The position numbers were made by a program, and so were the translations under genes. The notes below the pieces were generated by a model that had not been told where the DNA came from, made no database searches, and worked only from the letters and a program-made list of their open reading frames with translations. A DNA stretch of 64,000 nt from Schmidtea nova (lineage: Eukaryota). Below, one piece after another: positions 1-64,000 of this stretch (the first letter of the stretch is position 1; each line of letters begins with the position of its first letter). The DNA lies in contig CM097882.1 in NCBI GenBank assembly GCA_044892505.1, positions 209,374,001 through 209,438,000 of the forward strand, written 5' to 3'.

Positions 1-690
1 TTAAAATTAAAAGTTGACATATTGCTGAAGAAATTGGTATGGCAAATGGAGAGAAGTGTACAAATATGATAATTATTTGTTGCAATTACATTACAATCAG
101 ATTTTTCTTTAGTTATAATATTGTTTTATATTAATAACAAGATTTAATTTCCAAAATTATATTCATTAAAACATAATTCAAAAAATATTAATCGATAATA
201 TTTTTTGAATATTTTTTCTGAAGCATCGATAATCTTTATGAGCTACCGAATAAACATTCTGTAATTCAACATACTTATTAAATATTATATTTTCAATTTT
301 ATTAAAAATTAAAATATTTGAAATTAAAATTTTAAACTCTTCTTTTTTGAATTTAATAAAATTTATAACCTTAATTTTTAAATCAATATTTATTAAATTT
401 ATTTTATCAAATTTTAAAATATTTATATTAATACCTCACATTCCCTTTTTTAAAATCTTTTATCTTTTCGATATTTTTTATTATGGTTTTTCCTTTTTCA
501 TCTTCTAACAAATAGCTGCTTTCGTGAATTTTCTTGATTATTGTATATGGTCCTTCAAATCTTTCCTGGTCTTTATTTCGAATCTCATGCTTTATTAATA
601 AAGTATCTCCTATATTGAAATTTCTTATTGTTTTGATCTCTTTTGCATTTGTTACTTCCGTTTTCTTGCTCTTTATCTTTCATTCTTTAT

Positions 691-1414
691 TTATTGACGT
701 ACTGCTATACCATTTTGATTTGTTAATTCTCCTTCCAAAAATGATTTCTTCGGACTTACCACAATTGTTTTATGTATTGTCGCATTGAACGTATATTCAA
801 TTTCCAGTAATATCTCTACCCAACTTTGTCTGATTTGTTCTCTTAACGACGCATTAATATAATCTCTGATTGTGCGAAACTGCCTTTCTATTAATCTATT
901 AGTGTTATGGTGATATGGACTTGAAAACACTAATTTGATTCCTATTGACTTTGGCAATTCTTTTATACTGTTTGACTCAAAACATTTTCCACGATCTACA
1001 TGCAGTTTTTTCAGTGCTCCAAATCTTTATATCCATTTGTATAGCAAAGTTTTCAATATTGTTTTTTTTCATCTTCTTTACCTATAGCAGACAGAGAAAT
1101 GTATTTGCTTATAATGGTTTATGTAATGGTTTATTCTCTATTGATTTTTCTTTCTTTGGTCCACATATATCCATATGGATCATCTCAAATGGTTCCGTAC
1201 CTATGGTTGTTTTAATTTCTTCTTTTGTCTTTATGTTAAGTGTCTTCGTTTTCTGGCACGCAATACAGTTTTCAATTACTGACTTTACTTCTTTTACCAA
1301 ATCTTCTATGTCAAAATTTTGTTGGATATAGTTTTTTACTTTCTGTGTTCTTGCATGGCATAGCATTGAATGCGTCTCCTTGATCATATCTCGTCTTTCG
1401 ATTTTGATATCCAT
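691..1414 (-). pseudogene. Gypsy integrase (HHCC zinc-binding + core), frameshifted
   Basis: HSMLCH...CIACQK, PFEMIHMDICGP, SSPYHHNTNRLIERQFRTI motifs split over ORFs 1109-1414 and 691-957. Confidence 0.9.
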
Positions 1415-2306
1415 AGTTTGTTTTGGTTCGTATATATCACATTCTTTTTTATGTTGAGTCTTCCGTTTTTGAACTTTTCTTTTTCATTTTTCATTTTTTA
1501 TTTCTTTTATATCATCATTATCGTTTTGCCACTTATTTAAATTGTATTCCATTGTTACTGTTAATAACCTTCTTTTTACTTGTCCGCTTTTCGGTTCTTC
1601 GTGTTCAATCATACATTGTATTCATGTTCCACACGTTTTCATTGACAGAATATCCACACTTCCGTGATCAATGCCTTTCTCCTATATTCCATCTTTATAT
1701 CCAGACTGCTTAATGATTGATCAAAGTTTGAAAATCAGCTGTTCGTTGACATTGCCATATGATCTGTTTGCAATAAAAATTCTTTTCCATATAAATAGTG
1801 GTTTAATCTTTTGAAACAAAATTGTCCCTCTTTTGCTGAAAATGCTGTCTGTGGTATTTGCGTGGTTCACCTCCTCCATTGCTAATTGAATGACATTTGT
1901 TTTTGATATACGTAAATGCATTTGTTTACCCCGAAGGAAACAGGCATCAAGATTTCTAATTGCCATTATAACTTGTGAGTGAATTTCAAACAGCACCAAA
2001 GCCGTATTCTTTTGATTAAACGTAATTCCGATTTAGAAATCAATTAAATCCAATTATTATACTGCGCACACGGACGCGAAACACGACTCTCAGCAATGCA
2101 CACACAGACCCGTAATAACACAAATCAGAAAGTCGCACACAGACGCAAAGGAAATATCAAAACTAATAAGCGCTGCAAATCGCGCTCACAGATGCGCACA
2201 AATCCCAGCACATTATCCGTTTTATATCTACACTGATCAATTTCACGGCAAGTGCATCTTTCAGTTTTGTCCACTCACTATCAATTGTTCTTTTGTTGAT
2301 TTTCTG

Positions 2307-2540
2307 TTACGCTTCTCTGACTGCTCCTTTTAAATATAGGGAAAATCTTTGTACAATTATCGACTGGCTCCATCCATAGGCTGTGGCGTAGATGTAGTAA
2401 TTCACCATAAAGTCGACAAATTCCATCGGATCTCCTCCATATTGTCTGACCGTGAGTTTCTGAAGATTCGCATATTTGTTGTCATTTCCCGTGTTGCTTG
2501 TGGACATAGGTGCATCATCATGATCATTTTGATTATTCAT
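2307..2540 (-). pseudogene. gag: Gypsy gag N-terminal fragment
   Basis: RQYGGDPMEFVDFMVNYYIYATAYGWSQSIIVQRFSLYLKGA resembles retrotransposon capsid N-domain (F.GD...F...F......W......LYL.G.A); the same motif occurs in gag at 8266. Confidence 0.75.
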
Positions 2541-2796
2541 TTTGTTTTCTGATTTTTTTGCTCCTCAATTGATAAAATGATCTGGTTGGCCCAACTTTTA
2601 CTCGTCTGAATTTCAGTGTATTACAATTATAAAATTTACCTTTTGTTTGAATTTTTAATAACAACTTCCTCTAATTTAATAAATTTTCATTCTTCCTCGT
2701 CAGCTTTGTACGATATATTTTCACAAATTTCTCTTTTTGAATTTAACAATTTACTAAATTTTTCAATTAATTTTCAGAAATCTTCCACCGACTTTT

Positions 2797-2815
2797 AATC
2801 ACGTCAGGCTCCCAA
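2797..2815 (-). promoter_or_regulatory. Primer-binding site, tRNA-Trp-like
   Basis: Minus strand reads LTR end CCCAACA-TTTT-TGGGAGCCTGACGTGATT, close to the tRNA-Trp complement TGGTGACCCCGACGTGAT. Confidence 0.6.
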
Positions 2816-2818
2816 AAA

Positions 2819-3045
2819 TGTTGGGTATTTATCAGTTAGTCGGTGCTGTTTGCCTGACTCCTTTGTGTTCTTATAGGAATTATTTAAAAACAACATAGTA
2901 AGATTTATTTGAAAGTGTGACACATTTTACAATAACTATTCAACACAATTCTTTGATAATAATAATTAACAAACACATTGCCAAAATAATTAAACAATCC
3001 ATGTGCAATATTAACAAAGACATATATTTCAAAGAAATAAATTTC
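2819..3045 (-). repeat. Partial 5' LTR of the minus-strand Gypsy element
   Basis: Terminus TGTTGGG at 2819 adjacent to the PBS; first ~60 bp resemble LTR ends at 40132 and 43860-43923; runs into the 25-bp satellite. Confidence 0.65.
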
Positions 3046-3335
3046 AAAATACCGCAACGTAATATATTTCAAAATACCGCAACATAATATATTTCAAAAT
3101 ACCGCAATGTAATATATTTTACATACCGCAACGTAATATATTTCAAAATACCGCAACGTATTATATTTCAAAATACTGCAACGTAATATATTTCAAAATA
3201 CCGCAACGTAATATATTTCAAAATATTTAGAATATATTACGTTACGGTATTTTGAAATATATTACGTTGCGGTATTTAAAATATATTACGTTGCGGTATT
3301 TTGAAATATATTACGTTGCGGTATTTTGAAATATA
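3046..3335. repeat. 25-bp minisatellite (CAAAATACCGCAACGTAATATATTT), orientation flips near 3228
   Basis: About 7 units in one orientation followed by about 4 in the reverse orientation. Confidence 0.95.
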
Positions 3336-3649
3336 TGTTGGATCCATCATTTGACCAACATTTGATTATATAAATAATAATAAGAAAATAAATACGAATA
3401 AATTAAATTAATATATTTGAAAGAAATTCCATTAAAAGGAAATAAAAGTAATAAATGATATTGTAAAAATTATAAGAAAACAAAATTAAGATGAAAAAAT
3501 ATAATAAGAAATGAGATTTAATGATTAAAATATATATGATATGTTTACAACAAATAATTAATTAAGAAATAAATAATAAATTGATTAAAACAAAATTCTT
3601 TACAAATAAATATATAAATAAATTGGTATAATGACCTTCAGCTTGACGC

Positions 3650-3700
3650 TGATTGGCCAACCGGTTGATCTGATCAGTATAAATACTGAACCAGAATCAG
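3650..3700 (+). promoter_or_regulatory. LTR promoter (ATTGG/CCAAT-like box + TATAAA)
   Basis: CTGATTGG...GATCAGTATAAATAC, conserved at 41666-41705 in the related solo LTR while the flanks diverge. Confidence 0.7.
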
Positions 3701-4860
3701 ACAACTAAGCACTTATAATTTCATAATTTTCTGAAACAAAACTTTTTTGCAGTTATCAGTGAATTGAAAGATATGGATTGAATTTTAGTATTCTATGTTT
3801 TTAATTTTTATCATGATTTTTTGTCATTGCTTATTGAAAAAATGTATGAATAATCACTGCCATATTAATTTTATATGATTTAAGCTTAGTTTTGGCTTCC
3901 TTCCACTGTGTAATCGGTGGAAGGAGGCGAGATGAATTATTTTTTTGGTATTATGATTTAAGGGGGCTCGTGTTCACCATGAAATCGGTGGAAGGACGCA
4001 GACTTCGCCTGAGTAGATTAAACTACTTCGTGAAGTTAGGCCGTCTTCATGGTATTAAGTGTCATGAAGAGGGTAGGATTTTTTAATGATTTATTACTGA
4101 GCAGTATAGCCAGATTACTAAAATTTTTATTATCAAATATATAGTATGATTAATCAAGAACTGAAAGAATTTTATTATTTAATAAATAACTTATAACTTA
4201 TAAATAACTTATTTCTTTTTGAGATTGCCATCGAGGATTTGAAGCGGGTGACGGCTGATATTTTTTGAAGGTGAAGGGTATAGTCTATTGAACACTTCCA
4301 AGAGCGATATCGTCCAGGTGACTTAGCACTGCTAGCGGATAAAAGGGTAGCCACCAACTGAATAAATCGAGGTAGATGCTCACAATTAGAGTAGAGCAGA
4401 TTTTAAAAATCCAAATCTTTGTAAAGGGTATCGTAGGAATAAGTGGTAGAAATGAGTGAAATTCGAACATTCTCCATATTAATTATCATTTCTGATCCAT
4501 AACAAATAGAACAAATTAAAGTCATCACAGCTGAACTAAAATTATGCACATTGAACAGCAGGTAAGTAGGTCCATTCCGATGTCAGCGTTAGTGTGGGTA
4601 GCCCGTAATGACCTACCGTATCTCATATTGATCGATCAACCAACTAGTGACTAAAATCAATGAAAGAAAGAAATTAAATTTACTATCCTGATCCCTGTAC
4701 ATAGGGCAGAAGAACTTATTTTTATATTTTGTAAATTATCAACCTGATTGCTGTAGATAGCACATGTACAACTGAATACAATAAATGAGATTTCTGATCG
4801 CGACAGTGTTGAAATATATAAAATGTATTTTACTTCACAATTTCTCATTTCCGTACCGGT

Positions 4861-5331
4861 TGGTTCAGCCCGGAACAAATGAAAATACAACCCATAAAAA
4901 ATCAATGATCTCAGCGAGCGGGTGAAGAATACAGAACTGAGCTTGAGGCAACAAAAATCGAGTTAAGAAAATGCCTCAAGGCGGTCACCGCGTCATTCAT
5001 AGACCTTGAGTTGAAGCAATTAATCCGACCAATTACCTATCAACATTGGTCGGAAGAGAAAGCAGGATGTTCAAAGGGAACAAATACCGAAGCTCCGGCG
5101 CAAGTTCTTGAAATCGAGATTCCGACTGTACCAAAAAGCTCATCAACAATCGAAATTAAAAAGAAGAAAAATAAGATGGGTGCCAGACAACGAAGGTGGA
5201 AGAAACAATTCGAGCAGAAAATGATCCAACATAACGATGATCTTCCTGAAATCGATCTATCGACAAACTTTGTTACATTTGATGACGATTTTTTGAAGTT
5301 TTTTGAATTAAATTTTGTTAAATTTAGTTAA
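4861..5331 (+). pseudogene. LTR-internal ORF of unknown function (coiled-coil-like + basic region), premature TGA at 4906-4908
   Basis: WFSPEQMK...SQRAGEEYRTELEATKIELRKCLKAVTASFIDLELKQLIRPITYQHW aligns with WFAPARMK...SQRTAEDYKMEWEATKIELWKCLHSVTATYIERELKSQIRPVTYQRW at 42797-43180. Confidence 0.75.
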
Positions 5332-5612
5332 CTAACGCTTATCGTTTGTAAAATTTATAGTTTTGTTATATTTTCTTTTGTGCTTAGATTTGTAAAGTAG
5401 GTAAAATAAAGTATTTATTAAAAATTTAAAAATTAAATTAAATCAAATACAAATTACATTGACAAAAGTGCTAACACAACTCGCTAAATGACAAACATTA
5501 GGAATATAAAACCCAGATATATAAACAATTTTTCGAATTATCTGTTGATATTGTAAAGAAGGGGGTAGGAAAATTAAAATTAAAGATAATGAATTCAGAG
5601 GAAAGTAAAGCG

Positions 5613-5845
5613 TAAGTCCTTCTATCGGCAGCAATGGACCCGTGAACATAAATGGGGAGTAGTTCTAGTGAAAGAGCTCACCTGCCCATCATTGTTCAAA
5701 CACCTTGCACATTTCCAACTCGATTATCCAGGGAAATAATCGAGGGTGCTTGTGTGTCGTGAAAGCATTTTATGTTTGGTCTTAGATAGAGGCATCCCTA
5801 GAGCGTTTATTATCTTTTTGTTTTAACCCATCCAGGACCACAACA
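5613..5845 (+). ncRNA. Conserved structured RNA element at LTR 3' end (copy 1)
   Basis: Several stems with compensatory changes relative to 43551-43787; shares the CCTTCTATCGG(C/T)AGC..TGGACCC core with 36229-36250. Confidence 0.7.
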
Positions 5846-5851
5846 TAAATT

Positions 5852-5870
5852 TGGGGGCTCAGCCGGGATC
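5852..5870 (+). promoter_or_regulatory. Primer-binding site, tRNA-Pro
   Basis: TGGGGGCTCAGCCGGGATC versus the tRNA-Pro complement TGGGGGCTCGTCCGGGAT, 6 nt after the LTR end. Confidence 0.9.
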
Positions 5871-6333
5871 AAAATGGTTTTTGTGCGAAAAGTTGAATCC
5901 AATAATAACAAGGAGTTTTAAAGTGCCCCTCAACCGAGAATGTAATTGATCTTTGTGTAAAAAGTAAATGCAATATCAACAGGGAATATCAACAGACGAT
6001 TAAAAATTGACATTAAATAAAATAAATAAACGTAAATAAAATATGTCGGGACGACAATTTGATGAAACAAGGGGAAGTTTTAACATCGGAAAACGAAACA
6101 TATCACTACTTTTAACTGACACAAATCGAGCAAATAGAGAAACAAGATATTGAAAATATTTATTATTTAGTAATGAATGACAAATAGAACAGCAAACATA
6201 TTACCAATATCAATTATTTAGCAATAAACGACAAATTAAAAGAAACGGAAGAATTTCTAAACGCGGAAAAAAAACATACGAGGAATTATGCGAGAAAATA
6301 AGTCGAATAAGAGAATCCGGATTCAAAGAACCC

Positions 6334-6684
6334 ATGACACAAACTGAAGAAACAACAGAGCTAATAAAGATAATGCAAAGAATAGACAAATTAGATATAA
6401 CTACTAGATACAAGTGGTACCGAGTGCGATTAGAAAATGCTGATTTAAACATAAAATGCAGACAATTAGAGCAACAATTAACCCCAACATACAACAAATG
6501 GACAATGCAAGGAACCGAGACAGCTAAGAAATTTAAACTATGTTACATATGTCGAGAAAGAGAAAATAAAATCATGTTTTTACCTTGTGGACATTTTCGG
6601 TTTTGTAGAATCTGTGCGACCAACTGCGACAAATGCCCGATGTGCAATCTCGAAATAAGTGAAACAATTGTCGTGTATTTATAA
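6334..6684 (+). CDS. C-terminal RING finger (C3HC4, IAP/MDM2-like) protein, probably 5'-frameshifted
   Basis: CYICRERENKIMFLPCGHFRFCRICATNCDKCPMC followed by ISETIVVYL at the C-terminus, typical of IAP-type RINGs. Confidence 0.9.
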   Translation: MTQTEETTELIKIMQRIDKLDITTRYKWYRVRLENADLNIKCRQLEQQLTPTYNKWTMQGTETAKKFKLCYICRERENKIMFLPCGHFRFCRICATNCDKCPMCNLEISETIVVYL

Positions 6685-7175
6685 TAAATAAATTTTGAAA
6701 TTGAGTAATATTATTTGTAATGAATAAAATATGAGAAGTAATAATGGCAATGGCAGAAATCATGATAACAATTAATGTTTATAAATAATTTTTGAGCTAC
6801 TCACGAGTAGTCCGTTAAGCACCCATTAAGCACCAACTGATCAACTTACCCGAGATGTATAGAAAGGGTCCCATCGCGGAAATTGGAAAGCTTTTGTGAT
6901 GTGACTGATCACCCCATCTTGCATTAGTGGACCAATGCGATCTTTTTATATGTTTTGGTTGGGGCGAAAGTGGGGGAAAACTCAATGAGGTTTAGGTGCA
7001 CGCAGAAAATATAAAAAGAGAGAATAGAAAACTGATCAGTAGGAGTAGAGAGAATAGTAAACGAATAAGCAGAACGACAGTTAATGTGATAACTCGTATA
7101 AAAATGGAGATAACTCAGCTGAGAATAAGTTTATGATAACTAGCGAAGTGGATAATTGCGGTTAACCGGTTAAAC

Positions 7176-7495
7176 AGATTAGTTGAATACCCTGTATAAT
7201 GGGTCAAGGGCCAATGAGCCAGATTAGTTGAATACCCTGTATAATGGGTCAAGGGCCAAGGAGCCAGATTAGTTGAAAACCCTGTATAATGGGTCAAGGG
7301 CCAATGAGCCAGATTAGTTGAATACCCTGTATAATGGGTCCAGGGCCAAGGAGCCAGATTAGTTGAATACCCTGGATAAAGGGCCAAGGGCCAAGAAGCC
7401 AAAGTAGTCGAATACCCTGAAAGAAGGGTCAAGGGCCAACAAGCCAGATTATTTGAGAATACCCTGAAATAAGGGTCAAGGGCCAATGAGCCATA
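7176..7495 (+). repeat. 45-bp tandem repeat (~7 copies) in the element leader
   Basis: AGATTAGTTGAATACCCTGTATAATGGGTCAAGGGCCAATGAGCC units start at 7176, 7221, 7266, 7311, 7356, 7401, 7446. Confidence 0.95.
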
Positions 7496-8265
7496 TTAGA
7501 ATTACCTAGTTAGGCAGGTGATTATCCTTTAGGAAGGTATTTTCCCTAGGGAAGGGCCAAAGAGCCAGGGCGTAGAGAGCCAAGTGAATAAGTGAATAAA
7601 TTAAATTAGGGCATAGAGAGCCAAGTGAATAAATAAACAACAGAGAGAATATAAGGCAGAATTGTAGTTGTCGACGAAGTAAGAATAGTGAGCACTAAAG
7701 TTTGATTAATACGAGTAAAGATGATTATGTAACCTAGAGATTCAGTATGCATACAAGTGGAAATAGAAATAGGAGGATTTAGAGTTGACCGGAAAAACCG
7801 GTAGAAAATCGTAAGAAGAGTGAGTTGTGATGACATAATGAATAGTGATAAAATGATAATTGAGTCAGGAGAACTCTGGGGAATTAAAGCGTTTGAGCGA
7901 CAAATTAATTTGGGAGACCGAGGGAAAAGTAATGAATTTATTTGATAACGATAGATAATTATTACGACCATATAGATAATTGTGACCAGTCAATAGATAA
8001 TTTAAATAGACTAAAATAAAGGGGAAACCGGGAATGGGGAAATAATGGAAACCCAATAATGAGGAATAAAAGCGCAACGATAACAATGATGTATCGTTGA
8101 AGTGACTTTTTAATTTAGATATACAGAACAGAACAAGTCAAACTAACCAACCAAGCAATCAGAATACGATAATAGAGAGACAGGAAAATTGATAAATTAC
8201 AGAAAAGTAAACCAAGATCAAGAGCAGCTAAAACTCAAAAAGTTGATAATTCACAGCGAAATAAA

Positions 8266-10041
8266 TTGAGATCAAGAGCAGTCAGTACTACAACTCAAAA
8301 AGTTGAAAAGTCACAGAAAAGTAAATCGAAACAAAGAGCAACCAGTGTTACAAAGAAAACAAATCCTAAAGGAAGTAAATCAAGAAAAGTAATAGTAGAG
8401 AAGTCCAAAATCGAAAACAACAAATTATCAAAAACTAACGAAAGTGAAACAGAAGAAAGTTCGAGTGAAACCTACGACAATTATAATAATACTGAAGCAT
8501 CAGATAACGAGTCAATAAACCCAAAAGAAAAAGAAGCAGAAATCAATAAAAATTCAAACGAAACGAATAACGAGCATAACAGTGAAACAAAAGGAAACGA
8601 GAGTAAAACGACACAAGACAGCGGAATCGAAATGAACGAACCTAAAGAAGAAATCAAAGATAAATTTACCGGAGAACCATTTAATGGAGATGCCAGCAAG
8701 TTGGAAACGTTTTTAAAAGAATTTGGTATATTTGTAGAAGTGTGTAAATGGAAACCAGAAACGATAAGGAGCAGAATTCAGTTATATTTAAAGGACAGTG
8801 CGTTAGATCTATACTTAGAAGCTAAAAATTCGGACGACCAACTCGATAGTTGGGAAGAGATAAAGAAATTTTTCCAGCAAACTTTTGGAATAAATAAAGT
8901 ATTAAATGAAGCCTTTACAGAATTTTCAATGAGAAAACAAAAAGTTAATGAATCAAATGCAGTATATGCAAGTGAATTAAAGAAATTGGCTAAATTAGCA
9001 TTCAATCAAAATAGTCCCATGAGTCCAGAATTGATGGCAGCAATTTTTGTGGGAGGACTGAGAAGACCCGATATAAGAGCACAAGTTGGATGCCAAGGTT
9101 GCAAAACAATAGATGAAGCGTTGGAAGTCGCCAACAGATTTGAATTACATATGATCGGAAGCGAAGGAAGAATTTACCTAGCAATGGATACGACACAAAA
9201 TGAACAAGCAATAAAGATAAATAACCACATTTCGAATTCACAGCAATTGAACCGACCACCACCTCAAAGGAGAAATGAGGGAAACAAAGTACAAAATTAC
9301 GGAAATCAAAATAATTACAATACGCAAGGACAGACAAAACAATGTCAAACTTGTGGAAAGTTAGGACATTGGCAACAAGAATGTTTCATAAACTTAAATT
9401 GTAAAAAGTGTGGAATAAAAGGACATTCGGAAAGCAGATGTTACCTAAATTCATGTTATAACTGTGGACAACCAGGCCACATGGCAAAAAGCTGCCAACA
9501 ACCAAACAATCAACGAAGGAACTGGTCGAACAACGGAAATCGACAAAATTATGCTAATCAACAGAGTAATTATAACCAGAACAAAAGTACCACCAAGGAA
9601 ATACATTTGCTACAAGAAGTTCAGAGATTGACAGAGTTAATAAATAATACACCGAGAGGAAATCAACAAACAAATCAACAACAAATTAATATGATGAGAA
9701 AAACAGAAAGCGAAAATGAACGATTAAATCGAGAAAGTCAAGCACGACATGCTCAAGAATGGGCTAGAATACAAAGAGAAGACGAACAGAAACGACAAGA
9801 AAGAGAACGGCAACCATTGAGAATTAATATGATGAGAGCAACAAATCAAACAAGAGACAACAAGGAAGATATTGAGCCGGAAACAAACCAAATAAACCCA
9901 AATCCGGTAGATGAAGAAAACCAAAAAGAAATATTGCAAAAAAACGAAGAAGTTATCAAACAAAAAAGGATGTTGGTAGTCATGCCAAACGATCATGTAT
10001 TTCGATTTGACTATGATGAAAAAGAGGAAGTAGAGTATTAA
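8266..10041 (+). CDS. gag: Gag (capsid + CCHC zinc knuckles)
   Basis: PFNGDASKLETFLKEF...WKPE...LYLKDSA capsid motif; knuckles CQTCGKLGHWQQEC, CKKCGIKGHSESRC, CYNCGQPGHMAKSC. Confidence 0.92.
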   Translation: MRSRAVSTTTQKVEKSQKSKSKQRATSVTKKTNPKGSKSRKVIVEKSKIENNKLSKTNESETEESSSETYDNYNNTEASDNESINPKEKEAEINKNSNETNNEHNSETKGNESKTTQDSGIEMNEPKEEIKDKFTGEPFNGDASKLETFLKEFGIFVEVCKWKPETIRSRIQLYLKDSALDLYLEAKNSDDQLDSWEEIKKFFQQTFGINKVLNEAFTEFSMRKQKVNESNAVYASELKKLAKLAFNQNSPMSPELMAAIFVGGLRRPDIRAQVGCQGCKTIDEALEVANRFELHMIGSEGRIYLAMDTTQNEQAIKINNHISNSQQLNRPPPQRRNEGNKVQNYGNQNNYNTQGQTKQCQTCGKLGHWQQECFINLNCKKCGIKGHSESRCYLNSCYNCGQPGHMAKSCQQPNNQRRNWSNNGNRQNYANQQSNYNQNKSTTKEIHLLQEVQRLTELINNTPRGNQQTNQQQINMMRKTESENERLNRESQARHAQEWARIQREDEQKRQERERQPLRINMMRATNQTRDNKEDIEPETNQINPNPVDEENQKEILQKNEEVIKQKRMLVVMPNDHVFRFDYDEKEEVEY

Positions 10042-10127
10042 TTAATAAAGTAAACAAGACGATTCTGGGAAGGACAAAACTACCCCGAGAAGCATTTTTA
10101 CAGACAGAAGACGAAGCGGAGATAAAA

Positions 10128-11247
10128 TTGAAATCAACCGACATCTGGGAAGATTTAGAAGTACCAATGAATAAAATGAATTTTACTGTTATCCGAGAAA
10201 CAGACGAAAACCAAGATAAAGCGAAACCAAAACCGGTAACAAAAGTCAAAAGCAGGGCATTAAAGATATTTGAAGAGAGAATCAAACAGAGAAAAGCAAT
10301 AGAAATGAAAAAACGAAGAAGCTAAATAGAAGAACCAGAAAACAATGACAAAAATGAAGAAATACCACCAGAAAATGTACTAAATAAAGTAGAACAGACA
10401 GCACATATAAACATGTTAAGAAACAACTAGAGAATTTTCAGATGTAGAAAGTGACAGTGATGTCAGTAGTTTAGCAGCAGATATGCTAAAGGAACCAGAA
10501 AATGAAGACAACAAGATAAAAGTAGCGAAGACGCCAGAAAATATTCAAATAAAAGAAGATGAAATTGAAAAACTATTGGATAATGCGTTAGAAGTGATTT
10601 ATAACGAAGAATTTATTGATAAAAAGCGATATCGAAAATTTATAAAAGCAGTATTACGAATGAACTACAAAGAATGTTTACAAAGTCGGGAAGTAGAGAT
10701 ATTATCAGGATACGTCGTCAAGTTATTAGAAGAACCACTCCACGAATATATTATCTTGATAGAAATAAACAAATGTTCACCAAGAATTTGGATCAAATCT
10801 ACATGCACAAACGAAATTTATCGATGGGTGGAAGACAGATTGGGAAGTTCATATAAAAACAAATTCATATATTCGGGAAATGAACTTGTAGAACGAGGAA
10901 CGCATTTGGTAGCAACAGGCCTATGGCCAGGAGAGATAACAACATTATCAACATGCGACAATAAGAAAGAGGAGAATTTACAAGAAATCGCAAAGGAAGC
11001 AAATACGTGTTTTGAGATGAGAATTAAACCTCAATTAATAGAGAAGAAAGAAAGAATTCTCAGAGGAAATTTAAATTCACTAATAGAACAAATTATTCAA
11101 CAAATCGACAAAAATAGGAAAGAATTAATGAGAACTGAATATGAGAAAGTAAAACAATGCATCAAAAATATACGAGATACCAGCCATACGAGATATTCGC
11201 CGTACAAAACTTGGAAAGAATCGCAAAAATTGGAAAGCGATGTTTAA
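10128..11247 (+). pseudogene. Accessory coding region of unknown function, broken into pieces (10128-10325, 10326-10430, 10483-11247)
   Basis: Continuous A-rich coding-like sequence with stops/frameshifts; no recognisable domain. Confidence 0.5.
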
Positions 11248-12259
11248 ACGAGGAGAAATAGGAGATTTGAAAATCAAAGTGAAATTACCAAACGAAGACA
11301 CAAAGGAAATTGAAGTAATCGCGGATTGCACAGTAGAAGAATTAGTTGATGTTATCTATGAGACTTTATTACAACGCGAAAAAGAAGACGAATTGGAAGA
11401 CGATATTATCATAAAATATAACGAACACGTACTAGGAGATCATGACGAGAGACGAGTATATAAAATTGGTATATGTGACAACTATCAAACAATCCACGTT
11501 ATCAGAATGGATGATTCACCAAGAGAAACACCAAAAGACGAAAAAAGGAAACAAGAACGTCGAAGAGAAGAGATGCACAAATTGAGACAAATAGTAGAAA
11601 TTTATCGAAGATGGGAGAAACAATGGGATGATAAAGAGAAATGCTGGAAAGCAAAAGGAGATATATATGAAGAAGGATTTAGACCAGAAATGGAAGACAA
11701 ATATGAACCAGAAACCAGAAGAGTTTGTATGGTGACAAGAAAAGTCATGCCAACAGATTTAGATGGACCAGAAACCGCAGCAATATGGTTAGAAACGCAG
11801 AGACGAAAAGCTAACGAACTCATAGAATTATTAAAAGGAAATTTACAAGGAAAAAGGCGAACGATCAAAGGATTAGCCGAATTTTTCGTAGCAAGCGGCG
11901 AAGATATAACCAGTTTAGGAAAAGTAGCAAAAGCAGTAGCAGAATATAAACGAGTTAACGAGTGGTGCCCAGAACAATTAGACAATGTAATCAAGAAATG
12001 GAGAAACCAAGAAAACGTCCAAGAATCACCGCAGAAAGTACATTTAAAGATAATATATCCAGATCGGGAAAAGGAAGAGCTTTGGGTAAGATTTACTGAA
12101 AAGATTCGAGATGTGAAAAAGAGATTGAAATATGAAACACCATTTCACTTACAACATCAAGGAAGATCATTAGAAAACGATTTGGAAATCGGGATAACGC
12201 CAGCACAATTAGATCTCGCAAACACGTTAACAGTAGACGCAATAGCAGATCAACCATAA
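11240..12259 (+). CDS. Protein with two ubiquitin-like (beta-grasp) domains
   Basis: N-terminal LKIKVKLPNEDTKEIEVIADCTVEELVDVI...IKYNEHVLGD...YKIGI...TIHVI and C-terminal LKIIYPDREKEELWVRFTEKIRDVKKRL...LQHQGRSLEND match the UBL pattern. Confidence 0.7.
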   Translation: MFKRGEIGDLKIKVKLPNEDTKEIEVIADCTVEELVDVIYETLLQREKEDELEDDIIIKYNEHVLGDHDERRVYKIGICDNYQTIHVIRMDDSPRETPKDEKRKQERRREEMHKLRQIVEIYRRWEKQWDDKEKCWKAKGDIYEEGFRPEMEDKYEPETRRVCMVTRKVMPTDLDGPETAAIWLETQRRKANELIELLKGNLQGKRRTIKGLAEFFVASGEDITSLGKVAKAVAEYKRVNEWCPEQLDNVIKKWRNQENVQESPQKVHLKIIYPDREKEELWVRFTEKIRDVKKRLKYETPFHLQHQGRSLENDLEIGITPAQLDLANTLTVDAIADQP

Positions 12260-12314
12260 ACTTAAAGAGAAAAGAGTAAAAGAAAGTGAAGACACTCAGC
12301 AGCTAAAGAACACG

Positions 12315-12956
12315 ATGCAGATCACGCCAGGAACAAGTGCAAGACAGTATGAAACCACATCAATAAAAGTCCAAGAAAGAACTGTACCACAATCATATGG
12401 CGTAGAAGAAATCTTAGCAGACAGCGATGACATACTGGAAGAATTAACCAATTTGACAAAAGTAAAAAACAATAATATCTTCGAAAGAGTTCAAGAATTA
12501 CCCACAACGTCACAAGTAATCAATGCCGAAGATGAAGTCGAACAAGAAATAGAGATAGAAGAAGTGAACGAAATACCTGAAGAAGAAGCAAGAGGAACAA
12601 ATACAGAAAACGAACAATTAACACAAGAAATGGAAAGATGGTGGGAACAGAGAAATAATGAACCAAGAGATGTTACAGAAGAAACTAGACGAGAGACAAG
12701 ATTAGTAGAAACAGGTACAACAATGGATAGACGACCTACAGGTAGACCGAAGACGGATCCAGCAAACATAATCAACAAAACCAAAGAGGAAAGGAGACAA
12801 GAGAAATGGGAATTATGTTTTAGGAAGCTCAACAAAATAGCAGAAGCAAACGACAAAGAAATAACGCAAAAATGTCAAGGCGAAGGATGGATATCAAAAA
12901 CACTAATGGAAATACTGGCGATAATTGATCCAGAATTAAAAGATGGTGGAGAATAA
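12315..12956 (+). CDS. Acidic/low-complexity accessory ORF
   Basis: 213-aa Glu-rich ORF, no recognisable domain. Confidence 0.4.
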   Translation: MQITPGTSARQYETTSIKVQERTVPQSYGVEEILADSDDILEELTNLTKVKNNNIFERVQELPTTSQVINAEDEVEQEIEIEEVNEIPEEEARGTNTENEQLTQEMERWWEQRNNEPRDVTEETRRETRLVETGTTMDRRPTGRPKTDPANIINKTKEERRQEKWELCFRKLNKIAEANDKEITQKCQGEGWISKTLMEILAIIDPELKDGGE

Positions 12957-13300
12957 ACGAAATAAGCGACAAGGCTAAAGCACAACGCAATCGCACCAAT
13001 CTTACCCGAACTGATAAAAGAAAAGGCAAAATCAAGCCATTTAGATTGGCAAGGGACCACAAAGTTGATAAAAAAGTTAACTGAAGATGCAGAAAACAAT
13101 AATAAATATGTGATAGCAATTGCGTATACAATCTACAACCTATTAACGTTGAGTAGAGGTAAACCAAAATCTAAAACAATAGAGAAGCATATAAAAATAC
13201 AGCAAGCATCATAGCAAGAAAAATAGAACCATACGTCATCAGTAGAGGAGGATGGGAAACATTTGCAAAAACGAATCAAAGAAACAGTCAATCAAAGAAT

Positions 13301-15432
13301 ATGAAAAAGAAATTCAAAGAAATTCTAGGAGAATTAGAAAAAGAAAAGTCCGGAACAGGAAGTGGAAAATCTTCACTGAACCTGAATTCAATCATAATGA
13401 TGATATTAATATGGCTAATTAGTGCTGAAGGAGTAACGGCGTTCGAAGTATTTGATTGCGATCAAATGACATTAGGAGAAAAATATTCATTGAGAGGAAC
13501 TGAACAATGCAAGGATGCAACTCCAACAGAATTAAAGGTATTAAATAGTAAACAAATATATCACGTATATCAAGAAGCCGAATTAATAAAGACGACAGTT
13601 AATGAATGTAAAATATATAAAACAAGATTTGCTTTTTATTGTGGACACCATCACTAATCTGCAATCGTAATGCCAGGAACAGAAAGAGAAGCAATAATGT
13701 TACAAGGAGAAGATTGCAATAAATTTTTCAAACATGGAGAAGTCGAAACAAGTGATCAAATAAAGATAAAAGGAAAAGCTGGAGTAATACTACAACAAAC
13801 CTACTATGTAGCAGAAGCTATCACAGGAGGAGAAGGTTATTGTCAAGGAACAACATATCCGATATTTGGAGTACCAGCAACCAACATGGTAGTAATCAAC
13901 ACATATACGGTATAATTGAAAGCATATGAAGCATATTTTGACCCAGCAACAGCAATGTGTAAAATTGAAGCCAGTACTTGTCAAACCGGTATGTCAACTT
14001 TAAGTACAGAGCACGAGCAAATGAATGCCAATTGCAATTATTAAAAGAAGCAGAATTCGACGAAGTAAAAGGAAAAATCTTTCAGGAAGAAGATGATGAC
14101 GAAGTAGCAAGAGACAAACGTCTACAGGAGACAGTAAAAGGAGAGAAACAGTTCAAAACTAAAATACGAGAAAAAGAGGTAAAAATGAGAGATACGCCAA
14201 CAGTATTGGTTACATCGAACGCAGATATAGGGATGAGGTTTGTAAAAGGAAAACCGGCATTAAAATGTGGTGTATCTATGTTAGAAACTAATTACCCTGG
14301 TATTTACGTGTCAAGGCAAGCAGCACCAAATGCAAAACCTAAGGTAGATACTACAGACATCAAATTGCACGTATATTTAAATAACAAAATGGATTTTTTA
14401 TTTCATAAAAGTCAAGCATCAATGGAAAAAATATACTACGATCTCATTAACAACGACTGTATATTAAATCGAGAAATATCAAAGACGAAATTAGCAGAAG
14501 CAATTACAAACCCAGATAGTGCGATGCTATTACTGCCACTTAACGAAGGTCATTTTGGAAGAGTAGTTGAAGAAGTTATGTATGCATATATATGCCGAAA
14601 GACACACGCAAATGTAGCAACAACGACTAGATTACGACGAGGACAATGTACCAATGAGCTAAAGATTGAATATAAAGGAAAAATAAGATATGTGCAACCA
14701 GTAACAAGGATCATTAATCCATTCAGTTTTGAACCAAACCCTTTCAATTGTAGTAATGCATATGGACCATTATATCAGAAACCAGACGGAAATTGGGTCA
14801 TGTTCCCGTCAAGAACAGAAGTACAACCGCCTAGAGAATTCGAGCTGATGCAACTGTCAAAAAGACAAAAATTTTCCAATGTAGATGTAAATAATGGAGG
14901 AATTTACAGTGCAAAAGATCTTGAAGCACCACGACAAAATATATTATTCCCAGCTAGAAGAGAAGCGGTACTATCTAGTATTGTAACGATAACAGGAGGA
15001 ACAAGCTATCAAGGAGGACCAAATTATGAATTATTATTGTCACCAGCACATTTTAAGAAAGCAACAGAAAATATGATGAAAGCAATGTGGGGACGATTTT
15101 TAATTTTCGGACAGATGATGGCCGGAATACTAGGTGTAATTTTGATCATACAAATAATACGAGTGATAATCACACAAATGCTAGCATGCTTTGATATTTA
15201 CAAAAGAGAAAAGAAAGTTAATTGGAAACTAATAGTAGGATTTTTACCCTTCTTAGCTAAAACGATGGTATTACATGGTCACTCCAAAGATATTCATAGA
15301 ATAAAACGATTATTAAAAATACTGGCAAAAATGAAAGGAACAGATAAAGACGTGGGGAGAAAATTCAAAAAGATAATGAAAAATGAGCAAGCGAGACTGC
15401 AATTAAAAAGAGAAAGAAAAGGATTATGGTAA
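13301..15432 (+). pseudogene. env: Envelope glycoprotein, chuvirus (Jingchuvirales)-like class III fusion protein; 2 in-frame stops + 1 frameshift
   Basis: Signal peptide then AFEVFDC...YSL...EQC; ECKIYKTRFAFYCG; CILNREISKTKLAEAITNPD...GHFGRVVEEVMYAYIC; CTNELKIEYKGKIRYVQPVTRII; C-terminal TM GQMMAGILGVILIIQII. Stops at 13655-57 and 13913-15. Confidence 0.8.
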
Positions 15433-15585
15433 AGAATAAGAGGAGATAAAACTCATAATGATTCCAGTGATGACGATGATAACAATGACGACTGCGAAGG
15501 AGGACAAAGATACAGAAACCAAGCACCACAATATAACGACAAGAATCCAGTAGAAGCGTGGAAATGTTACGCACCTCCACCAACA

Positions 15586-17115
15586 ATGTATCAAGAACCA
15601 CTACAGACATTAGGACCCAGAACAATGCAAATGATGCCAATGCCAAATATATACCCAGTTATACCAGAAGATTATAAACTAAGACGATGTAGAAGTATGG
15701 ATCCGCAAGGAGATTCACACACAATTGCAGTTATGTCATCGAATATAGGACCAGTATTAACCACAACCATAGAAATAAACGGAAAAGAAATAGAGGCAAT
15801 GATAGATACAGGAGCAAACATTTCGGCGATAGATATTAAATGGATACCGCAAGAACAGAGACAAGAGATTGAAAGAACAAATGTTCATGTAATTGCATGT
15901 AGTAAAGAGATAGTTGAAGTTGCAGGGAGATGGTGGGTGAAAATACGACACCAAAATATAGAAATTGAAACATATGTAGCAGTAATACCAGCTTTAAGCG
16001 TACCATGTATAATCGGAACAGATTTAATGCCAACATTATTCAAAGAAATAATAATTGATCTTGGAACAATGAGATTAAAAGACAGAACAGGAAAAATATG
16101 TGCCATGGAAGCAAAAGTAATAAGCTCAAAACAAATGATAATACCAGCAAGAAAAGAGAAAATATGTTATGTCAAAATATATCCTACAATAGAAGGGGAC
16201 GTGGTCTTCGAACCAATCAAGAGATTCAGAATAAATATGCTCAGAGCAGAGGAAATTAACACAGACAGTCAAGTAGACAGTGAGAAAATTGAGGTTGACA
16301 AAGAAATCGTACGAAAAGCCAAGGAAATAAACGAAAGATGGGAAATCAAACGAGAAAAAGACGTATTATGGGATATACGACAAATAATTAGCGATTACAC
16401 ACGAGGATTCCCAACCAAACCAGTTATAATCGAATTACTAAGAAAAATACCAGAGATACTCATATTACAAGATATAGGAGGCGCAACCGCACTACACAAT
16501 GCCATAAATTGGGGTAAAACGGAAAAGGTGAAAGAATATTTGAAAATAGCAAAAGAAACGAATCAAAATCTCGACATTGGAAATCGAGAATTGGAAACGC
16601 CAATGATGACAGCAACACTAAACTTAGCAGATAAAGAAATAGTAGATATACTGATAAAGGCCGATTTCAACTGGACAGCTCGTGATAGAAGAGAATATAC
16701 AGTTTTGAACCACGCAATAATGAGCGCAAATCAGATGATACTAAAACATATAACCACCAACCTCACATGGGAAATCGATGAATTAATCAAAGTAGAAATT
16801 ATAAAGGAAGCAATTCGGAAAGGAAACACAAGAACCATACGGAAACTAATACAATGGAAATGGCCGAATAACGAAACATGGGTATTAGACATAAATAAAG
16901 AATTTAGCGAAGGACAGAACGCGCTATTGAGATACCTATTAGAATTTACGTGCGATCAGAAAACAATGTTAGCACTAATAAACAGAGGGAAAATAAATAT
17001 CAGTAAGAACGAGGAAGAATACAAACTAGAAATCAAAAAGAAAGCGTTATTCAGGAAAATTTGGATATGGTGCCAAAAACAATTACGCCAAGACATTTAC
17101 GCTACAAGGATTTAA
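15586..17115 (+). CDS. Retropepsin aspartic protease fused to ankyrin repeats
   Basis: IEAMIDTGANISAI and CIIGTDLM protease motifs; GATALHNAINWG, ETPMMTA, YTVLNHAI ankyrin repeats. Confidence 0.88.
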   Translation: MYQEPLQTLGPRTMQMMPMPNIYPVIPEDYKLRRCRSMDPQGDSHTIAVMSSNIGPVLTTTIEINGKEIEAMIDTGANISAIDIKWIPQEQRQEIERTNVHVIACSKEIVEVAGRWWVKIRHQNIEIETYVAVIPALSVPCIIGTDLMPTLFKEIIIDLGTMRLKDRTGKICAMEAKVISSKQMIIPARKEKICYVKIYPTIEGDVVFEPIKRFRINMLRAEEINTDSQVDSEKIEVDKEIVRKAKEINERWEIKREKDVLWDIRQIISDYTRGFPTKPVIIELLRKIPEILILQDIGGATALHNAINWGKTEKVKEYLKIAKETNQNLDIGNRELETPMMTATLNLADKEIVDILIKADFNWTARDRREYTVLNHAIMSANQMILKHITTNLTWEIDELIKVEIIKEAIRKGNTRTIRKLIQWKWPNNETWVLDINKEFSEGQNALLRYLLEFTCDQKTMLALINRGKINISKNEEEYKLEIKKKALFRKIWIWCQKQLRQDIYATRI

Positions 17116-18482
17116 CCGATTTCCAAGAAAAGTATAAAACGATAATAAAGGAATACAAGAAAATAGTGGAGATATTAAACGATCCAGAAAAATTTAACCA
17201 AGCGATAAACCAGAAAGCGGAAAAGAGTAAAAGGATACTCACACCATTGTTCAACGCAAAAATAGATTACCAGGAAAGATTAGATGCAATACACAAAAAA
17301 GCAAAAGAACTATTACCAGAATTCAAGGATACTAAATACGCCTTAGAAATACTTGGCGCGATAGTAGAAAAAGTACACGCGTATGTAAAAGGAGTGTGCA
17401 ACGCAGATGATATAACAATTATAAAAAGAGAAATGCCAGTTGCATTTTTATTAACTAAGGAAAGAATAATGCCGATTCATAGAGCATTGAGAGCAGGAAA
17501 AGACAGTAAAGTAATCAAAATCGCAAGATTAATGCATCAATGTGGATGTGACATGAATATGATAGACGAAAAAGGAGACACCCTCATGATATACGCAGCA
17601 AGAGCAAAAACAAAAATCAGAGTATTAAAAGAGATATATAAAGCAAGCGCAGGATTAATCGGAAAAACTGTCAAAGACAACACAATATTGGACGTGACAT
17701 TATTAGGTCCAAATTGGGTAATGTTGAATTTCATTAAAACGATAACAAACCAGGAAGAGATAGATTATTTAACAGAGACTGTAAAACGACCCAGCGTATT
17801 GACAATGATGCAAAACATCAAATTAACAGAAGAAGTACTAAACTGGAAAATACTAAATACCAACAAACCAGCATTCAGAATCAACAATTTCATGGAGAAA
17901 AACCAAAATTGGTGTATCAAAAGCACACTATTAACTTATAAATGGCCTGAAATTGTAGAAATTTTCATGAGAAGAGAAGACCTGAGATTTACAAACAAGC
18001 CTAAAGAAACGGAAAAGACAGGAAAATGGAAAGAACTGATGAGAACACACCTCCAAAGTTGGATAAAAGCCAAGAAAGAAATTATACAGTTCCAGTTAGA
18101 CAACAAAAAGATACCCGAAAATATAGAATTCCAAGAATTCGAAGCAAGTAACCTAGCAACACTATACTATGCAAAACTAATAGAAGCAATTAATGTCGAG
18201 GACGACATTTTTAACGAGCCAGGGAGAGATAATAATACTGACAATGATGATGACGATGAGGAAAACAAGGACGACGAGAGAAATAATGACGATGATGATG
18301 ATGATGAGAACAGTCACGAAAATCCAGAAAACCACGAACAAACCAACAAAGAAGATGAGAGTCAAAAGAGAAATACAAAGAAGCAAGAACCCAAAGAACA
18401 AAGAGAAGACAGCGATAAAACAATCATGAAAAGAAAAGAACAAGTTACAAAAGGAATCCCTTTTTCAGACCAGAAGTATTAA
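17061..18482 (+). CDS. Ankyrin-repeat protein with acidic tail (probable frameshifted continuation of the PR-ANK ORF)
   Basis: MPIHRALRAG...DEKGDTLMIYAARA...KDNTILDVT; overlaps the previous ORF in the -1 frame. Confidence 0.75.
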   Translation: MDMVPKTITPRHLRYKDLTDFQEKYKTIIKEYKKIVEILNDPEKFNQAINQKAEKSKRILTPLFNAKIDYQERLDAIHKKAKELLPEFKDTKYALEILGAIVEKVHAYVKGVCNADDITIIKREMPVAFLLTKERIMPIHRALRAGKDSKVIKIARLMHQCGCDMNMIDEKGDTLMIYAARAKTKIRVLKEIYKASAGLIGKTVKDNTILDVTLLGPNWVMLNFIKTITNQEEIDYLTETVKRPSVLTMMQNIKLTEEVLNWKILNTNKPAFRINNFMEKNQNWCIKSTLLTYKWPEIVEIFMRREDLRFTNKPKETEKTGKWKELMRTHLQSWIKAKKEIIQFQLDNKKIPENIEFQEFEASNLATLYYAKLIEAINVEDDIFNEPGRDNNTDNDDDDEENKDDERNNDDDDDDENSHENPENHEQTNKEDESQKRNTKKQEPKEQREDSDKTIMKRKEQVTKGIPFSDQKY

Positions 18483-20350
18483 TATTCGCAATAATCATAA
18501 CACTCGTGGGACAATGTGAAGCAACGGAACAAGAGACATCAGTAGAAATGGAAAGCTCAATACAAAAAGCATCAACACAAATGATGAATTCAAAGGATAT
18601 TGAACAAGTATGTTGGGTAAAAACGAATTCTCGGAAATAGCAACCCATTACGATGCATAGTCCCAGAACCCGATCAAAAAACCATAATAATAGACGAAAT
18701 GGATATGGAAACATGGTACAGGATAAGTACAATCAAAAAACCTAAAGACGCAAAATCACACAAAACAGTTACATGCCAAGTATACGAGACACCTAAAGCA
18801 GCCAAAATAGTTCGATATGAGTTCACCAATGGAATAGACCTTCCAGTACCATTTTATTTTAAAATAACAAGAGCACCAACAATAAGAAAAGTCTTACAAC
18901 AACCAAGAACCAAAATAACAACACCGAGTATAAGGAATACAACAGATAAACCAGAAGCAAAAAGAAGGAATACGACGGATAAACCAGAAGCAAAAAGACA
19001 TACGAAACAAACCACAAGAGTAATCTATAATCCCAAAGTGTTATGTATAGCACTCATATTAACAATATTGAAGCGATTGGAAGAAGGGATAGAGATGGAT
19101 ACAATGACATTAGTAGACCTAGAAGATACACAAACGACAAATCAGAAATGTTGGTTTAGAAACGACGAGAAATTAGAATTAAGCGAACCAAGAGCAAGTC
19201 AGAAACAGGAAGCAGGGAAAACAAGCAAAGTAAACAAGATAGTAAAGATAAAAACAGACAGAACTCATAAACTATGTTTATTAGAAAAAGAAAGAAATAA
19301 GAAAGGAATAACCAATTGTAAAACATTTCAAGCAGGAAAAATAATAACGTTCTTAAGAAAAGTAGAAACAAACAAAATTTCCAGAAATGAACCATAACGT
19401 TAGAAATAACGGGAATAGAACAAAACGTAAAAGGAGTATGCTGGAGAAAATACGAGAAAGAAACGAATAAACATAAATCATCACAATGTCAAACAGTCAG
19501 AGGAACAACTGCAGTACAAATAAAAAGCTTAGAAAGAAATCAAACCTATAAAATATGCCTAGTAAAGGAAAATGATCAAATAACGAGAGAAGATTTAGAA
19601 TGCAGAATATACAAAGCGCCAAACAGAGTGAAAACCAATAGAACAATACGAAAGAATAAAAGACAACAAAAACCGAAGCATACCACTACCGAAAGTCAAA
19701 CAGAACCAGACAGGAATACCTCAGTAACACTTATACTTTGGAAATTAGATAAAAGAACAGTAGAAATATGTTGGTCAATGATCCAGAGACACGAAGGAAG
19801 ACAGCCACAACAATGCGAAAAGATGAACAAAGAAGAGGAGATCAGAATGGAGAACCTACAATTGGACAAAAAATACGAAATATGCGCAATAGAGAAGACA
19901 GATATATTCGGAAAGCAACAAGAAAGATGTAAAACATATTATACACCTACCAATACTACGATCAAAAGAAGAAGCAAGAAACTAACCTTCGGAGAACTGA
20001 ATCAAACAAAGGAAGAAAAGGAAAGTGAGGAAACAATAATAGATTCTTATGCAAAATGGAAACCAGAAAAAGTAATCCAAGAAGTCAAAAGGAAACAACA
20101 AGAACGACAACAATTGGAACTCAAATTAAAAGGACAATATGGAACAATGATCAATCAGAGCAAATTCACCCAAATCAATCTTAACAAGCAAGGAAGAGAA
20201 CTAATTGGAGTAGGAATACTGGCAGTAAGCGTACCAGTAATAATAATATTAGCAATAATATGGCTATTGGAAAAAATATTTATGGAAAAAGAAACCAACC
20301 AGACAATGGCCAGGTATAAAAATCATGAATTGCAAAATCAAAATACCTGA
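18450..20350 (+). pseudogene. Type I membrane protein with ~4 fibronectin type III-like repeats
   Basis: Signal-like VLIFAIIITLVGQCEA; repeated VCW...I..L....Y.IC......C..Y..P pattern; TM LIGVGILAVSVPVIIILAIIWLL; broken by stops and frameshifts. Confidence 0.6.
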
Positions 20351-20842
20351 AGAAGTGAAGAAAGAATTCCAAAGAAGAACCAAAGGTAAAGAATTTTGGA
20401 AGCAAATAGAAGACGAAAAGCGACACGATGAAAAGGCAGTGATGATAGTATAGAGAGTGGGATATGACTGTAAATAATATTGTAAATTACAAAGCATTAC
20501 CGTATATAATATGGGTATTAATATTATAGAGTATATAAAAAGAGAAAAGAGAAAAAATAATATTGTATCTAATTTAGAAAATGAATGTACGAGAAGAAAC
20601 AACCGAAATGACTATGCCTATGAGATGGAAAGCACAATGCGAAACGTTAGTCCGATCAATCAATGCACTACAGAATCAACTGGGAGAGAAGCAAAATATA
20701 TTAGCAGACTGTAAGAACAACATTTTTGAATAATTACATAAAATAGAAGAGCAACAGAGAATAATAACAGAAATGACAAGAGAAAATCAGAGATTATGAC
20801 AAACAATGGAAATAAATCAACTATCAAGAAGGAAAGAATCAG

Positions 20843-21300
20843 AAATGAGTCATCGATGCGTCATGGTGTGAGTCTACAATGAGTCATTAGGGTGAGTCAC
20901 CAATATGATGAGTCATCGATGAGTCATCGTTTTAAAATAAAAAAATTAAAAATTTTTCTAAAAAATAACTTGTCAGAAAATAACTGAGAGTGTGATGAGT
21001 GATACAAACCAAAAATAATTTCAAAATAATAAAATTGAGAAAGTTCAAAAAAAATTCTTATTTTTGTATGAGTCATAAAAATTTTAGATGAGTCATCGAT
21101 AAAGAATCGATTGGTCAAATAAGAAACAATTTTTAAAAAAATTTAATGAGTCATCGGTGAGTCATATAAATAATTTTTTAAAAAAAGTTGTAGAAAAAAA
21201 ATTGTAGAAAAAACAGAATATTTTTCGAAAATAATAATAAGTCATCGTTGAGTCATCGATGCGACATAAAAAAATTTGAAAAAAAAGGTAAAAAAAAAGG
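20843..21300 (+). repeat. TGAGTCA-rich ~0.5-kb repeat, copy 1
   Basis: About 10 TGAGTCA motifs, often as TGAGTCATCGATGAGTCA; near-identical to 21728-22250 and 23368-23930. Confidence 0.9.
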
Positions 21301-21320
21301 TAGAAAAAAGATTTTAAAAA

Positions 21321-21727
21321 TATATTACGTTGCGGCATTCTAGAAATATATTACGTTGTGGTATTTTGAAATATATTACGTTGCGGTATTTAAAATATAT
21401 TATGTTGCGGTATTTTGAAATATATTACGTTGTGGTATTTAAAATATATTACGTTGCGGTATTTTGAAAAATATTACGATGCGGTATTTTGAAATATATT
21501 ACGTTGCGGTATTCTAGAAATATATTACGTTGCGGTATTTTGAAATATATTACGTTGCGGTATTTTGAAATATAATACGTTGCGGTATTTTGAAATATAT
21601 TACGTTGCGGTACTTTGAAATATATTACGTTGCGGTATTTTGAAAAATTTTACGTTGTGGTATTTTGAAATATATTACGTTTTGTATTTAAAATATATTA
21701 CGTTGCGGTATTTTGAAATATATTACG
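21321..21727. repeat. 25-bp minisatellite (ATATATTACGTTGCGGTATTTTGAA)
   Basis: About 16 tandem units; same family as 3046-3335; further short arrays at 22255-22345 and 22870-22925. Confidence 0.95.
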
Positions 21728-22250
21728 TTTGAAATGAATTATCGATGACGTCACTTTTTTCAAATTTGAAATGAGTCATCGATGCGTCTTGGTGTGAGTC
21801 TACAATGAATCATTAGGGTGAGTCACCAATGTGATGAGTCATCGATGAGTCATCGTTTTAATATTTTAAATTTTTAAAAATTTTCTAAAAAATAACTTGT
21901 CAGGAAATAGCTGAGAGTGTGATGACTTTTACAAACAAAAAATAATTTCAAAATAATCAAAATTGAGAAAGTTCAAAAAAAATTCTTATTTTTGGATGAG
22001 TCATAAAAATTGTAGATGAGTCATCGATGAGTCATCGATTGGTCAAATAAAAAAAATTTTAAAAAAATTGGTGAGTCATCGGTGAGTCATAAAAATATTT
22101 TTTTAAAAAAAATTGTAAAAAAACAGAATATTTTTCGAAAATAATAATAAGTCATCGATGAGTCATCGATGCGTCATAAAAAAATTTTGAAAAAAAGTTT
22201 GAAGAAAACAGAATATTTTTCGAAAAAAAGGTTAAAAAAAGATAGAAAAA
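21728..22250 (+). repeat. TGAGTCA-rich repeat, copy 2
   Basis: Starts with ATCGATGACGTCAC; collinear with copies 1 and 3. Confidence 0.9.
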
Positions 22251-23367
22251 AAATATAACATTGCGGTATTTTGAAATATATTGTTGCGGTATTTCGATAT
22301 ATATATTACGTTGCGGTATTTTGAAATATATTACGTTGCGGTATTTAAATATATATTATTTTTAAAAATATTTTTAAAAATATATTTGAACCATCTCCTT
22401 ATAATTATTTTGAATTTTGTTGTGAAACAAATAATTAACTTTAATTGAAGTTTAATCAAGTTTAATCAACAGTGGCTAAAATAATAAAAAACGGCGAGTA
22501 TATGCTTTGGTTTTTCTGACACTAATTTGTTAAATAATAATAATTATAAAGAAGTTGTGTCTGAGTACAGAATTTTGCGCAATATCATTTTATTAACAAT
22601 CGTGATGAATGAAACTAAAAAATAAAATAACGATTATAATATGAGAAAATGTTATTAAATGAACGAAAAATCCAAGTTTTCTTCCTCGGTTGACTCGGCC
22701 ACCATCACGTTTGAGTTCTTTGAATCGATTCTTGGACTATAATATCCTTCGACGACGAAGAGCCAGAATTGATGCACGTTGCGATTTCATTCTACAATTC
22801 AAAAATAAATATTTTATTGGCAACGTAAATACAAAACACATAATCAAAACTTGTTGAAGAATCTTTTGAAATTTATTACGTTGCGGTATTTTGAAATATA
22901 TTACGTTGCAGTCTTTTGAAATATATTTCTTTGAAATATATGTCTTTGTTAATATTGCACATGGATTGTTTAATTATTTTGGCAATGTGTTTGTTAACTA
23001 TGTGGTTGTTTAAAACTAAGTATGAAATTATATAGCATCGTGTTCATATAGCGGTGGCGGTTCGAATGATACAATTGGTACTTGGATTTTCGAAATTTTT
23101 GAAATTTTGAATTTTTGGTCCAAACTTAATTTTTTCGATCGGACAACTTAAAAAATGGTATTACCGTGTGCGTCACTGAAATGTAGAGGGACCGATACTA
23201 CTTTTAACCTTAGTACTTTAAGTAATTTGTTTTTGTTTCAAAATTTTATTTTTTGATCAGACACCTTCAAAAATGTGACCATCGTGTGCGTCACTGAAAT
23301 GCCTTGCGAACGATACCAAATTTGACCTTGTTATTTGTGCTTTTAAAATTTTAAAAAAATTATTTAA

Positions 23368-23930
23368 ATTTGAAATGAGGTATCGATGACGTCACTTTTT
23401 TCAAATTTGAAATGAGTCATCGATGCGTCTTGGTGTGAGTCTACAATGAGTCATTAGGGTGAGTCACCAATATGATGAGTCATCGATGAGTCATCGTTTT
23501 AAAATTTTAAAATTTTAAAAAATTTCTAAAAAATAACTTGTCAGAAAATAGCTGAGAGTGTGATGAGTGATACAAATCAAAAATAATTTCAAAAAAATTA
23601 AAATTGAGAAAGTTCAAAAAAAATTCTTATTTTTGGATGAGTCATAAAATTTTTGGATGAGTCATCGATGAAAAATCGATATGTCAAAAAAATTTTTTTT
23701 TATTTGGTGAGTCATTGTTGAGTCATAAAAATAATTTTTTAAAAAAGATTGTTTAAAAAAAATTTTGTTTAAAAAACAGAATATTTTTCGAAAATAATAA
23801 TGAGTCATCGATGAGTCATCGATGAGTCAGCGATGCGTCATAAAAAAGTTTGAAAAAAAGATAGAATATTTTTCGAAAAAAGGTAATAAAAATAAAGGTT
23901 AAAAAAAAAGTTTTTTAAAAAAAGTTTTAA
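23368..23930 (+). repeat. TGAGTCA-rich repeat, copy 3
   Basis: About 12 TGAGTCA plus one TGACGTCA. Confidence 0.9.
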
Positions 23931-24801
23931 TAAAATAGAAAATTTTTCGAAAAAAAGGTAAAAAAAAAGATAGAAAAATTTTTTTTTACCCCCCCTCGCC
24001 CACGCAAATTTTTTTTACCCCTTCCTCTGATGGGGCTCGGTAACTAACAAGTCTTTGTTTGCATTTACGCCCACACATTTCTTGACTCGACACATCTACC
24101 TACTAATTAATTATAATTTAGTTAATGAATGAATGAAACAAAAATGAAGAAAAAAATACAAACATTTTAAAATAGCGCACAAAAAAAATTTCAAATTTTC
24201 AAACATTTAAACAAATCACAATTTAAAAATCCGACCCAAAAACGCATGATAACTTATATGGATCCAGATAGAAAATATTTACCTACTGAAATTTTGTAGC
24301 CTGCAGCAGCTTTAATATGCTTTTCTAACACAATTTTATTATTGTTTTTAAAATAAACTTTTATTTTGAATATTTTATTTTATATTCCTAATTAAATTTT
24401 AATTGAATAATTTTCTTACTAATTTTCGAAAGAACTGTAGATTTACAGTCTTATAAAAATTAATTATTGAACGTTAAAAGTTCAGAGGTGCAACCAAAAT
24501 ATAAAAATAATTTAATTTTCCATTTATTCTAAAAAGGTCTATATTTTTGTATAACATTTTTATTATTATCTAAATAAATTTTATTATTTTATTTCAAATC
24601 ACTTATTTTTATCAAAATTTTTAACTATTGCAATTTACTTGGTGCGCCCAATAAGTCGTGAGACTAATATAAAAATAATAATAGTAAAAAAATTCATACA
24701 GACATATTTAAACTTCAAAATATATAGGTAAAGAAAATGTATTTTGTTTTAATAATCTATTATTGTTTAAGTATATTTTTGCGAACATTCGTAAAATGCC
24801 T

Positions 24802-26103
24802 CTAAAAAAGAATATTATAGACCTTCCAAATTCCTCTCCCTTCATGGACTCAGTTATCTATGCTCCCAAGGAAAAAGGTGGCATAGGCATAACAAAAATA
24901 AGAGATGAACAAATGATACAATGTATAACAAGATTTATTAAGTTATACAATAGTAATCATAAGGCAATAAATAGAATCCTTGTGGAAGAACTGATTGATA
25001 TAGCAACTGTCAGATCCGAAATTCCTATCTCATCAATCTCCAAAGCATGTAAGTGGCTTGATGGCTCCATCCCTTACGTCAAGAAGAATAGCACTAAAAC
25101 CTCCTGGCTAATGAGAGTCAATAATGCCATTGACAACCTAAGAAAAAATCACAATATTAATATAAAATTTACCTTTAGAGGAATAATTCTCGGTACAGAA
25201 ACAGAATGCTCGGCAAAGGATAAATCTACGCTTACCTATGATGTCCAAGAACTTTCCAAAAACCTTCACTGGATGTTGAAAGAACAATACCTTATCACCT
25301 GTAAAGCTGCTACATGCCAAGGTTATATCCACAGGCTCCCAGTCTCAGATTATATGGAAAAATCCTTTCCAAAAATACTCCCCGATAATGAATGGCGATT
25401 TCTTGTCAAAGCATGGTCTAATATGCTCGATCTCAACTTCAAGCAATCGAATCAAGGTGGGAGAATTGGATCGTTAAGCTGCAGAAGATGCCAATATATC
25501 AAAGAATGCTCTCCTCATGTCATCAACCATTGCAACTTTGGAAATGCAATTAGAACCGCAAAGCATAATGAAGTCCAAAAACTGCTTGCAAAACTCCTAA
25601 AATCCAAAGAGTTGGCCTTCGAGCTTGAATCCAGACCTCCTGAATCCACCCAAAATCTTCGACCAGACATCATCATTCGTCAAAAAGATAAAATAACAAT
25701 ATTGGATATCAAGTGCCCCTTCGATAATTCCAGCTCTGTGGAACAGGATCGTAGCAAGAACTGCGATAAATACCGACTTCTAGCTACCGAAATCCAAACA
25801 GTTACAGGCATCAAGACCACAGTCCAAACGTTCGTGATTTGTTCCCTTGGTACGTGGGACAAAATAAATAACGATGTCCTCAAAATGCTCGGTTTCAAAT
25901 TCTCTGATTACAAAAACTACAAAAATGATATGATCAAGAAGGTGATAACCGGATCCCGAATGACCTACGACTTTCATCGAGGGTTCAATGTTTAATTCCT
26001 AGTGTACTCTAGCTCCAATTGATGTCCCATTATCTTCGAAGTTTCGAGATAATTGCTATACTTGTCCTTAGTGGCAATTAGAATTGTTGTATTAATAAAT
26101 TTT
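24802..26103 (+). mobile_element. 5'-truncated RLE-type (NeSL/R2-superfamily) non-LTR retrotransposon
   Basis: ORF 24763-25995 with RT thumb remnant (PKEKGGIGI), CCHC knuckle CRRC...HVINHC, KHNEV, LRPDIII...ILDIKCPFD restriction-like endonuclease; 3' UTR ending near AATAAA. Confidence 0.9.
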
Positions 26104-27132
26104 AGTCATTCAATACCGTAGCATTATTCGCTTTCTCTTTCTGAAAGGAAAAAATAGATAAAAGGTTCTTTCTGAACTGAAAACTGTTTACCAACAAGAA
26201 TACCCATCCACAGAAACAATTTATCGTTGGTTCAATTACTTTCAGAGTGGTAGAACCTCCGTGGTGGACGAAACAAGATCTGGAAAACCCTCAGAAATTG
26301 ATGAAAAAATAACGCAAAAGCTGCAGACAATCGTGCAAAATGATAGAAAAATAACGACGAGAGAGCTCACAACCCGTCTAAATGTGAGCAAAGGTACTAT
26401 GCATACTGTCCTCACTGAAAGTGGTATTCGAAAACTATGTTCCCGTTTTGTGCCACGCTTCTTAACGGTGGAAATGCGACAACGACGCTTGGAATGCTTC
26501 TTGGAGAATCTGCAGATCAGGACCAATGTTGGAGACAATTTCATTGATAATATCATCACTGTGGACGAGACACCGTTGTCCCTTTATGTCCCCGAATCTA
26601 AAAGAGAGTCTCAAGAATGGAAACTGCCAGGAGGAAGCAGCTCACTGAAAATGCGGTCCTCAACTTTCCACCGAAAGGCTCTCATGCTGATGGTTTTTGG
26701 GACGCCAATGGCATTATTCTGACTTACCTTGCTGAATCCGGCGTGAAGATCAATAGTTCTTACTACTCCAACATTGTGGAGCAAGCAAGGAAGGCATGAC
26801 GCAAGAACAGAGTGTGTGATCTCTATTTTTTACACGATAATGCTCCCATCCATACCAGCAGCGTTTCCATGGCCAAAATTGAGCGTTGCGGGCTCAATTG
26901 GCTTCCCCATCCACCATACAGCCCTGATTTGGTTCCCTCCTATTTTTTCCTCTTTAACCATCTTAAGAAGCATCTGCGGGGCCAGGTGTTTGCCAACAAA
27001 CATGATTTGAGAGCAGTGGTGGAGAGTTTTCTGGGAGAAAAGCCTCCAAAATTCTTCAAAAACGCCTTCGAAAACCTCGTTATTCGCTGGGAAAGTTGTG
27101 TCAGTGCAGAAAGAAATTATTTTGAGAAATGA
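26104..27132 (+). pseudogene. Mariner transposase, frameshifted
   Basis: IQYRSIIRF, TIYRWF, RSGKP, TVDET, LHDNAP, PHPPYSPDL; third catalytic Asp replaced (PSYF); frameshifts near 26155, 26700 and 26800. Confidence 0.92.
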
Positions 27133-27532
27133 TGCCTATTTACCATGCTTGTTCTAAATACAAAGTTTTGTGTTGATATCTTAAGTCTTTCTATTTTAGT
27201 CTCACGACTTATAGGGCGCACCACGTATATTATTGAAATTTAATTCATTGCTATTTCTTTTTAAGTTTTTATAATTTAAATTTCAAAATTAAAATAATTA
27301 AGAAATAAATTTTCTAAAATTTTCCTATTTTGTGTAATTTCTAATTTAATTCTGTTTTTGTGCTCTTTTTATGTTTTCGTGTATATAGTGGTTGCAACTT
27401 TCGTTGCCCATACAACTAAAACAAAAGTGAAATAGGTGCAATAAAACATTTATTTATATGGTTTTTGAACTGCTTCTTTTTTCGTGCTTTTTTAAACAAA
27501 CATTTTTTGTAAATAAAAATATTTAAATTTTT

Positions 27533-27578
<46 letters not shown>
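27533..27578. repeat. (TA)n microsatellite
   Basis: Perfect TA run. Confidence 0.95.
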
Positions 27579-27582
<4 letters not shown>

Positions 27583-29920
27583 GTGAACCAAACTGTTATG
27601 TATTGTTGGGCAAAAACTGCAAATTGTTTTAATGAAACAGTAAACCCATAAGTAGAGAGCGCGCAAGATGCAATTTTAACCCAAACACCCATTAAATACC
27701 AAAGTTATTAAATGAGAGACACCAAAAAGGTGAAGTGGACTCAAGCACATCCACAAGTAGAGAACGCGTTAGCTGTGAATTTGCAAGTCCTTACACTAAA
27801 ACCTCGAGAAAAATTAAAAAAGCGGAAAACCCATTGAAAATGCCCATAAAGAACAGAATTGTGTCATAAAACTTCAGTGCAGAAAAAATTAACAAAATTT
27901 TAGAAGAAAATTTTGATTTTATCATAAAATTTCACATTAAAGATAAAAAGAACTAATTTTGATCGAAAGATAGCAAATTAAATCAAATTGAATAAATTTT
28001 AATTCAAAAATAAAAATTTTGGATTAAAAATAAATTATTTATGGTTTATAAAAATTATTACGTAAAAATATTGATTTAATTCGGCGAAAAATTATTAAAA
28101 TTAATTTAGAAAAATTAAAAAGAACATTCTAGAACAATTTGTTTTACTGCATTAGTGAAGGTAACACACAATCGATGGTATATATACCGCCATCAAAATG
28201 GCAAAAATCAGAATTTGTGGAAACCTTAATTTTTATTTTCCATTTATTTTCGAAGAATTTCAATTTTAATTTAAACTCATTTCCGGAGAAGTTGTGGAAG
28301 AAATTATCAGAACTTCCAAAAAAAAATCTTTGAAATAATAAGAAGTTACTTTTCCATGAAATTTTTCAGAAAAAAGTTTTAGGAGATTTGCCAAGGAAAT
28401 TTTTCCAAGAGATTTCCCAGAAAAATTTTCGGAGAAGACCTTTCAAGAGAAACCCTTCACCGTTGAGCAGAAGAGCAGTAACCAATTCATTATTAACATC
28501 CGGAAGACATATTGTTAGGTGAGGGTTTGGTTATTTAATTTTTTCTGTTAATTACTTGTCGATTTATCGACATGGAAGGCCCCAGAAGTCATGCCCCTTG
28601 GACATCCCATATCGACATCGCTCTTATTTAATTCATTTAATTATTTTTATTTTTTATTATATTAATAATGAAAATATTATATTTCATAGTTATATGATTT
28701 TATCTCTTAATTTTTTTTTTCATTAACATGATCACAGATTCCCATAGTTATAATTTCAATATTCTAAATATCAGTTATCAAATAAATAATTTTTTTTTGC
28801 TTCCATACCCCCTGAAACCTGTTTCTGGCCTTGTGCCGAGCGGGTGGAGGTAGCCTGAGCGGATCGCTGGTTCGATTCGTAATCGATCAGCCCATATTTC
28901 CGACTTCAGGTGATACGCCCAAACATCCATGATCACTTCATCCCAACTGGGGAACAGTGGCTTGGCCAAGGGCAAGGTGTTATATTAATGATCTGTAATT
29001 TATAGTATTGTATTTTATCTGAATTATATTTTTAAATGTGCACTTAAAACCTGATATTGCATAAAACCACTAACGTCAACACATCCAACAATGTCTTTTC
29101 CATCATATAAATTATCAGTACAAGAATATTCAACTCGTTATTCGCCTTCACTCTCACAACAATTGTCATCTTATCTGAAAATACATGTCAAATGAAGGCC
29201 AATATTGAAAAAGAATCGTTCAAAATAATGTTCAAAGCCGATAAAATAATCACCACGAAACGAAATATGAAGACAAGTATTGATTTATTTGAACTAAACC
29301 TCATTAAATGCATAATTACTTTTTCTCCAATAAATAATTTTTCTCCAGTGAACCTTGTTTTCAGGAGCCTGAAGTTCTCAAGTTAAGTGTCTCGAAAAAT
29401 TCGCGTGCACTTGGTTCGGGAGATTCATGCTCGAACGAAACCGAAATTCACCTTACTCGATGTCGAAAACTATTATGAATTAGAATTGATTGTTAATGAT
29501 AACCGAACGAAGATAGAAAAGCTGAAGTAAAAATTTATTGTGAAAACTACTTTAGATCAACAGGTTTGAAACCTTGTGAAATTACTGATCCAGAATTTAT
29601 AATAAAAGTATTTGTATGACGATGGATAAATTTTGAGTTACTTCTTTATTTTAATTTACTTAGGAAAAATGTATGAATTAAAATTTTAGTTATTGTGAAA
29701 AATGCAAATCTTAATTATAAAACCAAAATTTACTTTTTAGGAACTATATCAGGGAAAATTTATAATGAAAAAATTATAAATCAAAAATTTTCCTAGGAAT
29801 TTGTAAATCAAAAATTATATTGGAACACATGAAAATTTATTATTATTATATTAAAAATTTTATCATTTTATAAAATTCCAAATTCGAAATTTCGTAGAAA
29901 AATTTACAATTAATATATAT

Positions 29921-32900
29921 TGTTGGGCCAAAACGCAATTTGTTTTAATAAAACGATAACCCCATAGGTAGAGAACGCGCAAGATTCCATTTTTAACCTT
30001 AGCTTCCATTAAAAATCCAACAATTAAGTGGAAAACACCAAAAGGTGAAGTGGAATCAAAACACATCAACCGGTAGACTACGCGCTAACGGCGAATTTAT
30101 AAATATTTTCACTGAAATCGCGAGAAAAATTAAAAGCAGAATGTTTGGAAGCTAGAATAGGCAAAAAACCCATGGAGAATGCCCATAAAGAACAGAATTT
30201 TGTCATAAACCTTCAAGTGCAGAAAAATTAACACAATTCTAGAGGAAAATTGTGAATTTATCACAAAATTTCACATATAACAATAGAAAGAATTAATATG
30301 GATCGAAAATCATAAATTAAATCAAATCGAACAAATTTCGATTCAAACATAAAAATTTTGAATTAAAATAAATTATTTATAGTTTATAAAAAATTATTAT
30401 ACAAAAATATGGAATTAATTTTCGGAAAATCATTAGAATTAATTTAGAAAAAATTAAGAGAAAATTCTAGAACAATTTGTTTTATTGCATTACCGAAGAT
30501 AGAGAAAATTTGATGGTATATATACCGCCATCAAAATGGCAGAATTCAGAATTTGTGAAAATTTTTCCGAAAAAATTTTTTTTTTATTTATACAGAATTT
30601 GTGGAAAACTTTGTAGAGAAAAATATTTTTTTAAAATCCTATTCATAATTTGCAAGAAAATTTTTCAAAAAGATTAGAGAAATCTTTAGCAAAAATAAAG
30701 AAAGTCTCAGAAGATTTCAAAGAAACGTTCCAGCAATTTTCCTGAAAAAATCTTCTTAAAAGAATCTTTTCCTCCACCGTTGAGCCGAAAAGACACTACA
30801 AATCCTTTACGAACGTCCGGAAGCCGCATTGTTATAAATTTGAGAAAATTCGAGCTTGGAATGTAAGGATTGTTTTATTTTTATTTTTATTCTCTCTTTA
30901 ACCTTGTTCGAGGGGTATGGGATCGTCGGTAATCATGCCTGTCGATCATCCCATTCCTCTCGCTGTATTAATTGATATGATATTTGTTATTTGTTAATTT
31001 TAATTTAATGCTAACACATTATTATGATATTATTAAAATAAATTATTTGATTCATATTTTATTCGATTTAGTTTCAAATTTTTTTTTTTTGTTATTATTC
31101 CTATTGTCACAAATTCCCAAATTGATTAAAATTTCATATAAGCATTTATCTAAATACGAAAAAATAAAAATTTTTTTTTCTCCCATATTTTCTGACGATC
31201 CGTCCAGCCTTAGTTGTGCGGATCTGTTAGTAGCCTGGGTGGATCGTTGTCTGATTTGTAATCGGCCAGCCCATATTTCCACTTTAAGGTGAGGCTCATA
31301 CATCCATAATCTCGTCATCCCAACTGGGGAATCGTGGTATGGCCAAGAGCAAGGATTTGTTATACTAATGATTTTTATTATAATAGAGTAGTATATTTTT
31401 ATTATCTACATAAACATTTTCGTAATATAACACAACATTTTCTAATTCATGACTTGAAATCTAAAATAGGAAATATTATTGATTAAAAATCGACTCGTAC
31501 TCACCTTCACCTTCACGCTCTCAATCGACGATCATCTTATGAGAAAACACAAGAAAATTGGAAGCTAATGATGAAAGGAAAATCGTTCGAAATAATGCTC
31601 AAAGCTAGAATAATGCTCCTGAAATGAAAACGAATTGTGAAACAAGTATTGATTTGATCTGAATTAAACTCATTATTGTCTAAATAAGTTTTCCTGTGAA
31701 TCTTGGTTTTCGAGAGCCTGAAATTCCTAAGTGAAGTGTCCCGAAAAATTCGCGTGCACTTTGATTGGGAAATTCATGCTCAACAAAACCGAAATTTACT
31801 TCACTTGATGTTAAAAATATTCGTTGAAAAATGTATAACTTATTTTATTTTTATTTTTATTTAGCATATAAAAACCTTTTAGATTAAATGCTTACTTGGA
31901 TTTCGAAATTTATGGATAAAAATTTATTATCATTTCATTTGGATCAGGAATAAAAATTTGCTTTTTATTATGTTGAAAAGATTTTATAATGAAAAAATTG
32001 TAAACCAAAAATTTTCCTAATATTGTTAATATATAAAAGATTTTATCATTTCATAAAATTCCAGAGAATTTGCAAATCAAAAGTTGTATTAAACCCCCTA
32101 AAAATTATAGATTAAAATTTTATTATTATATTGATAATTTTTATCTTTTTATAAAAACCTGAATTCGAAATTTTATAGAAAAAATTTACGATTAATATAG
32201 TTATTCTTAAAATATAAAAATTTAAATTCAAAAAACCTATATTATCAAACTTATAAATTTTATCATCATTTAATAAAGTTATAAATTAAAAATCCGTAAA
32301 AGTATTGAAAAAAATTATTATTATTATTTTAATTTAAAATTATTATTATTATTTTAAAATTATTTTATATAATATAACTACCCCCACGATATCTTAAAAA
32401 TAATGATACATCACTCATTGCAAAAAATCACACCCTTTTCACTCAATAGCATCATCCATACTAATACTCAAGCAACCTACATATAAAATACAATATACAC
32501 ACATGCACAGTAACATTCAATAACATTCAACAATCATATACACACAGACAAACCATACCAAAAATTCCACACAGACATGCTAGTTGGAATCGTACATCTG
32601 ACCACACTCACGAGCACTCAATTGTTTTCAATCACCCATCCACAAATCACACACAAACTACCCATGTGTAGCAAATAACTCCCTATGACATTGTTTCCCT
32701 CTTTTTACATTTATTAATATCATAAAAAGTAACTAACTTTCGAATTATCACCATTATAGTATTAACCCCCTAGAAAAAATAACTTAGAAATTTACGACAC
32801 TCAACAGTATGAAGTCTATTTTTATTTATATAGACAAAGAGGTATTCCCAGAAAATTACGAGAATCCACGTTTGACTCTCATCCGAATTCTATTATCCAT

Positions 32901-34337
32901 TATTATTCGTGAAATAAAAAGCCATGATGTCACAAGGGAACATCCATAGTTCAGTGACATACGATTAAATAAAAAGCAAAGGCATCAATATTATGTATTG
33001 AATAAAAATAGCAACAAAAAAATTAAAATAAATAAAAAACCGAGTTGTTCACACTTTATTATGGCACAATAGACAACATTTTCTTTTGGAATATTGAGTT
33101 CGAAAAATCCTCGTTTCATGAGGGAGTGATTGCCTTCACTACATTTTATCATAATATTGAGGATGGAGAATAGGATTGCATAAAAATTTTTCACGATAGA
33201 GATTCTCCACGTTGAAAATTTTTTCCACGTAAAGAAGAAAAATAAATCCATTAAATTTTCCAAGTTATGAATTTTATTTTTTTGTTGTCGTGTTTTTTGC
33301 CTGCTTGTCGATTTCAGTAGACTGGTGAACTGAGAGTCTAGAAACCGAACAATGTTTTAAATAAAAAAATTCATAATAGAATCAAATTACCCTCAAAGGA
33401 GATCGTTGATATCTGAAAGTGAAATAGAAAATCGATAATAACATTATCGAAAATCTCTTAGTGTCTAAACAACCAATCAGGTTGAGCCTATTTGTAAATA
33501 GGCAAGAATCTAATAAATCCTTTGGTTATTTTAAAAAAGGATTAAATATTTTTTGATTAAATAAATTTTTAGTAAAAATTTTTTTAAAAAGTGCACTCTA
33601 ATTTTGCAGGAAATTTTAAATTTGAATTAAGAATTTAAATAAGTTAAAAAGACCGAAATCTGATGATTATAAATTATAAGCCAAAGTTTTACTAGATCAA
33701 TTTCATTACCAAGGCCTCAGAGAAATTTTAAAGTTAAAATGTTGAAATTTTAATAAATATTTTATTACAAATTTAGAGCAAGATAGACAATAGGATTAAG
33801 ATATAAATAGAGTTTACATGAATTTTAAATATAAAAAACATAACAATTTAAGGAAATCGCGATAATGATAAAAATTTGGGTCTAAATAAGGGTAATTTAT
33901 ATATTCCCAAATATGTGCATTTTCTGAAGGAATAATTGATCACCTAATTGAGTTGCGATAATATTTTCGAATGCATGCTTGCGAATAGAGTAAAAGCGCT
34001 CAAATAAATTAATTGATTAATAAGTAAATCACAGTTTGGCGAAAATATTCAAATGAAAATCTCGTATAAAACATCTACCGTGATAGAGCAGATAAATTAA
34101 GGGGGACAAAAATGGGCAAGAAACCTTCCATCGGTAGCCCTTGGACCCAGGAGATATTCGGTCAATCATAGTTTCGTATTGACGACGCTCACTGATTGCG
34201 AATACCCACCCACTTGTTACAGTACCAACGTTACATAGTGACGGGTAGCAAGATGGTTTTTTCAATGTTTTATGTGTTGAGTTGTTGATGAGAGCCATAG
34301 TAACGTCAAGGTCATATTGACGATCAACAACCCACCA
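29921..34337 (+). mobile_element. 4.4-kb solo LTR (inner)
   Basis: TGTTGGG...CCCACCA termini, ATAT TSD; homologous along its length to the outer LTR. Confidence 0.92.
34110..34337 (+). ncRNA. Conserved structured RNA element at LTR 3' end (copy 2)
   Basis: ACCTTCCATCGGTAGCCCTTGGACCC core; stems TATTCG/CGAATA, TTGTTAC/GTAGCAA, GTTGTTGAT/ATCAACAAC. Confidence 0.7.
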
Positions 34338-36214
34338 ATATGTATATCCTTAAAATGTAAAAATTAGAATCCAAAAATTTATATTACAAAAATTTGAAAT
34401 TTTATTATTAAATGACATTTATAAAATTCTAAATTTAAAATTTAGTAAAAAAAAGAACTGTAAAATTATTATTATTATTTTAATTCTAAAATTATTTTCA
34501 TATATTTTGTATATTATTTTATAAAATACCCCCTAAAATCACACACAACCCTATTTGCAAATCATAACACCCAAACTATTCAATAACATCATCCATACAT
34601 AACACCACACAAAAGTCCATTCATTTAACAATACACACGCACCACACACGCACCACACCGTATCACTCAATAACATTCATTAACAACATACACCCAAACA
34701 ATTCATACAGGAAATCTGCACAGTTATGTTAGTTAGTATCATACATCTATAACTCATATAGGCACTCCTTTAATCACATCCATATCCACATCGCTTATTT
34801 TATCCAACAGACAAATAAACACACCAAAACATGCATTTATAACAATAGGAAGTCCACCACCAATCTATAATAGAAAACATACACGTAATCACCACAATAG
34901 GAAATTTTCTACAAATCTATAACAAAATATAGCAACATCATTCACCTTCAGACCATCACCTTAGAAATTACTATCATTTACCTGTGAATATACCTCTCTG
35001 ACAATGTAATTTCTAGTACAACTAGCCAACAGTTGATAATGATTTATATATACCCTATTTTATATTTTAGAAATTATAATAATAAAAAGACATTTGAGAC
35101 AAAAATATATTGATAACAAAAATAATTTCAAACAGTTCCAGAAAACAGTCTGGTAGGGATTTCACATAAGGAAGTAGATTCTATTGAAGAGTAAAACTAC
35201 ATCCAATTAGGGTATGATTTTCGAAAATATCCAATTGTATAATACGTCTGGCAGGTATGAGAGCGGAACCAAAATTTATTCCACAGAACAATTGCCGCTT
35301 GCGACGTTTGATAGAGATTTTTTTTCTTTTGTGGTTCGTCATCGGAAAACTGCTGGAGAGTTTTTATTTAAGTCCTCGAATTCAAAGGGAAAAGAGATAT
35401 TGGCCTAACCCAAACTTGGCATTGAACAGCGAATGTGGTAAATCTAGTGGCCTCTAAATCAAATGATAATAAAGTAAAAATATATCTATAAATTTAAATT
35501 ACCATTTTCGACGATGACAAATTTTCCAATTGGTTGGAATTTCCTAATAGGAGGTTGAGGGAAATAAACTAAATAAATTGTAATTCAAATTATTATCATA
35601 TATAATTGAGGGGAAATAAATTTTTCTTCTGGTTTAAACAAGAAGAATATTTTCGTTTAGTAAATTGCACCTAATTTTGTTCCAAATTAATTTAAAAATG
35701 CAAAAAATTTTTAAAATTAAATTTAAGAATTAAATAATTTCAAAGGACCGAAATCTGATGGTTATAAATTATAAGCAAAAGTTTTACTAAATCAATTTCA
35801 TTACTAAGGCCTCAGCAAAATTTTAAAATCAAAATGTTGAAATTTTAATAAATATTCAATTATAAATTTAGAGCAAGATAGACACTAGGATTAGGATATA
35901 AATAAAGTGAATGTTATAAAACATGATGAATTGGAAAAAACTTCAAAAATAAGAGTCACTCAAATAAAATTAACGACTATTAGATATTATTATATACATT
36001 TTTATAGGAAGAATTAATCCCCGAATTGAGTTTGCGATGATATGTTTGAGTTTGAGCTTACGAATAGAGTGAATGTGCGAAAATTCCCGAGAATTTAGAT
36101 AATACCGAGCATAATGATTGATTGGGACAAATTAATAAATTTTAATTGACGAAATTACTTCATTTTTGTTAATTTAAAATATATATCTGCAGTTAAATCA
36201 TGTGAGAAGGGACG

Positions 36215-36439
36215 AAAATGGGCATTAAACCTTCTATCGGTAGCCCTTGGACCCAGGAGATATTCGGTCAATCATAGTTTCGAATTTTCGACACACTGAT
36301 AGCGAATACCCTCCCATTTGTTGCTTTACCAACGTTACATTGTGATGGGCAACAAGATGGTCAATCTAATGTTTTGTGTTGAGTTGTTGATGAGAGCCGT
36401 AGTAACGTCAAGGTCATATTGACGATCAACAACCCACCA
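36215..36439 (+). ncRNA. Conserved structured RNA element at LTR 3' end (copy 3)
   Basis: Near-identical to copy 2 amid more diverged LTR sequence; compensatory TTGTTGC/GCAACAA. Confidence 0.7.
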
Positions 36440-38289
36440 GTATAATGATTTGTTTTTTTATTATTTGTGTCGTTGTGGACATCGGATAACCCCCCAAATT
36501 ATTTGCGTGCATTATGTTGGAAAATTTAATTATTTTATCATTATTATTTAATGTAAATTTGAATTTGGCTTGCTATAGAAAATTGCTATAGTAAGCCTAA
36601 TTATAAATAAAGGAAATCGATTGTTTTTAATATACAAAAGATAGATTAGAAAATTGTGTACAGAAAAGGAAATATAGAAAATTGATCAGAAATTTAAAAC
36701 GATAAAAGAAATTGCCAAAGCAGAAAAAAGAACAAATAAAAATAATAAAAATAGAATTAAAACTGAATAAAATTTTATAGAAGTCATTTCAATAACTATC
36801 AAGATTACCAAAGAGAAAATTATCCACACAAAAATTACAAATACGAAAGAAGATTTTAAAGTATATTTATCATGGAACCTACTAGCAATTATCTGAGAAA
36901 ATCTGAAACAACCGCAATTACTAAAGAGTAGACAAAAATTTGTAAAATATTTGCTTATCAATTCTAAAATAAATAAAGAACATTTCTAAATACTCCAAAG
37001 AAACGTTTCAGTGAGTAAATATCTTTTTAGTTTCATAGTGTTAACTTTAATAAATGTTTTGTATAACTCGTTTCGTTAACTAATTTGTTCGATATTTGTC
37101 ATTATAATTATATACTCAAATATACAAGCATACAAGCACCACACATATATTTATACGCATTCACCTCGACTGACAGAACATAAATCGGTGACTCTCTCGG
37201 GTTCTAACAAACTTCTTTACATACTTGCGAAATTACAAACACAGCATAAGTATTAATATATAAAGAAAACATAGTAAAATAACATTATATATATGTATGT
37301 GTGTGTGATGGAGGCACTACAGTGTACTATACTTAGTACTTTTGTTCATTTTTAATTAATTTTTCGAAGTGTTTTGATTGATATTCTCTTCCATAAATTG
37401 AAGTTACTTACATATGCATGTTGTGTTTCCGTTGCAGTCAAAAAATGTTGAATTTGTCAAGTTTGTGCCAAACATTATATATTTTTATGTATTTTATTAA
37501 CATAAGGATTTATTGATTCAAAAATTCATATTAATTATCTTAAACTTAATAATATTGAAGCAATTACTTTTTTGAGTTTAGATTGTTACACATTTAACAT
37601 TAAACTTTCTTGTTTAAATATAAATATTGTACGTCCTTCAACAACAACCAAAAATTCTTAAGCGGAATCCAGCTCAATGAGAATTTAGCATGCCTGCATT
37701 AATCTATTTTTTTGTGTCTCAATTTTTAATAATAATATTTTACAAAATCGATTAACTGTTTAATTTTCATTTTTACAAACAATAGACCAAAATCAAAATT
37801 AAAGTAATTGATAAAAGATTGAGAGTAACGACGATTAAAGATTTAATATTAACTTGCTGTATATTTTTCTTATTATCTTAAGTATATATAAGATAAACAA
37901 TAAAAAATAACTAGTTTATTTAATGACTTATTTTTGTTTGTTTTTATCTGGTGATAACCAAGCATGTATATTGGCAGCTAATAATAGAAACAAAATTTCC
38001 AATAAAATATAGCTGTTTTAGATCATATAAATAACTTTAGAATTTTGTTTTAAAAATCTTTCTTTAAATTCTGTAGTGTGAATTCTAAAATCAAATAATT
38101 AGACTCGTTTTTCCTCAAAATTTAATTTATGCCCAATCAGCAAGTACTTTAAGATTTTAAGACTACAGTAGCATCGAATACTCTGTGAGTTATGTGTGTT
38201 TGTGTTCATCACTGTCAAGAGAATACAAGCAAATGAGGATAGGAAATATTTTCTTAACTATCAAATAAAAATAATTGCTACTTTGAAAA

Positions 38290-38912
38290 TGAAGAAGGAC
38301 TCCTTCGCCACTATTGAGACTCCTTTGTTTATTATTCCGAAAAGCTATTCAAAGGGAAAACAATGCCTTTTTCCAAATGTAGAAAATCAAGATTCCAAAT
38401 TTAATGAGACCAAGGTGCTAGACCAATTAAATGATGATAAAATGATTATTAAAGAAATTAAACATGAAAATATCATATCTGATGTTATTCTAAAAAATCA
38501 TGAAAACAAAAAGAAATTAGTCAGTTGCCCAGGGGGGAATTTGGATTTGTCTCATTATGAATTTACGCCTAAAGACGCTTCTCATTTGACAAATGTTTTA
38601 AATATGGAACTCAATAAAAATCTAGATCCTGATGCCATTGAAGCTTTAATTGAGGAGAAAGAAAAAATTTCTAGAAAAAAGAAAATATTTAGGAGACCAA
38701 GGAAAAACAGCCGTTTAGAAAAAATTATCAATTTCCTTGAAGACAGAAGAATCAAAGAAGGCAGTGAACTTTATCAACTCGAAGACCTTAAAATGCCAAA
38801 ACTTAGAAAATTTCTAAATATTATATTTGTAACTTTTGGTATACTTTTTCTACTGGGAGTCATTATAGTCATTATTTACTCAACATTCAGGTATATTTTC
38901 TTTTTTTTTTAA
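38290..38912 (+). CDS. Hypothetical protein with C-terminal TM helix (possible host gene exon)
   Basis: ~207-aa open frame from MKKDSF in otherwise ORF-poor DNA; IIFVTFGILFLLGVIIVIIYS; possible donor CAG|GTAT near 38890. No family recognised. Confidence 0.45.
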
Positions 38913-40131
38913 ATTTAATGAAAACTAATTTTAATTTAGCGATTCTTAAGTGAAAATTCTTCCTTCAAATGCCTTTCGTGGTTGATTTATTATAATTTTC
39001 ATTTTCAGTTAAATTCTAAAATAAACATTGAATTTTATTTAATAACAATTTTCTTTGTAACAATTTATTTTTTAATATAGATCATTCTCGAATATCCGCA
39101 ATGTTAATATTAATAAATTTTTATCATTTTTAAATAAATAAAATATAATTTTGAATAAATTCAAGTTTAAATATTTTTTTAAAAAGTTATAGTAATCCCT
39201 TTTTATTATGTCGTTTAATTTAAAATAACATCGAAACAATGTTTTCAATTTAAGATCTTGATATTTTTTAACCCTTTCGTTACTAGAAATGTATGCATAC
39301 GTTTTTGTTGATATGGGTCCGGTGAACGAAGAACGTATATTTTTGATTGATATTTTTAGTGAGTTAAAAGATGAAAAACATAATGATGTATCTTGCAAGT
39401 GCGTATATTAATGCAACCGAATGAATACGTTGCTATATTTTTATAATAAACAAACTTGTCAAAACCTGCAAAAGTTACTCAAAAAATACTCCGTAATGAA
39501 AGGGTTTAAAAATATTAATTGCAGTTTTTTACTTAAAACTTTGAATAATTGGTTATTTCAATACATTTTCACCATCGAGACAAAATTCGCTTATCCCGTT
39601 AACATATATATTCTGGCTTGAGGAAGCGACAAACTCTACTGATTTCTGAAGATTTTGCCAGCAAGAAAATTGTCGAAACTTTTTAAAAATGCGTAGTGTA
39701 TTGGTGAGAATTCATGTGGATGAGGCAAGGGTTTGTAGGTCAATTCTAAAAGGCTCTATTGCATTAGTTGTGTGACATGTTGCTCAGTGCTGTCATGCAG
39801 AAAGATTGGACTTTTTTTGTTAAGCAATGCTATACAAAGAAGCCTAAGTTTTTGATGGACTTCATCGATTTGTTTGGGTTGTTAAAATTAACATAAAATA
39901 AATTTGAATGGCACAAATCAATAAAAATACGAAAATTGGAAAAATAATAATTAATGTGTAAACATTAATTAAAATTTTATAAAAAATCGAAATAAAGTTT
40001 GAGAGAGGGAAACTGGTATGGGAGGATGCCAAATGATGAGATGAATTCGAATATGGGTATATAAAAATAAAAAGGGGTTCCAGAAAAAAATATTTAAAAT
40101 ATACAAATTAATTAAAATAATTAATTACTCT

Positions 40132-40878
40132 TGTTGGGTTATTATTCGGTTAAGATCGGTTTACTGACCTGACTCCTCGTGCTCTTTAATGATCGAATTC
40201 AATGAACCCAACACAGAACAATTTATTCACGATCAACACAAATTACAATTTTTGTTATACACACTTTTGATCAATTTACGCTTTCTTTTGGATTCGGATT
40301 TGACTCTTTAGTTAAAAGGATGCTTTCTCACTTTGTCTGTTCATTTCTTCAGGATCTTTCTTTATTTGTTTTCGAAACTTTTTAATATTCTCTTTTTTAA
40401 CTATCAACTCGTCGGCCCCGTCCTCTGTTTTGCGCTGCCTTTTATAGTTCTCGCAAATAGCAATTAGGTTTTATCGATACCTAAAAGTTAACCAATCTCG
40501 AGTTTAATTGTTTTGCTAACCAATTATTTTAATTATCCTCGGATAGATTTTTCCTAATTGCCCCGAATTTGATCTCTCGGGTCTCTTTGCGCTCGGGTTT
40601 TCCTCATCGCTCGGGTTTTCTATTGCCTCGGGCTTCCCATTGTCTCGGACTTCCCATTGAGCGATTAATTAATTTTAATTAGTTTGTTTTTATTAAATAA
40701 CTTTCTCTGGGGACCCCTTACTAAATTTCTATTATTATTTTTGGGTTTGTCTTTTGATTTGGCATTCAACCATACCCATTTTCCCCACTGAATATTAATT
40801 TTAAATTTTTGATAAATTTTAATTAATTTTTGCACTTTTATTTATTTTACTTTTGTGATTTTTATATTAACCCCAACA
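40132..40878 (-). mobile_element. 747-bp solo LTR, related family, opposite orientation
   Basis: TGTTGGG...CCCAACA termini, imperfect TSD CTCT/CTAT; the flanks rejoin into the host LTR. Confidence 0.8.
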
Positions 40879-42796
40879 CTATAGAAAACCCGAGCTAATA
40901 AGAAACCCGAGTTTATTGGAAACCCGAGCGATGTGGGAAACCCGGGGCGTCAACAAAACAATTAATTAAAAGAAATGGAATAATCGAAGGTTGCCTCAGG
41001 GAAAGAAGCCTCAAACCCACTTAGCAGCAACTCCAAAATTATTTTTTTAATTGACAAATCCATTAAGGTATTACAGGAACAATCGAAAAATCACTATAAA
41101 AGGCAAGTCAAAATTGCAGTACTGGCCAGAGTGGTCGAAGATAAATTTTAGGAATAAAGAGAATTTTGCAAACTAATAGAAGCGATTGGAGACAACGCTA
41201 AGAGAAAACCAAAGATAAAACTTGAATTTACTCGGTTTTCTTGCGTACCAGAAAGGGAGAAATCCCATTGGGTGTTCTACACTCACGCAGAAGAGTACAG
41301 ACACTTGTTGGGCCCGCCAAGTGGTCTAAAGAGACAAAAATAATAGGACAATTAAAACAAAAAAATAATAAAAATAATTACCTAAAACATAGAAAATCTA
41401 AATTTAAAACCAGAATTAAATAAATAAATAATAATAAATAAATTACCAGCAAGGAGAAAGATTTGAAATTTACACCAGAACAAGCAGCAGGGGGCCTGAA
41501 ACAGAAAAATTAAGAATAAAATAAAAATAAAATAAAAATAAAAGTACAATTAATTGAACAATTACATTAAAAATCAAGACCCCCCAGTAAGAAACCTGAA
41601 TCGGAAATAAAATATTATTTACAATAGAATAAAATAAAAGACAGGCTTTGATGGACGGCCTGATCCTGATTGGTCAATCTGACCAACTGGATCAGTATAA
41701 ATACCGATCCGAAAATCACTAATTTCAGCAATTTTTACAGCACCTAATTTTGAGCATTAGTTTTAAAGAATTTGTTAGAGCATTTTTCTACAGCATCTAA
41801 TTTTGAACATTTGCTTTAAAGAATTTGAATCTTAGCCTGATCATCACCAACTATTTTGTTGATTTGAATCCCTTTCGAATCGGTATGGAACAGTAAATTT
41901 TATTTTTATTGTATATGCCCATGATTTTATCATTTGTATGAATTTTAATTACATTTTTTAATTTTTTAATTTTTATTCAATTTACCACATATATTATTCA
42001 TTTATTTTCAGTATTTTATATGAATAGATATGCTTCCTCGACTGCTCACGCGGCGAGGGAGCCATAGTCGACGTCGTGGAGAATCGTAGCTTCACACGGC
42101 GGTTACACCTTTTTCTAAAGTAGGGCCATTCAGATGAAAGGGGATGTTCAATGATGTTAAATTTTAGTAATCATTATTTTTACTTTGTTGCACATAGTGA
42201 CAAGCGAGATGAACCAGGTCGAGAGGCAAAGGGTAGGTACAAGGGTTTGGTGATCATAGCAATTATTCAGTAATTAAATGACAGAATCTAAAGCTTTTAG
42301 CGCCCAAATGTTCAAATGGCGTAGAGGTTTCAGAAGGAAGTGCCCATTCTCTATTTGGGCTGATAACGATGATCGTATACTGTATCGAGGAGGCCCAGGA
42401 TAGCCGATTTCCAACCGAAATTATCCTCCAAAGTTCGGCCGATTAGTGATCATCGTAAAGGGTTCTGATGGGAGTCCCGGACAACTGGTATATTTGGGAC
42501 ACATTCCCCGAAGCGAACTCAATCAATTAGGGCTTCATGCATTTATCCCACCACGATCGTTGGGGGAAGAATACGAAACAAATCAACCAAATTTCTCGCT
42601 GGCAAGGCTACGAAAAGCAGACATCAATCAGGAGCTCCATATTATTTTTAGAAATAAACATTAGTATCGTGGAGGCTTGTATTAATAAATAAACGTTTTG
42701 TTAAATTCGAATTGTTTTTCTGGTTGATTTTCTATATGTAAACGAACATTTTAAATCTTAACTAAAGTAGAGATTTCAACTCATTAAAATTGAAGA

Positions 42797-43389
42797 ATGA
42801 ATTCAGAATCGCCGCAACAAAGAGAAATTGACAAATTATGGAGGATCCGAAGGGCCCAAGATAAAGAAATGGCCCAAACAAAAGCTCAATTAGCCAAGGC
42901 AGAAGCACAGTTAGCTCATCTGCGCAAGAGTTGGTTTGCTCCTGCTCGAATGAAGGATCAGATAAGCAAAACCGAGCGGTCTCAGAGGACCGCAGAAGAT
43001 TATAAAATGGAGTGGGAGGCAACTAAGATTGAGCTGTGGAAATGCCTCCACTCAGTAACTGCGACATACATCGAGCGGGAATTAAAATCTCAAATCAGGC
43101 CGGTGACGTATCAAAGGTGGATCACCGAGAAAATCCCGTGTGTTCAATCGGCACGGATGTCGAAGGTCTATCTGGGATAACCTTGGTAAAGTCACAACCG
43201 GTTGCCATTGGCACTCCTTCAAACTACACGCACCTAAAAAGAAAACGGATCGGTCAAAAACGAAGGAGGCAGAAGAAACTTTTTGCCCAACGACTACAGG
43301 CCCAGGTCGACGGTTTATCTAACTTATCTGAATTGGAGCTGTTGTCCGAAATTTTTCCTCCAGAAGGGAATTTCACTCAAATGTTATAA
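42797..43389 (+). pseudogene. LTR-internal ORF (homologue of 4861-5331), frameshift near 43170
   Basis: Protein-level similarity including the basic tail KRKRIGQKRRRQKKLF versus KKNKMGARQRRWKKQF. Confidence 0.75.
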
Positions 43390-43550
43390 CCAATAAATCG
43401 GCTACCGTTTGTGCTGACATCTTTGTTATTTCCTGCTGTAAAGTTTTAATTAATTAAGATAAAAATAAATGGGACAGAATTATTGTAATCAACACAGTTT
43501 TTGTAAAAACTAAATAATAAATTCAAACAAATTAAATAATTCATAAATAA

Positions 43551-43787
43551 AGCGTAAGTTCTCCTAACGGCAGCAATGAACCCGTAAACATAAATGGGGA
43601 GTAGTTCTAGCGATAGAGCTCACCTGCCCATCATTGTTTAAACACCTTGCGCATCACCAATTTGGTTATTGAGGGAAAATAACCGAGGGCGCTCGAGTGA
43701 GAATAGCAAACATTTATGTATGGTCATGGATGGGAATCCCTAGCCACCATTAGAATTTTTAAATCTAAGCTCTCCATGATCCCAGCA
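43551..43787 (+). ncRNA. Conserved structured RNA element at LTR 3' end (copy 4)
   Basis: Compensatory stems relative to copy 1; AGTTCTA-GCGA-TAGAGCT GNRA hairpin. Confidence 0.7.
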
Positions 43788-46206
43788 CACTATTGCAACT
43801 TTCTGTGATTTATATTGTTGTGATATTTTTGAAAATAAAGATTCCTGTGTTGGTTCAATTTATTTTGTGAACGAAAGAACACCGGAGTCAGATACCAACC
43901 GACTTCTCATTAAAAACCCAACAGATTTCAACACAATACTTAGTCGTGATTGAGAAAGCTATAGTGTATAATGTCGGCAGTAAATTACCAAACAGTCACC
44001 TTAACCTTTCTTTGATAAAACTTTGATTTTGGAAAGTGTTTCGGTGCTTCATTCTTTTCCAACTATTGATAAAGATACCTTCTGTTATCGCAAACAATCT
44101 ATTTTCCATAACTATTTAAATCAGACATAGATATAAAAATATATTATTCTGAAGACAAATATCCAACACTCACATATAAAGTTCTTCACTGCATAACATC
44201 TAAAAAAGGACTTTAATAGTTTACTCATTATTGATACAGAAAACCTACAAACACATTTACATACCAACATTAAATTACAATAATCAAACATTATAAATAT
44301 TTTCTAATCTAGAAACAACGATTTTGACATATTATTACATAATAGGTTTATTTAATTAATTGTGCAATATCTAATTTTTCCTTACAATCGCACAGCACTT
44401 TACAATCAATAAATGGGTTTTTATTGTTATGTAATTGAAGCGCGATGCGGACCTCGTAGCGACGATTCCTTTGATTCTCGATAAATTCCTGCGGCACCTA
44501 CTTGTCAAGCTTTTTTGCCTTTCCAATTTGTTTCAAATGACAAACAATGATTAAATAACAAACACCGACTTCTTCCACTACTTCTCACGCCAATTTGAAT
44601 GGGTCTGGTTTGATAATTACCTTTAATTGGTCTACTAAAACAACAGAGGGGAAGTCGCGATCTTAATTGCCTTCAAGTTTGATTTCCCCACTTCGAAACT
44701 TTTTAAACCAATGAATGACACATATTTCAACATATTTACACAACAATTGTTACAAACTTGATTAATACTTTAAAATTTTCTTGTTTCACTATACCCTAGT
44801 TTAAATTCGTAATAATAAATTTGGCGAAAATCCGGTTTTGACATATTTTTATTAAATTAGTAAAAGTAAATAAAAAAATAATTTTAATTAAAAATGACAT
44901 CTAATCAGAATGATAATAAAATAACCTTTAAATCGATAAGTAATTTTGAGACATTTTTTAATTATCATTGAGATTTATCATAAAATTATTAATGTCAAAC
45001 TTATCTTGGCACCAACTTAATAATAAAACAATAAGTAAAACATCAATTAATGCAGATAACAGAATTTCATAATTATTAAGTAATTTAAATGTTTTGGAAT
45101 CTTTCTAGTGTGGTGACCCTTTCATGATATTTATCAAGTTGTGATGATCCCGGCGATAAATTTTGTTTTTTAGACAGAATTCGTTTTATTTCTGTTATGA
45201 TTTCATGTTCCTAATTGAAAGCTAAATGAAAAATTAAATGAAACAAAAATTTGAAAATTAAATCAAGTCGATGCAGTTCACTAGAAAAGATGGTTCACTA
45301 GTGATTGAAAAATAATCTAAAGAGAGTAACACCAAACTCAACTCTAAAACAATGATTAAATAATCATCTGTTATTGTTTTTTCAAAATTAAAAAGAAAGT
45401 TGACTTTTATTGCCAGAAGTTCGCAATGGGGTGTTGGATGAAATTACTTTACAAAATAAATAAATTATCTATCAAATCACATATATTTCACATAAATGCG
45501 AAAGTTAAAATAGTTAAAATATGAATATTTGAAACAGTTATGGGTTTAATTTTATCCATTCAAAATTCAAATTTAAATTCCATATATTTATAATATTATC
45601 AAAGTAGTGATTATTAAAACACTGATATTTTTAATATCATCTCCCCCTTTTCTAAGAATTTTTTAACCTTTTCTGCAATTTGATTCTTTTTTTCCATATA
45701 CTATTTCAAATGTTGAAAATTCCGTGAAGCTCTGTTGATTTGCGTAAATGTTGAATTCAATTCGTAGTAGTAATTCAAACAAATCTTTTCTACACAATTA
45801 TTTTTAAATGATGTTGTTTTCGTGTCTCTTGCAATTCATATTACACATTCAACTAATTCATTTGATTGATGTTGGTATGGTGATATTAATTCCTGTTTAA
45901 TGTTTAATTCTGCCATCTATTTTTCATATAATAACTTTCAAAATATTAAAGTCTATTTGTAAAAATACTGACTGGTTTACTAAATCGATATAACCAATAA
46001 TGCAGAATATGTTAAAAAATACATTGATCATTCATTTTAGATACTACAATTGGACAGTTGGACAGTTTTCTATGTCTTTCAATGATAACTACCAAATATT
46101 CTTTTAGCTTCTGCCTTATCCACATATGCAATATCTACTATGATTTGTTCAAGAAAATTTCTACTTTGTCTCAGAATCATTATTTCTTTAATTTTGCTTT
46201 GATTTA

Positions 46207-47629
46207 CAGGGTTTTTCAATTGAAATCAGATTTTTTTCAAATGAATTCAGAATATTTTCAAATGAAATCAGAATTTTTTCAAATGAATTCAGAATTTTTT
46301 CAAACGAAATCAGAACTATTTTAAACGAAATCAAATTCAAATATGTATATACAATATCCATAAAATATTAATATTTTTCAAAATTAATAACCATATGACA
46401 CCTCCAACAACAAAATCGCAATTGAGCAATGCTGCGAGAAAACTTATATGTATCAAATTTGATTCCGGCCAAAGCGTAAAAAAAATTGCTGCAGATCTCG
46501 TTATGAACTATAAAACTGTTTATAGTATTATTAACATTTACAAAACGACAGGAAGAATTGATAAAAACGAAGATAGAGGGTGCAAGTCCAAAAAATTGAG
46601 CAAAGAGCATTTAGTTTTTTTAAAAGAAAAAATTTCCGATGATTGTTCTACTCCGTTGAGATGTATGAAAAGAAGTTTGAGTGAGTCTATGAATGTTAAC
46701 GTATCGTTGGCCACAATTCATAGGTCGATCAAGGACTTTAATTTCTCTTTTAAACGAGTAGCTGCTCGCAACACTGCGGAAGCTATTGAGCGCAGGTATG
46801 AGTATGCCAATGAATATTTGGCATTAAACGAGGACCATGTCTTTTTTCTTGATGAAAGCGGTTTCAATTGCTCGATGAGATTGGGATATGGACGAAGCGA
46901 AGTAGGATCGCCTGCTCGGAAAGAAGTGAGAAGTATACGAAGTAAAAACTATTCAGTGTGCGCAGCAATCAGCAAAACGTCGATTTTGAATTTTGAAGTT
47001 GTAGAAGGTGGATACAATGCAGAGAAGTTTGAAAATTTTGTCTCTCAATTTATAGGAAATCTGCGATCGAAAGGAATATCGACAGGTACGATTATAATGG
47101 ATAATTGTACAATACATAAAAGTATTGGTGTACGCGATTTGATCAATAATTCTGGATTTACGTTACGCTTTTTACCACCCTATTCGCCGCAATTAAATCC
47201 GATTGAAGAGTGTTTCTCGAAATGGAAATCAATTGTCAAATCGGCTAATGTTCTAAATGTAATCGAGTTAAAAAACGCTATTGAAATGGGACACAATTCG
47301 ATAACCACGGAGGATTGTATCGGATTTTTCAACGACACGAGAAGGTTTGCATTAAAGGCGGTAAGAAGAGAAGAATTCTGATTAAAAGTTTTAACTACCA
47401 ATTTTTACTCAATCATGATTTCATTTAAGTGTATATAATATTTCATTAACCATTTAAATTCTGAATTCAATTAAAAAGTTCCCATATTTATTTAAGAAAT
47501 TATGATTTCGTTTAAAATAGTTCTGATTTCGTTTGAAAAAATTCTGAATTCATTTGAAAAAATTCTGATTTCATTTGAAAATATTCTGAATTCATTTGAA
47601 AAAAATCTGATTTCAATTGAAAAACCCTG
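46207..47629 (+). mobile_element. Tc1/IS630-like DD34E DNA transposon, apparently intact
   Basis: ~127-bp TIRs starting CAGGGTTTTTCAATTG with internal ~18-bp repeats; TA TSD on both sides. Confidence 0.95.
46395..47381 (+). CDS. DD34E transposase (HTH + DDE_3-type domain)
   Basis: FFLDESGF, IIMDNCTIH, LPPYSPQLNPIEE with 34 residues between D and E; uninterrupted 328 aa. Confidence 0.95.
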   Translation: MTPPTTKSQLSNAARKLICIKFDSGQSVKKIAADLVMNYKTVYSIINIYKTTGRIDKNEDRGCKSKKLSKEHLVFLKEKISDDCSTPLRCMKRSLSESMNVNVSLATIHRSIKDFNFSFKRVAARNTAEAIERRYEYANEYLALNEDHVFFLDESGFNCSMRLGYGRSEVGSPARKEVRSIRSKNYSVCAAISKTSILNFEVVEGGYNAEKFENFVSQFIGNLRSKGISTGTIIMDNCTIHKSIGVRDLINNSGFTLRFLPPYSPQLNPIEECFSKWKSIVKSANVLNVIELKNAIEMGHNSITTEDCIGFFNDTRRFALKAVRREEF

Positions 47630-48006
47630 TATATTTATTTTCGCACAGACGAGACATAGCTTTAAGTAATATTGTATAGTATTTAATATAGATGGCCAAA
47701 AATAATTGTCTTTAAGATAATTATAAACTTTCTTTGATTCAAGGTGACATAAATCTTTATTTATTCTGATCACAAATTCTTTAGCAAAATTGGATGAAAT
47801 CAAAGCTGCAAAGTTGTGTCCTTCTTCTAATACTAAAACTTCATCAATTATCTTTAACTTTTTCTGTTTTTATATACCTGACTAATTTTAGTATTGTGTC
47901 AAAGTAGTAAGATGTGTCTCCGATAACTTACTTTTGGTACTATCTTACTACTTGTCAAAAGACAGTAGCTAAAAGATTTTTATTAATAACTTTTATATTA
48001 ATAACT

Positions 48007-48132
48007 TATTAGGTTATTAATGATTAGTCGTTTGGTATCTGGCTACTTTGTTCTTTCTTTAACAACAATAAATTAAACCCAACACAATAATCTTTATTTT
48101 CAAAATTTCACTACACAAAGCAGAGAACAGTT
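48007..48132 (-). repeat. 3' part of a solo LTR split by the pPolB element
   Basis: Reverse complement matches 43792-43923; degenerate terminus TATTAGG preceded by AACT. Confidence 0.8.
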
Positions 48133-48164
48133 AGTAGGGAAAAGTGAGCGCACAGCCCCACTTT

Positions 48165-48960
48165 TTTCAACTAGCAACGGTTGCTAGGGTAAATACACAC
48201 ATCAAGATATTCCTCAATTCAGGTGTTGTCAGGGTGAACGTGCACACACATCAATATATATTACCCGATGAACCTGTTGCCAGGGTAAACACACACACAT
48301 CAAAATATTCCTCAAGACAGGTATTGCTAAGGTAAGCACACACATTACTATATAATTACCGGGGAGATGTTGCTAAGGTAAATACACACATCAAGATATT
48401 CCTCAATGCAGGTGTTGCTAGGGTAAACACACATCAATATATATTCCCCGATGAACCTGTTGCCAGGGTAAACACACACACATCAAAATATTCCTCGAGG
48501 CAGTTATTGCTAAGGTAAGCACACACATTAATATATAATTACCGGGAAGATATTGCTAGGGTAAATACGCACATTAAAGTGTAATGCATTGGAATCTGTT
48601 GCTAAGATAAACACGCGCCTATAAAGAGTCCCCAAGGAACCTGTAGTTAAGGTAAACACACGCACACATCATTATATATTCACTGAGGAACCTGTTTCCA
48701 GGGTAAACACACACACACATCAATATATATATATATATATATATATATTCATATAGCCAGATGTTGCTAAAGTTAACACACACATCAATATATAGTCCTG
48801 GGGAAGATATAGTTAAGGTAAACACACAGATCAATATATAGTCCCGGGGTAAATACACACATTAAAGTATAGTCTCCCTGTCACTATTGCTAAGGTAACC
48901 ACACATGTTAATATTTAAGTCCTGAAGTAACTATTGCTAAGATAAACACACCATTGTGTA
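48165..48960. repeat. Subterminal ~45-50-bp minisatellite of the pPolB element (mirror at ~61935-62720)
   Basis: Repeated core GCTA(A/G)GGTAAACACACACATCAA. Confidence 0.9.
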
Positions 48961-49448
48961 ACCCCCATGACTACTGTTGGTAACGTCAAAATACACAACA
49001 TATTAATTATTATCCGTACCACAAACGAAAACATGTTCTTTACTTAATTAAATGAAATTTTTGTTTGAATGTACTGGCTAACATTTTGAGTAATGGTTTT
49101 TTTAACTGATAACTTTAGAAAATCGAATGTGGCAACTATGAAAACAGATGGAATTAATTCGAGAATTGTGACAATAGTCAAAATTTTAAAGACGATTCAA
49201 CAGAGTGCAACTGCAAGAACAGATGAAATTTATTAATATTTGTAAACAAAAACAATTATTTTTACAATAAATAAAAACGAATTACACAAATCCTTAAAAT
49301 ATTACACTAATCAGGTGAAAACCCTGAACGATAAAACCAATTCAAATCTGGACAACACATAAAATTTTTAAAAACAATTAATCATAACAGTCTAAAGAAA
49401 TATAAAACTAAATATAATGAAACCAATTATTTTTTAACAAAGTTTTAT

Positions 49449-52400
49449 TCAATACAAATCTGAATTGGATATATAATTTGAATTGAGAGCTGGATCTGAA
49501 ACTGGAACACCAACCTGATCTTTTGATTGGTCTATAAACGAGCCACATCCCTTATAATGTCCGTATGCAAGACTTTCATTTTTATCAACCCAAAGTCTTT
49601 TATCATCAAGATTAGTCAAGGCAATTTTCGAATATTTATTAGTAAAGAGTTGATGATTCTTACTAACTATTCTCGACTGATCAACAGAAACTATTGAATT
49701 ATTATTATAACAATCCAGATACGACTGATGATTCAGTTTAGTATCCTTCAATGTTATACCCTTAGCCTTAATGCACTCTTCATCGCCTAAAAGACTATAA
49801 CACTTTGGTCTAAGGAATACCCACTCATCATACTTGAATCCTTTATTCTCGTCTTTGAATTTACCAATGACGGAATCTAGGTTCCTACTGTATAATGGGT
49901 GATTCGGATCATAATTAGAAGTGTCAAGTAAGTTATCTCTTATCATCGCAGGTAACAGAACATCTAACCTACAATTTCTAATCTCCAAGAAGAAAGAGTC
50001 AGTATCGCCTGCAACTATATTAATCTCACAGTTGAATTCATTACGATATTTTTGTAATTCTTCATACTGGAGTTGATACATCCTACGTTTCAACAAATCC
50101 AGTACAGTTTGACCAATGTAGCTGGGTCTATCTAAACACACAGAGTCCTTATTAAGCAAGACAGAAATTAGGTCATCGTCAATCCTATAAGTTTTTCTAA
50201 AAGTAGGTTTTGAAGTATATGTAATCAGTTTTGATGCTGAATTACATAGTCGTAAATTTAGTCGTTTCTTAAGATTTTCAACCGTTTTCCCATAAAGACT
50301 ATTATTCAAGAGTTTGTAATAGTTTTTATCTAAAGCCGTAGAAGATGCTGCTCTAAGTTCAGTGTTCGTATCAATATATTTTTTAAAGATGGGTTTCTGT
50401 TTGTACTGAACAGCCCGATGAACTCGTGTTATTTTAACACCCAAAGAAACAAAAAGCTTGAGAAGCCTCCAATGAACAACATAGTTGAACTTTGGATAAT
50501 GCGTCAGCATTAACTTCTCAACCTTTGAACCCGGAGCACACATTTTCTCTGCTGCTACCGGAAAATCATTTAATTTATCGTGAATTTCTGAAGGGATTTC
50601 AAGATCCACTTCAAAAGTCACGCCATAAGTCAAAATAGCCAAATCAGTATCCATTAATTTAATTAATTAATTTAATTTATTTTGATCTGTGATCCAACTA
50701 AATTCACCATAAGGTAATTTTTGACTTAAAGCCCACCCGTATAAATTATTTATGTCAATATATAAAAGTTCAGTCGTTTCGGAGGATACTACATGGTGCT
50801 TGTTGACAAATGTCAAACCACCACGGATCCCCCCTTCGAAAAAATTATAAATCTCCATATCCTGGAGCAATTCAATAGGTTCATCCAAGGTAATAAGCGC
50901 AGAAGCCCACGACATACCTGGAATCCCCAAGAAATTCAAAGGCTCAAGTCTATTGTGAGCTATAGATTTAGCCCTAAACTGTTGAAAGAAATCAGCAAGA
51001 AGAAAGACGTCAAGTTTTAAGTATATCATCATATAGTCACACAGAGTGTGACACTGGGATTCCCTCCAAATCACCAATGCCTTGTCATATTCGTCTTGTT
51101 TAACACCTTTCCAGATTGGTGGCAACTCATAAGTGTTGTTAAGAATTTCTAAAGATGTTGCAAAATCATAAGGAAAAATACCCTTACAGTCAACAATAGT
51201 CCCGGTGAATTCAGATCTAGTCAAAGGCAAACAAGTAAGAGTCTTAACAGCGTCATTTAAGCTAGAATTTACAAACTGACAAGAATCGATGAATTTAATT
51301 GTTAAATCGCCGACTCTTGCAGACAAAGTAAGGAATTTTTCACTCGTAGTTGGAATACATGATATTTTCCAAGTTGAAAAGTTAGCCAATCCATATTTAA
51401 GAATATGGTGCATGTCATAACCCTTTAAATTATGAAAAATAACGGGTAAAAACTTGTATAACCGACGGGATTGATTACAAGAATTACAAGCAGCTCCCAA
51501 AAATTCACCAGTGTAGTGATCATGGTCTCTGACTGGTTGTACTAAAGTTTTCCTACAAAGATAACAAATAGTAGCAGAATCAAAAGATTGTTGATTAGCC
51601 GCTGTCATAAAAAGAGGTTTCTTGTAATTAGTTCTATAAAAGGGATAAACAATAGTTTCAGAAATATCACTAATTTCAGTAAGAAAATTAGTAACGCAAT
51701 CAAGACCTAAGAAACTCTTGTAAATCTTTTCACCAGTGAAATTATTTACAAGTAAAAGACCGGCAGATATTGGGACATGTCTTTGAAAGTACTTATCATC
51801 AGCAGGTAAGATTGCCTCAAAATCGGCGTAAACAACAAAAGGTGGGGTAATTGTTTTGCTCCAATTACTAAATTGTAAATTTTTATTTCTAGGCAGAGTA
51901 TAAAGAGTTGTGCCTAATTGATTTTTAGCACACAACTGTTGATGACAATCGAATGCTTCCTGTTTTCGAAATCCATTCAAGCATCGATGACATCATATAC
52001 TTTGTACGCGAGCAACAGAAAGAGATTTATTGTCGTAATTTAAAAGCCTATCAATATCGGTAACTGCAATATAATGATATGCATCACCACTTTCCAACAA
52101 AATCAAGTTAATAGGAGTACCACCGACAACTTTTGACCTATGAATTATATCGACACAAGGGTGTTTAAAAACTTCAGGATTTGCCAAAGTATCAAGAAGA
52201 GCATCCTCATCATAAGAAAGAACGTTAATTGCAAGTCCAGGGTTTATAGCCTCAAATTTCGGAATATTACAAAGTCTCATGGGAATTAATTACATTTACT
52301 GTACAATGTTTCGCAACTAAAGATTGAGGGGTATTTATATGACCTCTACCACTCAATCGACTAATTTGGGCAAATTTAGTTAATACAAAATGAATTTCAT

Positions 52401-54112
52401 TAACTTTGTTAATAACCCAATTACTCCCTTTATCGTTAATTAATGCTATTTTTTCATTTAAAAGAGTGATACCTTCATCAAAAAAGTTATCACTCATGGG
52501 TCTCGCAGAATTTGAAATGATAAATGATTGAAATTCACCATCTTTTTCAAACTCTACATCAATGCAAAATTGTATTTTCACTGAACCCATCTCATTAATA
52601 ACATTATTTAATTTATTAATTAAAATATCAGGTAAAATTAAAGTTTTCAAAACCAAGTGAGAAACATCCATTTTTACAACAGCGTGAGATTTTCTCAAAT
52701 CAAATTTAACGTTAAGAAGAAGGGACCCACCATATTGAACATCTATGGTGTTAATGTCATTATTAAAACTTGTGTCAGAGTCGGAAAGAATATTCATATC
52801 GGACATTACCTCGTCAACTATATTACTTAATTTTCTAACTTTTGTAGGTAGTGGATTATCGATAAGGATTTTTCTTTTATTATTAATAATACTGTTATCA
52901 CTATTAATATCACTATTATTTATTGTTAAATTAAAAATCGATTTTTTCGAAGATCTAAATTTCCTTAAATGATCCTTATGGTCATCATAAAAGTTCAAAA
53001 AAGTCGAATTTTGGGTGGTCTTACATACGGGACATATAAAAAACGTGACTCCTTTATACGAATATCGGTAATATTTTCCCATTAATTCAATACATTTATT
53101 ATCATGAATTGATGATCGGCAAAATTTCGGAAAAAGTTTACCTTAAATATTAAAAAATAATTAAAAATAAATAAAAATAAATGACAAGTATTTTAATATT
53201 AAAATTAATGTCATTATACAATAATTAATTAATAATTACAATAATAAAAATTTAATTAAATAATTTAAATATTATGAAAAATAATATTAATTAATTTCAA
53301 TTATTATATTCTTAATTATATTTGTTTTAATAATAAGTTTTACTCAAAGATGTGAAATTTAAATTATTTACAAGTAATTTAAAAATATTAATTTAATATA
53401 ATAATTTTCATATAGAACACATTATTTACTATGATAGAAAATAAATTATTTATTAATAATTAATTTACAAAAACTTTAATTACTAAAACATTATTAAAAA
53501 AATAAATAAATAAATAAATAAATAAATAAAACAATAAGTAATAATAATCAATATTCAAATTAATTTTATATTCAAATTAATTAATTAATTATTATAAAAA
53601 ATTAGAATAATTATAATTAAAACTAGAATTGTTTTAATAATTAGTTATAAAATAAAAATTCAAATTCAAAAATTGTGAATAATTTTCAAAAATTAGTAAA
53701 CACTACAAAACTAATTAAAAAAAATAATTATTAATTTAAATAATATAGTTAATTATTTTAAGTTTTCATTAGTATTTATTAACTTATCAATGATAAATAT
53801 TACAAATCTCTTTGAATAATAAATAAAGATTATCCGTTAAATTACAAAATTGATAAAGAAAACTAATTATTAAATAATTTAAATTAATATTTATATACAA
53901 AGGTAATTAATTATAAATTGCAATCATTAAATAAATCGATATTTACAGTTATTTTCTTTTCTCTTTTCATCGTTAAGTTTATTTTTCATTAAACTATCCA
54001 TTGTTTCAGATGATTCAACATTTTTACCAATAACGTTGTTCATATTGTTGTCGACATCGTTGTTGTAATCGTTGTTCTTGGTAATATCCATATTATTGTT
54101 GGTATTGTTCAT
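49449..54112 (-). pseudogene. Protein-primed DNA polymerase B, left arm (2 in-frame stops + 128-bp deletion)
   Basis: ORFs 52267-53082, 51993-52280, 50667-51980, 49449-50654 plus upstream exon 53927-54112; lacks the bases equivalent to 58491-58618. Confidence 0.9.
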
Positions 54113-55350
54113 TTTATCTAAAATAAGTTGATTATTTAAAAACTTTAAAACAAAAATAACTTACCAAATTTAGGTTGCAGTAAAAAGTGATTCTTAAATG
54201 AAAAACTATTGTTTATATACTAAATTCAAAAATTTTTAACCAATCAAATTCGAGCAAACATACACACACGTTTGTAAATACCACAGTGTAATTTATTTTT
54301 ACAATAAATTTTTTTTTTTTTTTAAATTATTAAACACATAATTTATTGTTATAAATATATGTCATCAATTAATGTTAAATATAAATTATTATTAAAATAC
54401 AATGTAATAAATTAAGATTAATTTTAAAATTAAATTATACTAATAAATTATAAAAATTATTACAAGTAATTAAAATTAAATAAAAAAAAAATTAATTATT
54501 AGATAAATTGTAAATTAATTGAAATAAAAATTAATTAATTGAAATAAAAATTAATTAATTAAAATAAAAATTAATTAATTAAAAGTAAACTAATTATTCA
54601 CAAAGTTATTAGTTTTTACATAATGTATTACTGTAAAGAATTAGAATATAAATTGTTACAGTGAAAACACAATTAAAGTATCAAATAAAATCAATTATTT
54701 ACAACAAAACCCATATGTAACACGATAATTTGTAAATTTCTAATCAAACAATTTAGTGGAAAATTTATACATATAATGAAAACTCTAAAAAATTATTTTA
54801 AAATTACAAAAATAACAAGAAAAAATGTGTGCAACATGAAAAATGACTAATTTTATATTTTTATTTAAACCATTTTATAGGAAATTAAATTCTACATATA
54901 CACTGTTAATGTGAAAACTCATTATCTTTATTACAACATCAAAGAAAACCAATTAATAACAACAAAACGCGTGTGCAGCTCGCAAATCACAACATTTTGA
55001 ATTTTCAAGTTGGCCATCTTGTAGAGAATAAAATTCTGTCTATACATTGTTACAGCGAGAAAAACGAATAATTTCAATTTGAGGCATAAATAAATAAAAA
55101 AGAAAAATTTTAAATGTTGATAGTAGAGTAGGGGGAGCGCCCAAAAACAGGAACAGACCCCCTCCCCCCCTAAAAAATTTTTTTTACCCCCCCCCCCCGC
55201 AAAAAAAAATTGTTTAAATGAAGTGGATTTTTTAAATTTTTTATTTTGTTTAAATTAAGTGAATTTTTAATTTTTAATTTAGTTTAAATGAAGTGAATTT
55301 TTTAATTTTAATTTTTTGTTTAAATGAAGTCAATTTAATTTTATTATTTT

Positions 55351-55587
55351 NNNNNNNNNNNNNNNNNNNNNNNNNNNNNNNNNNNNNNNNNNNNNNNNNN
55401 NNNNNNNNNNNNNNNNNNNNNNNNNNNNNNNNNNNNNNNNNNNNNNNNNNNNNNNNNNNNNNNNNNNNNNNNNNNNNNNNNNNNNNNNNNNNNNNNNNNN
55501 NNNNNNNNNNNNNNNNNNNNNNNNNNNNNNNNNNNNNNNNNNNNNNNNNNNNNNNNNNNNNNNNNNNNNNNNNNNNNNNNNNNNNNN
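55351..55587. other. Assembly gap (237 N)
   Basis: N run at the centre of the palindrome; true size unknown. Confidence 1.
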
Positions 55588-56529
55588 TATTTTAATTTAT
55601 TTGTTTTTTTCGGGGGGGGGGTCTCTTCCTGTTCTTGGGCGCTCCCCCTACTCTACTATCAACATTTAAAATTTTTCTTTTTTCTTTATTTATGCCTCAA
55701 ATTGAAATTATTCGTTTTTCTCGCTGTAACAATGTATAGACAGAAATTTATTCTCTACAAGATGGCCAAAATGAAAATTTTAAATGTTGTGTTTTGCGCG
55801 CTACACACATGTTTTGTTGTTATTAATTGGTTTTCTTTAATGTTGTAATAAAGATAATGAGTTTTCACATTAACAGTGTATATGTAGAATTTAATTTCCT
55901 ATAAAATGGTTTAAATAAAAATATAAAATTAGTCATTTTTCATGTTGCACACATTTTTTCTTGTTATTTTTGTAATTTTAAAATAATTTTTTAGAGTTTT
56001 CATTATATGTATAAATTTTCCACTAAATTGTTTGATTAGAAATTTACAAATTATCGTGTTACATATGGGTTTTGTTGTAAATAATTGATTTTATTTGATA
56101 CTTTAATTGTGTTTTCACTGTAACAATTTATATTCTAATTCTTTACAGTAATACATTATGTAAAAACTAATAACTTTGTGAATAATTAGTTTACTTTTAA
56201 TTAATTAATTTTTATTTTAATTAATTAATTTTTATTTCAATTAATTAATTTTTATTTCAATTAATTTACAATTTATCTAATAATTAATTTTTTTTTTATT
56301 TAATTTTAATTACTTGTAATAATTTTTATAATTTATTAGTATAATTTAATTTTAAAATTAATCTTAATTTATTACATTGTATTTTAATAATAATTTATAT
56401 TTAACATTAATTGATGACATATATTTATAACAATAAATTATGTGTTTAATAATTTAAAAAAAAAAAAAAAAATTTATTGTAAAAATAAATTACACTGTGG
56501 TATTTACAAACGTGTGTGTATGTTTGCTC

Positions 56530-56590
56530 GAATTTGATTGGTTAAAAATTTTTGAATTTAGTATATAAACAATAGTTTTTCATTTAAGAA
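56530..56590 (+). promoter_or_regulatory. Putative Pol II promoter of pPolB
   Basis: GATTGG (inverted CCAAT), TATATAAA about 25 nt downstream, then TTTTCATTT Inr-like; mirrored in the left arm. Confidence 0.55.
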
Positions 56591-56668
56591 TCACTTTTTA
56601 CTGCAACCTAAATTTGGTAAGTTATTTTTGTTTTAAAGTTTTTAAATAATCAACTTATTTTAGATAAA

Positions 56669-59600
56669 ATGAACAATACCAACAATAATATGGATATTAC
56701 CAAGAACAACGATTACAACAACGATGTCGACAACAATATGAACAACGTTATTGGTAACAATGTTGAATCATCTGAAACAATGGATAGTTTAATGAAAAAT
56801 AAACTTAACGATGAAAAGAGAAAAGAAAATAACTGTAAGTATCGATTTATTTAATGATTGCAATTTATAATTAATTACCTTTGTATATAAATATTAATTT
56901 AAATTATTTAATAATTAGTTTTCTTTATCAATTTTGTAATTTAACGGGTAATCTTTATTTATTATTCAAAGAGATTTGTAATATTTATCATTGATAAGTT
57001 AATAAATACTAATGAAAACTTAAAATAATTAACTATATTATTTAAATTAATAATTATTTTTTTTAATTAGTTTTGTAGTGTTTACTAATTTTTGAAAATT
57101 ATTCACAATTTTTGAATTTGAATTTTTATTTTATAACTAATTATTAAAACAATTCTAGTTTTAATTATAATTATTCTAATTTTTTATAATAATTAATTAA
57201 TTAATTTGAATATAAAATTAATTTGAATATTGATTATTATTACTTATTGTTTTATTTATTTATTTATTTATTTTTTTAATAATGTTTTAGTAATTAAAGT
57301 TTTTGTAAATTAATTATTAATAAATAATTTATTTTCTATCATAGTAAATAATGTGTTCTATATGAAAATTATTATATTAAATTAATATTTTTAAATTACT
57401 TGTAAATAATTTAAATTTCACATCTTTGAGTAAAACTTATTATTAAAACAAATATAATTAAGAATATAATAATTGAAATTAATTAATATTATTTTTCATA
57501 ATATTTAAATTATTTAATTAAATTTTTATTATTGTAATTATTAATTAATTATTGTATAATGACATTAATTTTAATATTAAAATACTTGTCATTTATTTTA
57601 ATTTATTTTTAATTATTTTTTAATATTTAAGGTAAACTTTTTCCGAAATTTTGCCGATCATCAATTCATGATAATAAATGTATTGAATTAATGGGAAAAT
57701 ATTACCGATATTCGTATAAAGGAGTCACGTTTTTTATATGTCCCGTATGTAAGACCACCCAAAATTCGACTTTTTTGAACTTTTATGATGACCATAAGGA
57801 TCATTTAAGGAAATTTAGATCTTCGAAAAAATCGATTTTTAATTTAACAATAAATAATAGTGATATTAATAGTGATAACAGTATTATTAATAATAAAAGA
57901 AAAATCCTTATCGATAATCCACTACCTACAAAAGTTAGAAAATTAAGTAATATAGTTGACGAGGTAATGTCTGATATGAATATTCTTTCCGACTCTGACA
58001 CAAGTTTTAATAATGACATTAACACCATAGATGTTCAATATGGTGGGTCCCTTCTTCTTAACGTTAAATTTGATTTGAGAAAATCTCACGCTGTTGTAAA
58101 AATGGATGTTTCTCACTTGGTTTTGAAAACTTTAATTTTACCTGATATTTTAATTAATAAATTAAATAATGTTATTAATGAGATGGGTTCAGTGAAAATA
58201 CAATTTTGTATTGATGTAGAGTTTGAAAAAGATGGTGAATTTCAATCATTTATCATTTCAAATTCTGCGAGACCCATGAGTGATAACTTTTTTGATGAAG
58301 GTATCACTCTTTTAAATGAAAAAATAGCATTAATTAACGATAAAGGGAGTAATTGGGTTATTAACAAAGTTAATGAAATTCATTTTGTATTAACTAAATT
58401 TGCCCAAATTAGTCGATTGAGTGGTAGAGGTCATATAAATACCCCTCAATCTTTAGTTGCGAAACATTGTACAGTAAATGTAATTAATTCCGATGATTTA
58501 TGTTTCATTTATAGTATTTTAGCTATTTTGAAATATGATGAGGTAACTGATCGTAATAATAGAAATAGAGCAAATAATTATAATATTTCTGATCTTGACT
58601 TTGACCCTTCAGAAATGCCCATGAGACTTTGTAATATTCCGAAATTTGAGGCTATAAACCCTGGACTTGCAATTAACGATCTTTCTTATGATGAGGATGC
58701 TCTTCTTGATACTTTGGCAAATCCTGAAGTTTTTAAACACCCTTGTGTCGATATAATTCATAGGTCAAAAGTTGTCGGTGGTACTCCTATTAACTTGATT
58801 TTGTTGGAAAGTGGTGATGCATATCATTATATTGCAGTTGCCGATATTGATAGGCTTTTAAATTACGACAATAAATCTCTTTCTGTTGCTCGCGTACAAA
58901 GTATATGATGTCATCGATGCTTGAATGGATTTCGAAAACAGGAAGCATTCGATTGTCATCAACAGTTGTGTGCTAAAAATCAATTAGGCACAACTCTTTA
59001 TACTCTGCCTAGAAATAAAAATTTACAATTTAGTAATTGGGGCAAAACAATTACCCCACCTTTTGTTGTTTACGCCGATTTTGAGGCAATCTTACCTGCT
59101 GATGATAAGTACTTTCAAAGACATGTCCCAATATCTGCCGGTCTTTTACTTGTAAATAATTTCACTGGTGAAAAGATTTACAAGAGTTTCTTAGGTCTTG
59201 ATTGCGTTACTAATTTTCTTACTGAAATTAGTGATATTTCTGAAACTATTGTTTATCCCTTTTATAGAACTAATTACAAGAAACCTCTTTTTATGACAGC
59301 GGCTAATCAACAATCTTTTGATTCTGCTACTATTTGTTATCTTTGTAGGAAAACTTTAGTACAACCAGTCAGAGACCATGATCACTACACTGGTGAATTT
59401 TTGGGAGCTGCTTGTAATTCTTGTAATCAATCCCGTCGGTTATACAAGTTTTTACCCGTTATTTTTCATAATTTAAAGGGTTATGACATGCACCATATTC
59501 TTAAATATGGATTGGCTAACTTTTCAACTTGGAAAATATCATGTATTCCAACTACGAGTGAAAAATTCCTTACTTTGTCTGCAAGAGTCGGCGATTTAAC

Positions 59601-61452
59601 AATTAAATTCATCGATTCTTGTCAGTTTGTAAATTCTAGCTTAAATGACGCTGTTAAGACTCTTACTTGTTTGCCTTTGACTAGATCTGAATTCACCGGG
59701 ACTATTGTTGACTGTAAGGGTATTTTTCCTTATGATTTTGCAACATCTTTAGAAATTCTTAACAACACTTATGAGTTGCCACCAATCTGGAAAGGTGTTA
59801 AACAAGACGAATATGACAAGGCATTGGTGATTTGGAGGGAATCCCAGTGTCACACTCTGTGTGACTATATGATGATATACTTAAAACTTGACGTCTTTCT
59901 TCTTGCTGATTTCTTTCAACAGTTTAGGGCTAAATCTATAGCTCACAATAGACTTGAGCCTTTGAATTTCTTGGGGATTCCAGGTATGTCGTGGGCTTCT
60001 GCGCTTATTACCTTGGATGAACCTATTGAATTGCTCCAGGATATGGAGATTTATAATTTTTTCGAAGGGGGGATCCGTGGTGGTTTGACATTTGTCAACA
60101 AGCACCATGTAGTATCCTCCGAAACGACTGAACTTTTATATATTGACATAAATAATTTATACGGGTGGGCTTTAAGTCAAAAATTACCTTATGGTGAATT
60201 TAGTTGGATCACAGATCAAAATAAATTAAATTAATTAATTAAATTAATGGATACTGATTTGGCTATTTTGACTTATGGCGTGACTTTTGAAGTGGATCTT
60301 GAAATCCCTTCAGAAATTCACGATAAATTAAATGATTTTCCGGTAGCAGCAGAGAAAATGTGTGCTCCGGGTTCAAAGGTTGAGAAGTTAATGCTGACGC
60401 ATTATCCAAAGTTCAACTATGTTGTTCATTGGAGGCTTCTCAAGCTTTTTGTTTCTTTGGGTGTTAAAATAACACGAGTTCATCGGGCTGTTCAGTACAA
60501 ACAGAAACCCATCTTTAAAAAATATATTGATACGAACACTGAACTTAGAGCAGCATCTTCTACGGCTTTAGATAAAAACTATTACAAACTCTTGAATAAT
60601 AGTCTTTATGGGAAAACGGTTGAAAATCTTAAGAAACGACTAAATTTACGACTATGTAATTCAGCATCAAAACTGATTACATATACTTCAAAACCTACTT
60701 TTAGAAAAACTTATAGGATTGACGATGACCTAATTTCTGTCTTGCTTAATAAGGACTCTGTGTGTTTAGATAGACCCAGATACATTGGTCAAACTGTACT
60801 GGATTTGTCGAAACTTAGGATGTATCAACTCCAGTATGAAGAATTACAAAAATATCGTAATGAATTCAACTGTGAGATTAATATAGTTGCATGCGATACT
60901 GACTCTTTCTTCTTGGAGATTAGAAATTGTAGGTTAGATGTTCTGTTACCTGCGATGATAAGAGATAACTTACTTGACACTTCTAATTATGATCCGAATC
61001 ACCCATTATACAGTAGGAACCTAGATTCCGTCATTGGTAAATTCAAAGACGAGAATAAAGGATTCATGTATGATGAGTGGGTATTCCTTAGACCAAAGTG
61101 TTATAGTCTTTTAGGCGATGAAGAGTGCATTAAGGCTAAGGGTATAACATTGAAGGATACTAAACTGAATCATCAGTCGTATCTGGATTGTTATAATAAT
61201 AATTCAATAGTTTCTGTTGATCAGTCGAGAATAGTTAGTAAGAATCATCAACTCTTTACTAATAAATATTCGAAAATTGCCTTGACTAATCTTGATGATA
61301 AAAGACTTTGGGTTGATAAAAATGAAAGTCTTGCATACGGACATTATAAGGGATGTGGCTCGTTTATAGACCAATCAAAAGATCAGGTTGGTGTTCCAGT
61401 TTCAGATCCAGCTCTCAATTCAAATTATATATCCAATTCAGATTTGTATTGA
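56669..61452 (+). pseudogene. Protein-primed DNA polymerase B (Polinton-type, EndoVII-like + exonuclease + polymerase), putatively spliced; in-frame stops at 58906-08 and 60232-34
   Basis: CYLC...VRDHDHYTGEFLGAACNSCN, VIFHNLKGYD, YIDINNLYGWA, KLLNNSLYGK, DTDS, KCY; three ORFs all in frame 1; candidate intron 56835-57631. Confidence 0.92.
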
Positions 61453-62764
61453 ATAAAACTTTGTTAAAAAATAATTGGTTTCATTATATTTAGTTTTATA
61501 TTTCTTTAGACTGTTATGATTAATTGTTTTTAAAAATTTTATGTGTTGTCCAGATTTGAATTGGTTTTATCGTTCAGGGTTTTCACCTGATTAGTGTAAT
61601 ATTTTAAGGATTTGTGTAATTCGTTTTTATTTATTGTAAAAATAATTGTTTTTGTTTACAAATATTAATAAATTTCATCTGTTCTTGCAGTTGCACTCTG
61701 TTGAATCGTCTTTAAAATTTTGACTATTGTCACAATTCTCGAATTAATTCCATCTGTTTTCATAGTTGCCACATTCGATTTTCTAAAGTTATCAGTTAAA
61801 AAAACAATTACTCAAAATGTTAGCCAGTACATTCAAACAAAAATTTCATTTAATTAAGTAAAGAACATGTTTTCGTTTGTGGTACGGATAATAATTAATA
61901 TGTTGTGTATTTTGACGTTACCAACAGTAGTCATGGGGGTTACACAATGGTGTGTTTATCTTAGCAATAGTTACTTCAGGACTTAAATATTAACATGTGT
62001 GGTTACCTTAGCAATAGTGACAGGGAGACTATACTTTAATGTGTGTATTTACCCCGGGACTATATATTGATCTGTGTGTTTACCTTAACTATATCTTCCC
62101 CAGGACTATATATTGATGTGTGTGTGTTAACTTTAGCAACATCTGGCTATATGAATATATATATATATATATATTGATGTGTGTGTGTGTTTACCCTGGA
62201 AACAGGTTCCTCAGTGAATATATAATGATGTGTGTGTGTTTACCTTAACTACAGGTTCCTTGGGGACTCTTTATACGCGCGTGTTTATCTTAGCAACAGA
62301 TTCCAATGCACTACACTTTAATGTGCGTATTTACCCTAGCAATATCTTCCCGGTAATTATATATTAATGTGTGTGCTTACCTTAGCAATAACTGCCTCGA
62401 GGAATATTTTGATGTGTGTGTGTTTACCCTGGCAACAGGTTCATCGGGGAATATATATTGATGTGTGTTTACCCTAGCAACACCTGCATTGAGGAATATC
62501 TTGATGTGTGTATTTACCTTAGCAACATCTCCCCGGTAATTATATAGTAATGTGTGTGCTTACCTTAGCAATACCTGTCTCGAGGAATATTTTGATGTGT
62601 GTGTGTTTACCCTGGCAACAGGTTCATCGGGGAATATATATATTGATGTGTGTGCACGTTCACCCTGACCACACCTGAATTGAGGAATATCTTGATGTGT
62701 GTATTTACCCTAGCAACCGTTGCTAGTTGAAAAAAGTGGGGCTGTGCGCTCACTTTCCCCTACT

Positions 62765-63281
62765 AACTGTTCTCTGCACTCTTGCGTTAGGGTAGGTGTC
62801 CCAATGGGAAATCTCCTTTTCTGATAAGCAAGAAAATCGTGTAATTCTGGATTCTAACCTTTAGCTCTCTCTTTCAGGTTTTTTGATTGCCGCTTCTGTT
62901 TTTTCACGACAAAGTTTGGTCCCGCAAAACTGGCGATATCAACAATTTGCTCTCAGTTTATATATTGACTTTCCCTTTCATCCTATCTCCTTAATTTAAT
63001 CTGTCAAAACAAAATAATAACATTTTTTGTCGTTAAATAACTTAATTTGAAGAAATTGGGTTTTCCACCGGGTTTAACTTATTTTGGGCTAATTGGTTTT
63101 TTGACTTTTCCCGGAGAATCCTTTAACCATTCAATTCTCTTGAATAATCTAATAATTTTGTTGATGCCCCGGGTTTCCCATTAACATGTGCTTCCCATTA
63201 GCTTGGGTTCTCTAATTAACTAATAAATTATTTATTAATTTTTAATTAATTTTTATTTATCGAATATATTTTTCTGGGGAC

Positions 63282-63346
<65 letters not shown>

Positions 63347-63544
63347 CCATATTTGAATTCGTCTCATCACTTGGCATCTTCCCATGCCAGCTTTCTTCGT
63401 TAAATCTTTATTTTGGATTTTTATAGATTTTATTTATTTTTGTACTTTCATTATTACTTTCGAATTTTGTAACTTTTAATTAATTTGCACTAAGTTTTTG
63501 TGCTAATTCATTTTATTTCCATGTTTGTTTACACAACCACAACA
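62765..63544 (-). repeat. 5' part of the solo LTR split by the pPolB element
   Basis: Reverse complement matches 39871-40131 plus 40879-41305; ends CCACAACA followed by AACT; contains a (TA)n run at ~63287-63345. Confidence 0.85.
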
Positions 63545-63637
63545 AACTTGTATTTGTTATTTATTTGTTAATTAATTAATTAATATTATTTATTTATTTT
63601 TATTTATTTATTTATCATTTTAATGATTATTTATTTA

Positions 63638-63752
63638 CCGGAGTTTACCGAAAATAAGATCAGGGGTAATATTAAGAAAAATGGGGTTTTTAAGAGTTTT
63701 TAATAAGACCATGATCTTATTTTCGCGGGGTCTTATTTTCGGTAAACTTCGG
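63638..63752. mobile_element. ~115-bp MITE (pogo/Tc-like)
   Basis: TIR CCGGAGTTTACCGAAAATAAGA / TCTTATTTTCGGTAAACTTCGG with TA on both sides. Confidence 0.75.
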
Positions 63753-63827
63753 TAATACTTATTTTTAATGTTTTTATTTATTTTTATTGATAACCGCTAA
63801 TATATTATCTTAATAAAATTTGAAGCA

Positions 63828-64000
63828 TGTTATCGGGGTTACAGCTTTCGTTGCCGATACCCCTAAAACAAAAGTCAATACGATAAGATAAAAATAAAAC
63901 ATTTATTCAAAAGGTATCTTCTTGTGCTTCTTTTAAAACTGCTTCTAGTGCTTATATTCAAATTCCAAATACTGCTTCGAAAGTGCTTTATATTATTCTC
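63828..64000. repeat. Possible start of another LTR
   Basis: TGTTATCGGGG start and ATTTATT layout like other LTR ends here; truncated by the window edge. Confidence 0.3.

Follow-up and report, generated by a model that had tools for sequence, protein, structure and literature searches.

Complete, RT-less and env-less copies of a Burro-type retroelement in Schmidtea nova and their probable mobilisation in trans

The family to which the window's Burro-type element belongs in Schmidtea nova is probably a trans-mobilised, recombining swarm, in which complete copies occur beside RT-less, env-less and doubly deleted ones and which likely spreads via shared particles. It is the family structure of this element, and not its cargo, that is new. 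The cargo and the order of env before protease have been published for the giant Gypsy-like planarian elements Burro and GYPSM1 (PMC6431247, in its account of these elements), and because the architecture found here agrees with that of published Burro elements, the cargo is largely known already.

The window copy and its complete relatives

The window is a stretch of 64,000 nucleotides in which the element lies on the forward strand in the order LTR, PBS, RING, gag, two ubiquitin-like domains (UBL), env, protease (PR), ankyrin repeats (ANK), FN3 and transmembrane segment (TM). This is the order given in the first-pass annotation; every part was recovered by LTR, PBS, Pfam, profile or model evidence, and a BCL-2-like domain before env had been missed. 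The 5' LTR (2.5 kb; 3336..5845) has the ends TGTTGG...ACAACA, with its 3' end set by 40 scored genomic LTR matches, most of which stop at 5845. It has ~67-70% identity over the aligned parts to the LTRs of young copies and contains the remnant of a conserved ~197-aa LTR ORF (4909-5331). Downstream are a PBS complementary to the 3' end of host tRNA-Pro(TGG) (5852..5869), an accessory RING-finger ORF of 167 aa (6181..6684; Pfam zf-C3HC4_3, E=1e-11) and a 45-bp tandem repeat in the leader (7175..7499).

The single polyprotein begins with gag (8176..10041), which has three CCHC knuckles (Pfam zf-CCHC 6e-11; Retrotrans_gag, at 1e-4, falls below the cut-off). The two ubiquitin-like domains (approximately 11264..12250) have weak Pfam matches, and a profile of nine family repeats matches ubiquitin and ISG15 in the PDB (single-domain chains, E ~1e-4 to 1e-5). 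The BCL-2-like domain (approximately 12830..13270), frameshifted in the window copy, has a low-confidence structure model (pLDDT 54); scores for the UBL and BCL2 assignments are weak yet consistent. The signal peptide, env fusion glycoprotein and TM anchor (13390..15330), broken in this copy, were assigned by Pfam (PF24664; Monjiviricetes_fusion, E=4e-48) and by hydrophobic segments of a complete copy, and the aspartic protease (15763..16035; RVP 6e-9) has an intact DTG motif. At 16226..16231, alignment to complete copies locates an in-frame junction, designated type W, at which 2,973 nt encoding part of a dUTPase-like segment, RT, RNaseH and integrase are deleted; the same skip occurs in public run contigs. 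The ankyrin-repeat region follows (16240..18200; Ank_2 3e-9), and then a hydrophobic segment, four FN3-like repeats and a TM segment (18480..20280), identified by a repeat structure model and hydrophobicity. The AlphaFold model of a single repeat (pLDDT 77) gave Foldseek matches chiefly to FN3 domains, at TM ~0.6-0.7 and in no case with E<=0.001. The tail was undetected by Pfam, and its repeat sequences had nothing significant in the PDB. The repeat profile matched neither the F families nor P0001, P0002 and family X, so the C-terminal segment of P0002 is at most a candidate homologue of this tail. The ESM Atlas yielded nothing but leads below 0.9.

RVT_1, RNase H and rve were all absent from the Pfam matches of the 13 ORFs scanned (3336-20845), which agrees with the earlier claim of 17.5 kb without RT or integrase. 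An unrelated dispersed repeat cuts the element at 20844, so the window copy has no 3' LTR or target duplication; this truncation (20844..20845) falls just upstream of the TRAF ORF, and the TRAF, coiled-coil and TM ORFs are likewise missing. Comparison with a complete copy gave five premature stops and 24 indels, of which 18 have lengths not divisible by 3; what look like individual ORFs in the window copy are frameshifted pieces of one polyprotein. Judged by these features, the window copy is an old, decayed Burro-type element whose RT block was lost in frame, with decay and 3' truncation coming later.

Full-length genomic copies, the recovery of which had been proposed in the first-pass annotation, include both complete and two-LTR RT-less forms. 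A complete copy measures 28,231 nt and encodes a single 5,147-aa polyprotein (gag-UBL-UBL-BCL2-env-PR-dUTPase-like-RT-RH-IN-ANK-FN3x4-TM) together with extra RING, TRAF, coiled-coil and TM ORFs. Pol lies in frame with PR on one side and ANK on the other, and the Pfam search suggested for it returned RT (E=7e-38), RH (2e-38) and IN (3e-11); the dUTPase-like segment, which has no Pfam match, was called by position and likeness to P0002. A 3' accessory ORF, downstream of ORF1, matches MATH_2 (E=2e-21) and has the full layout RING-zfTRAF-MATH. The RT-less copy (about 25,050 nt) has one open frame of 4,118 aa, cargo included; in full-length two-LTR examples this ORF ends past FN3-TM and is followed by ORFs for TRAF, coiled-coil and TM proteins, and pol was not found anywhere in them. 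The family has the TG...CA LTRs, tRNA PBS, target-site duplication and PR-RT-RH-IN order of Ty3/Gypsy elements. Motifs resembling I-N-M-(L/M)-R recur at module borders and look like candidate protease sites.

Deletion classes, recent insertion and selection

Deletions of the RT block are of two kinds, 3,021 nt (type G) and 2,973 nt (type W), both multiples of 3, and those of the env block have at least two breakpoints, all in frame, with one site recurring. Every class retains gag, PR and the ANK-FN3-TM tail. The junctions fall in short microhomologies, and the RT segments that were skipped have the ends AA..AT and TC..CA, not GT-AG. Contigs from public runs (one study, run kind unknown) contain the 3,021-nt junction in three of four runs and the 2,973-nt junction in all four. 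Direct repeats of 7-9 nt within the ORF are in frame in 48-55% of cases, so four in-frame deletions would arise by chance at roughly 6% and the in-frame bias is partly expected.

Classes were counted as exact-pattern matches, which gives lower bounds and under-counts old copies. Type G accounts for at least 46 copies; 24 matches included at least 18 RT-positive and at least 6 type-W copies, and 70 matches included at least 23 env-deleted and at least 47 env-intact copies. The 46 type-G copies comprise 11 env-deleted, 29 env-intact and 6 unassigned, and the 18 RT-positive copies 10, 6 and 2, respectively (the last two being, by sequence, one complete and one env-deleted). Complete copies in the census number at most 7, and RT-less env-bearing copies stand to them at ~4-5 to 1. 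RT and env deletions occur in all combinations, and copies that have RT share identical env junctions with copies that lack it (N and L113; L116 and L114). Larger candidate sets (795-1,059 by internal probes, 1,478 by RT) were rejected as copy numbers: only 17 of 40 scored RT matches reached >=91%, the rest being sister family at 85-86%.

The deleted copies are, by their LTR pairs, recent insertions. Identity within pairs is 99.4-99.9% in RT-less copies C, D and G, 99.86% in env-less copy N, 100% over 2,851 nt in a doubly deleted copy and 99.96% in complete copy O; target duplications of 4 bp flank RT-less copies. The classes interleave in trees of copies with at least 90% of the region covered, and monophyly of 16 type-G env sequences was rejected (p-AU 4e-6). 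Shared variants in 15 modules of 31 young copies gave dN/dS of 0.00-0.37 by a crude site count with transitions uncorrected. Env variants common to RT-less copies and absent from six complete copies are 21 synonymous and 4 non-synonymous, RT-RH-IN variants limited to env-less copies are 8 and 0, and the counts for the old type-W lineage are 59 and 23 (dN/dS 0.10). Rows L151 and L161 had no match and were left out. Low dN/dS in deleted classes could also be inherited by recombination from extinct or unsampled complete lineages (6 of ~7 complete copies were sampled).

Sister family Y has the same PBS and the same sequence ahead of the 3' LTR as the window family, an RT 96% identical, and a 5,140-aa polyprotein with the cargo in frame. 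Env deletions were found in none of its 11 informative RT-positive copies; it therefore prospers without a swarm and may be the main helper. A second Burro-like family, X, is without RT, env and mostly gag, keeps IAP and TRAF cargo, and carries BIR-RING. Env-Gypsy families retrieved via PF24664 (6 loci) were rejected as helpers on their 0.85-kb LTRs, different PBS and 35% env identity.

Explanations for the deleted classes

In a trans-mobilised swarm, deletions would arise by template switching at short microhomologies, and RT and integrase would be provided in trans by RT-positive family copies or the sister family. The classes would be co-packaged into shared virus-like particles and recombine during reverse transcription, with the reassortment of junctions reflecting heterodimeric RNA packaging. 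The in-frame junctions and low dN/dS suggest that translation of the fused ORF may be needed in cis, and the open frame would be favoured in cis as in mouse IAP 1-delta-1. A more speculative step, which we put at somewhat less than an even chance, is that the RT-less copies are a source of extra Gag and Env, which an element with a single ORF could not produce, and the env-less copies a source of Pol. Only here does the swarm differ from the view that the deleted copies are defective and purely parasitic. Such defective-interfering genomes would be mobilised in trans and contribute nothing, their frames and low dN/dS inherited by recombination. This is quite possible given the interleaving of classes in trees, the commonness of in-frame microhomologies and a sister family that thrives as complete copies. 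However, RT-less env-bearing copies outnumber complete ones ~4-5:1, yet their private env variants are 21 to 4 in favour of synonymous change, and the old type-W lineage has the same pattern.

The first-pass annotation had offered a helper-dependent virus-like particle delivering immune- or ubiquitin-modulating cargo, considered here as a dedicated particle that would carry ubiquitin, apoptosis and immune-modulating cargo to other cells. RT-less copies do retain gag and env, a protease whose motif is intact, and the whole cargo, all under purifying selection, with putative protease sites at module borders, and the RT-less form is helper-dependent; but the cargo is just as present in complete copies and the sister family, none is specific to the RT-less form, and env-less and doubly deleted classes coexist with it. 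The RT-less form is a single class among several that carry in-frame deletions within an autonomous family, and a particle dedicated to delivery is very unlikely. Retro-copying of spliced subgenomic RNAs would suit breakpoints near module borders and the recurrent env site, but is scarcely credible with RT segments ending AA..AT and TC..CA and junctions in microhomologies. We give virtually no weight to pol beyond the truncation, the other earlier proposal, or to cargo from unrelated nested insertions: the window copy does stop at 20844, but in two-LTR RT-less copies the part beyond holds the TRAF, coiled-coil and TM ORFs, and complete copies have their pol between PR and ANK. Full-length copies do have the conventional PR-RT-RH-IN that the annotation had set against its own reading; the cargo, however, is integral and not nested, because it is in frame in complete copies and the sister family, within a single open frame (4,118 or 5,147 aa). 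A broader scheme appears rather unlikely, in which the element would be dividing into genome classes that complement one another, much as a multipartite virus might come into being, with RT-less copies giving Gag and envelope, env-less copies giving polymerase, and modules reassorting by recombination. It would add a large satellite family without gag, env and RT, under selection only for the anti-apoptotic and ubiquitin cargo that its protease releases (IAP, TRAF, ANK, UBL), to the advantage of the stem cells in which it resides.

A single ORF yields Gag, Env and Pol one-to-one; if the swarm does complement itself, the RT-less and env-less population would be ratio control at the genome level, and the classes would also let the element change from an intracellular to an enveloped life style and back. 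As the junctions are class-specific markers, native RNA and particles can serve to test for trans-complementation, co-packaging and cell-to-cell spread. That BCL-2-like, TRAF and IAP cargo is under purifying selection even in non-autonomous elements is relevant to an idea already in print, namely that Burro interferes with apoptosis and ubiquitination in its host.

Comparison with known elements

The window element is assigned to the Burro type by architecture as described for Burro, in line with the giant enveloped element first proposed. According to the Burro section of PMC6431247, the two have in common a single giant ORF1, gag with three CCHC knuckles, Ubi/SUMO-like and BCL2-like domains, in-frame env between gag and PR, a dUTPase-like segment, RT-RH-IN, ankyrins and multi-kb LTRs. 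MATH in an accessory ORF is common to the window family and a Dugesia tigrina element described there, whose ORF1 (5,140 aa) compares with 5,147 aa in the complete family copy and 5,140 aa in the sister family. Burro exceeds 30 kb in the same account, whereas the complete copy, at 28.2 kb, falls below this and is thus Burro-type and not Burro1 itself; the BIR domain, a Burro1 feature, was found in none of eight ORF pieces of copy G. The FN3-TM tail and the RT-less and env-less in-frame classes go unmentioned in that section. The literature searched listed no paper on RT-less or env-less Burro classes, and the paper defining Burro-1 to -4 and its supplements may describe such forms.

GAG-ENV-POL errantiviruses with gB-type env from Platyhelminthes, Nematoda and Bryozoa (PMC13524379) also place env between gag and pol in a Ty3/Gypsy element; the likeness is one of gene order, and the words Burro, planarian and ankyrin are absent from the main text of that paper. 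Mouse IAP 1-delta-1, as treated in the relevant part of PMC6466679, resembles the deleted classes in an internal deletion that fuses the ORF, non-autonomy and a need for proteins in trans; it dominates new insertions, and its fusion protein is reported to be cis-acting. RT-less family copies have the same in-frame internal deletion and recent insertion without their own RT or IN. IAP 1-delta-1 is, however, one deletion class of an env-less retrovirus, whereas the window family has reciprocal RT-less and env-less classes and double deletions, reassorting in an env-bearing single-ORF Gypsy element. Large retrotransposon derivatives (PMC6431247) and the pairs ETn/MusD and VL30/MLV (PMC6466679) are described in those sources as trans-mobilised with intact LTRs and PBS, like the deleted classes. 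Elements of this kind are mostly non-coding or carry host DNA. Unlike such non-autonomous LTR elements, the deleted classes of the window family keep frames of 2,300-4,100 aa under purifying selection.

The window copy and its surroundings

On the plus strand, the window element begins with a 2.5-kb LTR (window 3336-5845) and a primer site matching tRNA-Pro(TGG) genes of the same genome (pattern search, ARAGORN), followed by a RING ORF, a 45-bp tandem repeat and several ORFs in which Pfam recognizes gag/CCHC, env, protease and ankyrin; the same scan detected neither RT nor RNase H nor integrase. In this family, Pfam scores stay under threshold for the UBL pair, for a BCL-2-like domain and for four FN3-like repeats preceding a TM segment; support for them comes from family profiles compared with PDB and from fold prediction and Foldseek search, where the top matches were consistently FN3 and BCL-2 family, none at E<=0.001. 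Pfam, profiles and folds together confirm the first-pass annotation of an element composed of LTR, PBS, RING, gag, UBL pair, env, PR, ANK and FN3-TM and lacking RT/integrase; its list of parts omitted the BCL-2-like domain. The LTR also holds a conserved 197-aa ORF (L064, in the LTR of the complete copy O; remnant at window 4909-5331) with shared-variant dN/dS of 0.13 and no convincing Pfam match. The window copy is no longer functional, with 5 premature stops and with 18 frame-disrupting indels out of 24, and its 3' end at 20844 abuts an unrelated dispersed repeat.

The tRNA-Pro(TGG) pattern has 1,105 matches genome-wide, and those listed sit in a long 308-bp tandem array of this primer tRNA (G000:C1:459609706 onward, L141). 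Elsewhere in the window, positions 1-3335 (minus strand) hold a different, decayed Gypsy element with a PBS near 2800 and 25-bp tandem repeats in its LTR that are found again at 21318-21729 and 22251-22927. A Tc1/mariner transposase (364-aa ORF, DDE_3) flanked by inverted repeats occupies 46202-47634, and a second transposase fragment lies at 26162-26722. A large, near-perfect inverted duplication of very low GC around an N stretch (48120-62777) contains DNA polymerase B ORFs of organellar/viral type, and is either a Polinton-like or palindromic element or an assembly artefact.

Complete copies and deletion classes

Five full-length relatives, picked with a 3' probe, continue beyond the truncation point into three further ORFs and a 3' LTR. 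In the RT-less copy G, a single 4,118-aa ORF from gag through FN3-TM is followed by ORFs for RING-zfTRAF-MATH (483 aa), a coiled-coil protein (368 aa) and a TM protein (189 aa), with no pol across its ORFs. As full-length copies extend past the break without it, the truncation does not conceal a downstream pol, contrary to one of the two options first put forward. The LTR pairs of C, D and G, all RT-less, are 99.4-99.9% identical and flanked by 4-bp target duplications, and these elements were therefore inserted recently. The missing dUTPase-like-RT-RH-IN block was located between PR and ANK in copies whose spacing is 3 kb longer. Complete copies, whose recovery the annotation had proposed as a check, thus bear RT-RH-IN within one ORF1, which spans 5,147 aa in copy O (28,231 nt, LTRs 99.96% identical).

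The RT block has been lost in two ways, each an in-frame deletion with microhomology at the junction: 3,021 nt in type G and 2,973 nt in type W, to which the window copy and six fetched ones belong. Because both skips recur as joints in public-run contigs (one study, run kind unstated) with non-GT-AG ends, assembly error and splicing are disfavoured. Type-W copies are older, being 85-93% identical to O and basal in trees; in one, LTR parts are 99.05% identical over 2,427 nt. A reciprocal class lacks, in frame, the ~5.4-kb block that starts shortly behind gag and stops shortly ahead of PR (UBLs, BCL-2, env), with at least two breakpoints and the same env junctions in both RT-positive and RT-less copies. 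In-frame deletions should not be over-read, as about half of the short direct repeats in ORF1 are in frame.

Census counts are exact-pattern matches, all lower bounds: at least 46 type G, 18 RT-positive, 6 type W, 23 env-deleted and 47 env-intact. The 46 type-G copies comprise 11 double-deleted, 29 env-intact and 6 without an env class, and the 18 RT-positive copies comprise 10 env-deleted, 6 env-intact and two left over, by sequence one complete and one env-deleted. Complete copies number at most 7 of ~70 classified. One doubly deleted copy retains an open frame of 2,323 aa between LTRs 100% identical over 2,851 nt.

Recombination, selection and related families

The classes interleave in trees of env (29 rows), ANK (37 rows) and RT-RH-IN (14 rows), and monophyly of 16 type-G env rows is rejected (p-AU 4e-6), with the proviso that recombination itself strains the tree model. 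Selection was assessed in 31 young copies from variants counted at each codon column; the shared ones give dN/dS of 0.00-0.37 in 15 of 15 modules, cargo among them (UBL 0.07-0.09, BCL 0.13, env 0.08, ANK 0.11, FN3 0.28), and 0.10-0.22 in accessory ORFs. Env variants confined to RT-less copies are 21 synonymous and 4 non-synonymous, and RT-RH-IN variants confined to env-less copies are 8 and 0. The family behind the window copy, itself an ordinary fossil, is the notable part: it is modular and reassorting, with module-scale in-frame deletions, recent insertion of RT/IN-less copies, reassorted junctions and purifying selection.

Sister family Y (28.3 kb, 5,140-aa ORF1, LTRs 99.9% identical) shares the PBS and the sequence ahead of the 3' LTR with the window family, and is 96% identical to it in RT and 85% in env. 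Of 12 Y copies sampled, 11 were informative, and each of these 11 is complete from gag through env and PR to RT; since RT served to pick all 12, the sample is blind to RT-less Y. The Burro-like LTR family X (~24 kb; L081-L100, L154-L160, e.g. G000:C1:11619664-11643799) was found through BIR, with 150 scored of 1,295 first-look candidates; 11 of 12 sampled BIR matches belong to it. It has the same PBS, LTRs 99.0-99.97% identical in three copies, and ORFs for UBL-PR-ANK-TM-FN3, TRAF, BIR-RING and several coiled-coil or TM proteins. These are kept under purifying selection (shared-variant dN/dS 0.13-0.23; exception TM-FN3, 0.52). RT and env are absent from 11 of 11 copies and gag from 10 of 11 in the stretches examined, which for seven covered only 10 kb upstream of BIR; X3 and the gag-bearing X2 differ by 1,176 nt in frame. 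No autonomous copy occurred among those sampled via BIR.

Smaller autonomous env-Gypsy families of ~16-17 kb (L041-L060, L078-L080), many copies with an open frame, encode one ~3,400-aa ORF (gag-UBL-UBL-BCL2-env-PR-RT-RH-IN-TM tail) and a 3' ORF with what we take to be exonuclease-like motifs. P0002, a database protein assigned by its label to a Flavobacteriaceae MAG, is a polyprotein of a retroelement (env-PR-RT-RH-IN) and probably represents eukaryotic contamination of the MAG bin.

Proposed mechanism and known elements

By the established biology of LTR elements, genomes without RT depend on RT and IN supplied in trans, and deletions and recombinants arise when reverse transcription switches template between co-packaged RNAs. 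Two proteases may process the polyprotein, signal peptidase at the hydrophobic segments and PR at recurring I-N-M-(L/M)-R-like sites, and the deletion ends would adjoin these putative cleavage borders. RT-less genomes could contribute Gag and Env, and env-less genomes would return to the plain gag-PR-pol order. We prefer such complementation to pure parasitism of the deleted classes, though the two stand about even. Two RT-less copies at distant loci hardly differ in env and ANK, which would be expected from direct copying of RT-less genomes. The low dN/dS in deleted classes may be inherited from complete lineages, unsampled or extinct.

The literature searched, which did not extend to Grohme et al. 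2018 or the supplements of that paper, gave no account of Burro deletion classes, of the FN3-TM tail or of an IAP satellite without gag, env and RT. GAG-ENV-POL elements are described in Platyhelminthes (PMC13524379), BURRO1 is expressed under PIWI control (PMC8532177), passages of PMC11410931 name Burro only as a >30-kb repeat, and IAP 1-delta-1 provides a precedent (PMC6466679). The initial interpretation is supported in part: the Burro-type assignment holds, and pol does not lie 3' of the break. Taken alone, this architecture points to a planarian-like animal as host. Burro comprises gag-Ubi-BCL2-env-PR-dUTPase-RT-RH-IN plus ankyrins, the same domain content as the family of the window copy, and the cargo first highlighted was therefore mostly known already (PMC6431247).

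Follow-up and report, generated by a model that had tools for sequence, protein, structure and literature searches.

The LTR ends of a giant retrotransposon family carry a stretch of about 230 letters in which base pairing has been kept across very different families, and which, in the reading towards which we incline, would serve, within the 5' leader of the genomic RNA, as the scaffold on which the tRNA-Pro that primes reverse transcription docks, perhaps with packaging as an additional role. In the window, that is, the whole 64,000-nucleotide stretch of Schmidtea nova DNA analysed, this element occurs four times; all four copies were found where the preliminary description had placed them and could be aligned with one another. 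The copies, and the retrotransposon to which the first of them belongs, are as follows.

5610..5851, forward strand: structured RNA of copy 1, comprising the last ~235 nt of the 5' LTR and the 6-nt spacer before the PBS
2819..5845, forward strand: 5' LTR of copy 1, its start being tentative (only TGTTGG seen upstream)
6181..20350, forward strand: Burro-type internal region with RING ORF, gag, fusion-glycoprotein env, protease and ankyrin, the frames being broken
34110..34337, forward strand: copy 2, end of the solo LTR 29921-34337 (target-site duplication ATAT; T-arm box 34143-34148)
36215..36439, forward strand: copy 3, end of the solo LTR 27604-36439, which is split by the copy 2 LTR (target-site duplication GTAT; T-arm box 36249-36254)
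43551..43787, forward strand: copy 4, end of the solo LTR 41306-43787 (target-site duplication CACT; T-arm box 43578-43583, D-arm box 43738-43743)

That the motif always lies at an LTR terminus, as first described, is borne out by its relatives, whose match ends at 5845, 34337, 36439 and 43787. Past 5845 some relatives of copy 1 run into the PBS and others into unrelated DNA, the same being true of copies 2 and 4, and target-site duplications bound copies 2, 3 and 4. Copy 1 is the end of a 5' LTR standing before a PBS for tRNA-Pro(UGG), its 3' LTR not being found within the window, and copies 2-4 are the ends of solo LTRs, that of copy 2 (4.4 kb) being nested within that of copy 3 and that of copy 4 measuring 2.5 kb. 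A covariance model, the training alignment of which included the four copies, recovered only these from the window (114-171 bits, the next best match reaching 11 bits). The four divergent families initially proposed reduce to two clades, formed by copies 1 and 4 and by copies 2 and 3, and the motif is indeed common to both. Copies 2 and 3 are 69-75% identical over most of the LTR, the LTRs of copies 1 and 4 have little in common apart from the motif (81% over 204 nt, and two short patches besides), and BLAST gave no match between the LTR of copy 2 and those of copies 1 or 4. Compared with a young relative, the copy 2 LTR (29921-34337) is 98-99.6% identical at both ends, with a middle that is 87% identical or unalignable, which suggests that the LTR interior recombines frequently.

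As judged from their coding content, the LTRs bearing the motif belong to Burro-type giant gypsy/env retrotransposons. Downstream (3') of copy 1 there follow a RING ORF, a gag with two CCHC knuckles, a fusion protein of the Monjiviricetes type, a protease and ankyrin repeats. A natural full-length copy of the copy 2 family, with LTRs 99.7% identical (3,416 nt compared), has a single frame of 4,991 codons in the order gag, MATH, fusion protein, PR, RT, RNase H, integrase, ankyrin; that is, a mononegavirus-like env fusion protein lies in frame in the order gag-env-protease within a PR-RT-RH-IN, MATH and ankyrin polyprotein of ~5,000 aa, and this one element is ~25-30 kb long with multi-kb LTRs. 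The same gene architecture has been described for planarian Burro elements (PMC6431247). In fact, Burro/GYPSM1 shares with the present elements the CCHC knuckles of gag, MATH, the mononegavirus-like env between gag and protease, PR-RT-RH-IN, ankyrin and the single ORF of ~5,000 aa, and the accessible part of that account covers proteins and sizes, the RNA structure of the LTR being absent from it (PMC6431247). The window element gave no match to RT, RNase H or integrase when compared with the full-length relative: its segment 15433-20350 follows that relative up to the protease and resumes at the ankyrin repeats, RT, RNase H and integrase missing between. It is, to judge from the sequence, a non-autonomous deletion derivative. 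Between clades, Gag is 33% identical over 461 aa.

Further features of the window were recorded. Positions 48120-62777 form a 14.6-kb near-perfect palindrome, masked with N near its centre, which holds two inverted copies of a DNA polymerase B/endonuclease VII fragment (Polinton-like). Positions 46202-47634 hold a Tc1/mariner-type transposon with inverted ends of ~135 nt and an open DDE frame of 364 aa. Three diverged repeat units of ~0.5-0.9 kb lie at 20842-24106 and are rich in TGAGTCA motifs, which we take to be AP-1-like; a 25-bp minisatellite is found within them and also at 2962-3348.

Genome-wide, the motif is far commoner than the four copies first noted, with about 17,000 copies: the core pattern gave 16,982 matches (control 1), and a variant pattern gave 690 (control 3), many more families coming from the latter and from by-catch. 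The exact PBS occurs 2,886 times (control 0). When 87 PBS sites were sampled in positional order, the core pattern stood upstream of 86, the remaining one having a 1-nt deletion in the loop, and additional PBS samples showed it in 30 of 30. PBS sites with a different preceding base yielded no new families, and a second tRNA-Pro PBS variant was sought with 0 found. Conservation is sharply bounded. In 48 LTRs of the copy 2 clade, identity is 0.63-0.77 upstream and 0.98-1.00 across the first 120 nt from the loop, with the step at about -20, a position that would fit a GRACCC box lying within the transcribed leader. Three near-identical LTR ends with PBS (L199-L201) were also seen at a spacing of 20.5 kb, which suggests a tandem array of elements.

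Outside this genome, pattern scans gave 2 matches among viral contigs and 12 among metagenome contigs, all judged to be chance, profile and covariance models (the latter tried on 9 of the 14 loci) giving them no score; no relatives were thus found among these contigs. The motif, proposed as novel when first described, matches no Rfam 15 family: there were 0 matches at gathering in the window, 0 at E<=10 in the surroundings of copy 1, and 7 weak matches, all far below gathering, in those of copies 2-3. A literature search found no description of the RNA, the text and supplements of the original Burro paper being material that could bear on novelty, and the accessible part of PMC11410931 contains none either.

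The fold starts with a short hairpin and the GRACCC box, continues with two long hairpins whose conserved loops are irregular, and closes with a terminal stem. In copy 1 its parts, with the adjoining PBS, are the following.

5617..5629, forward strand: short hairpin with a near-invariant 7-nt loop (5620-5626)
5635..5642, forward strand: GRACCC box, complementary to the T-arm of the primer tRNA, a candidate PAS
5643..5698, forward strand: first long hairpin; its stems covary, its conserved internal loop is irregular and a GNRA loop caps it
5701..5754, forward strand: second long hairpin; its stems covary, bulges flank its CC/GG pairs and its loop contains AGGGA
5769..5849, forward strand: terminal stem, its base reaching past the LTR end (5845) and into the spacer that precedes the PBS
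5794..5802, forward strand: CCCUAG box, situated in the terminal loop and with complementarity to two partners, the tRNA D-arm and the AGGGA loop
5852..5869, forward strand: 18-nt PBS, complementary to the 3' end of the host tRNA-Pro(UGG)

The evidence for this fold comes from comparing relatives. From 265 anchored hits, 6 badly anchored or truncated rows and the duplicates of one locus (L178) were removed, and the remainder was reduced to 39 representatives. These are 40-87% alike, on average 54%, and their alignment used the sequence only. An unsupervised scan of all 4-bp helix registers, with tree-simulated independent columns and permuted real columns as nulls, gave three helices that beat all 200 nulls of both kinds (family-wise P <0.005), and a fourth that was reached by 3 and 4 of the 200, respectively (family-wise P about 0.02). 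No single pair was significant alone in G-tests (E at best 0.42, and 0.08 if only complementary pairs are considered), and the five best column pairs are each complementary in at least 35 of the 39 rows. In a 40-row alignment, made up of 37 representatives and window copies 1, 2 and 4, the 49 pairs of the structure are formed in 78% of cells, compared with 64.6% after shuffling and 34-40% after sliding (a control that ignores relatedness), and two-sided changes occur at 39 of the 49. The excess of G-U over A-C cells (130 vs 53) points to a structure of the plus-strand RNA. Folding of single sequences is barely better than that of shuffles (z -0.57 to -1.98), so the case for structure rests on covariation.

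The earlier proposal of a conserved, covarying cis-element at LTR ends, unknown to Rfam, is therefore supported, and the stems then listed fall, with one exception, within the covarying helices. The exception is the supposed compensation of GUCC/GGAC by GUUC/GAAC, which is spurious: among 30 copy 4 relatives examined, 24 of them parsable, GUCC stands with GAAC in 20 of the 24. The two middle pairs of a GUCC/GGAC helix form in just 7 and 13 of the 40 rows, and a universal P1-like stem was likewise rejected, 49.6% of its cells being paired. Basal parts of the helices are variable (50-53% paired). In the copy 2 clade, positions 34130-34252 show no variant common to at least 3 of 83 rows, unpaired bases included. 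Of the loops pointed out initially, the GNRA-like one is present as a GNRA cap in 21 of the 40 rows, and the CCAAY internal loop corresponds to the CC/GG pairs with flanking bulges of the second long hairpin. The 7-nt loop 5620-5626 presumably follows a T-loop-like pattern. Also, the second hairpin and the CCCUAG box may form a kissing loop, with a mean of 4.3 bp against 3.3 in letter-shuffled controls (0/500 as good), although the pair barely covaries (partner-swapped 27/500) and is absent from the copy 2 clade.

The terminal stem indicates where the element would act. In 124 of the 126 PBS-bearing copies counted (5 of 130 without an exact TTTATG were left out, and window copy 1 was counted twice), a conserved U-rich tract forms 7-11 bp with the LTR end and spacer, the region being A/U-rich, so that part of this pairing is cheap. 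Pairing ends 1-5 nt short of the PBS, and the copy 2 clade has both a longer spacer and a longer pairing partner. Because the partner of the terminal stem exists only at the 5' LTR, the RNA element likely acts in the 5' leader. The spacer itself measures 6 nt in the window (5846-5851) and 10 nt in the copy 2 clade, the retroviral LTR-PBS spacer being usually ~2 nt. An A/T tract before a 3' LTR (L178) is roughly the reverse complement of the spacer, and the integrase may process unusually long ends.

The PBS is complementary to the 3' 18 nt of the host tRNA-Pro(UGG) genes (819 genome matches). These genes form a tandem array with a period of 308 bp (L255-L257, G000:C1 near 459.61 Mb), and among the matches listed 9 of 100 were Pro-body tRNA genes with an altered anticodon loop, TAT. 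Within the whole element, the best site of complementarity to the tRNA is that of the GRACCC box to the T-arm. This box pairs 7/7 in 24 of the 40 rows and 6/7 in 12, and its hexamer, conserved, upstream and complementary to the 5' strand of the T-arm as in a PAS, pairs in 33 of the 40 (top 0.15% of the 4096 hexamers), although the unrestricted match is not significant against shuffled tRNA (173/400 and 118/400 as good). With the T-arm slot preset, 87 of 5000 tRNA shuffles were as good (P 0.017), and with T- and D-slots taken jointly 29 of 5000, the slots being defined from the literature (T: HIV anti-PAS, nt 48-55; D: Ty1) yet picked after the match had been seen. In every one of the four copies the T-arm duplex is calculated at -13.8 to -15.7 kcal/mol. 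For the D-arm box, which also has an intramolecular partner in the AGGGA loop, the values are -16.0 and -16.7 kcal/mol in copies 4 and 1 but weak in copies 2 and 3, at -4.4 and -6.7 kcal/mol.

An alternative partner for the GRACCC box is the UUC of the 7-nt loop, where one-sided changes only were found in the 40 rows. In 18 of the 24 parsable copy 4 relatives the loop reads UCC and the box is still GAAC, which means that the intramolecular alternative is broken and the tRNA pairing intact. Compensatory changes against the tRNA are invisible because the tRNA is constant, and the box variants tolerated are transitions, which mutation also favours. Taken together, support for the tRNA pairing is moderate. 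It is a role, extended pairing with the primer tRNA beside the PBS, that was not among the functions first listed, and is the best supported of all.

The most likely mode of working is that of a retroviral PBS segment with a PAS, in a fold that is different, larger and of no known family. In HIV the PAS pairs with tRNA nt 48-55 (PMC3675109), further sources for the anti-PAS slot being PMC11251516 and PMC11181671, and for Ty1 extended contacts with the primer tRNA, including the D-arm precedent, have been described (PMC3592414), all as given in the accessible parts of these papers. The HIV-1 segment likewise combines an 18-nt PBS, an upstream box complementary to the T-arm of the primer and a structured U5 beside the PBS in the same crossing topology (PMC3675109, PMC11181671). 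In contrast with HIV-1 as there presented, the box lies here ~210 nt upstream behind three long hairpins, the primer is tRNA-Pro, the partner is about nt 50-57, the host is a gypsy-type retrotransposon and there is no sequence or Rfam similarity; this distance from the PBS is larger than that of the PAS described for HIV or HTLV-1 in the portions of the literature available. Ty1, with tRNA-iMet and a pseudoknot, resembles the present case in having extra primer-pairing boxes outside the PBS and a folded 5' RNA domain, whereas its boxes, in the accessible part of PMC3592414, lie downstream of a 10-nt PBS rather than upstream, inside the LTR, of one of 18 nt.

Under the docking model, annealing of the tRNA 3' end to the PBS would open the T-arm, with which the GRACCC box could then pair as a PAS at tRNA nt ~50-57. 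Three long hairpins would fold out ~200 nt and so bring the box near the PBS, and the CCCUAG box, once freed from the kissing loop, may engage the D-arm. Motifs standing in the 3' LTR or in a solo LTR would be duplicates that stay passive. The model leaves the invariant internal loops unexplained; they would probably serve Gag/nucleocapsid binding or tertiary contacts.

Among the cis-acting roles initially suggested, packaging/dimerisation is a live rival, and translation and 3' processing have little in their favour. That the element serves chiefly as a packaging/dimerisation signal for Gag, its complementarity to the tRNA being incidental, is in our estimate unlikely. Conserved internal loops and a GNRA cap are typical sites of protein or tertiary recognition, the copy 2 clade has no common variant at 34130-34252 in 83 rows even at unpaired bases, the window element keeps the motif without RT/RH/IN, and the kissing-loop candidate could also join two RNAs; this reading, however, leaves the T-arm match and the stem tied to the PBS spacer unexplained, and the kissing pair covaries little and is missing in the copy 2 clade. 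Packaging or dimerisation is compatible with tRNA docking and could be an added function. We regard it as decidedly improbable that the element works from the 3' LTR in 3'-end processing or nuclear export, for which the structured R regions of deltaretroviruses would be the model. The U/GU-rich tract after the second hairpin would suit such a role, but is explained by its pairing with the PBS spacer, present only at the 5' LTR; AATAAA is mildly enriched at -140 to -115 (10 of 38 representatives, the other upstream bins having 1-7), but neither a poly(A) signal nor a TATA box was found at a fixed place across families, and looking for retrocopies with a poly(A) tail following the second hairpin gave 0, which is uninformative. 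There is very little chance that the RNA is an IRES or translation enhancer: a large multi-domain RNA does lie 5' of an ORF of ~5,000 codons, but this ORF starts ~5 kb past the LTR end in the full-length natural copy examined, and no Rfam IRES matches.

Ribozymes are also to be weighed. By analogy, a self-cleaving ribozyme related to twister-sister might cut the internal loop at the C-A step, assisted by the T-loop-like hairpin, and yield unit-length, possibly circular RNA. We give this a small chance, as we do the combination of such a ribozyme with a fused tRNA-docking module. In 26 of the 40 rows, the internal loop agrees with the L1 loop of the human LINE-1 TS-like ribozyme at 8 of 11 residues, with a GCUCA strand opposite UAG and a T-loop-like hairpin nearby, as in the twister-sister/TS-like (lantern) ribozymes, where an extruded loop base docks on a stem-loop (PMC11620745, accessible part). 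Nevertheless, of the L1-loop residues (G7 C8 U9 C10 A11 A12 / G36 C37 U38 A39 G40; PMC11620745), as far as that part shows, equivalents of C37, G36 and A12 are wanting here, so that the TS-like L1 loop is not reproduced: C at the C37 position occurs in 0 of 40 rows, that of A12 is never A, and A12C nearly abolishes LINE-1-rbz activity. Moreover, a match at 8 of 11 residues is expected about 0.1 times over the available registers, the loop is larger, the hairpin lies outside the helix, covariation puts U-G at the position of the twister-sister base triple, and Rfam ribozymes gave no match at E<=10. If the combined reading were true, both LTR copies would be cleaved, setting free a giant RNA of unit length; this would circularise and undergo reverse transcription without first strand transfer, and Burro would be an autonomous env-bearing element with a retrozyme-like cycle. 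The HDV-like lead seen at first in copies 2 and 3 fares worse and its probability is close to nil. The likeness to P3/L3/P1.1 consists in a 3-bp stem carrying a 7-nt UUC loop and in a purine pair downstream of it, and in 39 of 40 rows the box offers a pairing partner to loop base 2; yet G, which HDV-like ribozymes have in L3 as G25, stands at loop position 6 in 1 of 40. P1 (6-7 bp starting with G) is found in 5 of 40 rows (6.5 shuffled), P2 closing after C-N-A-A, with J4/2, in 6 of 40 (5.2 shuffled), and both in 2 of 40. Thus, next to the HDV-like topology of PMC4908430, as far as its accessible part goes, there is likeness in a P3/L3-like hairpin and a possible P1.1-like pairing, P1, P2 and J4/2 not rising above chance here.

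Retrotransposon LTRs usually diverge past recognition, and here a fold of ~230 nt has been retained across families with Gag 33% identical, in ~17,000 copies. The motif is, in practice, a marker for Burro LTR ends of any family, and being a short RNA it is directly testable for tRNA docking, Gag binding and self-cleavage. Furthermore, it provides a natural covariation data set for the reverse-transcription initiation complex outside retroviruses and yeast Ty, and bears on the debate about the generality of PAS-type primer contacts, in the placement of which the 2002 PAS phylogeny paper may also have a bearing.

Follow-up and report, generated by a model that had tools for sequence, protein, structure and literature searches.

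A decayed Burro-like LTR retroelement in Schmidtea nova whose polyprotein contains a chuvirus-type glycoprotein with a predicted class III fold

The planarian Burro elements carry an open reading frame of 4,873 or 5,140 aa, which encodes gag with CCHC knuckles, MATH, ubiquitin-like, BCL2, env, PR, dUTPase-like, BIR and ankyrin domains, the dUTPase-like domain having been recognised via HHpred (PMC6431247). Their env lies in frame between BCL2 and PR and matches mononegavirus fusion glycoproteins (Arkhipova and Yushenova 2019, PMC6431247); the same source terms it the first in-frame env between gag and pol, ties it to gypsy Env and to the fusion proteins of baculoviruses, retroviruses and paramyxoviruses, and mentions decayed Burro copies in Dugesia japonica. 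Burro1 is abundant and is derepressed upon PIWI knock-down (PMC8532177), it has been reported to carry an anti-apoptotic gene with BIR and RING domains and to support planarian stem cells (both as cited in PMC13465017), and its biology is also treated in PMC11410931. Among other envelope captures, the mosquito BEL/Pao elements named Anakin hold a chuvirus glycoprotein (PMC7642597), and the env of errantiviruses is a separate ORF of likely baculovirus origin (PMC12440569). Chuvirus G has been reported as class III (10.64898/2026.08.30.748148).

In the present study, we analysed a stretch of 64,000 nucleotides of Schmidtea nova DNA (the window), in which a first-pass annotation had placed a chuvirus-like fusion glycoprotein ahead of the protease of a Gypsy-like element and had taken the gene order as unusual. 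That order is not new, the env between BCL2 and PR having been published for planarian Burro in 2019 (PMC6431247). The locus is a Burro-like env region, likened to Burro by the published layout and not by Burro1 or GYPSM1 sequence. We consider it very probable that a decayed, 3'-truncated Burro-like LTR retroelement with env inside one long polyprotein occupies ~3336-20830 (~17.5 kb), and its features are as follows.

3336..5845, plus strand: 5' LTR, 2.5 kb, termini TGTTG...CAACA read directly; related solo LTR at 41306-43787
5852..5869, plus strand: PBS-like motif, 6 nt behind the LTR, the sole TGGGGGCTC match in the window
6181..6684, plus strand: accessory ORF 5' of gag with a C3HC4 RING finger (zf-C3HC4_3, E 1.2e-11)
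7130..7489, no strand: leader tandem array of a 45-bp repeat (family D2, 6 overlapping copies, 45-nt spacing)
8176..10041, plus strand: gag with three CCHC knuckles (Retrotrans_gag E 1.1e-4; zf-CCHC E 6.4e-11, 2 scored stretches; three motifs in the translation)
10020..12956, plus strand: broken polyprotein pieces from gag to Bcl-2 (ORF list), with probable ubiquitin/SUMO-like folds in 11153-12259
12966..13290, plus strand: Bcl-2-like domain, BH1- and BH2-like parts in two frames (PDB rows; pooled profile; relative P0003)
13388..13444, plus strand: hydrophobic helix just before the env start motif (hydropathy 1.97), putative internal signal peptide
13445..15114, plus strand: ectodomain of a predicted class III (gB-like) fusion glycoprotein (PF24664; predicted models, Foldseek), with two stops and a frame change near 14000
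15115..15171, plus strand: env transmembrane anchor (hydropathy 2.57; helix in the predicted model)
15430..15432, plus strand: TAA separating the env tail from the protease, interpreted as damage from decay; linker open in relatives
15763..16035, plus strand: retropepsin (DTGA; RVP E 6.1e-9)
16465..17633, plus strand: ankyrin repeats in two frames (Ank_2 E 1.2e-10 and 0.005)
18621..20350, plus strand: three FN3-like repeats and a terminal membrane helix (20204-20260, hydropathy 2.96), putative C-terminal module of the polyprotein
20826..20850, no strand: approximate right end, at the junction to an unrelated repeat unit; a short identical stretch is common with the repeat at ~21768
41306..43787, plus strand: solo LTR (2482 nt) from a related family, its flanks bearing the 4-bp target duplication CACT

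Architecture of the element and reading frame of env

Alignment of the 5' LTR with the solo LTR gave 62% identity across 2293 aligned nt, at a score of 1110 where three shuffles scored 607-667; locally the identity rises to 81% over 204 nt. Both hold a similar short ORF (4909-5331 and 42794-43180; 55% identity over 77 aa, no Pfam match), apparently a conserved coding stretch within the LTR. The PBS-like motif is presumably of the tRNA-Pro type, and no tRNA gene was found in 5600-64000 for comparison with it. In the accessory ORF a RING finger was found and no BIR. Of 8176-20350, 97% is covered by long ORFs on the plus strand; the figure is 35% for the opposite strand and 5% (maximum 14%) in 50 simulations. 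The AT skew of 0.29-0.50, a strong A bias of the coding strand, sharply outlines the coding span of the element (8000-20500).

Between gag and env lie ~3.1 kb of extra coding pieces. The ubiquitin-like signal in 11153-12259 consists of OTU1_UBXL at E 0.046 (Pfam) and of Atlas matches mainly to ubiquitin and Rad60-SLD (0.81-0.85), which serve as a lead, and PDB sequences gave no supporting match; ubiquitin/SUMO-like folds are probable in this region. For the Bcl-2 piece of the window alone, 19 of 19 PDB rows were Bcl-xL, but at E ~1, and the ORF at 12966 gave no significant match to the relative P0003 in a direct BLASTP. A five-row profile joining the window pieces with three relatives reached Bcl-xL at E 1.3e-4, P0003 itself matched Pfam Bcl-2 at E 1e-3, and the Bcl-2-to-env junction can be aligned with P0003 and P0006. 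Further downstream, the protease-to-ankyrin stretch matches P0156 (1664-1914) at E 1e-6, and the FN3 repeats scored 0.90 in the Atlas, with recognition below threshold. No Pfam match to MATH, BIR or dUTPase was obtained (E<=0.1 for 12 main ORFs and E<=1 for 4 pieces, the short broken pieces being partly covered).

As for env itself, ATG 13301, TAA 15430-32 and the stop-free stretch running in the same frame from 15433 to the protease were all found as first annotated. The span is not one ORF, however, since it is interrupted by in-frame stops at 13655-57 and 13913-15 and by a frame change between ~13969 and 14044. Three consecutive pieces spanning 13175-15432 match the Pfam family Monjiviricetes_fusion (PF24664):

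13175-13654: piece 1, E 5.3e-8, profile positions 5-89
13658-13912: piece 2, E 0.0055, profile positions 95-176
13969-15429: piece 3, E 3.9e-48, profile positions 244-579

The curated cut-off of 27 bits was exceeded (164 and 31.7 bits), and the N-terminal env (13175-14044), its stops read as X, matched at E 1.2e-18 and 66.9 bits. This glycoprotein match is far beyond chance, and the window's own cysteines coincide with four near-invariant cysteines of the family. With gag upstream (8176-10041) and the retropepsin downstream (~15763-16035), both recognised by Pfam, the placement of the glycoprotein between gag and protease was confirmed. The frame is open already 42 codons 5' of ATG 13301, and that stretch contains the Bcl-2 BH2-like motif; ATG 13301 was rejected as a gene start, given this open frame and the upstream extension of the relatives. 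Because the reading frame of the ATG is already open at the Bcl-2 motif, and because 12 of the 20 closest relatives continue from env into the protease with no stop between, env is no separate gene.

Other repeats and mobile remains lie around the element. The LTR start lies inside a 25-bp satellite (2962-3336), the orientation of which flips near 3225; both this satellite and a ~500-bp repeat unit reappear beyond the element's right end (20837-23900), and 138 nt match in inverted orientation (2962-3099 and 22864-23001). A Gypsy-type gag/RNase H/integrase fragment lies on the minus strand at 430-2450, the C-terminal end of a probable non-LTR element was recognised by eye at 24712-25995, and a mariner-like HTH piece occupies 26162-26722. 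At 46202-47634 stands a Tc1/IS630-type transposon with a DDE_3 transposase ORF of 364 aa (E 2e-30) and inverted repeats of 132 nt (99%); an integrase zinc-finger piece lies at 47492-47869 on the minus strand. The region 48776-62125 is a large, near-perfect inverted duplication (arms of 3512, 1253, 859 and 821 nt, 98-100%). A family B DNA polymerase (DNA_pol_B_2, E 1e-19) occurs in it twice, in copies that are interrupted by stops and face each other across a stretch of N; the structure represents either a Polinton-like fold-back or an assembly artefact.

Fold class, relatives and lineage of env

The unbroken C-terminal env piece (14044-15429) was modelled from a 108-row alignment with a pLDDT of 81.9, and shows in the model a 48-residue central helix flanked by beta-rich parts. 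In a Foldseek search of the PDB, every listed row for this model was herpesvirus gB (best E 2.9e-4; 1 of 178 below 0.001). P0003, a natural relative with the whole ectodomain, 42-46% identical to the window, gave a model with a pLDDT of 80.5, for which the listed PDB rows were again all gB (best E 1.9e-14); in BFVD it matched G proteins of the chu, xinmo and related types, best of all that of Tacheng tick virus 4 (E 2e-41). The env family profile placed gB in the top 30 of 32 rows of PDB sequences (best E 0.0017), a weak match over the central helix. The likeness to gB is one of distant shape, with a low TM-score (0.2-0.34 to query) and 9-16% identity, and in a wide VIA fold search coiled coils stood level with three gB chains (Z ~6). 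Taken together, the models predict that env is a class III fusogen with a herpesvirus gB-like fold. Thus, the call of a chuvirus-like fusion glycoprotein was borne out by Pfam and by the structural matches to gB (PDB) and chuvirus-type G (BFVD), the comparison with class III fusogens having been its proposed check. The first env stop (13655-57) falls at a hairpin tip of the P0003 model, a likely fusion loop. Errantivirus (gypsy) Env belongs to class I; a gypsy/baculovirus-F-type env was considered for the locus and rejected, no such Pfam or fold match being found for the window or its relatives. In a literature search that had most subscription journals outside its reach, no paper was found that addresses where Burro env comes from or to which fold class it belongs, and the gB-like shape of Burro-type env appears to be first assigned here.

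A search of representative proteins with env returned 678 matches, 20 of them at E<=1e-30. Env and an aspartic protease share one protein in 12 of these 20 (P0002, P0005, P0006, P0007, P0008, P0009, P0010, P0012, P0014, P0018, P0019 and P0020); five are fragments ending within the ectodomain, and three (P0003, P0015, P0017) stop shortly behind the anchor, where a true stop or a contig end is alike possible. The same fusion was found in P0004, P0025, P0029, P0100, P0111, P0154, P0156 and P0167. Signs of gag stand upstream of env in P0004, P0005, P0010, P0014 and P0025, RT and RNase H follow the protease in seven relatives, integrase too in six of those seven (domains RT_RNaseH and Integrase_H2C2), and in P0156 (4844 aa) ankyrins follow the protease, as in the window. 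The membrane motif of env and the motif of the protease are 239 aa apart in the window; among the 18 relatives that allowed a measurement, this spacing is 131-391 aa in 16. In the relatives' protein sequences, then, env appears in one chain with protease and RT. The term Gypsy-like for the element holds by way of these relatives, which carry RT, RNase H and integrase, and not by way of the copy itself, since it has no RT.

Several observations accompany this set. Protease-like D[TS]G motifs number seven in P0156, five in P0005 and three in P0008, some of them after the integrase, against one in the window. P0009, an env-protease-RT-integrase polyprotein, is filed under Flavobacteriaceae from a metagenome bin and is probably contamination by animal DNA, and P0085 and P0146 look like chance fusions. 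No loci related to env or to P0133 were found in viral_contigs, and no related loci in metagenome_contigs.

The env trees were sampled from the best 150 of the 678 matches. In a 125-row tree (40 of 165 rows, short fragments and near-duplicates, left out) the window fell within a 16-row branch with SH-aLRT 99, comprising 13 env-protease rows together with P0003, P0015 and P0017; env-protease rows also formed one branch in a 43-row mixture-model tree by quick search (SH-aLRT 99) and in a careful 25-row tree (support 100/98). Forcing these rows together with the env of P0048 and P0150 was rejected on the 25-row tree (p-AU 8.4e-6); these two we take to be Pao-linked by their DUF5641 and DUF1758 domains, respectively. 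The proposal of an independent env capture is supported by this separation in three trees. For seven relatives in which RT-RNase H and env trees were compared, both strongly supported RT splits recur in the env tree, with identities of 46-78% for RT and 22-61% for env. The trees are consistent with a single old env capture, later inherited with RT.

The trees leave a donor within Chuviridae as no more than possible: the glycoprotein is of chuvirus type, but the three named chu-type viruses lie farther out, outside the env branch. A profile search for named G proteins returned two proteins. The sister rows of the env branch are stand-alone G proteins with no names, some on ~10 kb contigs. The P0133 cluster (75 members), P0056 and P0184 are such stand-alone sister rows, mostly on ~10 kb contigs, and possibly represent an undescribed virus group near the env donor. 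Outside the env branch, P0150 has env followed by an in-frame DUF1758-type protease; this single case, either a second instance of the order or a nested read-through, cuts against uniqueness.

Decay of the copy and alternative readings

The polyprotein frame suffers at least 13 breaks, of which at least five are in-frame stops (12954, 12963, 13655, 13913 and 15430). No RT, RNase H or integrase was found in the element, either by tblastn with six relatives as queries (E<=1) or when 2633 peptides were searched with profiles built from 6-7 relatives; the matches of these searches in the window were confined to unrelated minus-strand fragments at ~430-1870 and 45800-47900. The integrase at 751-1483 was rejected as part of the element, lying on the opposite strand and outside the LTR. 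Furthermore, self-comparison revealed no second LTR copy at the right end of the element. Since RT, RNase H, integrase and a second LTR were looked for and not found, the copy is not filed as an autonomous Burro or Gypsy element. It is a defective, dead, 3'-truncated Burro-like derivative.

A different account of the missing pol is that the copy belongs to a separate non-autonomous family, from which RT, RNase H and integrase disappeared long ago while gag, env, protease and the accessory domains were kept, and which relies on full-length helpers for its copying. The complete lack of pol traces between the ankyrins and the terminal membrane module (tblastn, profiles), the continuation of the frame to a plausible polyprotein end, and the presence of about a fifth (19-20%) of the window's words in four runs of one study would all fit such a family; no RNA run was among the matches listed. 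The same picture, however, arises from one internal deletion in a single dead copy, and this copy is in addition 3'-truncated and broken in many places. We therefore regard a separate family as unlikely, and prefer decay of a Burro-like element.

Could env, as the first-pass annotation would allow, be an independent gene that stops at TAA 15430, with the protease made by programmed read-through? The single stop in a shared frame, with an open linker behind it, invites the idea, as do the complete anchor and basic tail of ~85 residues that the stop leaves and the early ends of P0003, P0015 and P0017 behind the anchor. Yet the env-protease linker is open in those 12 of the 20 closest relatives, env itself holds two further TAA stops and a frame change, and the context TAA-AGA is not known to be among the leaky stop contexts. 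Additionally, ORF1 of Burro runs in a single frame through 4,873 or 5,140 aa (PMC6431247), and 5600-21000 gave no Rfam match, hence no described read-through or frameshift RNA there. Read-through is accordingly improbable, and TAA 15430 is most likely no gene boundary but a product of decay in this copy, like its many other breaks. The relatives are only 25-46% identical to the window env, and so tell how the ancestor was built, not whether sister copies have the TAA.

The breaks might also be sequencing or assembly errors in an intact, expressed polyprotein gene, considering that in many of them the frame shifts within a strand very rich in A (AT skew 0.3-0.5) and that the 97% ORF cover suggests recent coding. 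At least five of the breaks are in-frame stops, though, and the pol core and the 3' LTR are wholly missing, which leaves this explanation slightly less credible still than read-through. Finally, a chuvirus-like G inserted by chance into a dead Gypsy element, as an ordinary endogenous viral element, would have precedents in the G-derived insertions common next to LTR fragments in arthropods (PMC10084718) and in the chance-looking P0085 and P0146, but it is refuted by a position and frame that recur in relatives whose RTs are only 46-78% alike, by the single branch of their env proteins and by the Bcl-2-to-env junction aligning with P0003 and P0006, and we give it hardly any weight.

Proposed element and comparison with known systems

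The working element behind such a copy would encode one polyprotein in the order gag, ubiquitin-like, Bcl-2-like, env, protease(s), ankyrin, RT, RNase H, integrase and a C-terminal membrane module. The hydrophobic helix behind the Bcl-2-like domain would act as an internal signal peptide and thread the env ectodomain into the ER, where signal peptidase would liberate its N-terminus; the anchor at 15115-15171 would then stop transfer and return protease and pol to the cytosol, and the retropepsin would cut these free, so that a fusogen-coated particle might be made from a single reading frame. A similar helix precedes the [YF]DC motif in 14 of 14 relatives by eye and in 7 of 9 by a hydropathy threshold, and in the stand-alone G P0030 the corresponding helix is at the N-terminus. 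Bcl-2 proteins have a tail anchor at the position matching this helix, and the helix may double as Bcl-2 tail anchor and env signal peptide. As to origin, a negative-strand RNA virus bearing a chuvirus-type G would have donated this env in a single ancient event, independent of the capture in the Pao element Anakin, and env would since have been inherited with RT.

At the other end of the polyprotein, a signal-like helix and a later membrane helix were seen in all five relatives with sequence beyond the integrase (P0008, P0009, P0020, P0154 and P0156), and an FN3-like motif in four of the five. When these tails and the window were pooled in one profile, all 7 rows retrieved were receptors that carry FN3 (best E 0.008). 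Direct comparison of the window's FN3-like repeats with the relatives' tails gave no homology, by profiles in both directions and by BLASTP, and the link between them is accordingly one of topology and motif. A second membrane or surface protein at the polyprotein end is possible, and we treat it as a lead.

The locus by itself changes little, because the gene order is in print and the copy is dead. What is new here is an env predicted to be class III and not of gypsy type, one env lineage inherited with RT and apart from Pao-linked env, a putative internal signal peptide and a possible second membrane protein. With a gB-like class III env, the envelope of Burro-like elements would come from negative-strand RNA viruses, apart from errantiviruses and Anakin, which would add one more independent route from retrotransposon to enveloped particle, and a conserved internal signal peptide would account for the placement of env within gag-pol. 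Very tentatively, Burro-like elements may be old, enveloped, infectious Metaviridae with a one-polyprotein virion processed by signal peptidase and their own protease, bearing a class III fusogen before pol and an FN3-type attachment protein after integrase; with RT identities as low as 46%, the lineage would extend beyond the Burro families described so far, and it would have given rise to derivatives that depend on helpers, this copy among them, which keep gag, env, protease and the FN3 module while lacking RT and integrase. Given the abundance of Burro1, its PIWI control and its stem-cell role, its passage between cells in particles is a testable question.

Compared with Burro/GYPSM1, the locus shares the three-knuckle gag, perhaps the ubiquitin-like domain (a weak signal here), the Bcl-2-like domain, the env between Bcl-2 and protease and the ankyrins, as well as an upstream accessory ORF, tandem repeats, a long LTR and A/T-rich host DNA. 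Unlike Burro, this copy lacks RT, RNase H, integrase and 3' LTR, spans ~17.5 kb with one 2.5-kb LTR against more than 30 kb, shows no detected MATH, BIR or dUTPase, and has RING only in its accessory ORF. It has an FN3-like membrane module that is absent from the Burro description in section 7 of PMC6431247, and its env is predicted to be gB-like class III, whereas that source makes the link to gypsy Env.

With Anakin the locus has in common a PF24664 glycoprotein captured by an LTR retroelement, and differs from it in superfamily and in its separate env branch (p-AU 8.4e-6); in the Pao-linked P0048, G stands behind the Pao integrase-end domain, whereas here env is ahead of the protease. An env within a Metaviridae-type element is likewise a trait of errantiviruses, though neither the window nor its relatives matched the errantivirus Env family. 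Herpesvirus gB is a fold relative only. The viral G of Jingchuvirales, Xinmoviridae and related Monjiviricetes shares with our env the Pfam family, the cysteine pattern, the type I topology and the best BFVD matches, and is set apart from it by an identity of 22-30% and by the place of env here within a polyprotein, behind what is probably an internal signal peptide.

Follow-up and report, generated by a model that had tools for sequence, protein, structure and literature searches.

Two near-identical broken Polinton polymerase ends lie back to back in what is likely an old LTR

How did two nearly identical polymerase genes come to lie back to back around an assembly gap in Schmidtea nova? We analyzed a 64-kb stretch of DNA from this species (hereafter the window). 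As the first-pass annotation had described, self-BLAST recovered a ~14.6-kb palindrome of two ~7.1-kb arms, which are ~99% identical inverted copies with pPolB genes arranged head-to-head and reading outward. Positions 48120-52287 matched 62777-58614 in inverted orientation with 99.3% identity, and 52277-55177 matched 58496-55605 with 98.8% identity. The element spans 14,658 bp and is divided as follows.

48120..55170, minus strand: left arm, 7,051 bp, inverted copy of the right arm (self-BLAST)
55171..55608, no strand: centre, 438 bp, with C-runs, a T-rich 36-bp tandem repeat, 237 N and a short T-rich stub
55609..62777, plus strand: right arm, 7,169 bp (self-BLAST)

The only run of N in the window (55351-55587, 237 N) is located at the palindrome centre, and the GC skew is mirrored about the centre of the element. 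From the outside inward, each arm contains an array of ~46-bp repeats, the outward-reading pPolB, and ~2 kb of AT-rich DNA. The element is derived from a Polinton and consists of two near-identical broken polymerase ends back to back in what is likely one old LTR.

The two pPolB genes are as follows.

57631..61452, plus strand: pPolB pseudogene, right copy, a single frame of 1,273 codons with two in-frame stops; its domains are TP-like, vOTU, Exo with EndoVII/HNH, and Pol A/B/C
49449..53142, minus strand: pPolB pseudogene, left copy, with two in-frame stops and a frameshifting 128-bp deletion

The stops of the left copy (51993-51995 and 50667-50669) are the same two as those of the right copy (58906-58908 and 60232-60234). 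Exo I-III and Pol A-C motifs aligned with those of relatives, and the polymerase is broken by stops in both arms. PF03175 (E 1e-19 and 5e-9) and PF02945 matched pPolB in the Pfam search. The Cys and His motifs of the vOTU are kept in the right arm. In the left arm, the deletion near 52281 causes the frameshift and takes out codons 287-330 and with them the vOTU Cys motif. This 128-bp difference between the arms, also reported in the first-pass annotation, carries 2-bp microhomology, which is often seen in deletions formed in vivo. Since both arms share the two in-frame stops, the template was already broken at the time of duplication. An alternative genetic code was considered for the shared stops but was not adopted: the pPolB frame and a neighbouring Tc1 ORF end with TGA at the expected ends, and a residue is present at the two stop columns in 52 of 58 and 58 of 58 relatives.

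The N-terminal 405 residues of pPolB were modelled with a mean pLDDT of 81.8. Modelled residues 131-237 resembled the Y-family little finger of 4IR1 (Z 7.7, rmsd 2.4, 90 aligned residues), and residues 252-388 resembled many OTU domains with Z values of up to 6.9. These Z values are middling, and the support for TP and vOTU comes from repeated matches in the expected order; a Foldseek search of the model against the PDB gave nothing at E 0.001. The available text of PMC11161782 describes the TP-vOTU order and the Y-family little-finger fold of Polinton TPs, with the same 4IR1 comparison. The modelled TP and vOTU domains thus appear to precede Exo in pPolB, as in Polintons. By the criterion given in the accessible part of PMC8502044, OTU plus PF03175, this pPolB is of the Alpha type.

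Sequence motifs upstream of the right pPolB suggested the following structure.

56535..57631, plus strand: predicted Pol II promoter with 5' exons and introns

The predicted elements are CCAAT and TATA boxes, a 47-nt intron (56617-56663), a short N-rich exon (56669-56834), and a second intron (56835-57631) in phase with the pPolB frame. Two close relatives begin at the position of Met 57691 instead of at upstream predicted exons.

We compared the two arms up to 55167 and found 36 substitutions and seven indels, none of which was 1 bp. Six of the indels are whole-unit slips of microsatellites or T-runs (2-8 bp), and the seventh is the 128-bp deletion. The WSKT/WGKT and AGDTD/ACDTD differences noted earlier were present. 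Among the coding substitutions, 8 of 10 change the residue, against a neutral expectation of 79%. When polarized with the 30 closest relatives, four changes were derived in the right arm, two in the left arm, and two were unclear. Two further lesions belong to the left arm, namely an alteration of a predicted splice donor and the 128-bp deletion. Because derived changes and lesions are found on both arms, each arm represents an individual lineage and neither is a consensus. These results indicate that a single, already broken copy was the ancestor of both arms, which have since diverged independently, whether they are two physical copies or two alleles.

The divergence was layered, with 6/841 (0.71%) in the outer zone, 15/5,974 (0.25%) in the middle zone, and 15/233 bp (6.4%) in the inner zone. 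Compared with the middle zone, the p values were 0.037 for the outer zone and 2e-14 for the inner zone, with zone bounds that were set after inspection of the data.

54935..55167, no strand: inner divergent zone, 15 differences in 233 bp, of which 11 fall in 99 bp at 54935-55033

Conversion within the array was rejected as the source of the outer-zone excess, because only one of the six outer-zone substitutions has a context present elsewhere in the array.

The outer ends contain the following features.

48120..48140, plus strand: left outer end, nine mirrored bases followed by an AGT-type terminus-like motif, AGTTAGTAGGG
48180..48960, no strand: subterminal array of ~46-bp repeats with a 183-bp higher order (TRF and self-BLAST)
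61950..62777, no strand: right subterminal array and outer end (self-BLAST and TRF)

The candidate true termini are 48122 (AGAG) and 48129 (AGT). According to the available text of PMC8097293, (AGT)2 and (AG)3 are end motifs of Polintons; AGAGAA at 48122 and AGTTAGTAG at 48129 are near (AG)3 and (AGT)2, respectively, and neither is exact. If 48129 is the terminus, nine flank bases are mirrored, with LTR homology reaching five bases into them. The subterminal repeat zone of ~0.85-1 kb probably represents the TIR of the original element. When the outermost 211 nt were folded as DNA, the result was not better than for shuffles (z -0.72).

At the centre, the T-rich 36-bp tandem repeat (55210-55336, TRF) lies to the left of the gap, and a 24-nt T-rich stub lies to its right on the same strand as the left repeat. 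The two contigs have a C and A run in common but do not continue into the same sequence beyond it. The stub matched the 36-bp repeat at 17 of 18 positions on the same strand (score 29, compared with 16 when mirrored); the p value from composition shuffles was 0.075, and 0.6% of 3,814 real AT-rich decoys were as good. The same-strand match weakly to moderately favours one short asymmetric spacer. In addition, a motif facing the gap was detected.

55122..55134, plus strand: inward terminus-like motif AGTAGAGTAGGGG, pointing to the centre and mirrored at 55645-55657

Across the window, the 8-mer AGTAGGGG was found at three positions only, namely 55127, 55645, and 62757. The alignment of the inner motif to the outer end was borderline, as 5% of shuffles were as good in this post hoc comparison.

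Furthermore, we searched the element for the other genes of a Polinton. Tblastn with 362 ORFs of 27 related loci gave 98 HSPs, of which 95 lay within the frames of pPolB and three outside the element; the core ORFs of three of these loci (L005, L006, and L018) gave no HSP within it. In the right arm outside pPolB, the longest open frame is 86 codons, and none of the 12 frames of this part matched Pfam. By tblastn or Pfam, no retroviral-like integrase was detected inside the element in the sequence outside the 237-N gap, and no packaging ATPase, protease, or major or minor capsid was detected inside the element. The polymerase-only content claimed earlier was therefore confirmed. The reported lack of a 6-bp TSD was likewise reproduced: no direct repeat of 6-8 bp was found within ~18 bp of the outer junctions, and symmetric matches were 2-mers only. 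The inverted repeats, at ~7.1 kb, are beyond the Polinton TIR range of 100-1,000 bp. Because integrase, capsid genes, and a TSD were not found and the TIR length is out of range, the element is not classed as an intact Polinton. An Rfam scan of the 64-kb window gave no matches.

The flanks of the element had been described as the two complementary halves of one LTR bounded by an AACT TSD.

48004..48007, no strand: AACT TSD, left copy
48008..48119, minus strand: LTR 3' part, with AATAAA and then a decayed end where family copies end CCCAACA
62778..63544, minus strand: LTR 5' part, which starts TGTTGTGG, has TATA, and holds a 60-bp TA run
63545..63548, no strand: AACT TSD, right copy

AACT was found at both outer LTR ends, which are fixed by other copies of the family, and the probability of a 4-bp match by chance is ~0.008. 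The features of a Gypsy-like solo LTR are present, namely the 5' TGTTGTGG, the decayed 3' end at the homologous position, and the AACT TSD; the distance from TATA to AATAAA is ~208 bp in the split LTR versus 219 bp in the solo copy. The left flank matched the LTR 3' end at 43816-43921 (82%, E 6e-23), which itself matched the 3' end of the solo LTR at 40132-40877 (score 59, shuffle maximum 35). The right flank aligned with the LTR copies at 39869-40117 and 40893-41301 and with the 5' part of the solo LTR. Compared directly with the complete solo LTR, the left flank scored 48 (58 for shuffles) and is linked to it only via the 43816-43921 copy. The homology of the copy at 40893-41301 to the right flank extends as far as the junction, with no continuation into the left flank (score 39, shuffle maximum 49), and no uninterrupted LTR copy crossing the insertion point was found within the window. 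The claim of a single LTR is thus backed by the TSD and the layout, but not by a copy that spans the junction. The flanks are likely one split LTR. A Gypsy integrase lies to the left of the LTR, and no continuation of it was detected to the right. Elsewhere, a decayed Gypsy-like element at 8176-20350 contains gag, a mononegavirus-type env, protease, and ankyrins in that order. Planarian Burro elements, as described in the available text of PMC6431247, have env between gag and pol, with ankyrins, a likeness that by itself would reasonably point to a dugesiid planarian.

We then considered the relatives of pPolB. The closest proteins, nearly all of them lacking informative names, showed 50-62% identity to its middle segment, and a second protein search with the C-terminal segment gave up to 70-73% identity. 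In a quick tree (60 of 62 rows, SH-aLRT only), the window pPolB fell within a supported clade of close relatives. Look-alikes carrying both PF03175 and PF02945 were mostly arthropod clusters in the atlas. A GTDB scan gave 27 loci, nearly all with 25-38% identity and one with a short 57% segment; eight of them are in the tree, none in the close clade, and two more were left out as too short. The readable relatives (30-37% identity) are ordinary Polintons. An rve integrase was found beside pPolB in 9 of the 13 loci scanned, L005 encodes an ATPase, a DJR capsid, a PLA2-like protein, and a weak protease match, and in both L005 and L006 the gene order ends with pPolB, which is directed outward, like that of the window element. 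A palindromic pPolB was found in none of the 27 readable related loci, most of which are too short to show one. For the close clade, we examined the longest contigs of the 87 listed members with proteins of at least 1,000 aa (18 of 20 clusters; two distant clusters and shorter members were left out). The contigs were at most 7.5 kb in 66 members, between 7.5 and 10.5 kb in none, and >10.5 kb in 21. Several clusters repeat contigs of 5.7-7.3 kb, near the size of one arm, and 8 of the 18 clusters have contigs >10.5 kb; these samples are not independent, and gene context was readable only for the 27 distant loci.

We tentatively favour a one-off chromosomal fold-back of the pPolB end of a dead Polinton, which replaced the core and the other end, with a probability of about 0.4. 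An ordinary Polinton would have entered the old solo LTR, decayed, and gained the two pPolB stops. A break or stalled fork inside the decayed Polinton may then have been mended by a fold-back seeded by a short, imperfectly matched inverted repeat ~7 kb from the pPolB end. Synthesis would have copied the promoter, pPolB, and TIR back to the end, and probably a few bases into the flank, before the copied end rejoined the other LTR half. The integrase/capsid core and the original other end would thereby have been replaced and the TSD lost, and the two arms would then have drifted neutrally, leaving a structure that is inert today. Here, the sequence of these steps, the repeat that seeded the fold-back, and the disappearance of a former core are what we infer rather than observe.

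Several results are consistent with the fold-back. Duplication of a broken template, indicated by the shared stops, supports it, and the private neutral lesions, the absence of a TSD and core genes, and the terminal, outward pPolB of L005 and L006 also agree with it. The inner 233 bp, at 6.4% compared with 0.25%, fits an older seed repeat; the same-strand stub match fits the one asymmetric spacer that a fold-back predicts; and the mirrored LTR-like bases beyond the AGT-type motif fit copying into the flank. In yeast, short inverted repeats seed palindromic duplications (available text of PMC4689423), and in Caenorhabditis elegans, pPolB-end remnants without integrase at 10 loci and Polinton-linked inversions are described in the accessible part of 10.1101/2024.01.15.575659. 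By contrast, the outer zone exceeds the middle zone in divergence, unlike what a full copy-through would give, although strand annealing into the old left TIR would fit. Also against the fold-back, the inner mismatches are crowded into 99 bp instead of being spread over the zone and may reflect poor sequence at a contig end, the centre is an assembly gap with a same-strand match of 18 nt, and the LTR copy at 41.3 kb does not confirm the joined target. No remnant of the former Polinton core was seen in the element. A simple fold-back chimera of reads or amplification was rejected, because the element is bordered on its two sides by different LTR halves that together carry the AACT TSD, and two independent inverted insertions are disfavoured for the same reason. 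The first-pass annotation had suggested that the element could be an integrated fold-back or dimeric replication intermediate or a new long-TIR element, with an assembly artefact as the alternative. Its Polinton-type pPolB and the absence of core genes and TSD stand, but an intermediate of an active element, or a new active long-TIR element, fits poorly with two stops common to both arms, which a chromosomal fold-back explains more simply.

The other explanations were weighed together, with weights that are a matter of judgement and not calculated. An assembly or haplotype artefact is unlikely, though it must be taken seriously. Here, the locus would be a normal TIR-pPolB-core-TIR Polinton whose left contig was run through the TIR into the pPolB side by way of the other allele or a paralogue, with the core dropped. 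The gap at the centre and the Polinton-like size agree with this (14.7 kb; 15-20 kb according to the available text of PMC4196379), and the shared stops with 0.25% neutral differences are as expected for two alleles of one dead copy. The more diverged outer zone is also what TIR-versus-TIR against allele-versus-allele comparison predicts, and the readable relatives are ordinary Polintons (rve in 9/13, palindromic in 0/27). However, the contigs diverge past the shared C/A run, and the stub to the right of the gap resembles the left-hand repeat in the same orientation. If both extensions had ended for local reasons, a remainder of only 237 N would be coincidental, the gap size being taken as an estimate, and the 55-kb contig before the gap is unbroken across young repeats, which suggests reads longer than a 1-kb TIR. 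Moreover, a normal copy should retain a 6-bp TSD, which is not present, and there are private lesions on both arms. With all readings weighed together, both arms are quite likely to be physically real.

It is doubtful that the element is a fossil palindromic, polymerase-only, protein-primed replicon with pPolB in 6-7-kb arms, whether a copy-back defective Polinton or a member of a capsid-less family. The copy-back (snap-back) form, which we consider improbable, holds that pPolB switched template ~7 kb in and the nascent strand was copied back; the palindrome would keep both origins, be replicated by a helper polymerase, and be captured at a break without integrase. Both ends are kept and everything else is lost, there is no TSD, and polymerase supplied in trans would relax selection, so that shared stops would be tolerated. 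Palindromic end-duplicated replicons are known in phi29 and adenovirus and serve as a precedent. However, defective genomes are usually far shorter than the parent genome, the LTR-like bases mirrored at the left junction are left unexplained, and a single copy was seen. The available text of PMC11494085 describes short parasitic phi29 replicons and does not mention palindromes. More of a long shot is that the window element is a dead integrated copy from a family of palindromic pPolB replicons that lack capsid and integrase. The closest relatives (50-62% identity) do form a well-supported clade with bimodal contigs and recurrent sizes of 5.7-7.3 kb near one arm, and a terminus-like motif occurs at the inner end. 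Yet the contig sizes are indirect and the samples not independent, 8/18 clusters exceed 10.5 kb, and 0/27 readable loci are palindromic, most being too short to show it. Short-read assemblers usually collapse perfect palindromes, which would make a unique core likelier in those long contigs. Very improbable, finally, is a genuine Polinton in which TIRs of ~7 kb contain pPolB and the core is hidden in an under-sized gap. The inward terminus-like motifs would bound such a centre, loosely like the internal TIRs of Teratorn, which lie at the edge of long inverted repeats (available text of PMC6431247), but the presence of one T-rich repeat to either side of the gap points to a short array, no TSD is present, the inactivating stops are common to both copies, and the TIRs described in the accessible part of PMC4196379 are 100-1,000 bp.

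Among known systems, the element is closest in content to Polinton/Maverick elements (adintovirus, Alpha-type OTU plus PF03175 PolB), with which it shares the TP-like, vOTU, Exo, and palm domains, subterminal tandem repeats, and a terminal, outward pPolB as in L005 and L006. It differs in that its pPolB is doubled in 7-kb inverted arms and in lacking INT, ATPase, protease, capsids, and a 6-bp TSD. It also has predicted upstream introns, whereas intact vertebrate Mavericks are intronless in the available text of PMC8097293. With the HNH-containing pPolB2 Polintons of nematodes and oomycetes, as covered by the available part of 10.1101/2023.08.22.554363, it has in common an HNH/EndoVII-like domain inside pPolB, the one likeness observed; PF03175 with PF02945 is also common in arthropod clusters. 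The C. elegans remnants likewise combine a TIR and pPolB without integrase and Polinton-linked inversions, but in the accessible text of 10.1101/2024.01.15.575659 they are single remnants and host-gene inversions, with no mirrored pPolB pair. The phi29 and adenovirus palindromic replicons are similar in that one protein-primed end is inverted and duplicated; they are extrachromosomal and short, whereas the window element is chromosomal and 14.7 kb. The bidnavirus pPolB segment is ~6-7 kb, and bidnaviruses and eukaryotic linear plasmids resemble the arms in having a ~6-7-kb unit centred on a TP-fused pPolB. Unlike them, the element has no capsid or RNA polymerase genes, and the arm lacks its own inverted ends. 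The bidnavirid vOTU is inactivated, according to the available text of PMC11161782, whereas the right-arm vOTU keeps its Cys and His motifs.

No description of the mirrored pPolB-arm layout was found in the full-text literature as far as it was accessible, and Repbase or supplementary element tables could hold one. If the arms are real, they represent a Polinton architecture without a description in the searched literature. A copy-back genome or a palindromic family would bear on the mode of Polinton replication, which in the available text of PMC4196379 rests on an untested racket model. A palindromic replicon would be direct genomic evidence for the hairpin/panhandle intermediates long proposed for Polintons and would match the recurring 5.7-7.3-kb contigs of the closest relatives. 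If the structure is an artefact, it calls for caution in TE annotation at gaps. As a chromosomal accident, it would mean that Polintons seed long palindromes, a source of hairpin RNA and instability; planarian Polintons are piRNA targets, as stated in the available text of PMC8532177.

The inverted pPolB arms of the Polinton element lie between the two parts of a probably split LTR, and another LTR of this family, recovered by LTR alignment, is present in the window. It matches the right flank exactly as far as the Polinton junction. Repeats and reading frames in the surrounding sequence include the following (window coordinates).

3030-3336 and 21318-23908, arrays of 25-bp repeats
6181-20350, decayed Burro-like Gypsy element, identified by ORF scan and Pfam
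24712-25995, 427-codon ORF
26162-26722, mariner/Tc-like fragment, following the 427-codon ORF
39871-41305, the other LTR of the split-LTR family
46202-47634, Tc1-like transposon with a 364-codon frame and TIRs

Inserted within the LTR at 39871-41305 is a complete solo LTR (40132-40877) that runs in the opposite orientation. The Gypsy integrase adjoining the split LTR holds the Tc1-like transposon, which is a young insertion with an intact frame and TIRs that are 98.5% identical. A 15-bp tandem duplication was also observed at 47977-48007, and its end coincides with the left AACT of the target-site duplication.

Among the close pPolB relatives, contigs of about 5.7, 6.05, 6.7, 7.2-7.3, and 11.3-12.6 kb recurred in the members of three protein clusters (P0002, P0008, and P0011). 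Because these sizes recur across members, they suggest defined break points or ends. Among the distant pPolB loci, L006 is a Polinton-like contig assigned to a bacterial MAG, in which a TBP-like ORF (1862-2350; PF00352, E 3e-10) adjoins integrase and ATPase. In L010, a pPolB C-terminal plus integrase block occurs twice in the same direction (10646-17927), and the ORFs of the two copies are equal in length. In L014, a 1,494-codon ORF (9719-14200), for which a Pfam scan gave no match, lies downstream of a 1,586-codon pPolB.

The Burro-like element encodes a RING ORF, gag, a mononegavirus-type fusion protein, protease, and ankyrins, together with several further ORFs without a Pfam match; no RT or integrase ORF was found among the long frames scanned. 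The 427-codon ORF, which we take to resemble the C-terminal endonuclease region of non-LTR retrotransposons, had no significant match in a Pfam search. A 246-codon ORF (38172-38912), also without a match in a Pfam search, has a hydrophobic C-terminus and is possibly a host exon. Finally, three blocks at 20842-23908 are 84-85% identical, and at 3030-3336 two of the 25-bp repeat arrays form a small head-to-head palindrome.

What the first reader, a model, noticed from the sequence alone, without database searches (positions are those of the whole stretch)
56530..57700. pPolB appears to be a spliced Pol II gene
Promoter-like ATTGG/TATATAAA; 47-nt 5' UTR intron GTAAGT...TTTTAG (56617-56663); Asn-rich exon from ATG 56669; phase-1 donor AACT|GTAAGT (56835); 797-nt AT-rich intron; acceptor TTTAAG| (57631). 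Splicing fuses ...KENN-C-KLFPKFCRSSIHDNKCIELMGKYY in frame and stop-free to the polymerase. The sites are mirrored in the left arm. Introns suggest long nuclear adaptation or domestication of a viral-type replicase (inference).
Basis: partly seen in the sequence, partly recalled or inferred. Interest (0 to 1): 0.7.

Follow-up and report, generated by a model that had tools for sequence, protein, structure and literature searches.

The report
Spliced polymerase in palindromic Polinton
A virus-like jumping element (Polinton/Maverick type) in what is likely a flatworm genome has a DNA polymerase gene that is likely spliced at two host-type introns, which is unusual for elements described as intron-free, but this copy carries stop codons and belongs to a large young mobile family rather than being a domesticated host gene.

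Summary
All splice coordinates are right, and the gene model is likely real although no RNA junction was seen. Seven divergent polymerase types in this genome start the big exon at the same AG|G. Four unrelated first exons end in a phase-1 T|GTAAGT. The split codon would give a Cys that intronless relatives carry at this place. Sister elements also have short introns in the integrase QTDLG/KEF motif and in the protease.

The frame is not stop-free: both arms have stops before and inside the polymerase. The left donor differs at +5, and the left arm is frameshifted. Domestication is not supported: this is one arm of a 14.6-kb palindromic, polymerase-only derivative of a high-copy Polinton family, whose sister copies have AGT ends and 6-bp target duplications.

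Papers call core Polinton genes intronless. This scan has already noted intron-bearing and palindromic Polintons on other DNA. Verdict: new variant of a known kind.

The parts
48133..62764 (.). Whole element: near-perfect palindrome of two ~7-kb arms, each a terminal repeat plus one pPolB gene, genes diverging from the centre; ends AGTAGGG...CCCTACT; centre not readable in this window
   Evidence: sister copies have gap-free 280-1000-nt asymmetric centres
56537..56569 (+). CCAAT-box-like ATTGG and TATA box TATATAAA (predicted Pol II promoter)
   Evidence: same TATA context in family B; ATTGG plus TATAAA before an intronless relative (L116)
56617..56663 (+). Predicted 47-nt 5' UTR intron, GTAAGT..TTTTAG
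   Evidence: family B has a 51-nt GTAAGT..TTTTAG intron of different inner sequence at the same place; donor found in 51 of 54 arms
56664..56834 (+). Predicted first coding exon; ATG at 56669, 55 Asn-rich codons plus one base (phase 1)
   Evidence: 0 frameshift indels in 11 sister copies despite 67 substitutions per kb
56835..57631 (+). Predicted 797-nt phase-1 intron, GTAAGT..TTTAAG, 10% GC
   Evidence: 756-830 nt in family A (one 1253), 1567-1849 in family B, 128 in family F
57632..61452 (+). Large pPolB exon: Cys/His-rich N-terminus, likely terminal-protein and vOTU-like region (inferred), exonuclease and polymerase; broken by two stops
   Evidence: domain order from PMC11161782 passages
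58906..58908 (+). In-frame TGA before the exonuclease/polymerase part
60232..60234 (+). In-frame TAA inside the polymerase part, shared by many sister copies
   Evidence: 21 of 140 top hits have open frames of 858-870 aa
61452..61457 (+). AATAAA overlapping the final stop (possible polyadenylation signal)
   Evidence: seen directly
53142..54164 (-). Left-arm mirror: UTR intron 54164-54118, ATG 54112, donor 53946 (GTAAAT), acceptor 53142

Best explanation
This is the likely spliced 5' end of the protein-primed DNA polymerase gene of a Polinton/Maverick family, lying here in a palindromic, polymerase-only copy that has two stop codons. In intact family members, host RNA polymerase II would start after the TATA box and the spliceosome would remove a short UTR intron and a long phase-1 intron. 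The first exon would then supply the start codon, a low-complexity leader and the first base of a Cys codon that completes the N-terminal Cys/His cluster (inferred). The introns belong to the mobile lineage: it copies itself as DNA and expresses its genes in the nucleus, so a gained intron is not purged (inferred). Sister families have gained or lost introns at different places (presence and absence shown; direction not). This copy cannot encode a whole polymerase (shown) and likely spread using proteins from complete elements.
For: (1) Of 37 loci examined, 35 gave hits, with 63 arms carrying the exon-start motif. All 63 have AG right before it, though the pattern did not ask for AG. All 54 arms with the promoter in reach have a stop-free phase-1 exon ending at GTAAGT (arms and copies are related, not independent). 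(2) Seven exon types, the six aligned being 45-89% identical to a family-A copy, all begin AG|G(T/C) after stop-rich AT-rich DNA. Four unrelated first exons (166, 79, 94, 148 nt) end T|GTAAGT in phase 1, with introns from 128 to about 1850 nt. (3) Relatives without this intron have the Cys in one frame: L116, L112, L114. So do 5 of 5 database proteins that hold the N-terminal core, out of 150 examined. (4) Internal control: a 44-nt phase-1 GT..AG intron splits QTDLG/KEF in the family-B integrase. That motif is contiguous in 116 of 120 database homologs and in another family of this genome. A phase-2 intron follows the protease start in families B, D and E and, by eye, in three metagenome relatives. 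(5) L112 has four 42-46-nt introns elsewhere in pPolB, with every exon open in the implied phase. (6) Mobile, not domesticated: 69 of 140 top polymerase hits have open frames of 1240 aa or more; 6-bp target duplications are seen in 10 of 14 elements whose ends were printed (read by eye).
Against: No transcript evidence was obtained. In families D and E no phase-1 GT(A/G)AG(T/A) donor was found within 3.2 kb. E shows two short introns with open exons but could not be walked to the acceptor, and D stayed unresolved. Nine of 63 arms have no promoter or first exon within 2.4 kb. A Met 20 codons into the big exon is conserved in most families and could serve as a start. The donor search asked for T-GTAA..TAT, and 9 of its 37 loci were picked by exon-1 likeness. 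AT-rich DNA takes indels easily, so the indel contrast is weak. No protein of the 305 held matched the exon-1 peptide.
Confidence: 0.87

Rival explanations
1. No splicing: the polymerase starts at the Met 20 codons into the large frame, and the upstream exon is a separate short frame or chance.
For: That Met is conserved in most families and gene callers use it (P0157, P0123). No RNA junction has been seen. Donors are unresolved in families D and E.
Against: The 20 codons before it keep the L-[FY]-x-x-[FY]-C..H..C pattern across six families and have no start codon of their own. Intronless relatives start upstream of the Cys. The integrase and protease introns cannot be explained this way.
Confidence: 0.08
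2. A domesticated host gene derived from a viral-type replicase.
For: Host-type promoter, introns and AATAAA.
Against: Two stops and a frameshifted arm; very many near-identical copies; Polinton ends and target duplications in sister copies; complete elements in the same genome.
Confidence: 0.02
3. The introns are real and act as a control point: the start codon sits on a small exon so that tissue-specific splicing or intron retention decides where the polymerase is made.
For: Layout kept across families while exon-1 sequence and intron length are replaced. An unspliced transcript would stop 5 codons after the donor.
Against: Donors match the strong consensus. Close relatives do without this intron. 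Nothing measured shows regulation.
Confidence: 0.12

Closest known systems
Polinton/Maverick elements of vertebrates and nematodes (PMC8097293 passages; 10.1101/2022.07.12.499685 passages)
   Same: [quoted passage not shown]
   Different: Those papers report intronless core genes, with introns only in cargo. Here pPolB, integrase and protease have predicted spliceosomal introns, and this copy is a polymerase-only palindrome.
Introner-invaded eupolintoviral elements of dinoflagellates (PMC12166617 abstract and passages)
   Same: Spliceosomal-type introns inside integrated Polinton-like elements
   Different: There the introns are young transposon insertions in a protist. Here they are AT-rich introns of unrelated sequence and length at shared positions across families of a likely animal host; no introner test was made.
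Adenovirus E2B polymerase and preterminal-protein mRNAs
   Same: Related protein-primed polymerase on a spliced Pol II transcript. A start codon on a small upstream exon is recalled and was suggested by note e1-7879951; the passages of PMC7851563 confirm only that E2B mRNAs exist and are rare.
   Different: Adenoviruses do not integrate and encode the terminal protein separately. Homology of the splice sites was not tested.
Group I introns in cryptophyte Polinton-like viruses (PMC12220804 passages)
   Same: Introns in Polinton-like elements
   Different: Self-splicing, in a small gene beside the capsid gene, not GT-AG spliceosomal

Membership tests
Polinton/Maverick | Protein-primed family B polymerase | tested here: met
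   PF03175 at E 1e-19 and 5e-9 on the two pieces; broken in this copy, frames of 1240 aa or more in 69 of 140 top hits
Polinton/Maverick | Retroviral-like integrase in the element | tested here: not met
   No such frame of 150 aa or more in 48133-62764; present in related full elements (PF00665), whose polymerase is 83% identical in the aligned part to a family-A copy
Polinton/Maverick | Packaging ATPase, cysteine protease, capsid genes | tested here: not met
   Absent from this copy. In full elements: PF04665, PF00770, PF05829. The capsid label rests on an Atlas feature hit 0.98 to a cluster with PF21738 on 30% of members; no Pfam or PDB sequence hit.
Polinton/Maverick | Terminal inverted repeats with AGT-type ends | tested here: met
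   AGTAGGG..CCCTACT at 48133 and 62764, shared with full elements; AGT as the family motif is recalled
Polinton/Maverick | 6-bp target site duplication | tested here: inconclusive
   Not in this copy (13 nt of flank are mirrored instead); seen in 10 of 14 sister elements, the other 4 printouts did not show the ends clearly
Polinton/Maverick | Intronless core genes (as described) | tested here: not met
   Predicted introns in pPolB, integrase and protease
Spliceosomal (U2-type) intron | GT..AG ends with consensus donor and T-rich 3' end, phases matching | tested here: met
Spliceosomal (U2-type) intron | Removal from RNA | not testable with these tools
   The runs offered could not settle it (see Tried and rejected)
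Domesticated transposon gene | Single copy, intact frame, no mobile ends | tested here: not met

The most novel reading that the evidence does not exclude
A freshwater Polinton clade lives as a nuclear, splicing-dependent element that keeps gaining introns in core genes. The long intron here arose at a ready-made splice site, since an intronless relative's Cys-Lys-Leu codons already spell GTAAGT at this place (L112). The intron now serves as a swap point between leader and polymerase modules: family C has the family-A leader on a 67%-identical exon. The family also spreads as two kinds of palindromic half-element, polymerase-only and integrase/ATPase/capsid-only, that may complement each other like a split genome.
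Probability: 0.3. Interest if true: 0.75.

Novelty: new variant of a known kind. Interest (0 to 1): 0.5.

Why it matters
Polinton core genes are described as intron-free, and surveys use intron-blind gene callers for that reason. Intron-bearing families would then be scored as broken or mis-started. This genome holds many families with the same gene with and without a given intron (integrase: present in B and E, absent in D), so intron gain in a DNA virus-like element can be placed on a tree and dated. It also shows that introns are no sign of domestication in these elements.

Tried and rejected
RNA: no RNA holder listed (four runs of unknown kind, one study, contigs only). Laid on the promoter-to-intron stretch they cover exons and intron alike. 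None of the 15 joints listed matches the 47-nt intron (7 more not shown), and no listed loose end lies at the donor (536 not shown). The stretch laid did not include the acceptor, so the large junction was not testable. No evidence either way.

Protein searches: the large exon with lengths 'longer' scored none of 4,929 candidates. Viral contigs gave nothing with the capsid-like protein. No protein held matches exon 1, and a too-narrow motif found 0 of 150 (redone).

Explanations rejected: an assembly artefact for the palindrome, since sister copies have gap-free centres and target duplications and 23 divergent pairs lie among 140 hits (hand count). Another genetic code or hidden introns for the two stops, since the codons differ, no GT..AG surrounds them, and many copies are open there. 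The bacterial promoter scan is irrelevant here.

Literature: nine searches found no paper on spliceosomal introns in animal Polinton core genes or on palindromic polymerase-only Polintons. Kapitonov and Jurka 2006 and the 2024 review were not held, Repbase entries cannot be searched, and no supplements were read, so absence from print is not established. Passages without relevant content: PMC10748475, PMC11296320, 10.1101/2024.03.25.586562, PMC8502044, 10.1101/2025.02.07.637071.

Full report
Observation. The phases fit, so the split codon would read Cys. Two GTAAGT in this region arose in 4 of 500 shuffles. The claim 'stop-free to the polymerase' is wrong: the frame has TGA at 58906 and TAA at 60232, the first before the PF03175 region and the second inside it. 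Both are in the left arm too, which also has a GTAAAT donor and a frameshifting loss of about 130 nt.

Context. The gene is one arm of a 14.6-kb palindrome (48133-62764). The genome is 1.25 Gb, and the host is inferred to be a planarian from a Burro-like element in the window; Maverick expansions in planarians are mentioned in 10.64898/2025.12.11.693146 (passages). The exon-1 region has 1,446 first-look candidates, and the 40 scored are all about 100% identical. Of 140 scored polymerase hits, 69 have open frames of 1240 aa or more and 46 fall in 23 divergent pairs (hand count). Sister palindromes have gap-free centres and AGTAGGG ends, and 10 of 14 elements whose ends were printed show 6-bp target duplications. 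Related complete elements carry ATPase, pX, integrase, protease, a TBP-like gene and capsid-like frames. So the window holds a non-autonomous, polymerase-only derivative of a Polinton family, not a domesticated gene.

Evidence for splicing within the genome. In 37 loci (9 picked by exon-1 likeness, the rest by the polymerase domain), 63 arms had the exon-start motif and all 63 had AG directly before it. Fifty-four had the promoter within 2.4 kb, and all 54 had a stop-free phase-1 exon ending at GTAAGT. Nine had no promoter in reach, and two loci gave no hit. These copies are relatives, so the weight lies with divergent families. Seven exon types begin AG|G(T/C) after stop-rich AT-rich DNA; six were aligned and are 45-89% identical to a family-A copy. 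Family B has an unrelated 79-nt first exon, its own 51-nt UTR intron and a 1.6-1.85-kb intron. Families F and G have 94- and 148-nt phase-1 frames ending T|GTAAGT, with introns of 128 and 499 nt. Families D and E did not give a matching donor: E shows two short introns with open exons, and D is unresolved. In 11 family-A copies exon 1 has no frameshift indel while the intron has 89 (weak, as all are compared with the window).

Evidence from outside. Of 51 metagenome loci I examined 14. L116, L112 and L114 run from Met through the Cys into the Cys/His cluster with no intron at this place. Five of 150 database proteins hold that N-terminal core, and all 5 have the upstream Cys. L112 has four 42-46-nt introns further on, every exon open in the implied phase. 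In the family-B integrase a 44-nt phase-1 intron splits QTDLG/KEF, a motif contiguous in 116 of 120 homologs; family E has an intron there too and family D does not. A phase-2 intron follows the protease start in B, D and E and, by eye, in L112, L114 and L116. Splicing is therefore a property of this clade's core genes. What is missing is a transcript, which the runs on offer could not supply.

Mechanism. Shown: sites, phases, conservation, family structure, stops. Inferred: Pol II transcription, splicing, a leader exon that supplies the start codon and completes a Cys of the N-terminal cluster ahead of the terminal-protein and vOTU-like domains (domain order from PMC11161782 passages; not tested structurally), retention of introns because the element copies itself as DNA, and spread of this broken palindrome with the help of complete elements. 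Confidence 0.87. Rivals: an internal start without splicing (0.08), domestication (0.02), and splicing as a control point, which is compatible with the main reading (0.12).

Comparison. Vertebrate Mavericks are reported intronless (PMC8097293 passages), nematode core genes likewise with introns only in cargo (10.1101/2022.07.12.499685 passages), and a protist survey assumes endogenous viruses have no introns (PMC10120064 passage). Known exceptions are introners in dinoflagellate elements (PMC12166617 abstract and passages) and group I introns in cryptophyte elements (PMC12220804 passages). Nine searches found no account of this in animal Polinton core genes, but the founding paper, a major review and Repbase could not be read. 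Earlier notes of this scan report intron-bearing Polinton genes, a mini-exon leader and palindromic Polinton satellites in other genomes; these are unchecked and are not counted as support.

Verdict. A likely real spliced gene model in a broken copy of a young, high-copy, intron-bearing Polinton family. It is a new variant of a known kind, interest 0.5. The boldest reading, ongoing intron gain plus complementary palindromic half-elements, has probability 0.3 and interest 0.75.

Noticed in passing
G000:C2:154129000-154148999 (L091, L092) and many pairs: Palindromic half-elements of the opposite kind: two converging arms of ATPase, pX, intronless integrase, minor and major capsid-like genes, with one protease in the middle, no polymerase, AGT ends and a 6-bp target duplication.
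   Followed up: partly
L047:4922-5362 (-): Full elements carry a TBP-like gene (PF00352, E 2e-13) beside the ATPase.
   Followed up: no
L047:3100-4430 and L048:7300-8630: The terminal inverted repeat of family B includes the 3' end of the polymerase gene, so a second copy of about 190 C-terminal codons sits at the far end.
   Followed up: no
L112:1590-1610: An intronless relative's own codons at the junction spell GTAAGT, and in the window both the intron and the large exon begin GTAA: fits intron gain at a proto-splice site.
   Followed up: partly
L028-L031: Family C joins the family-A promoter, first exon and intron (94% identical) to a polymerase exon only 67% identical, with the switch at the acceptor.
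   Followed up: partly
window 60232-60234: The second stop is shared by 5 of 7 family-A palindromes with a readable large exon and probably by 21 of 140 top hits: a polymerase-dead lineage that kept spreading.
   Followed up: partly
window 6181-20350: Pieces of a giant Gypsy-like element with RING, gag zinc knuckle, mononegavirus-like fusion protein (PF24664), protease and ankyrin, as described for planarian Burro elements (PMC6431247 passages); basis for inferring a planarian host.
   Followed up: partly
window 46202-47634: Tc1/mariner element with 132-nt inverted ends and a DDE_3 transposase frame.
   Followed up: no
window 48120-48132 and 62765-62777: 13 nt of flank outside the element's ends are mirrored instead of directly repeated, so this copy has no target duplication.
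   Followed up: no
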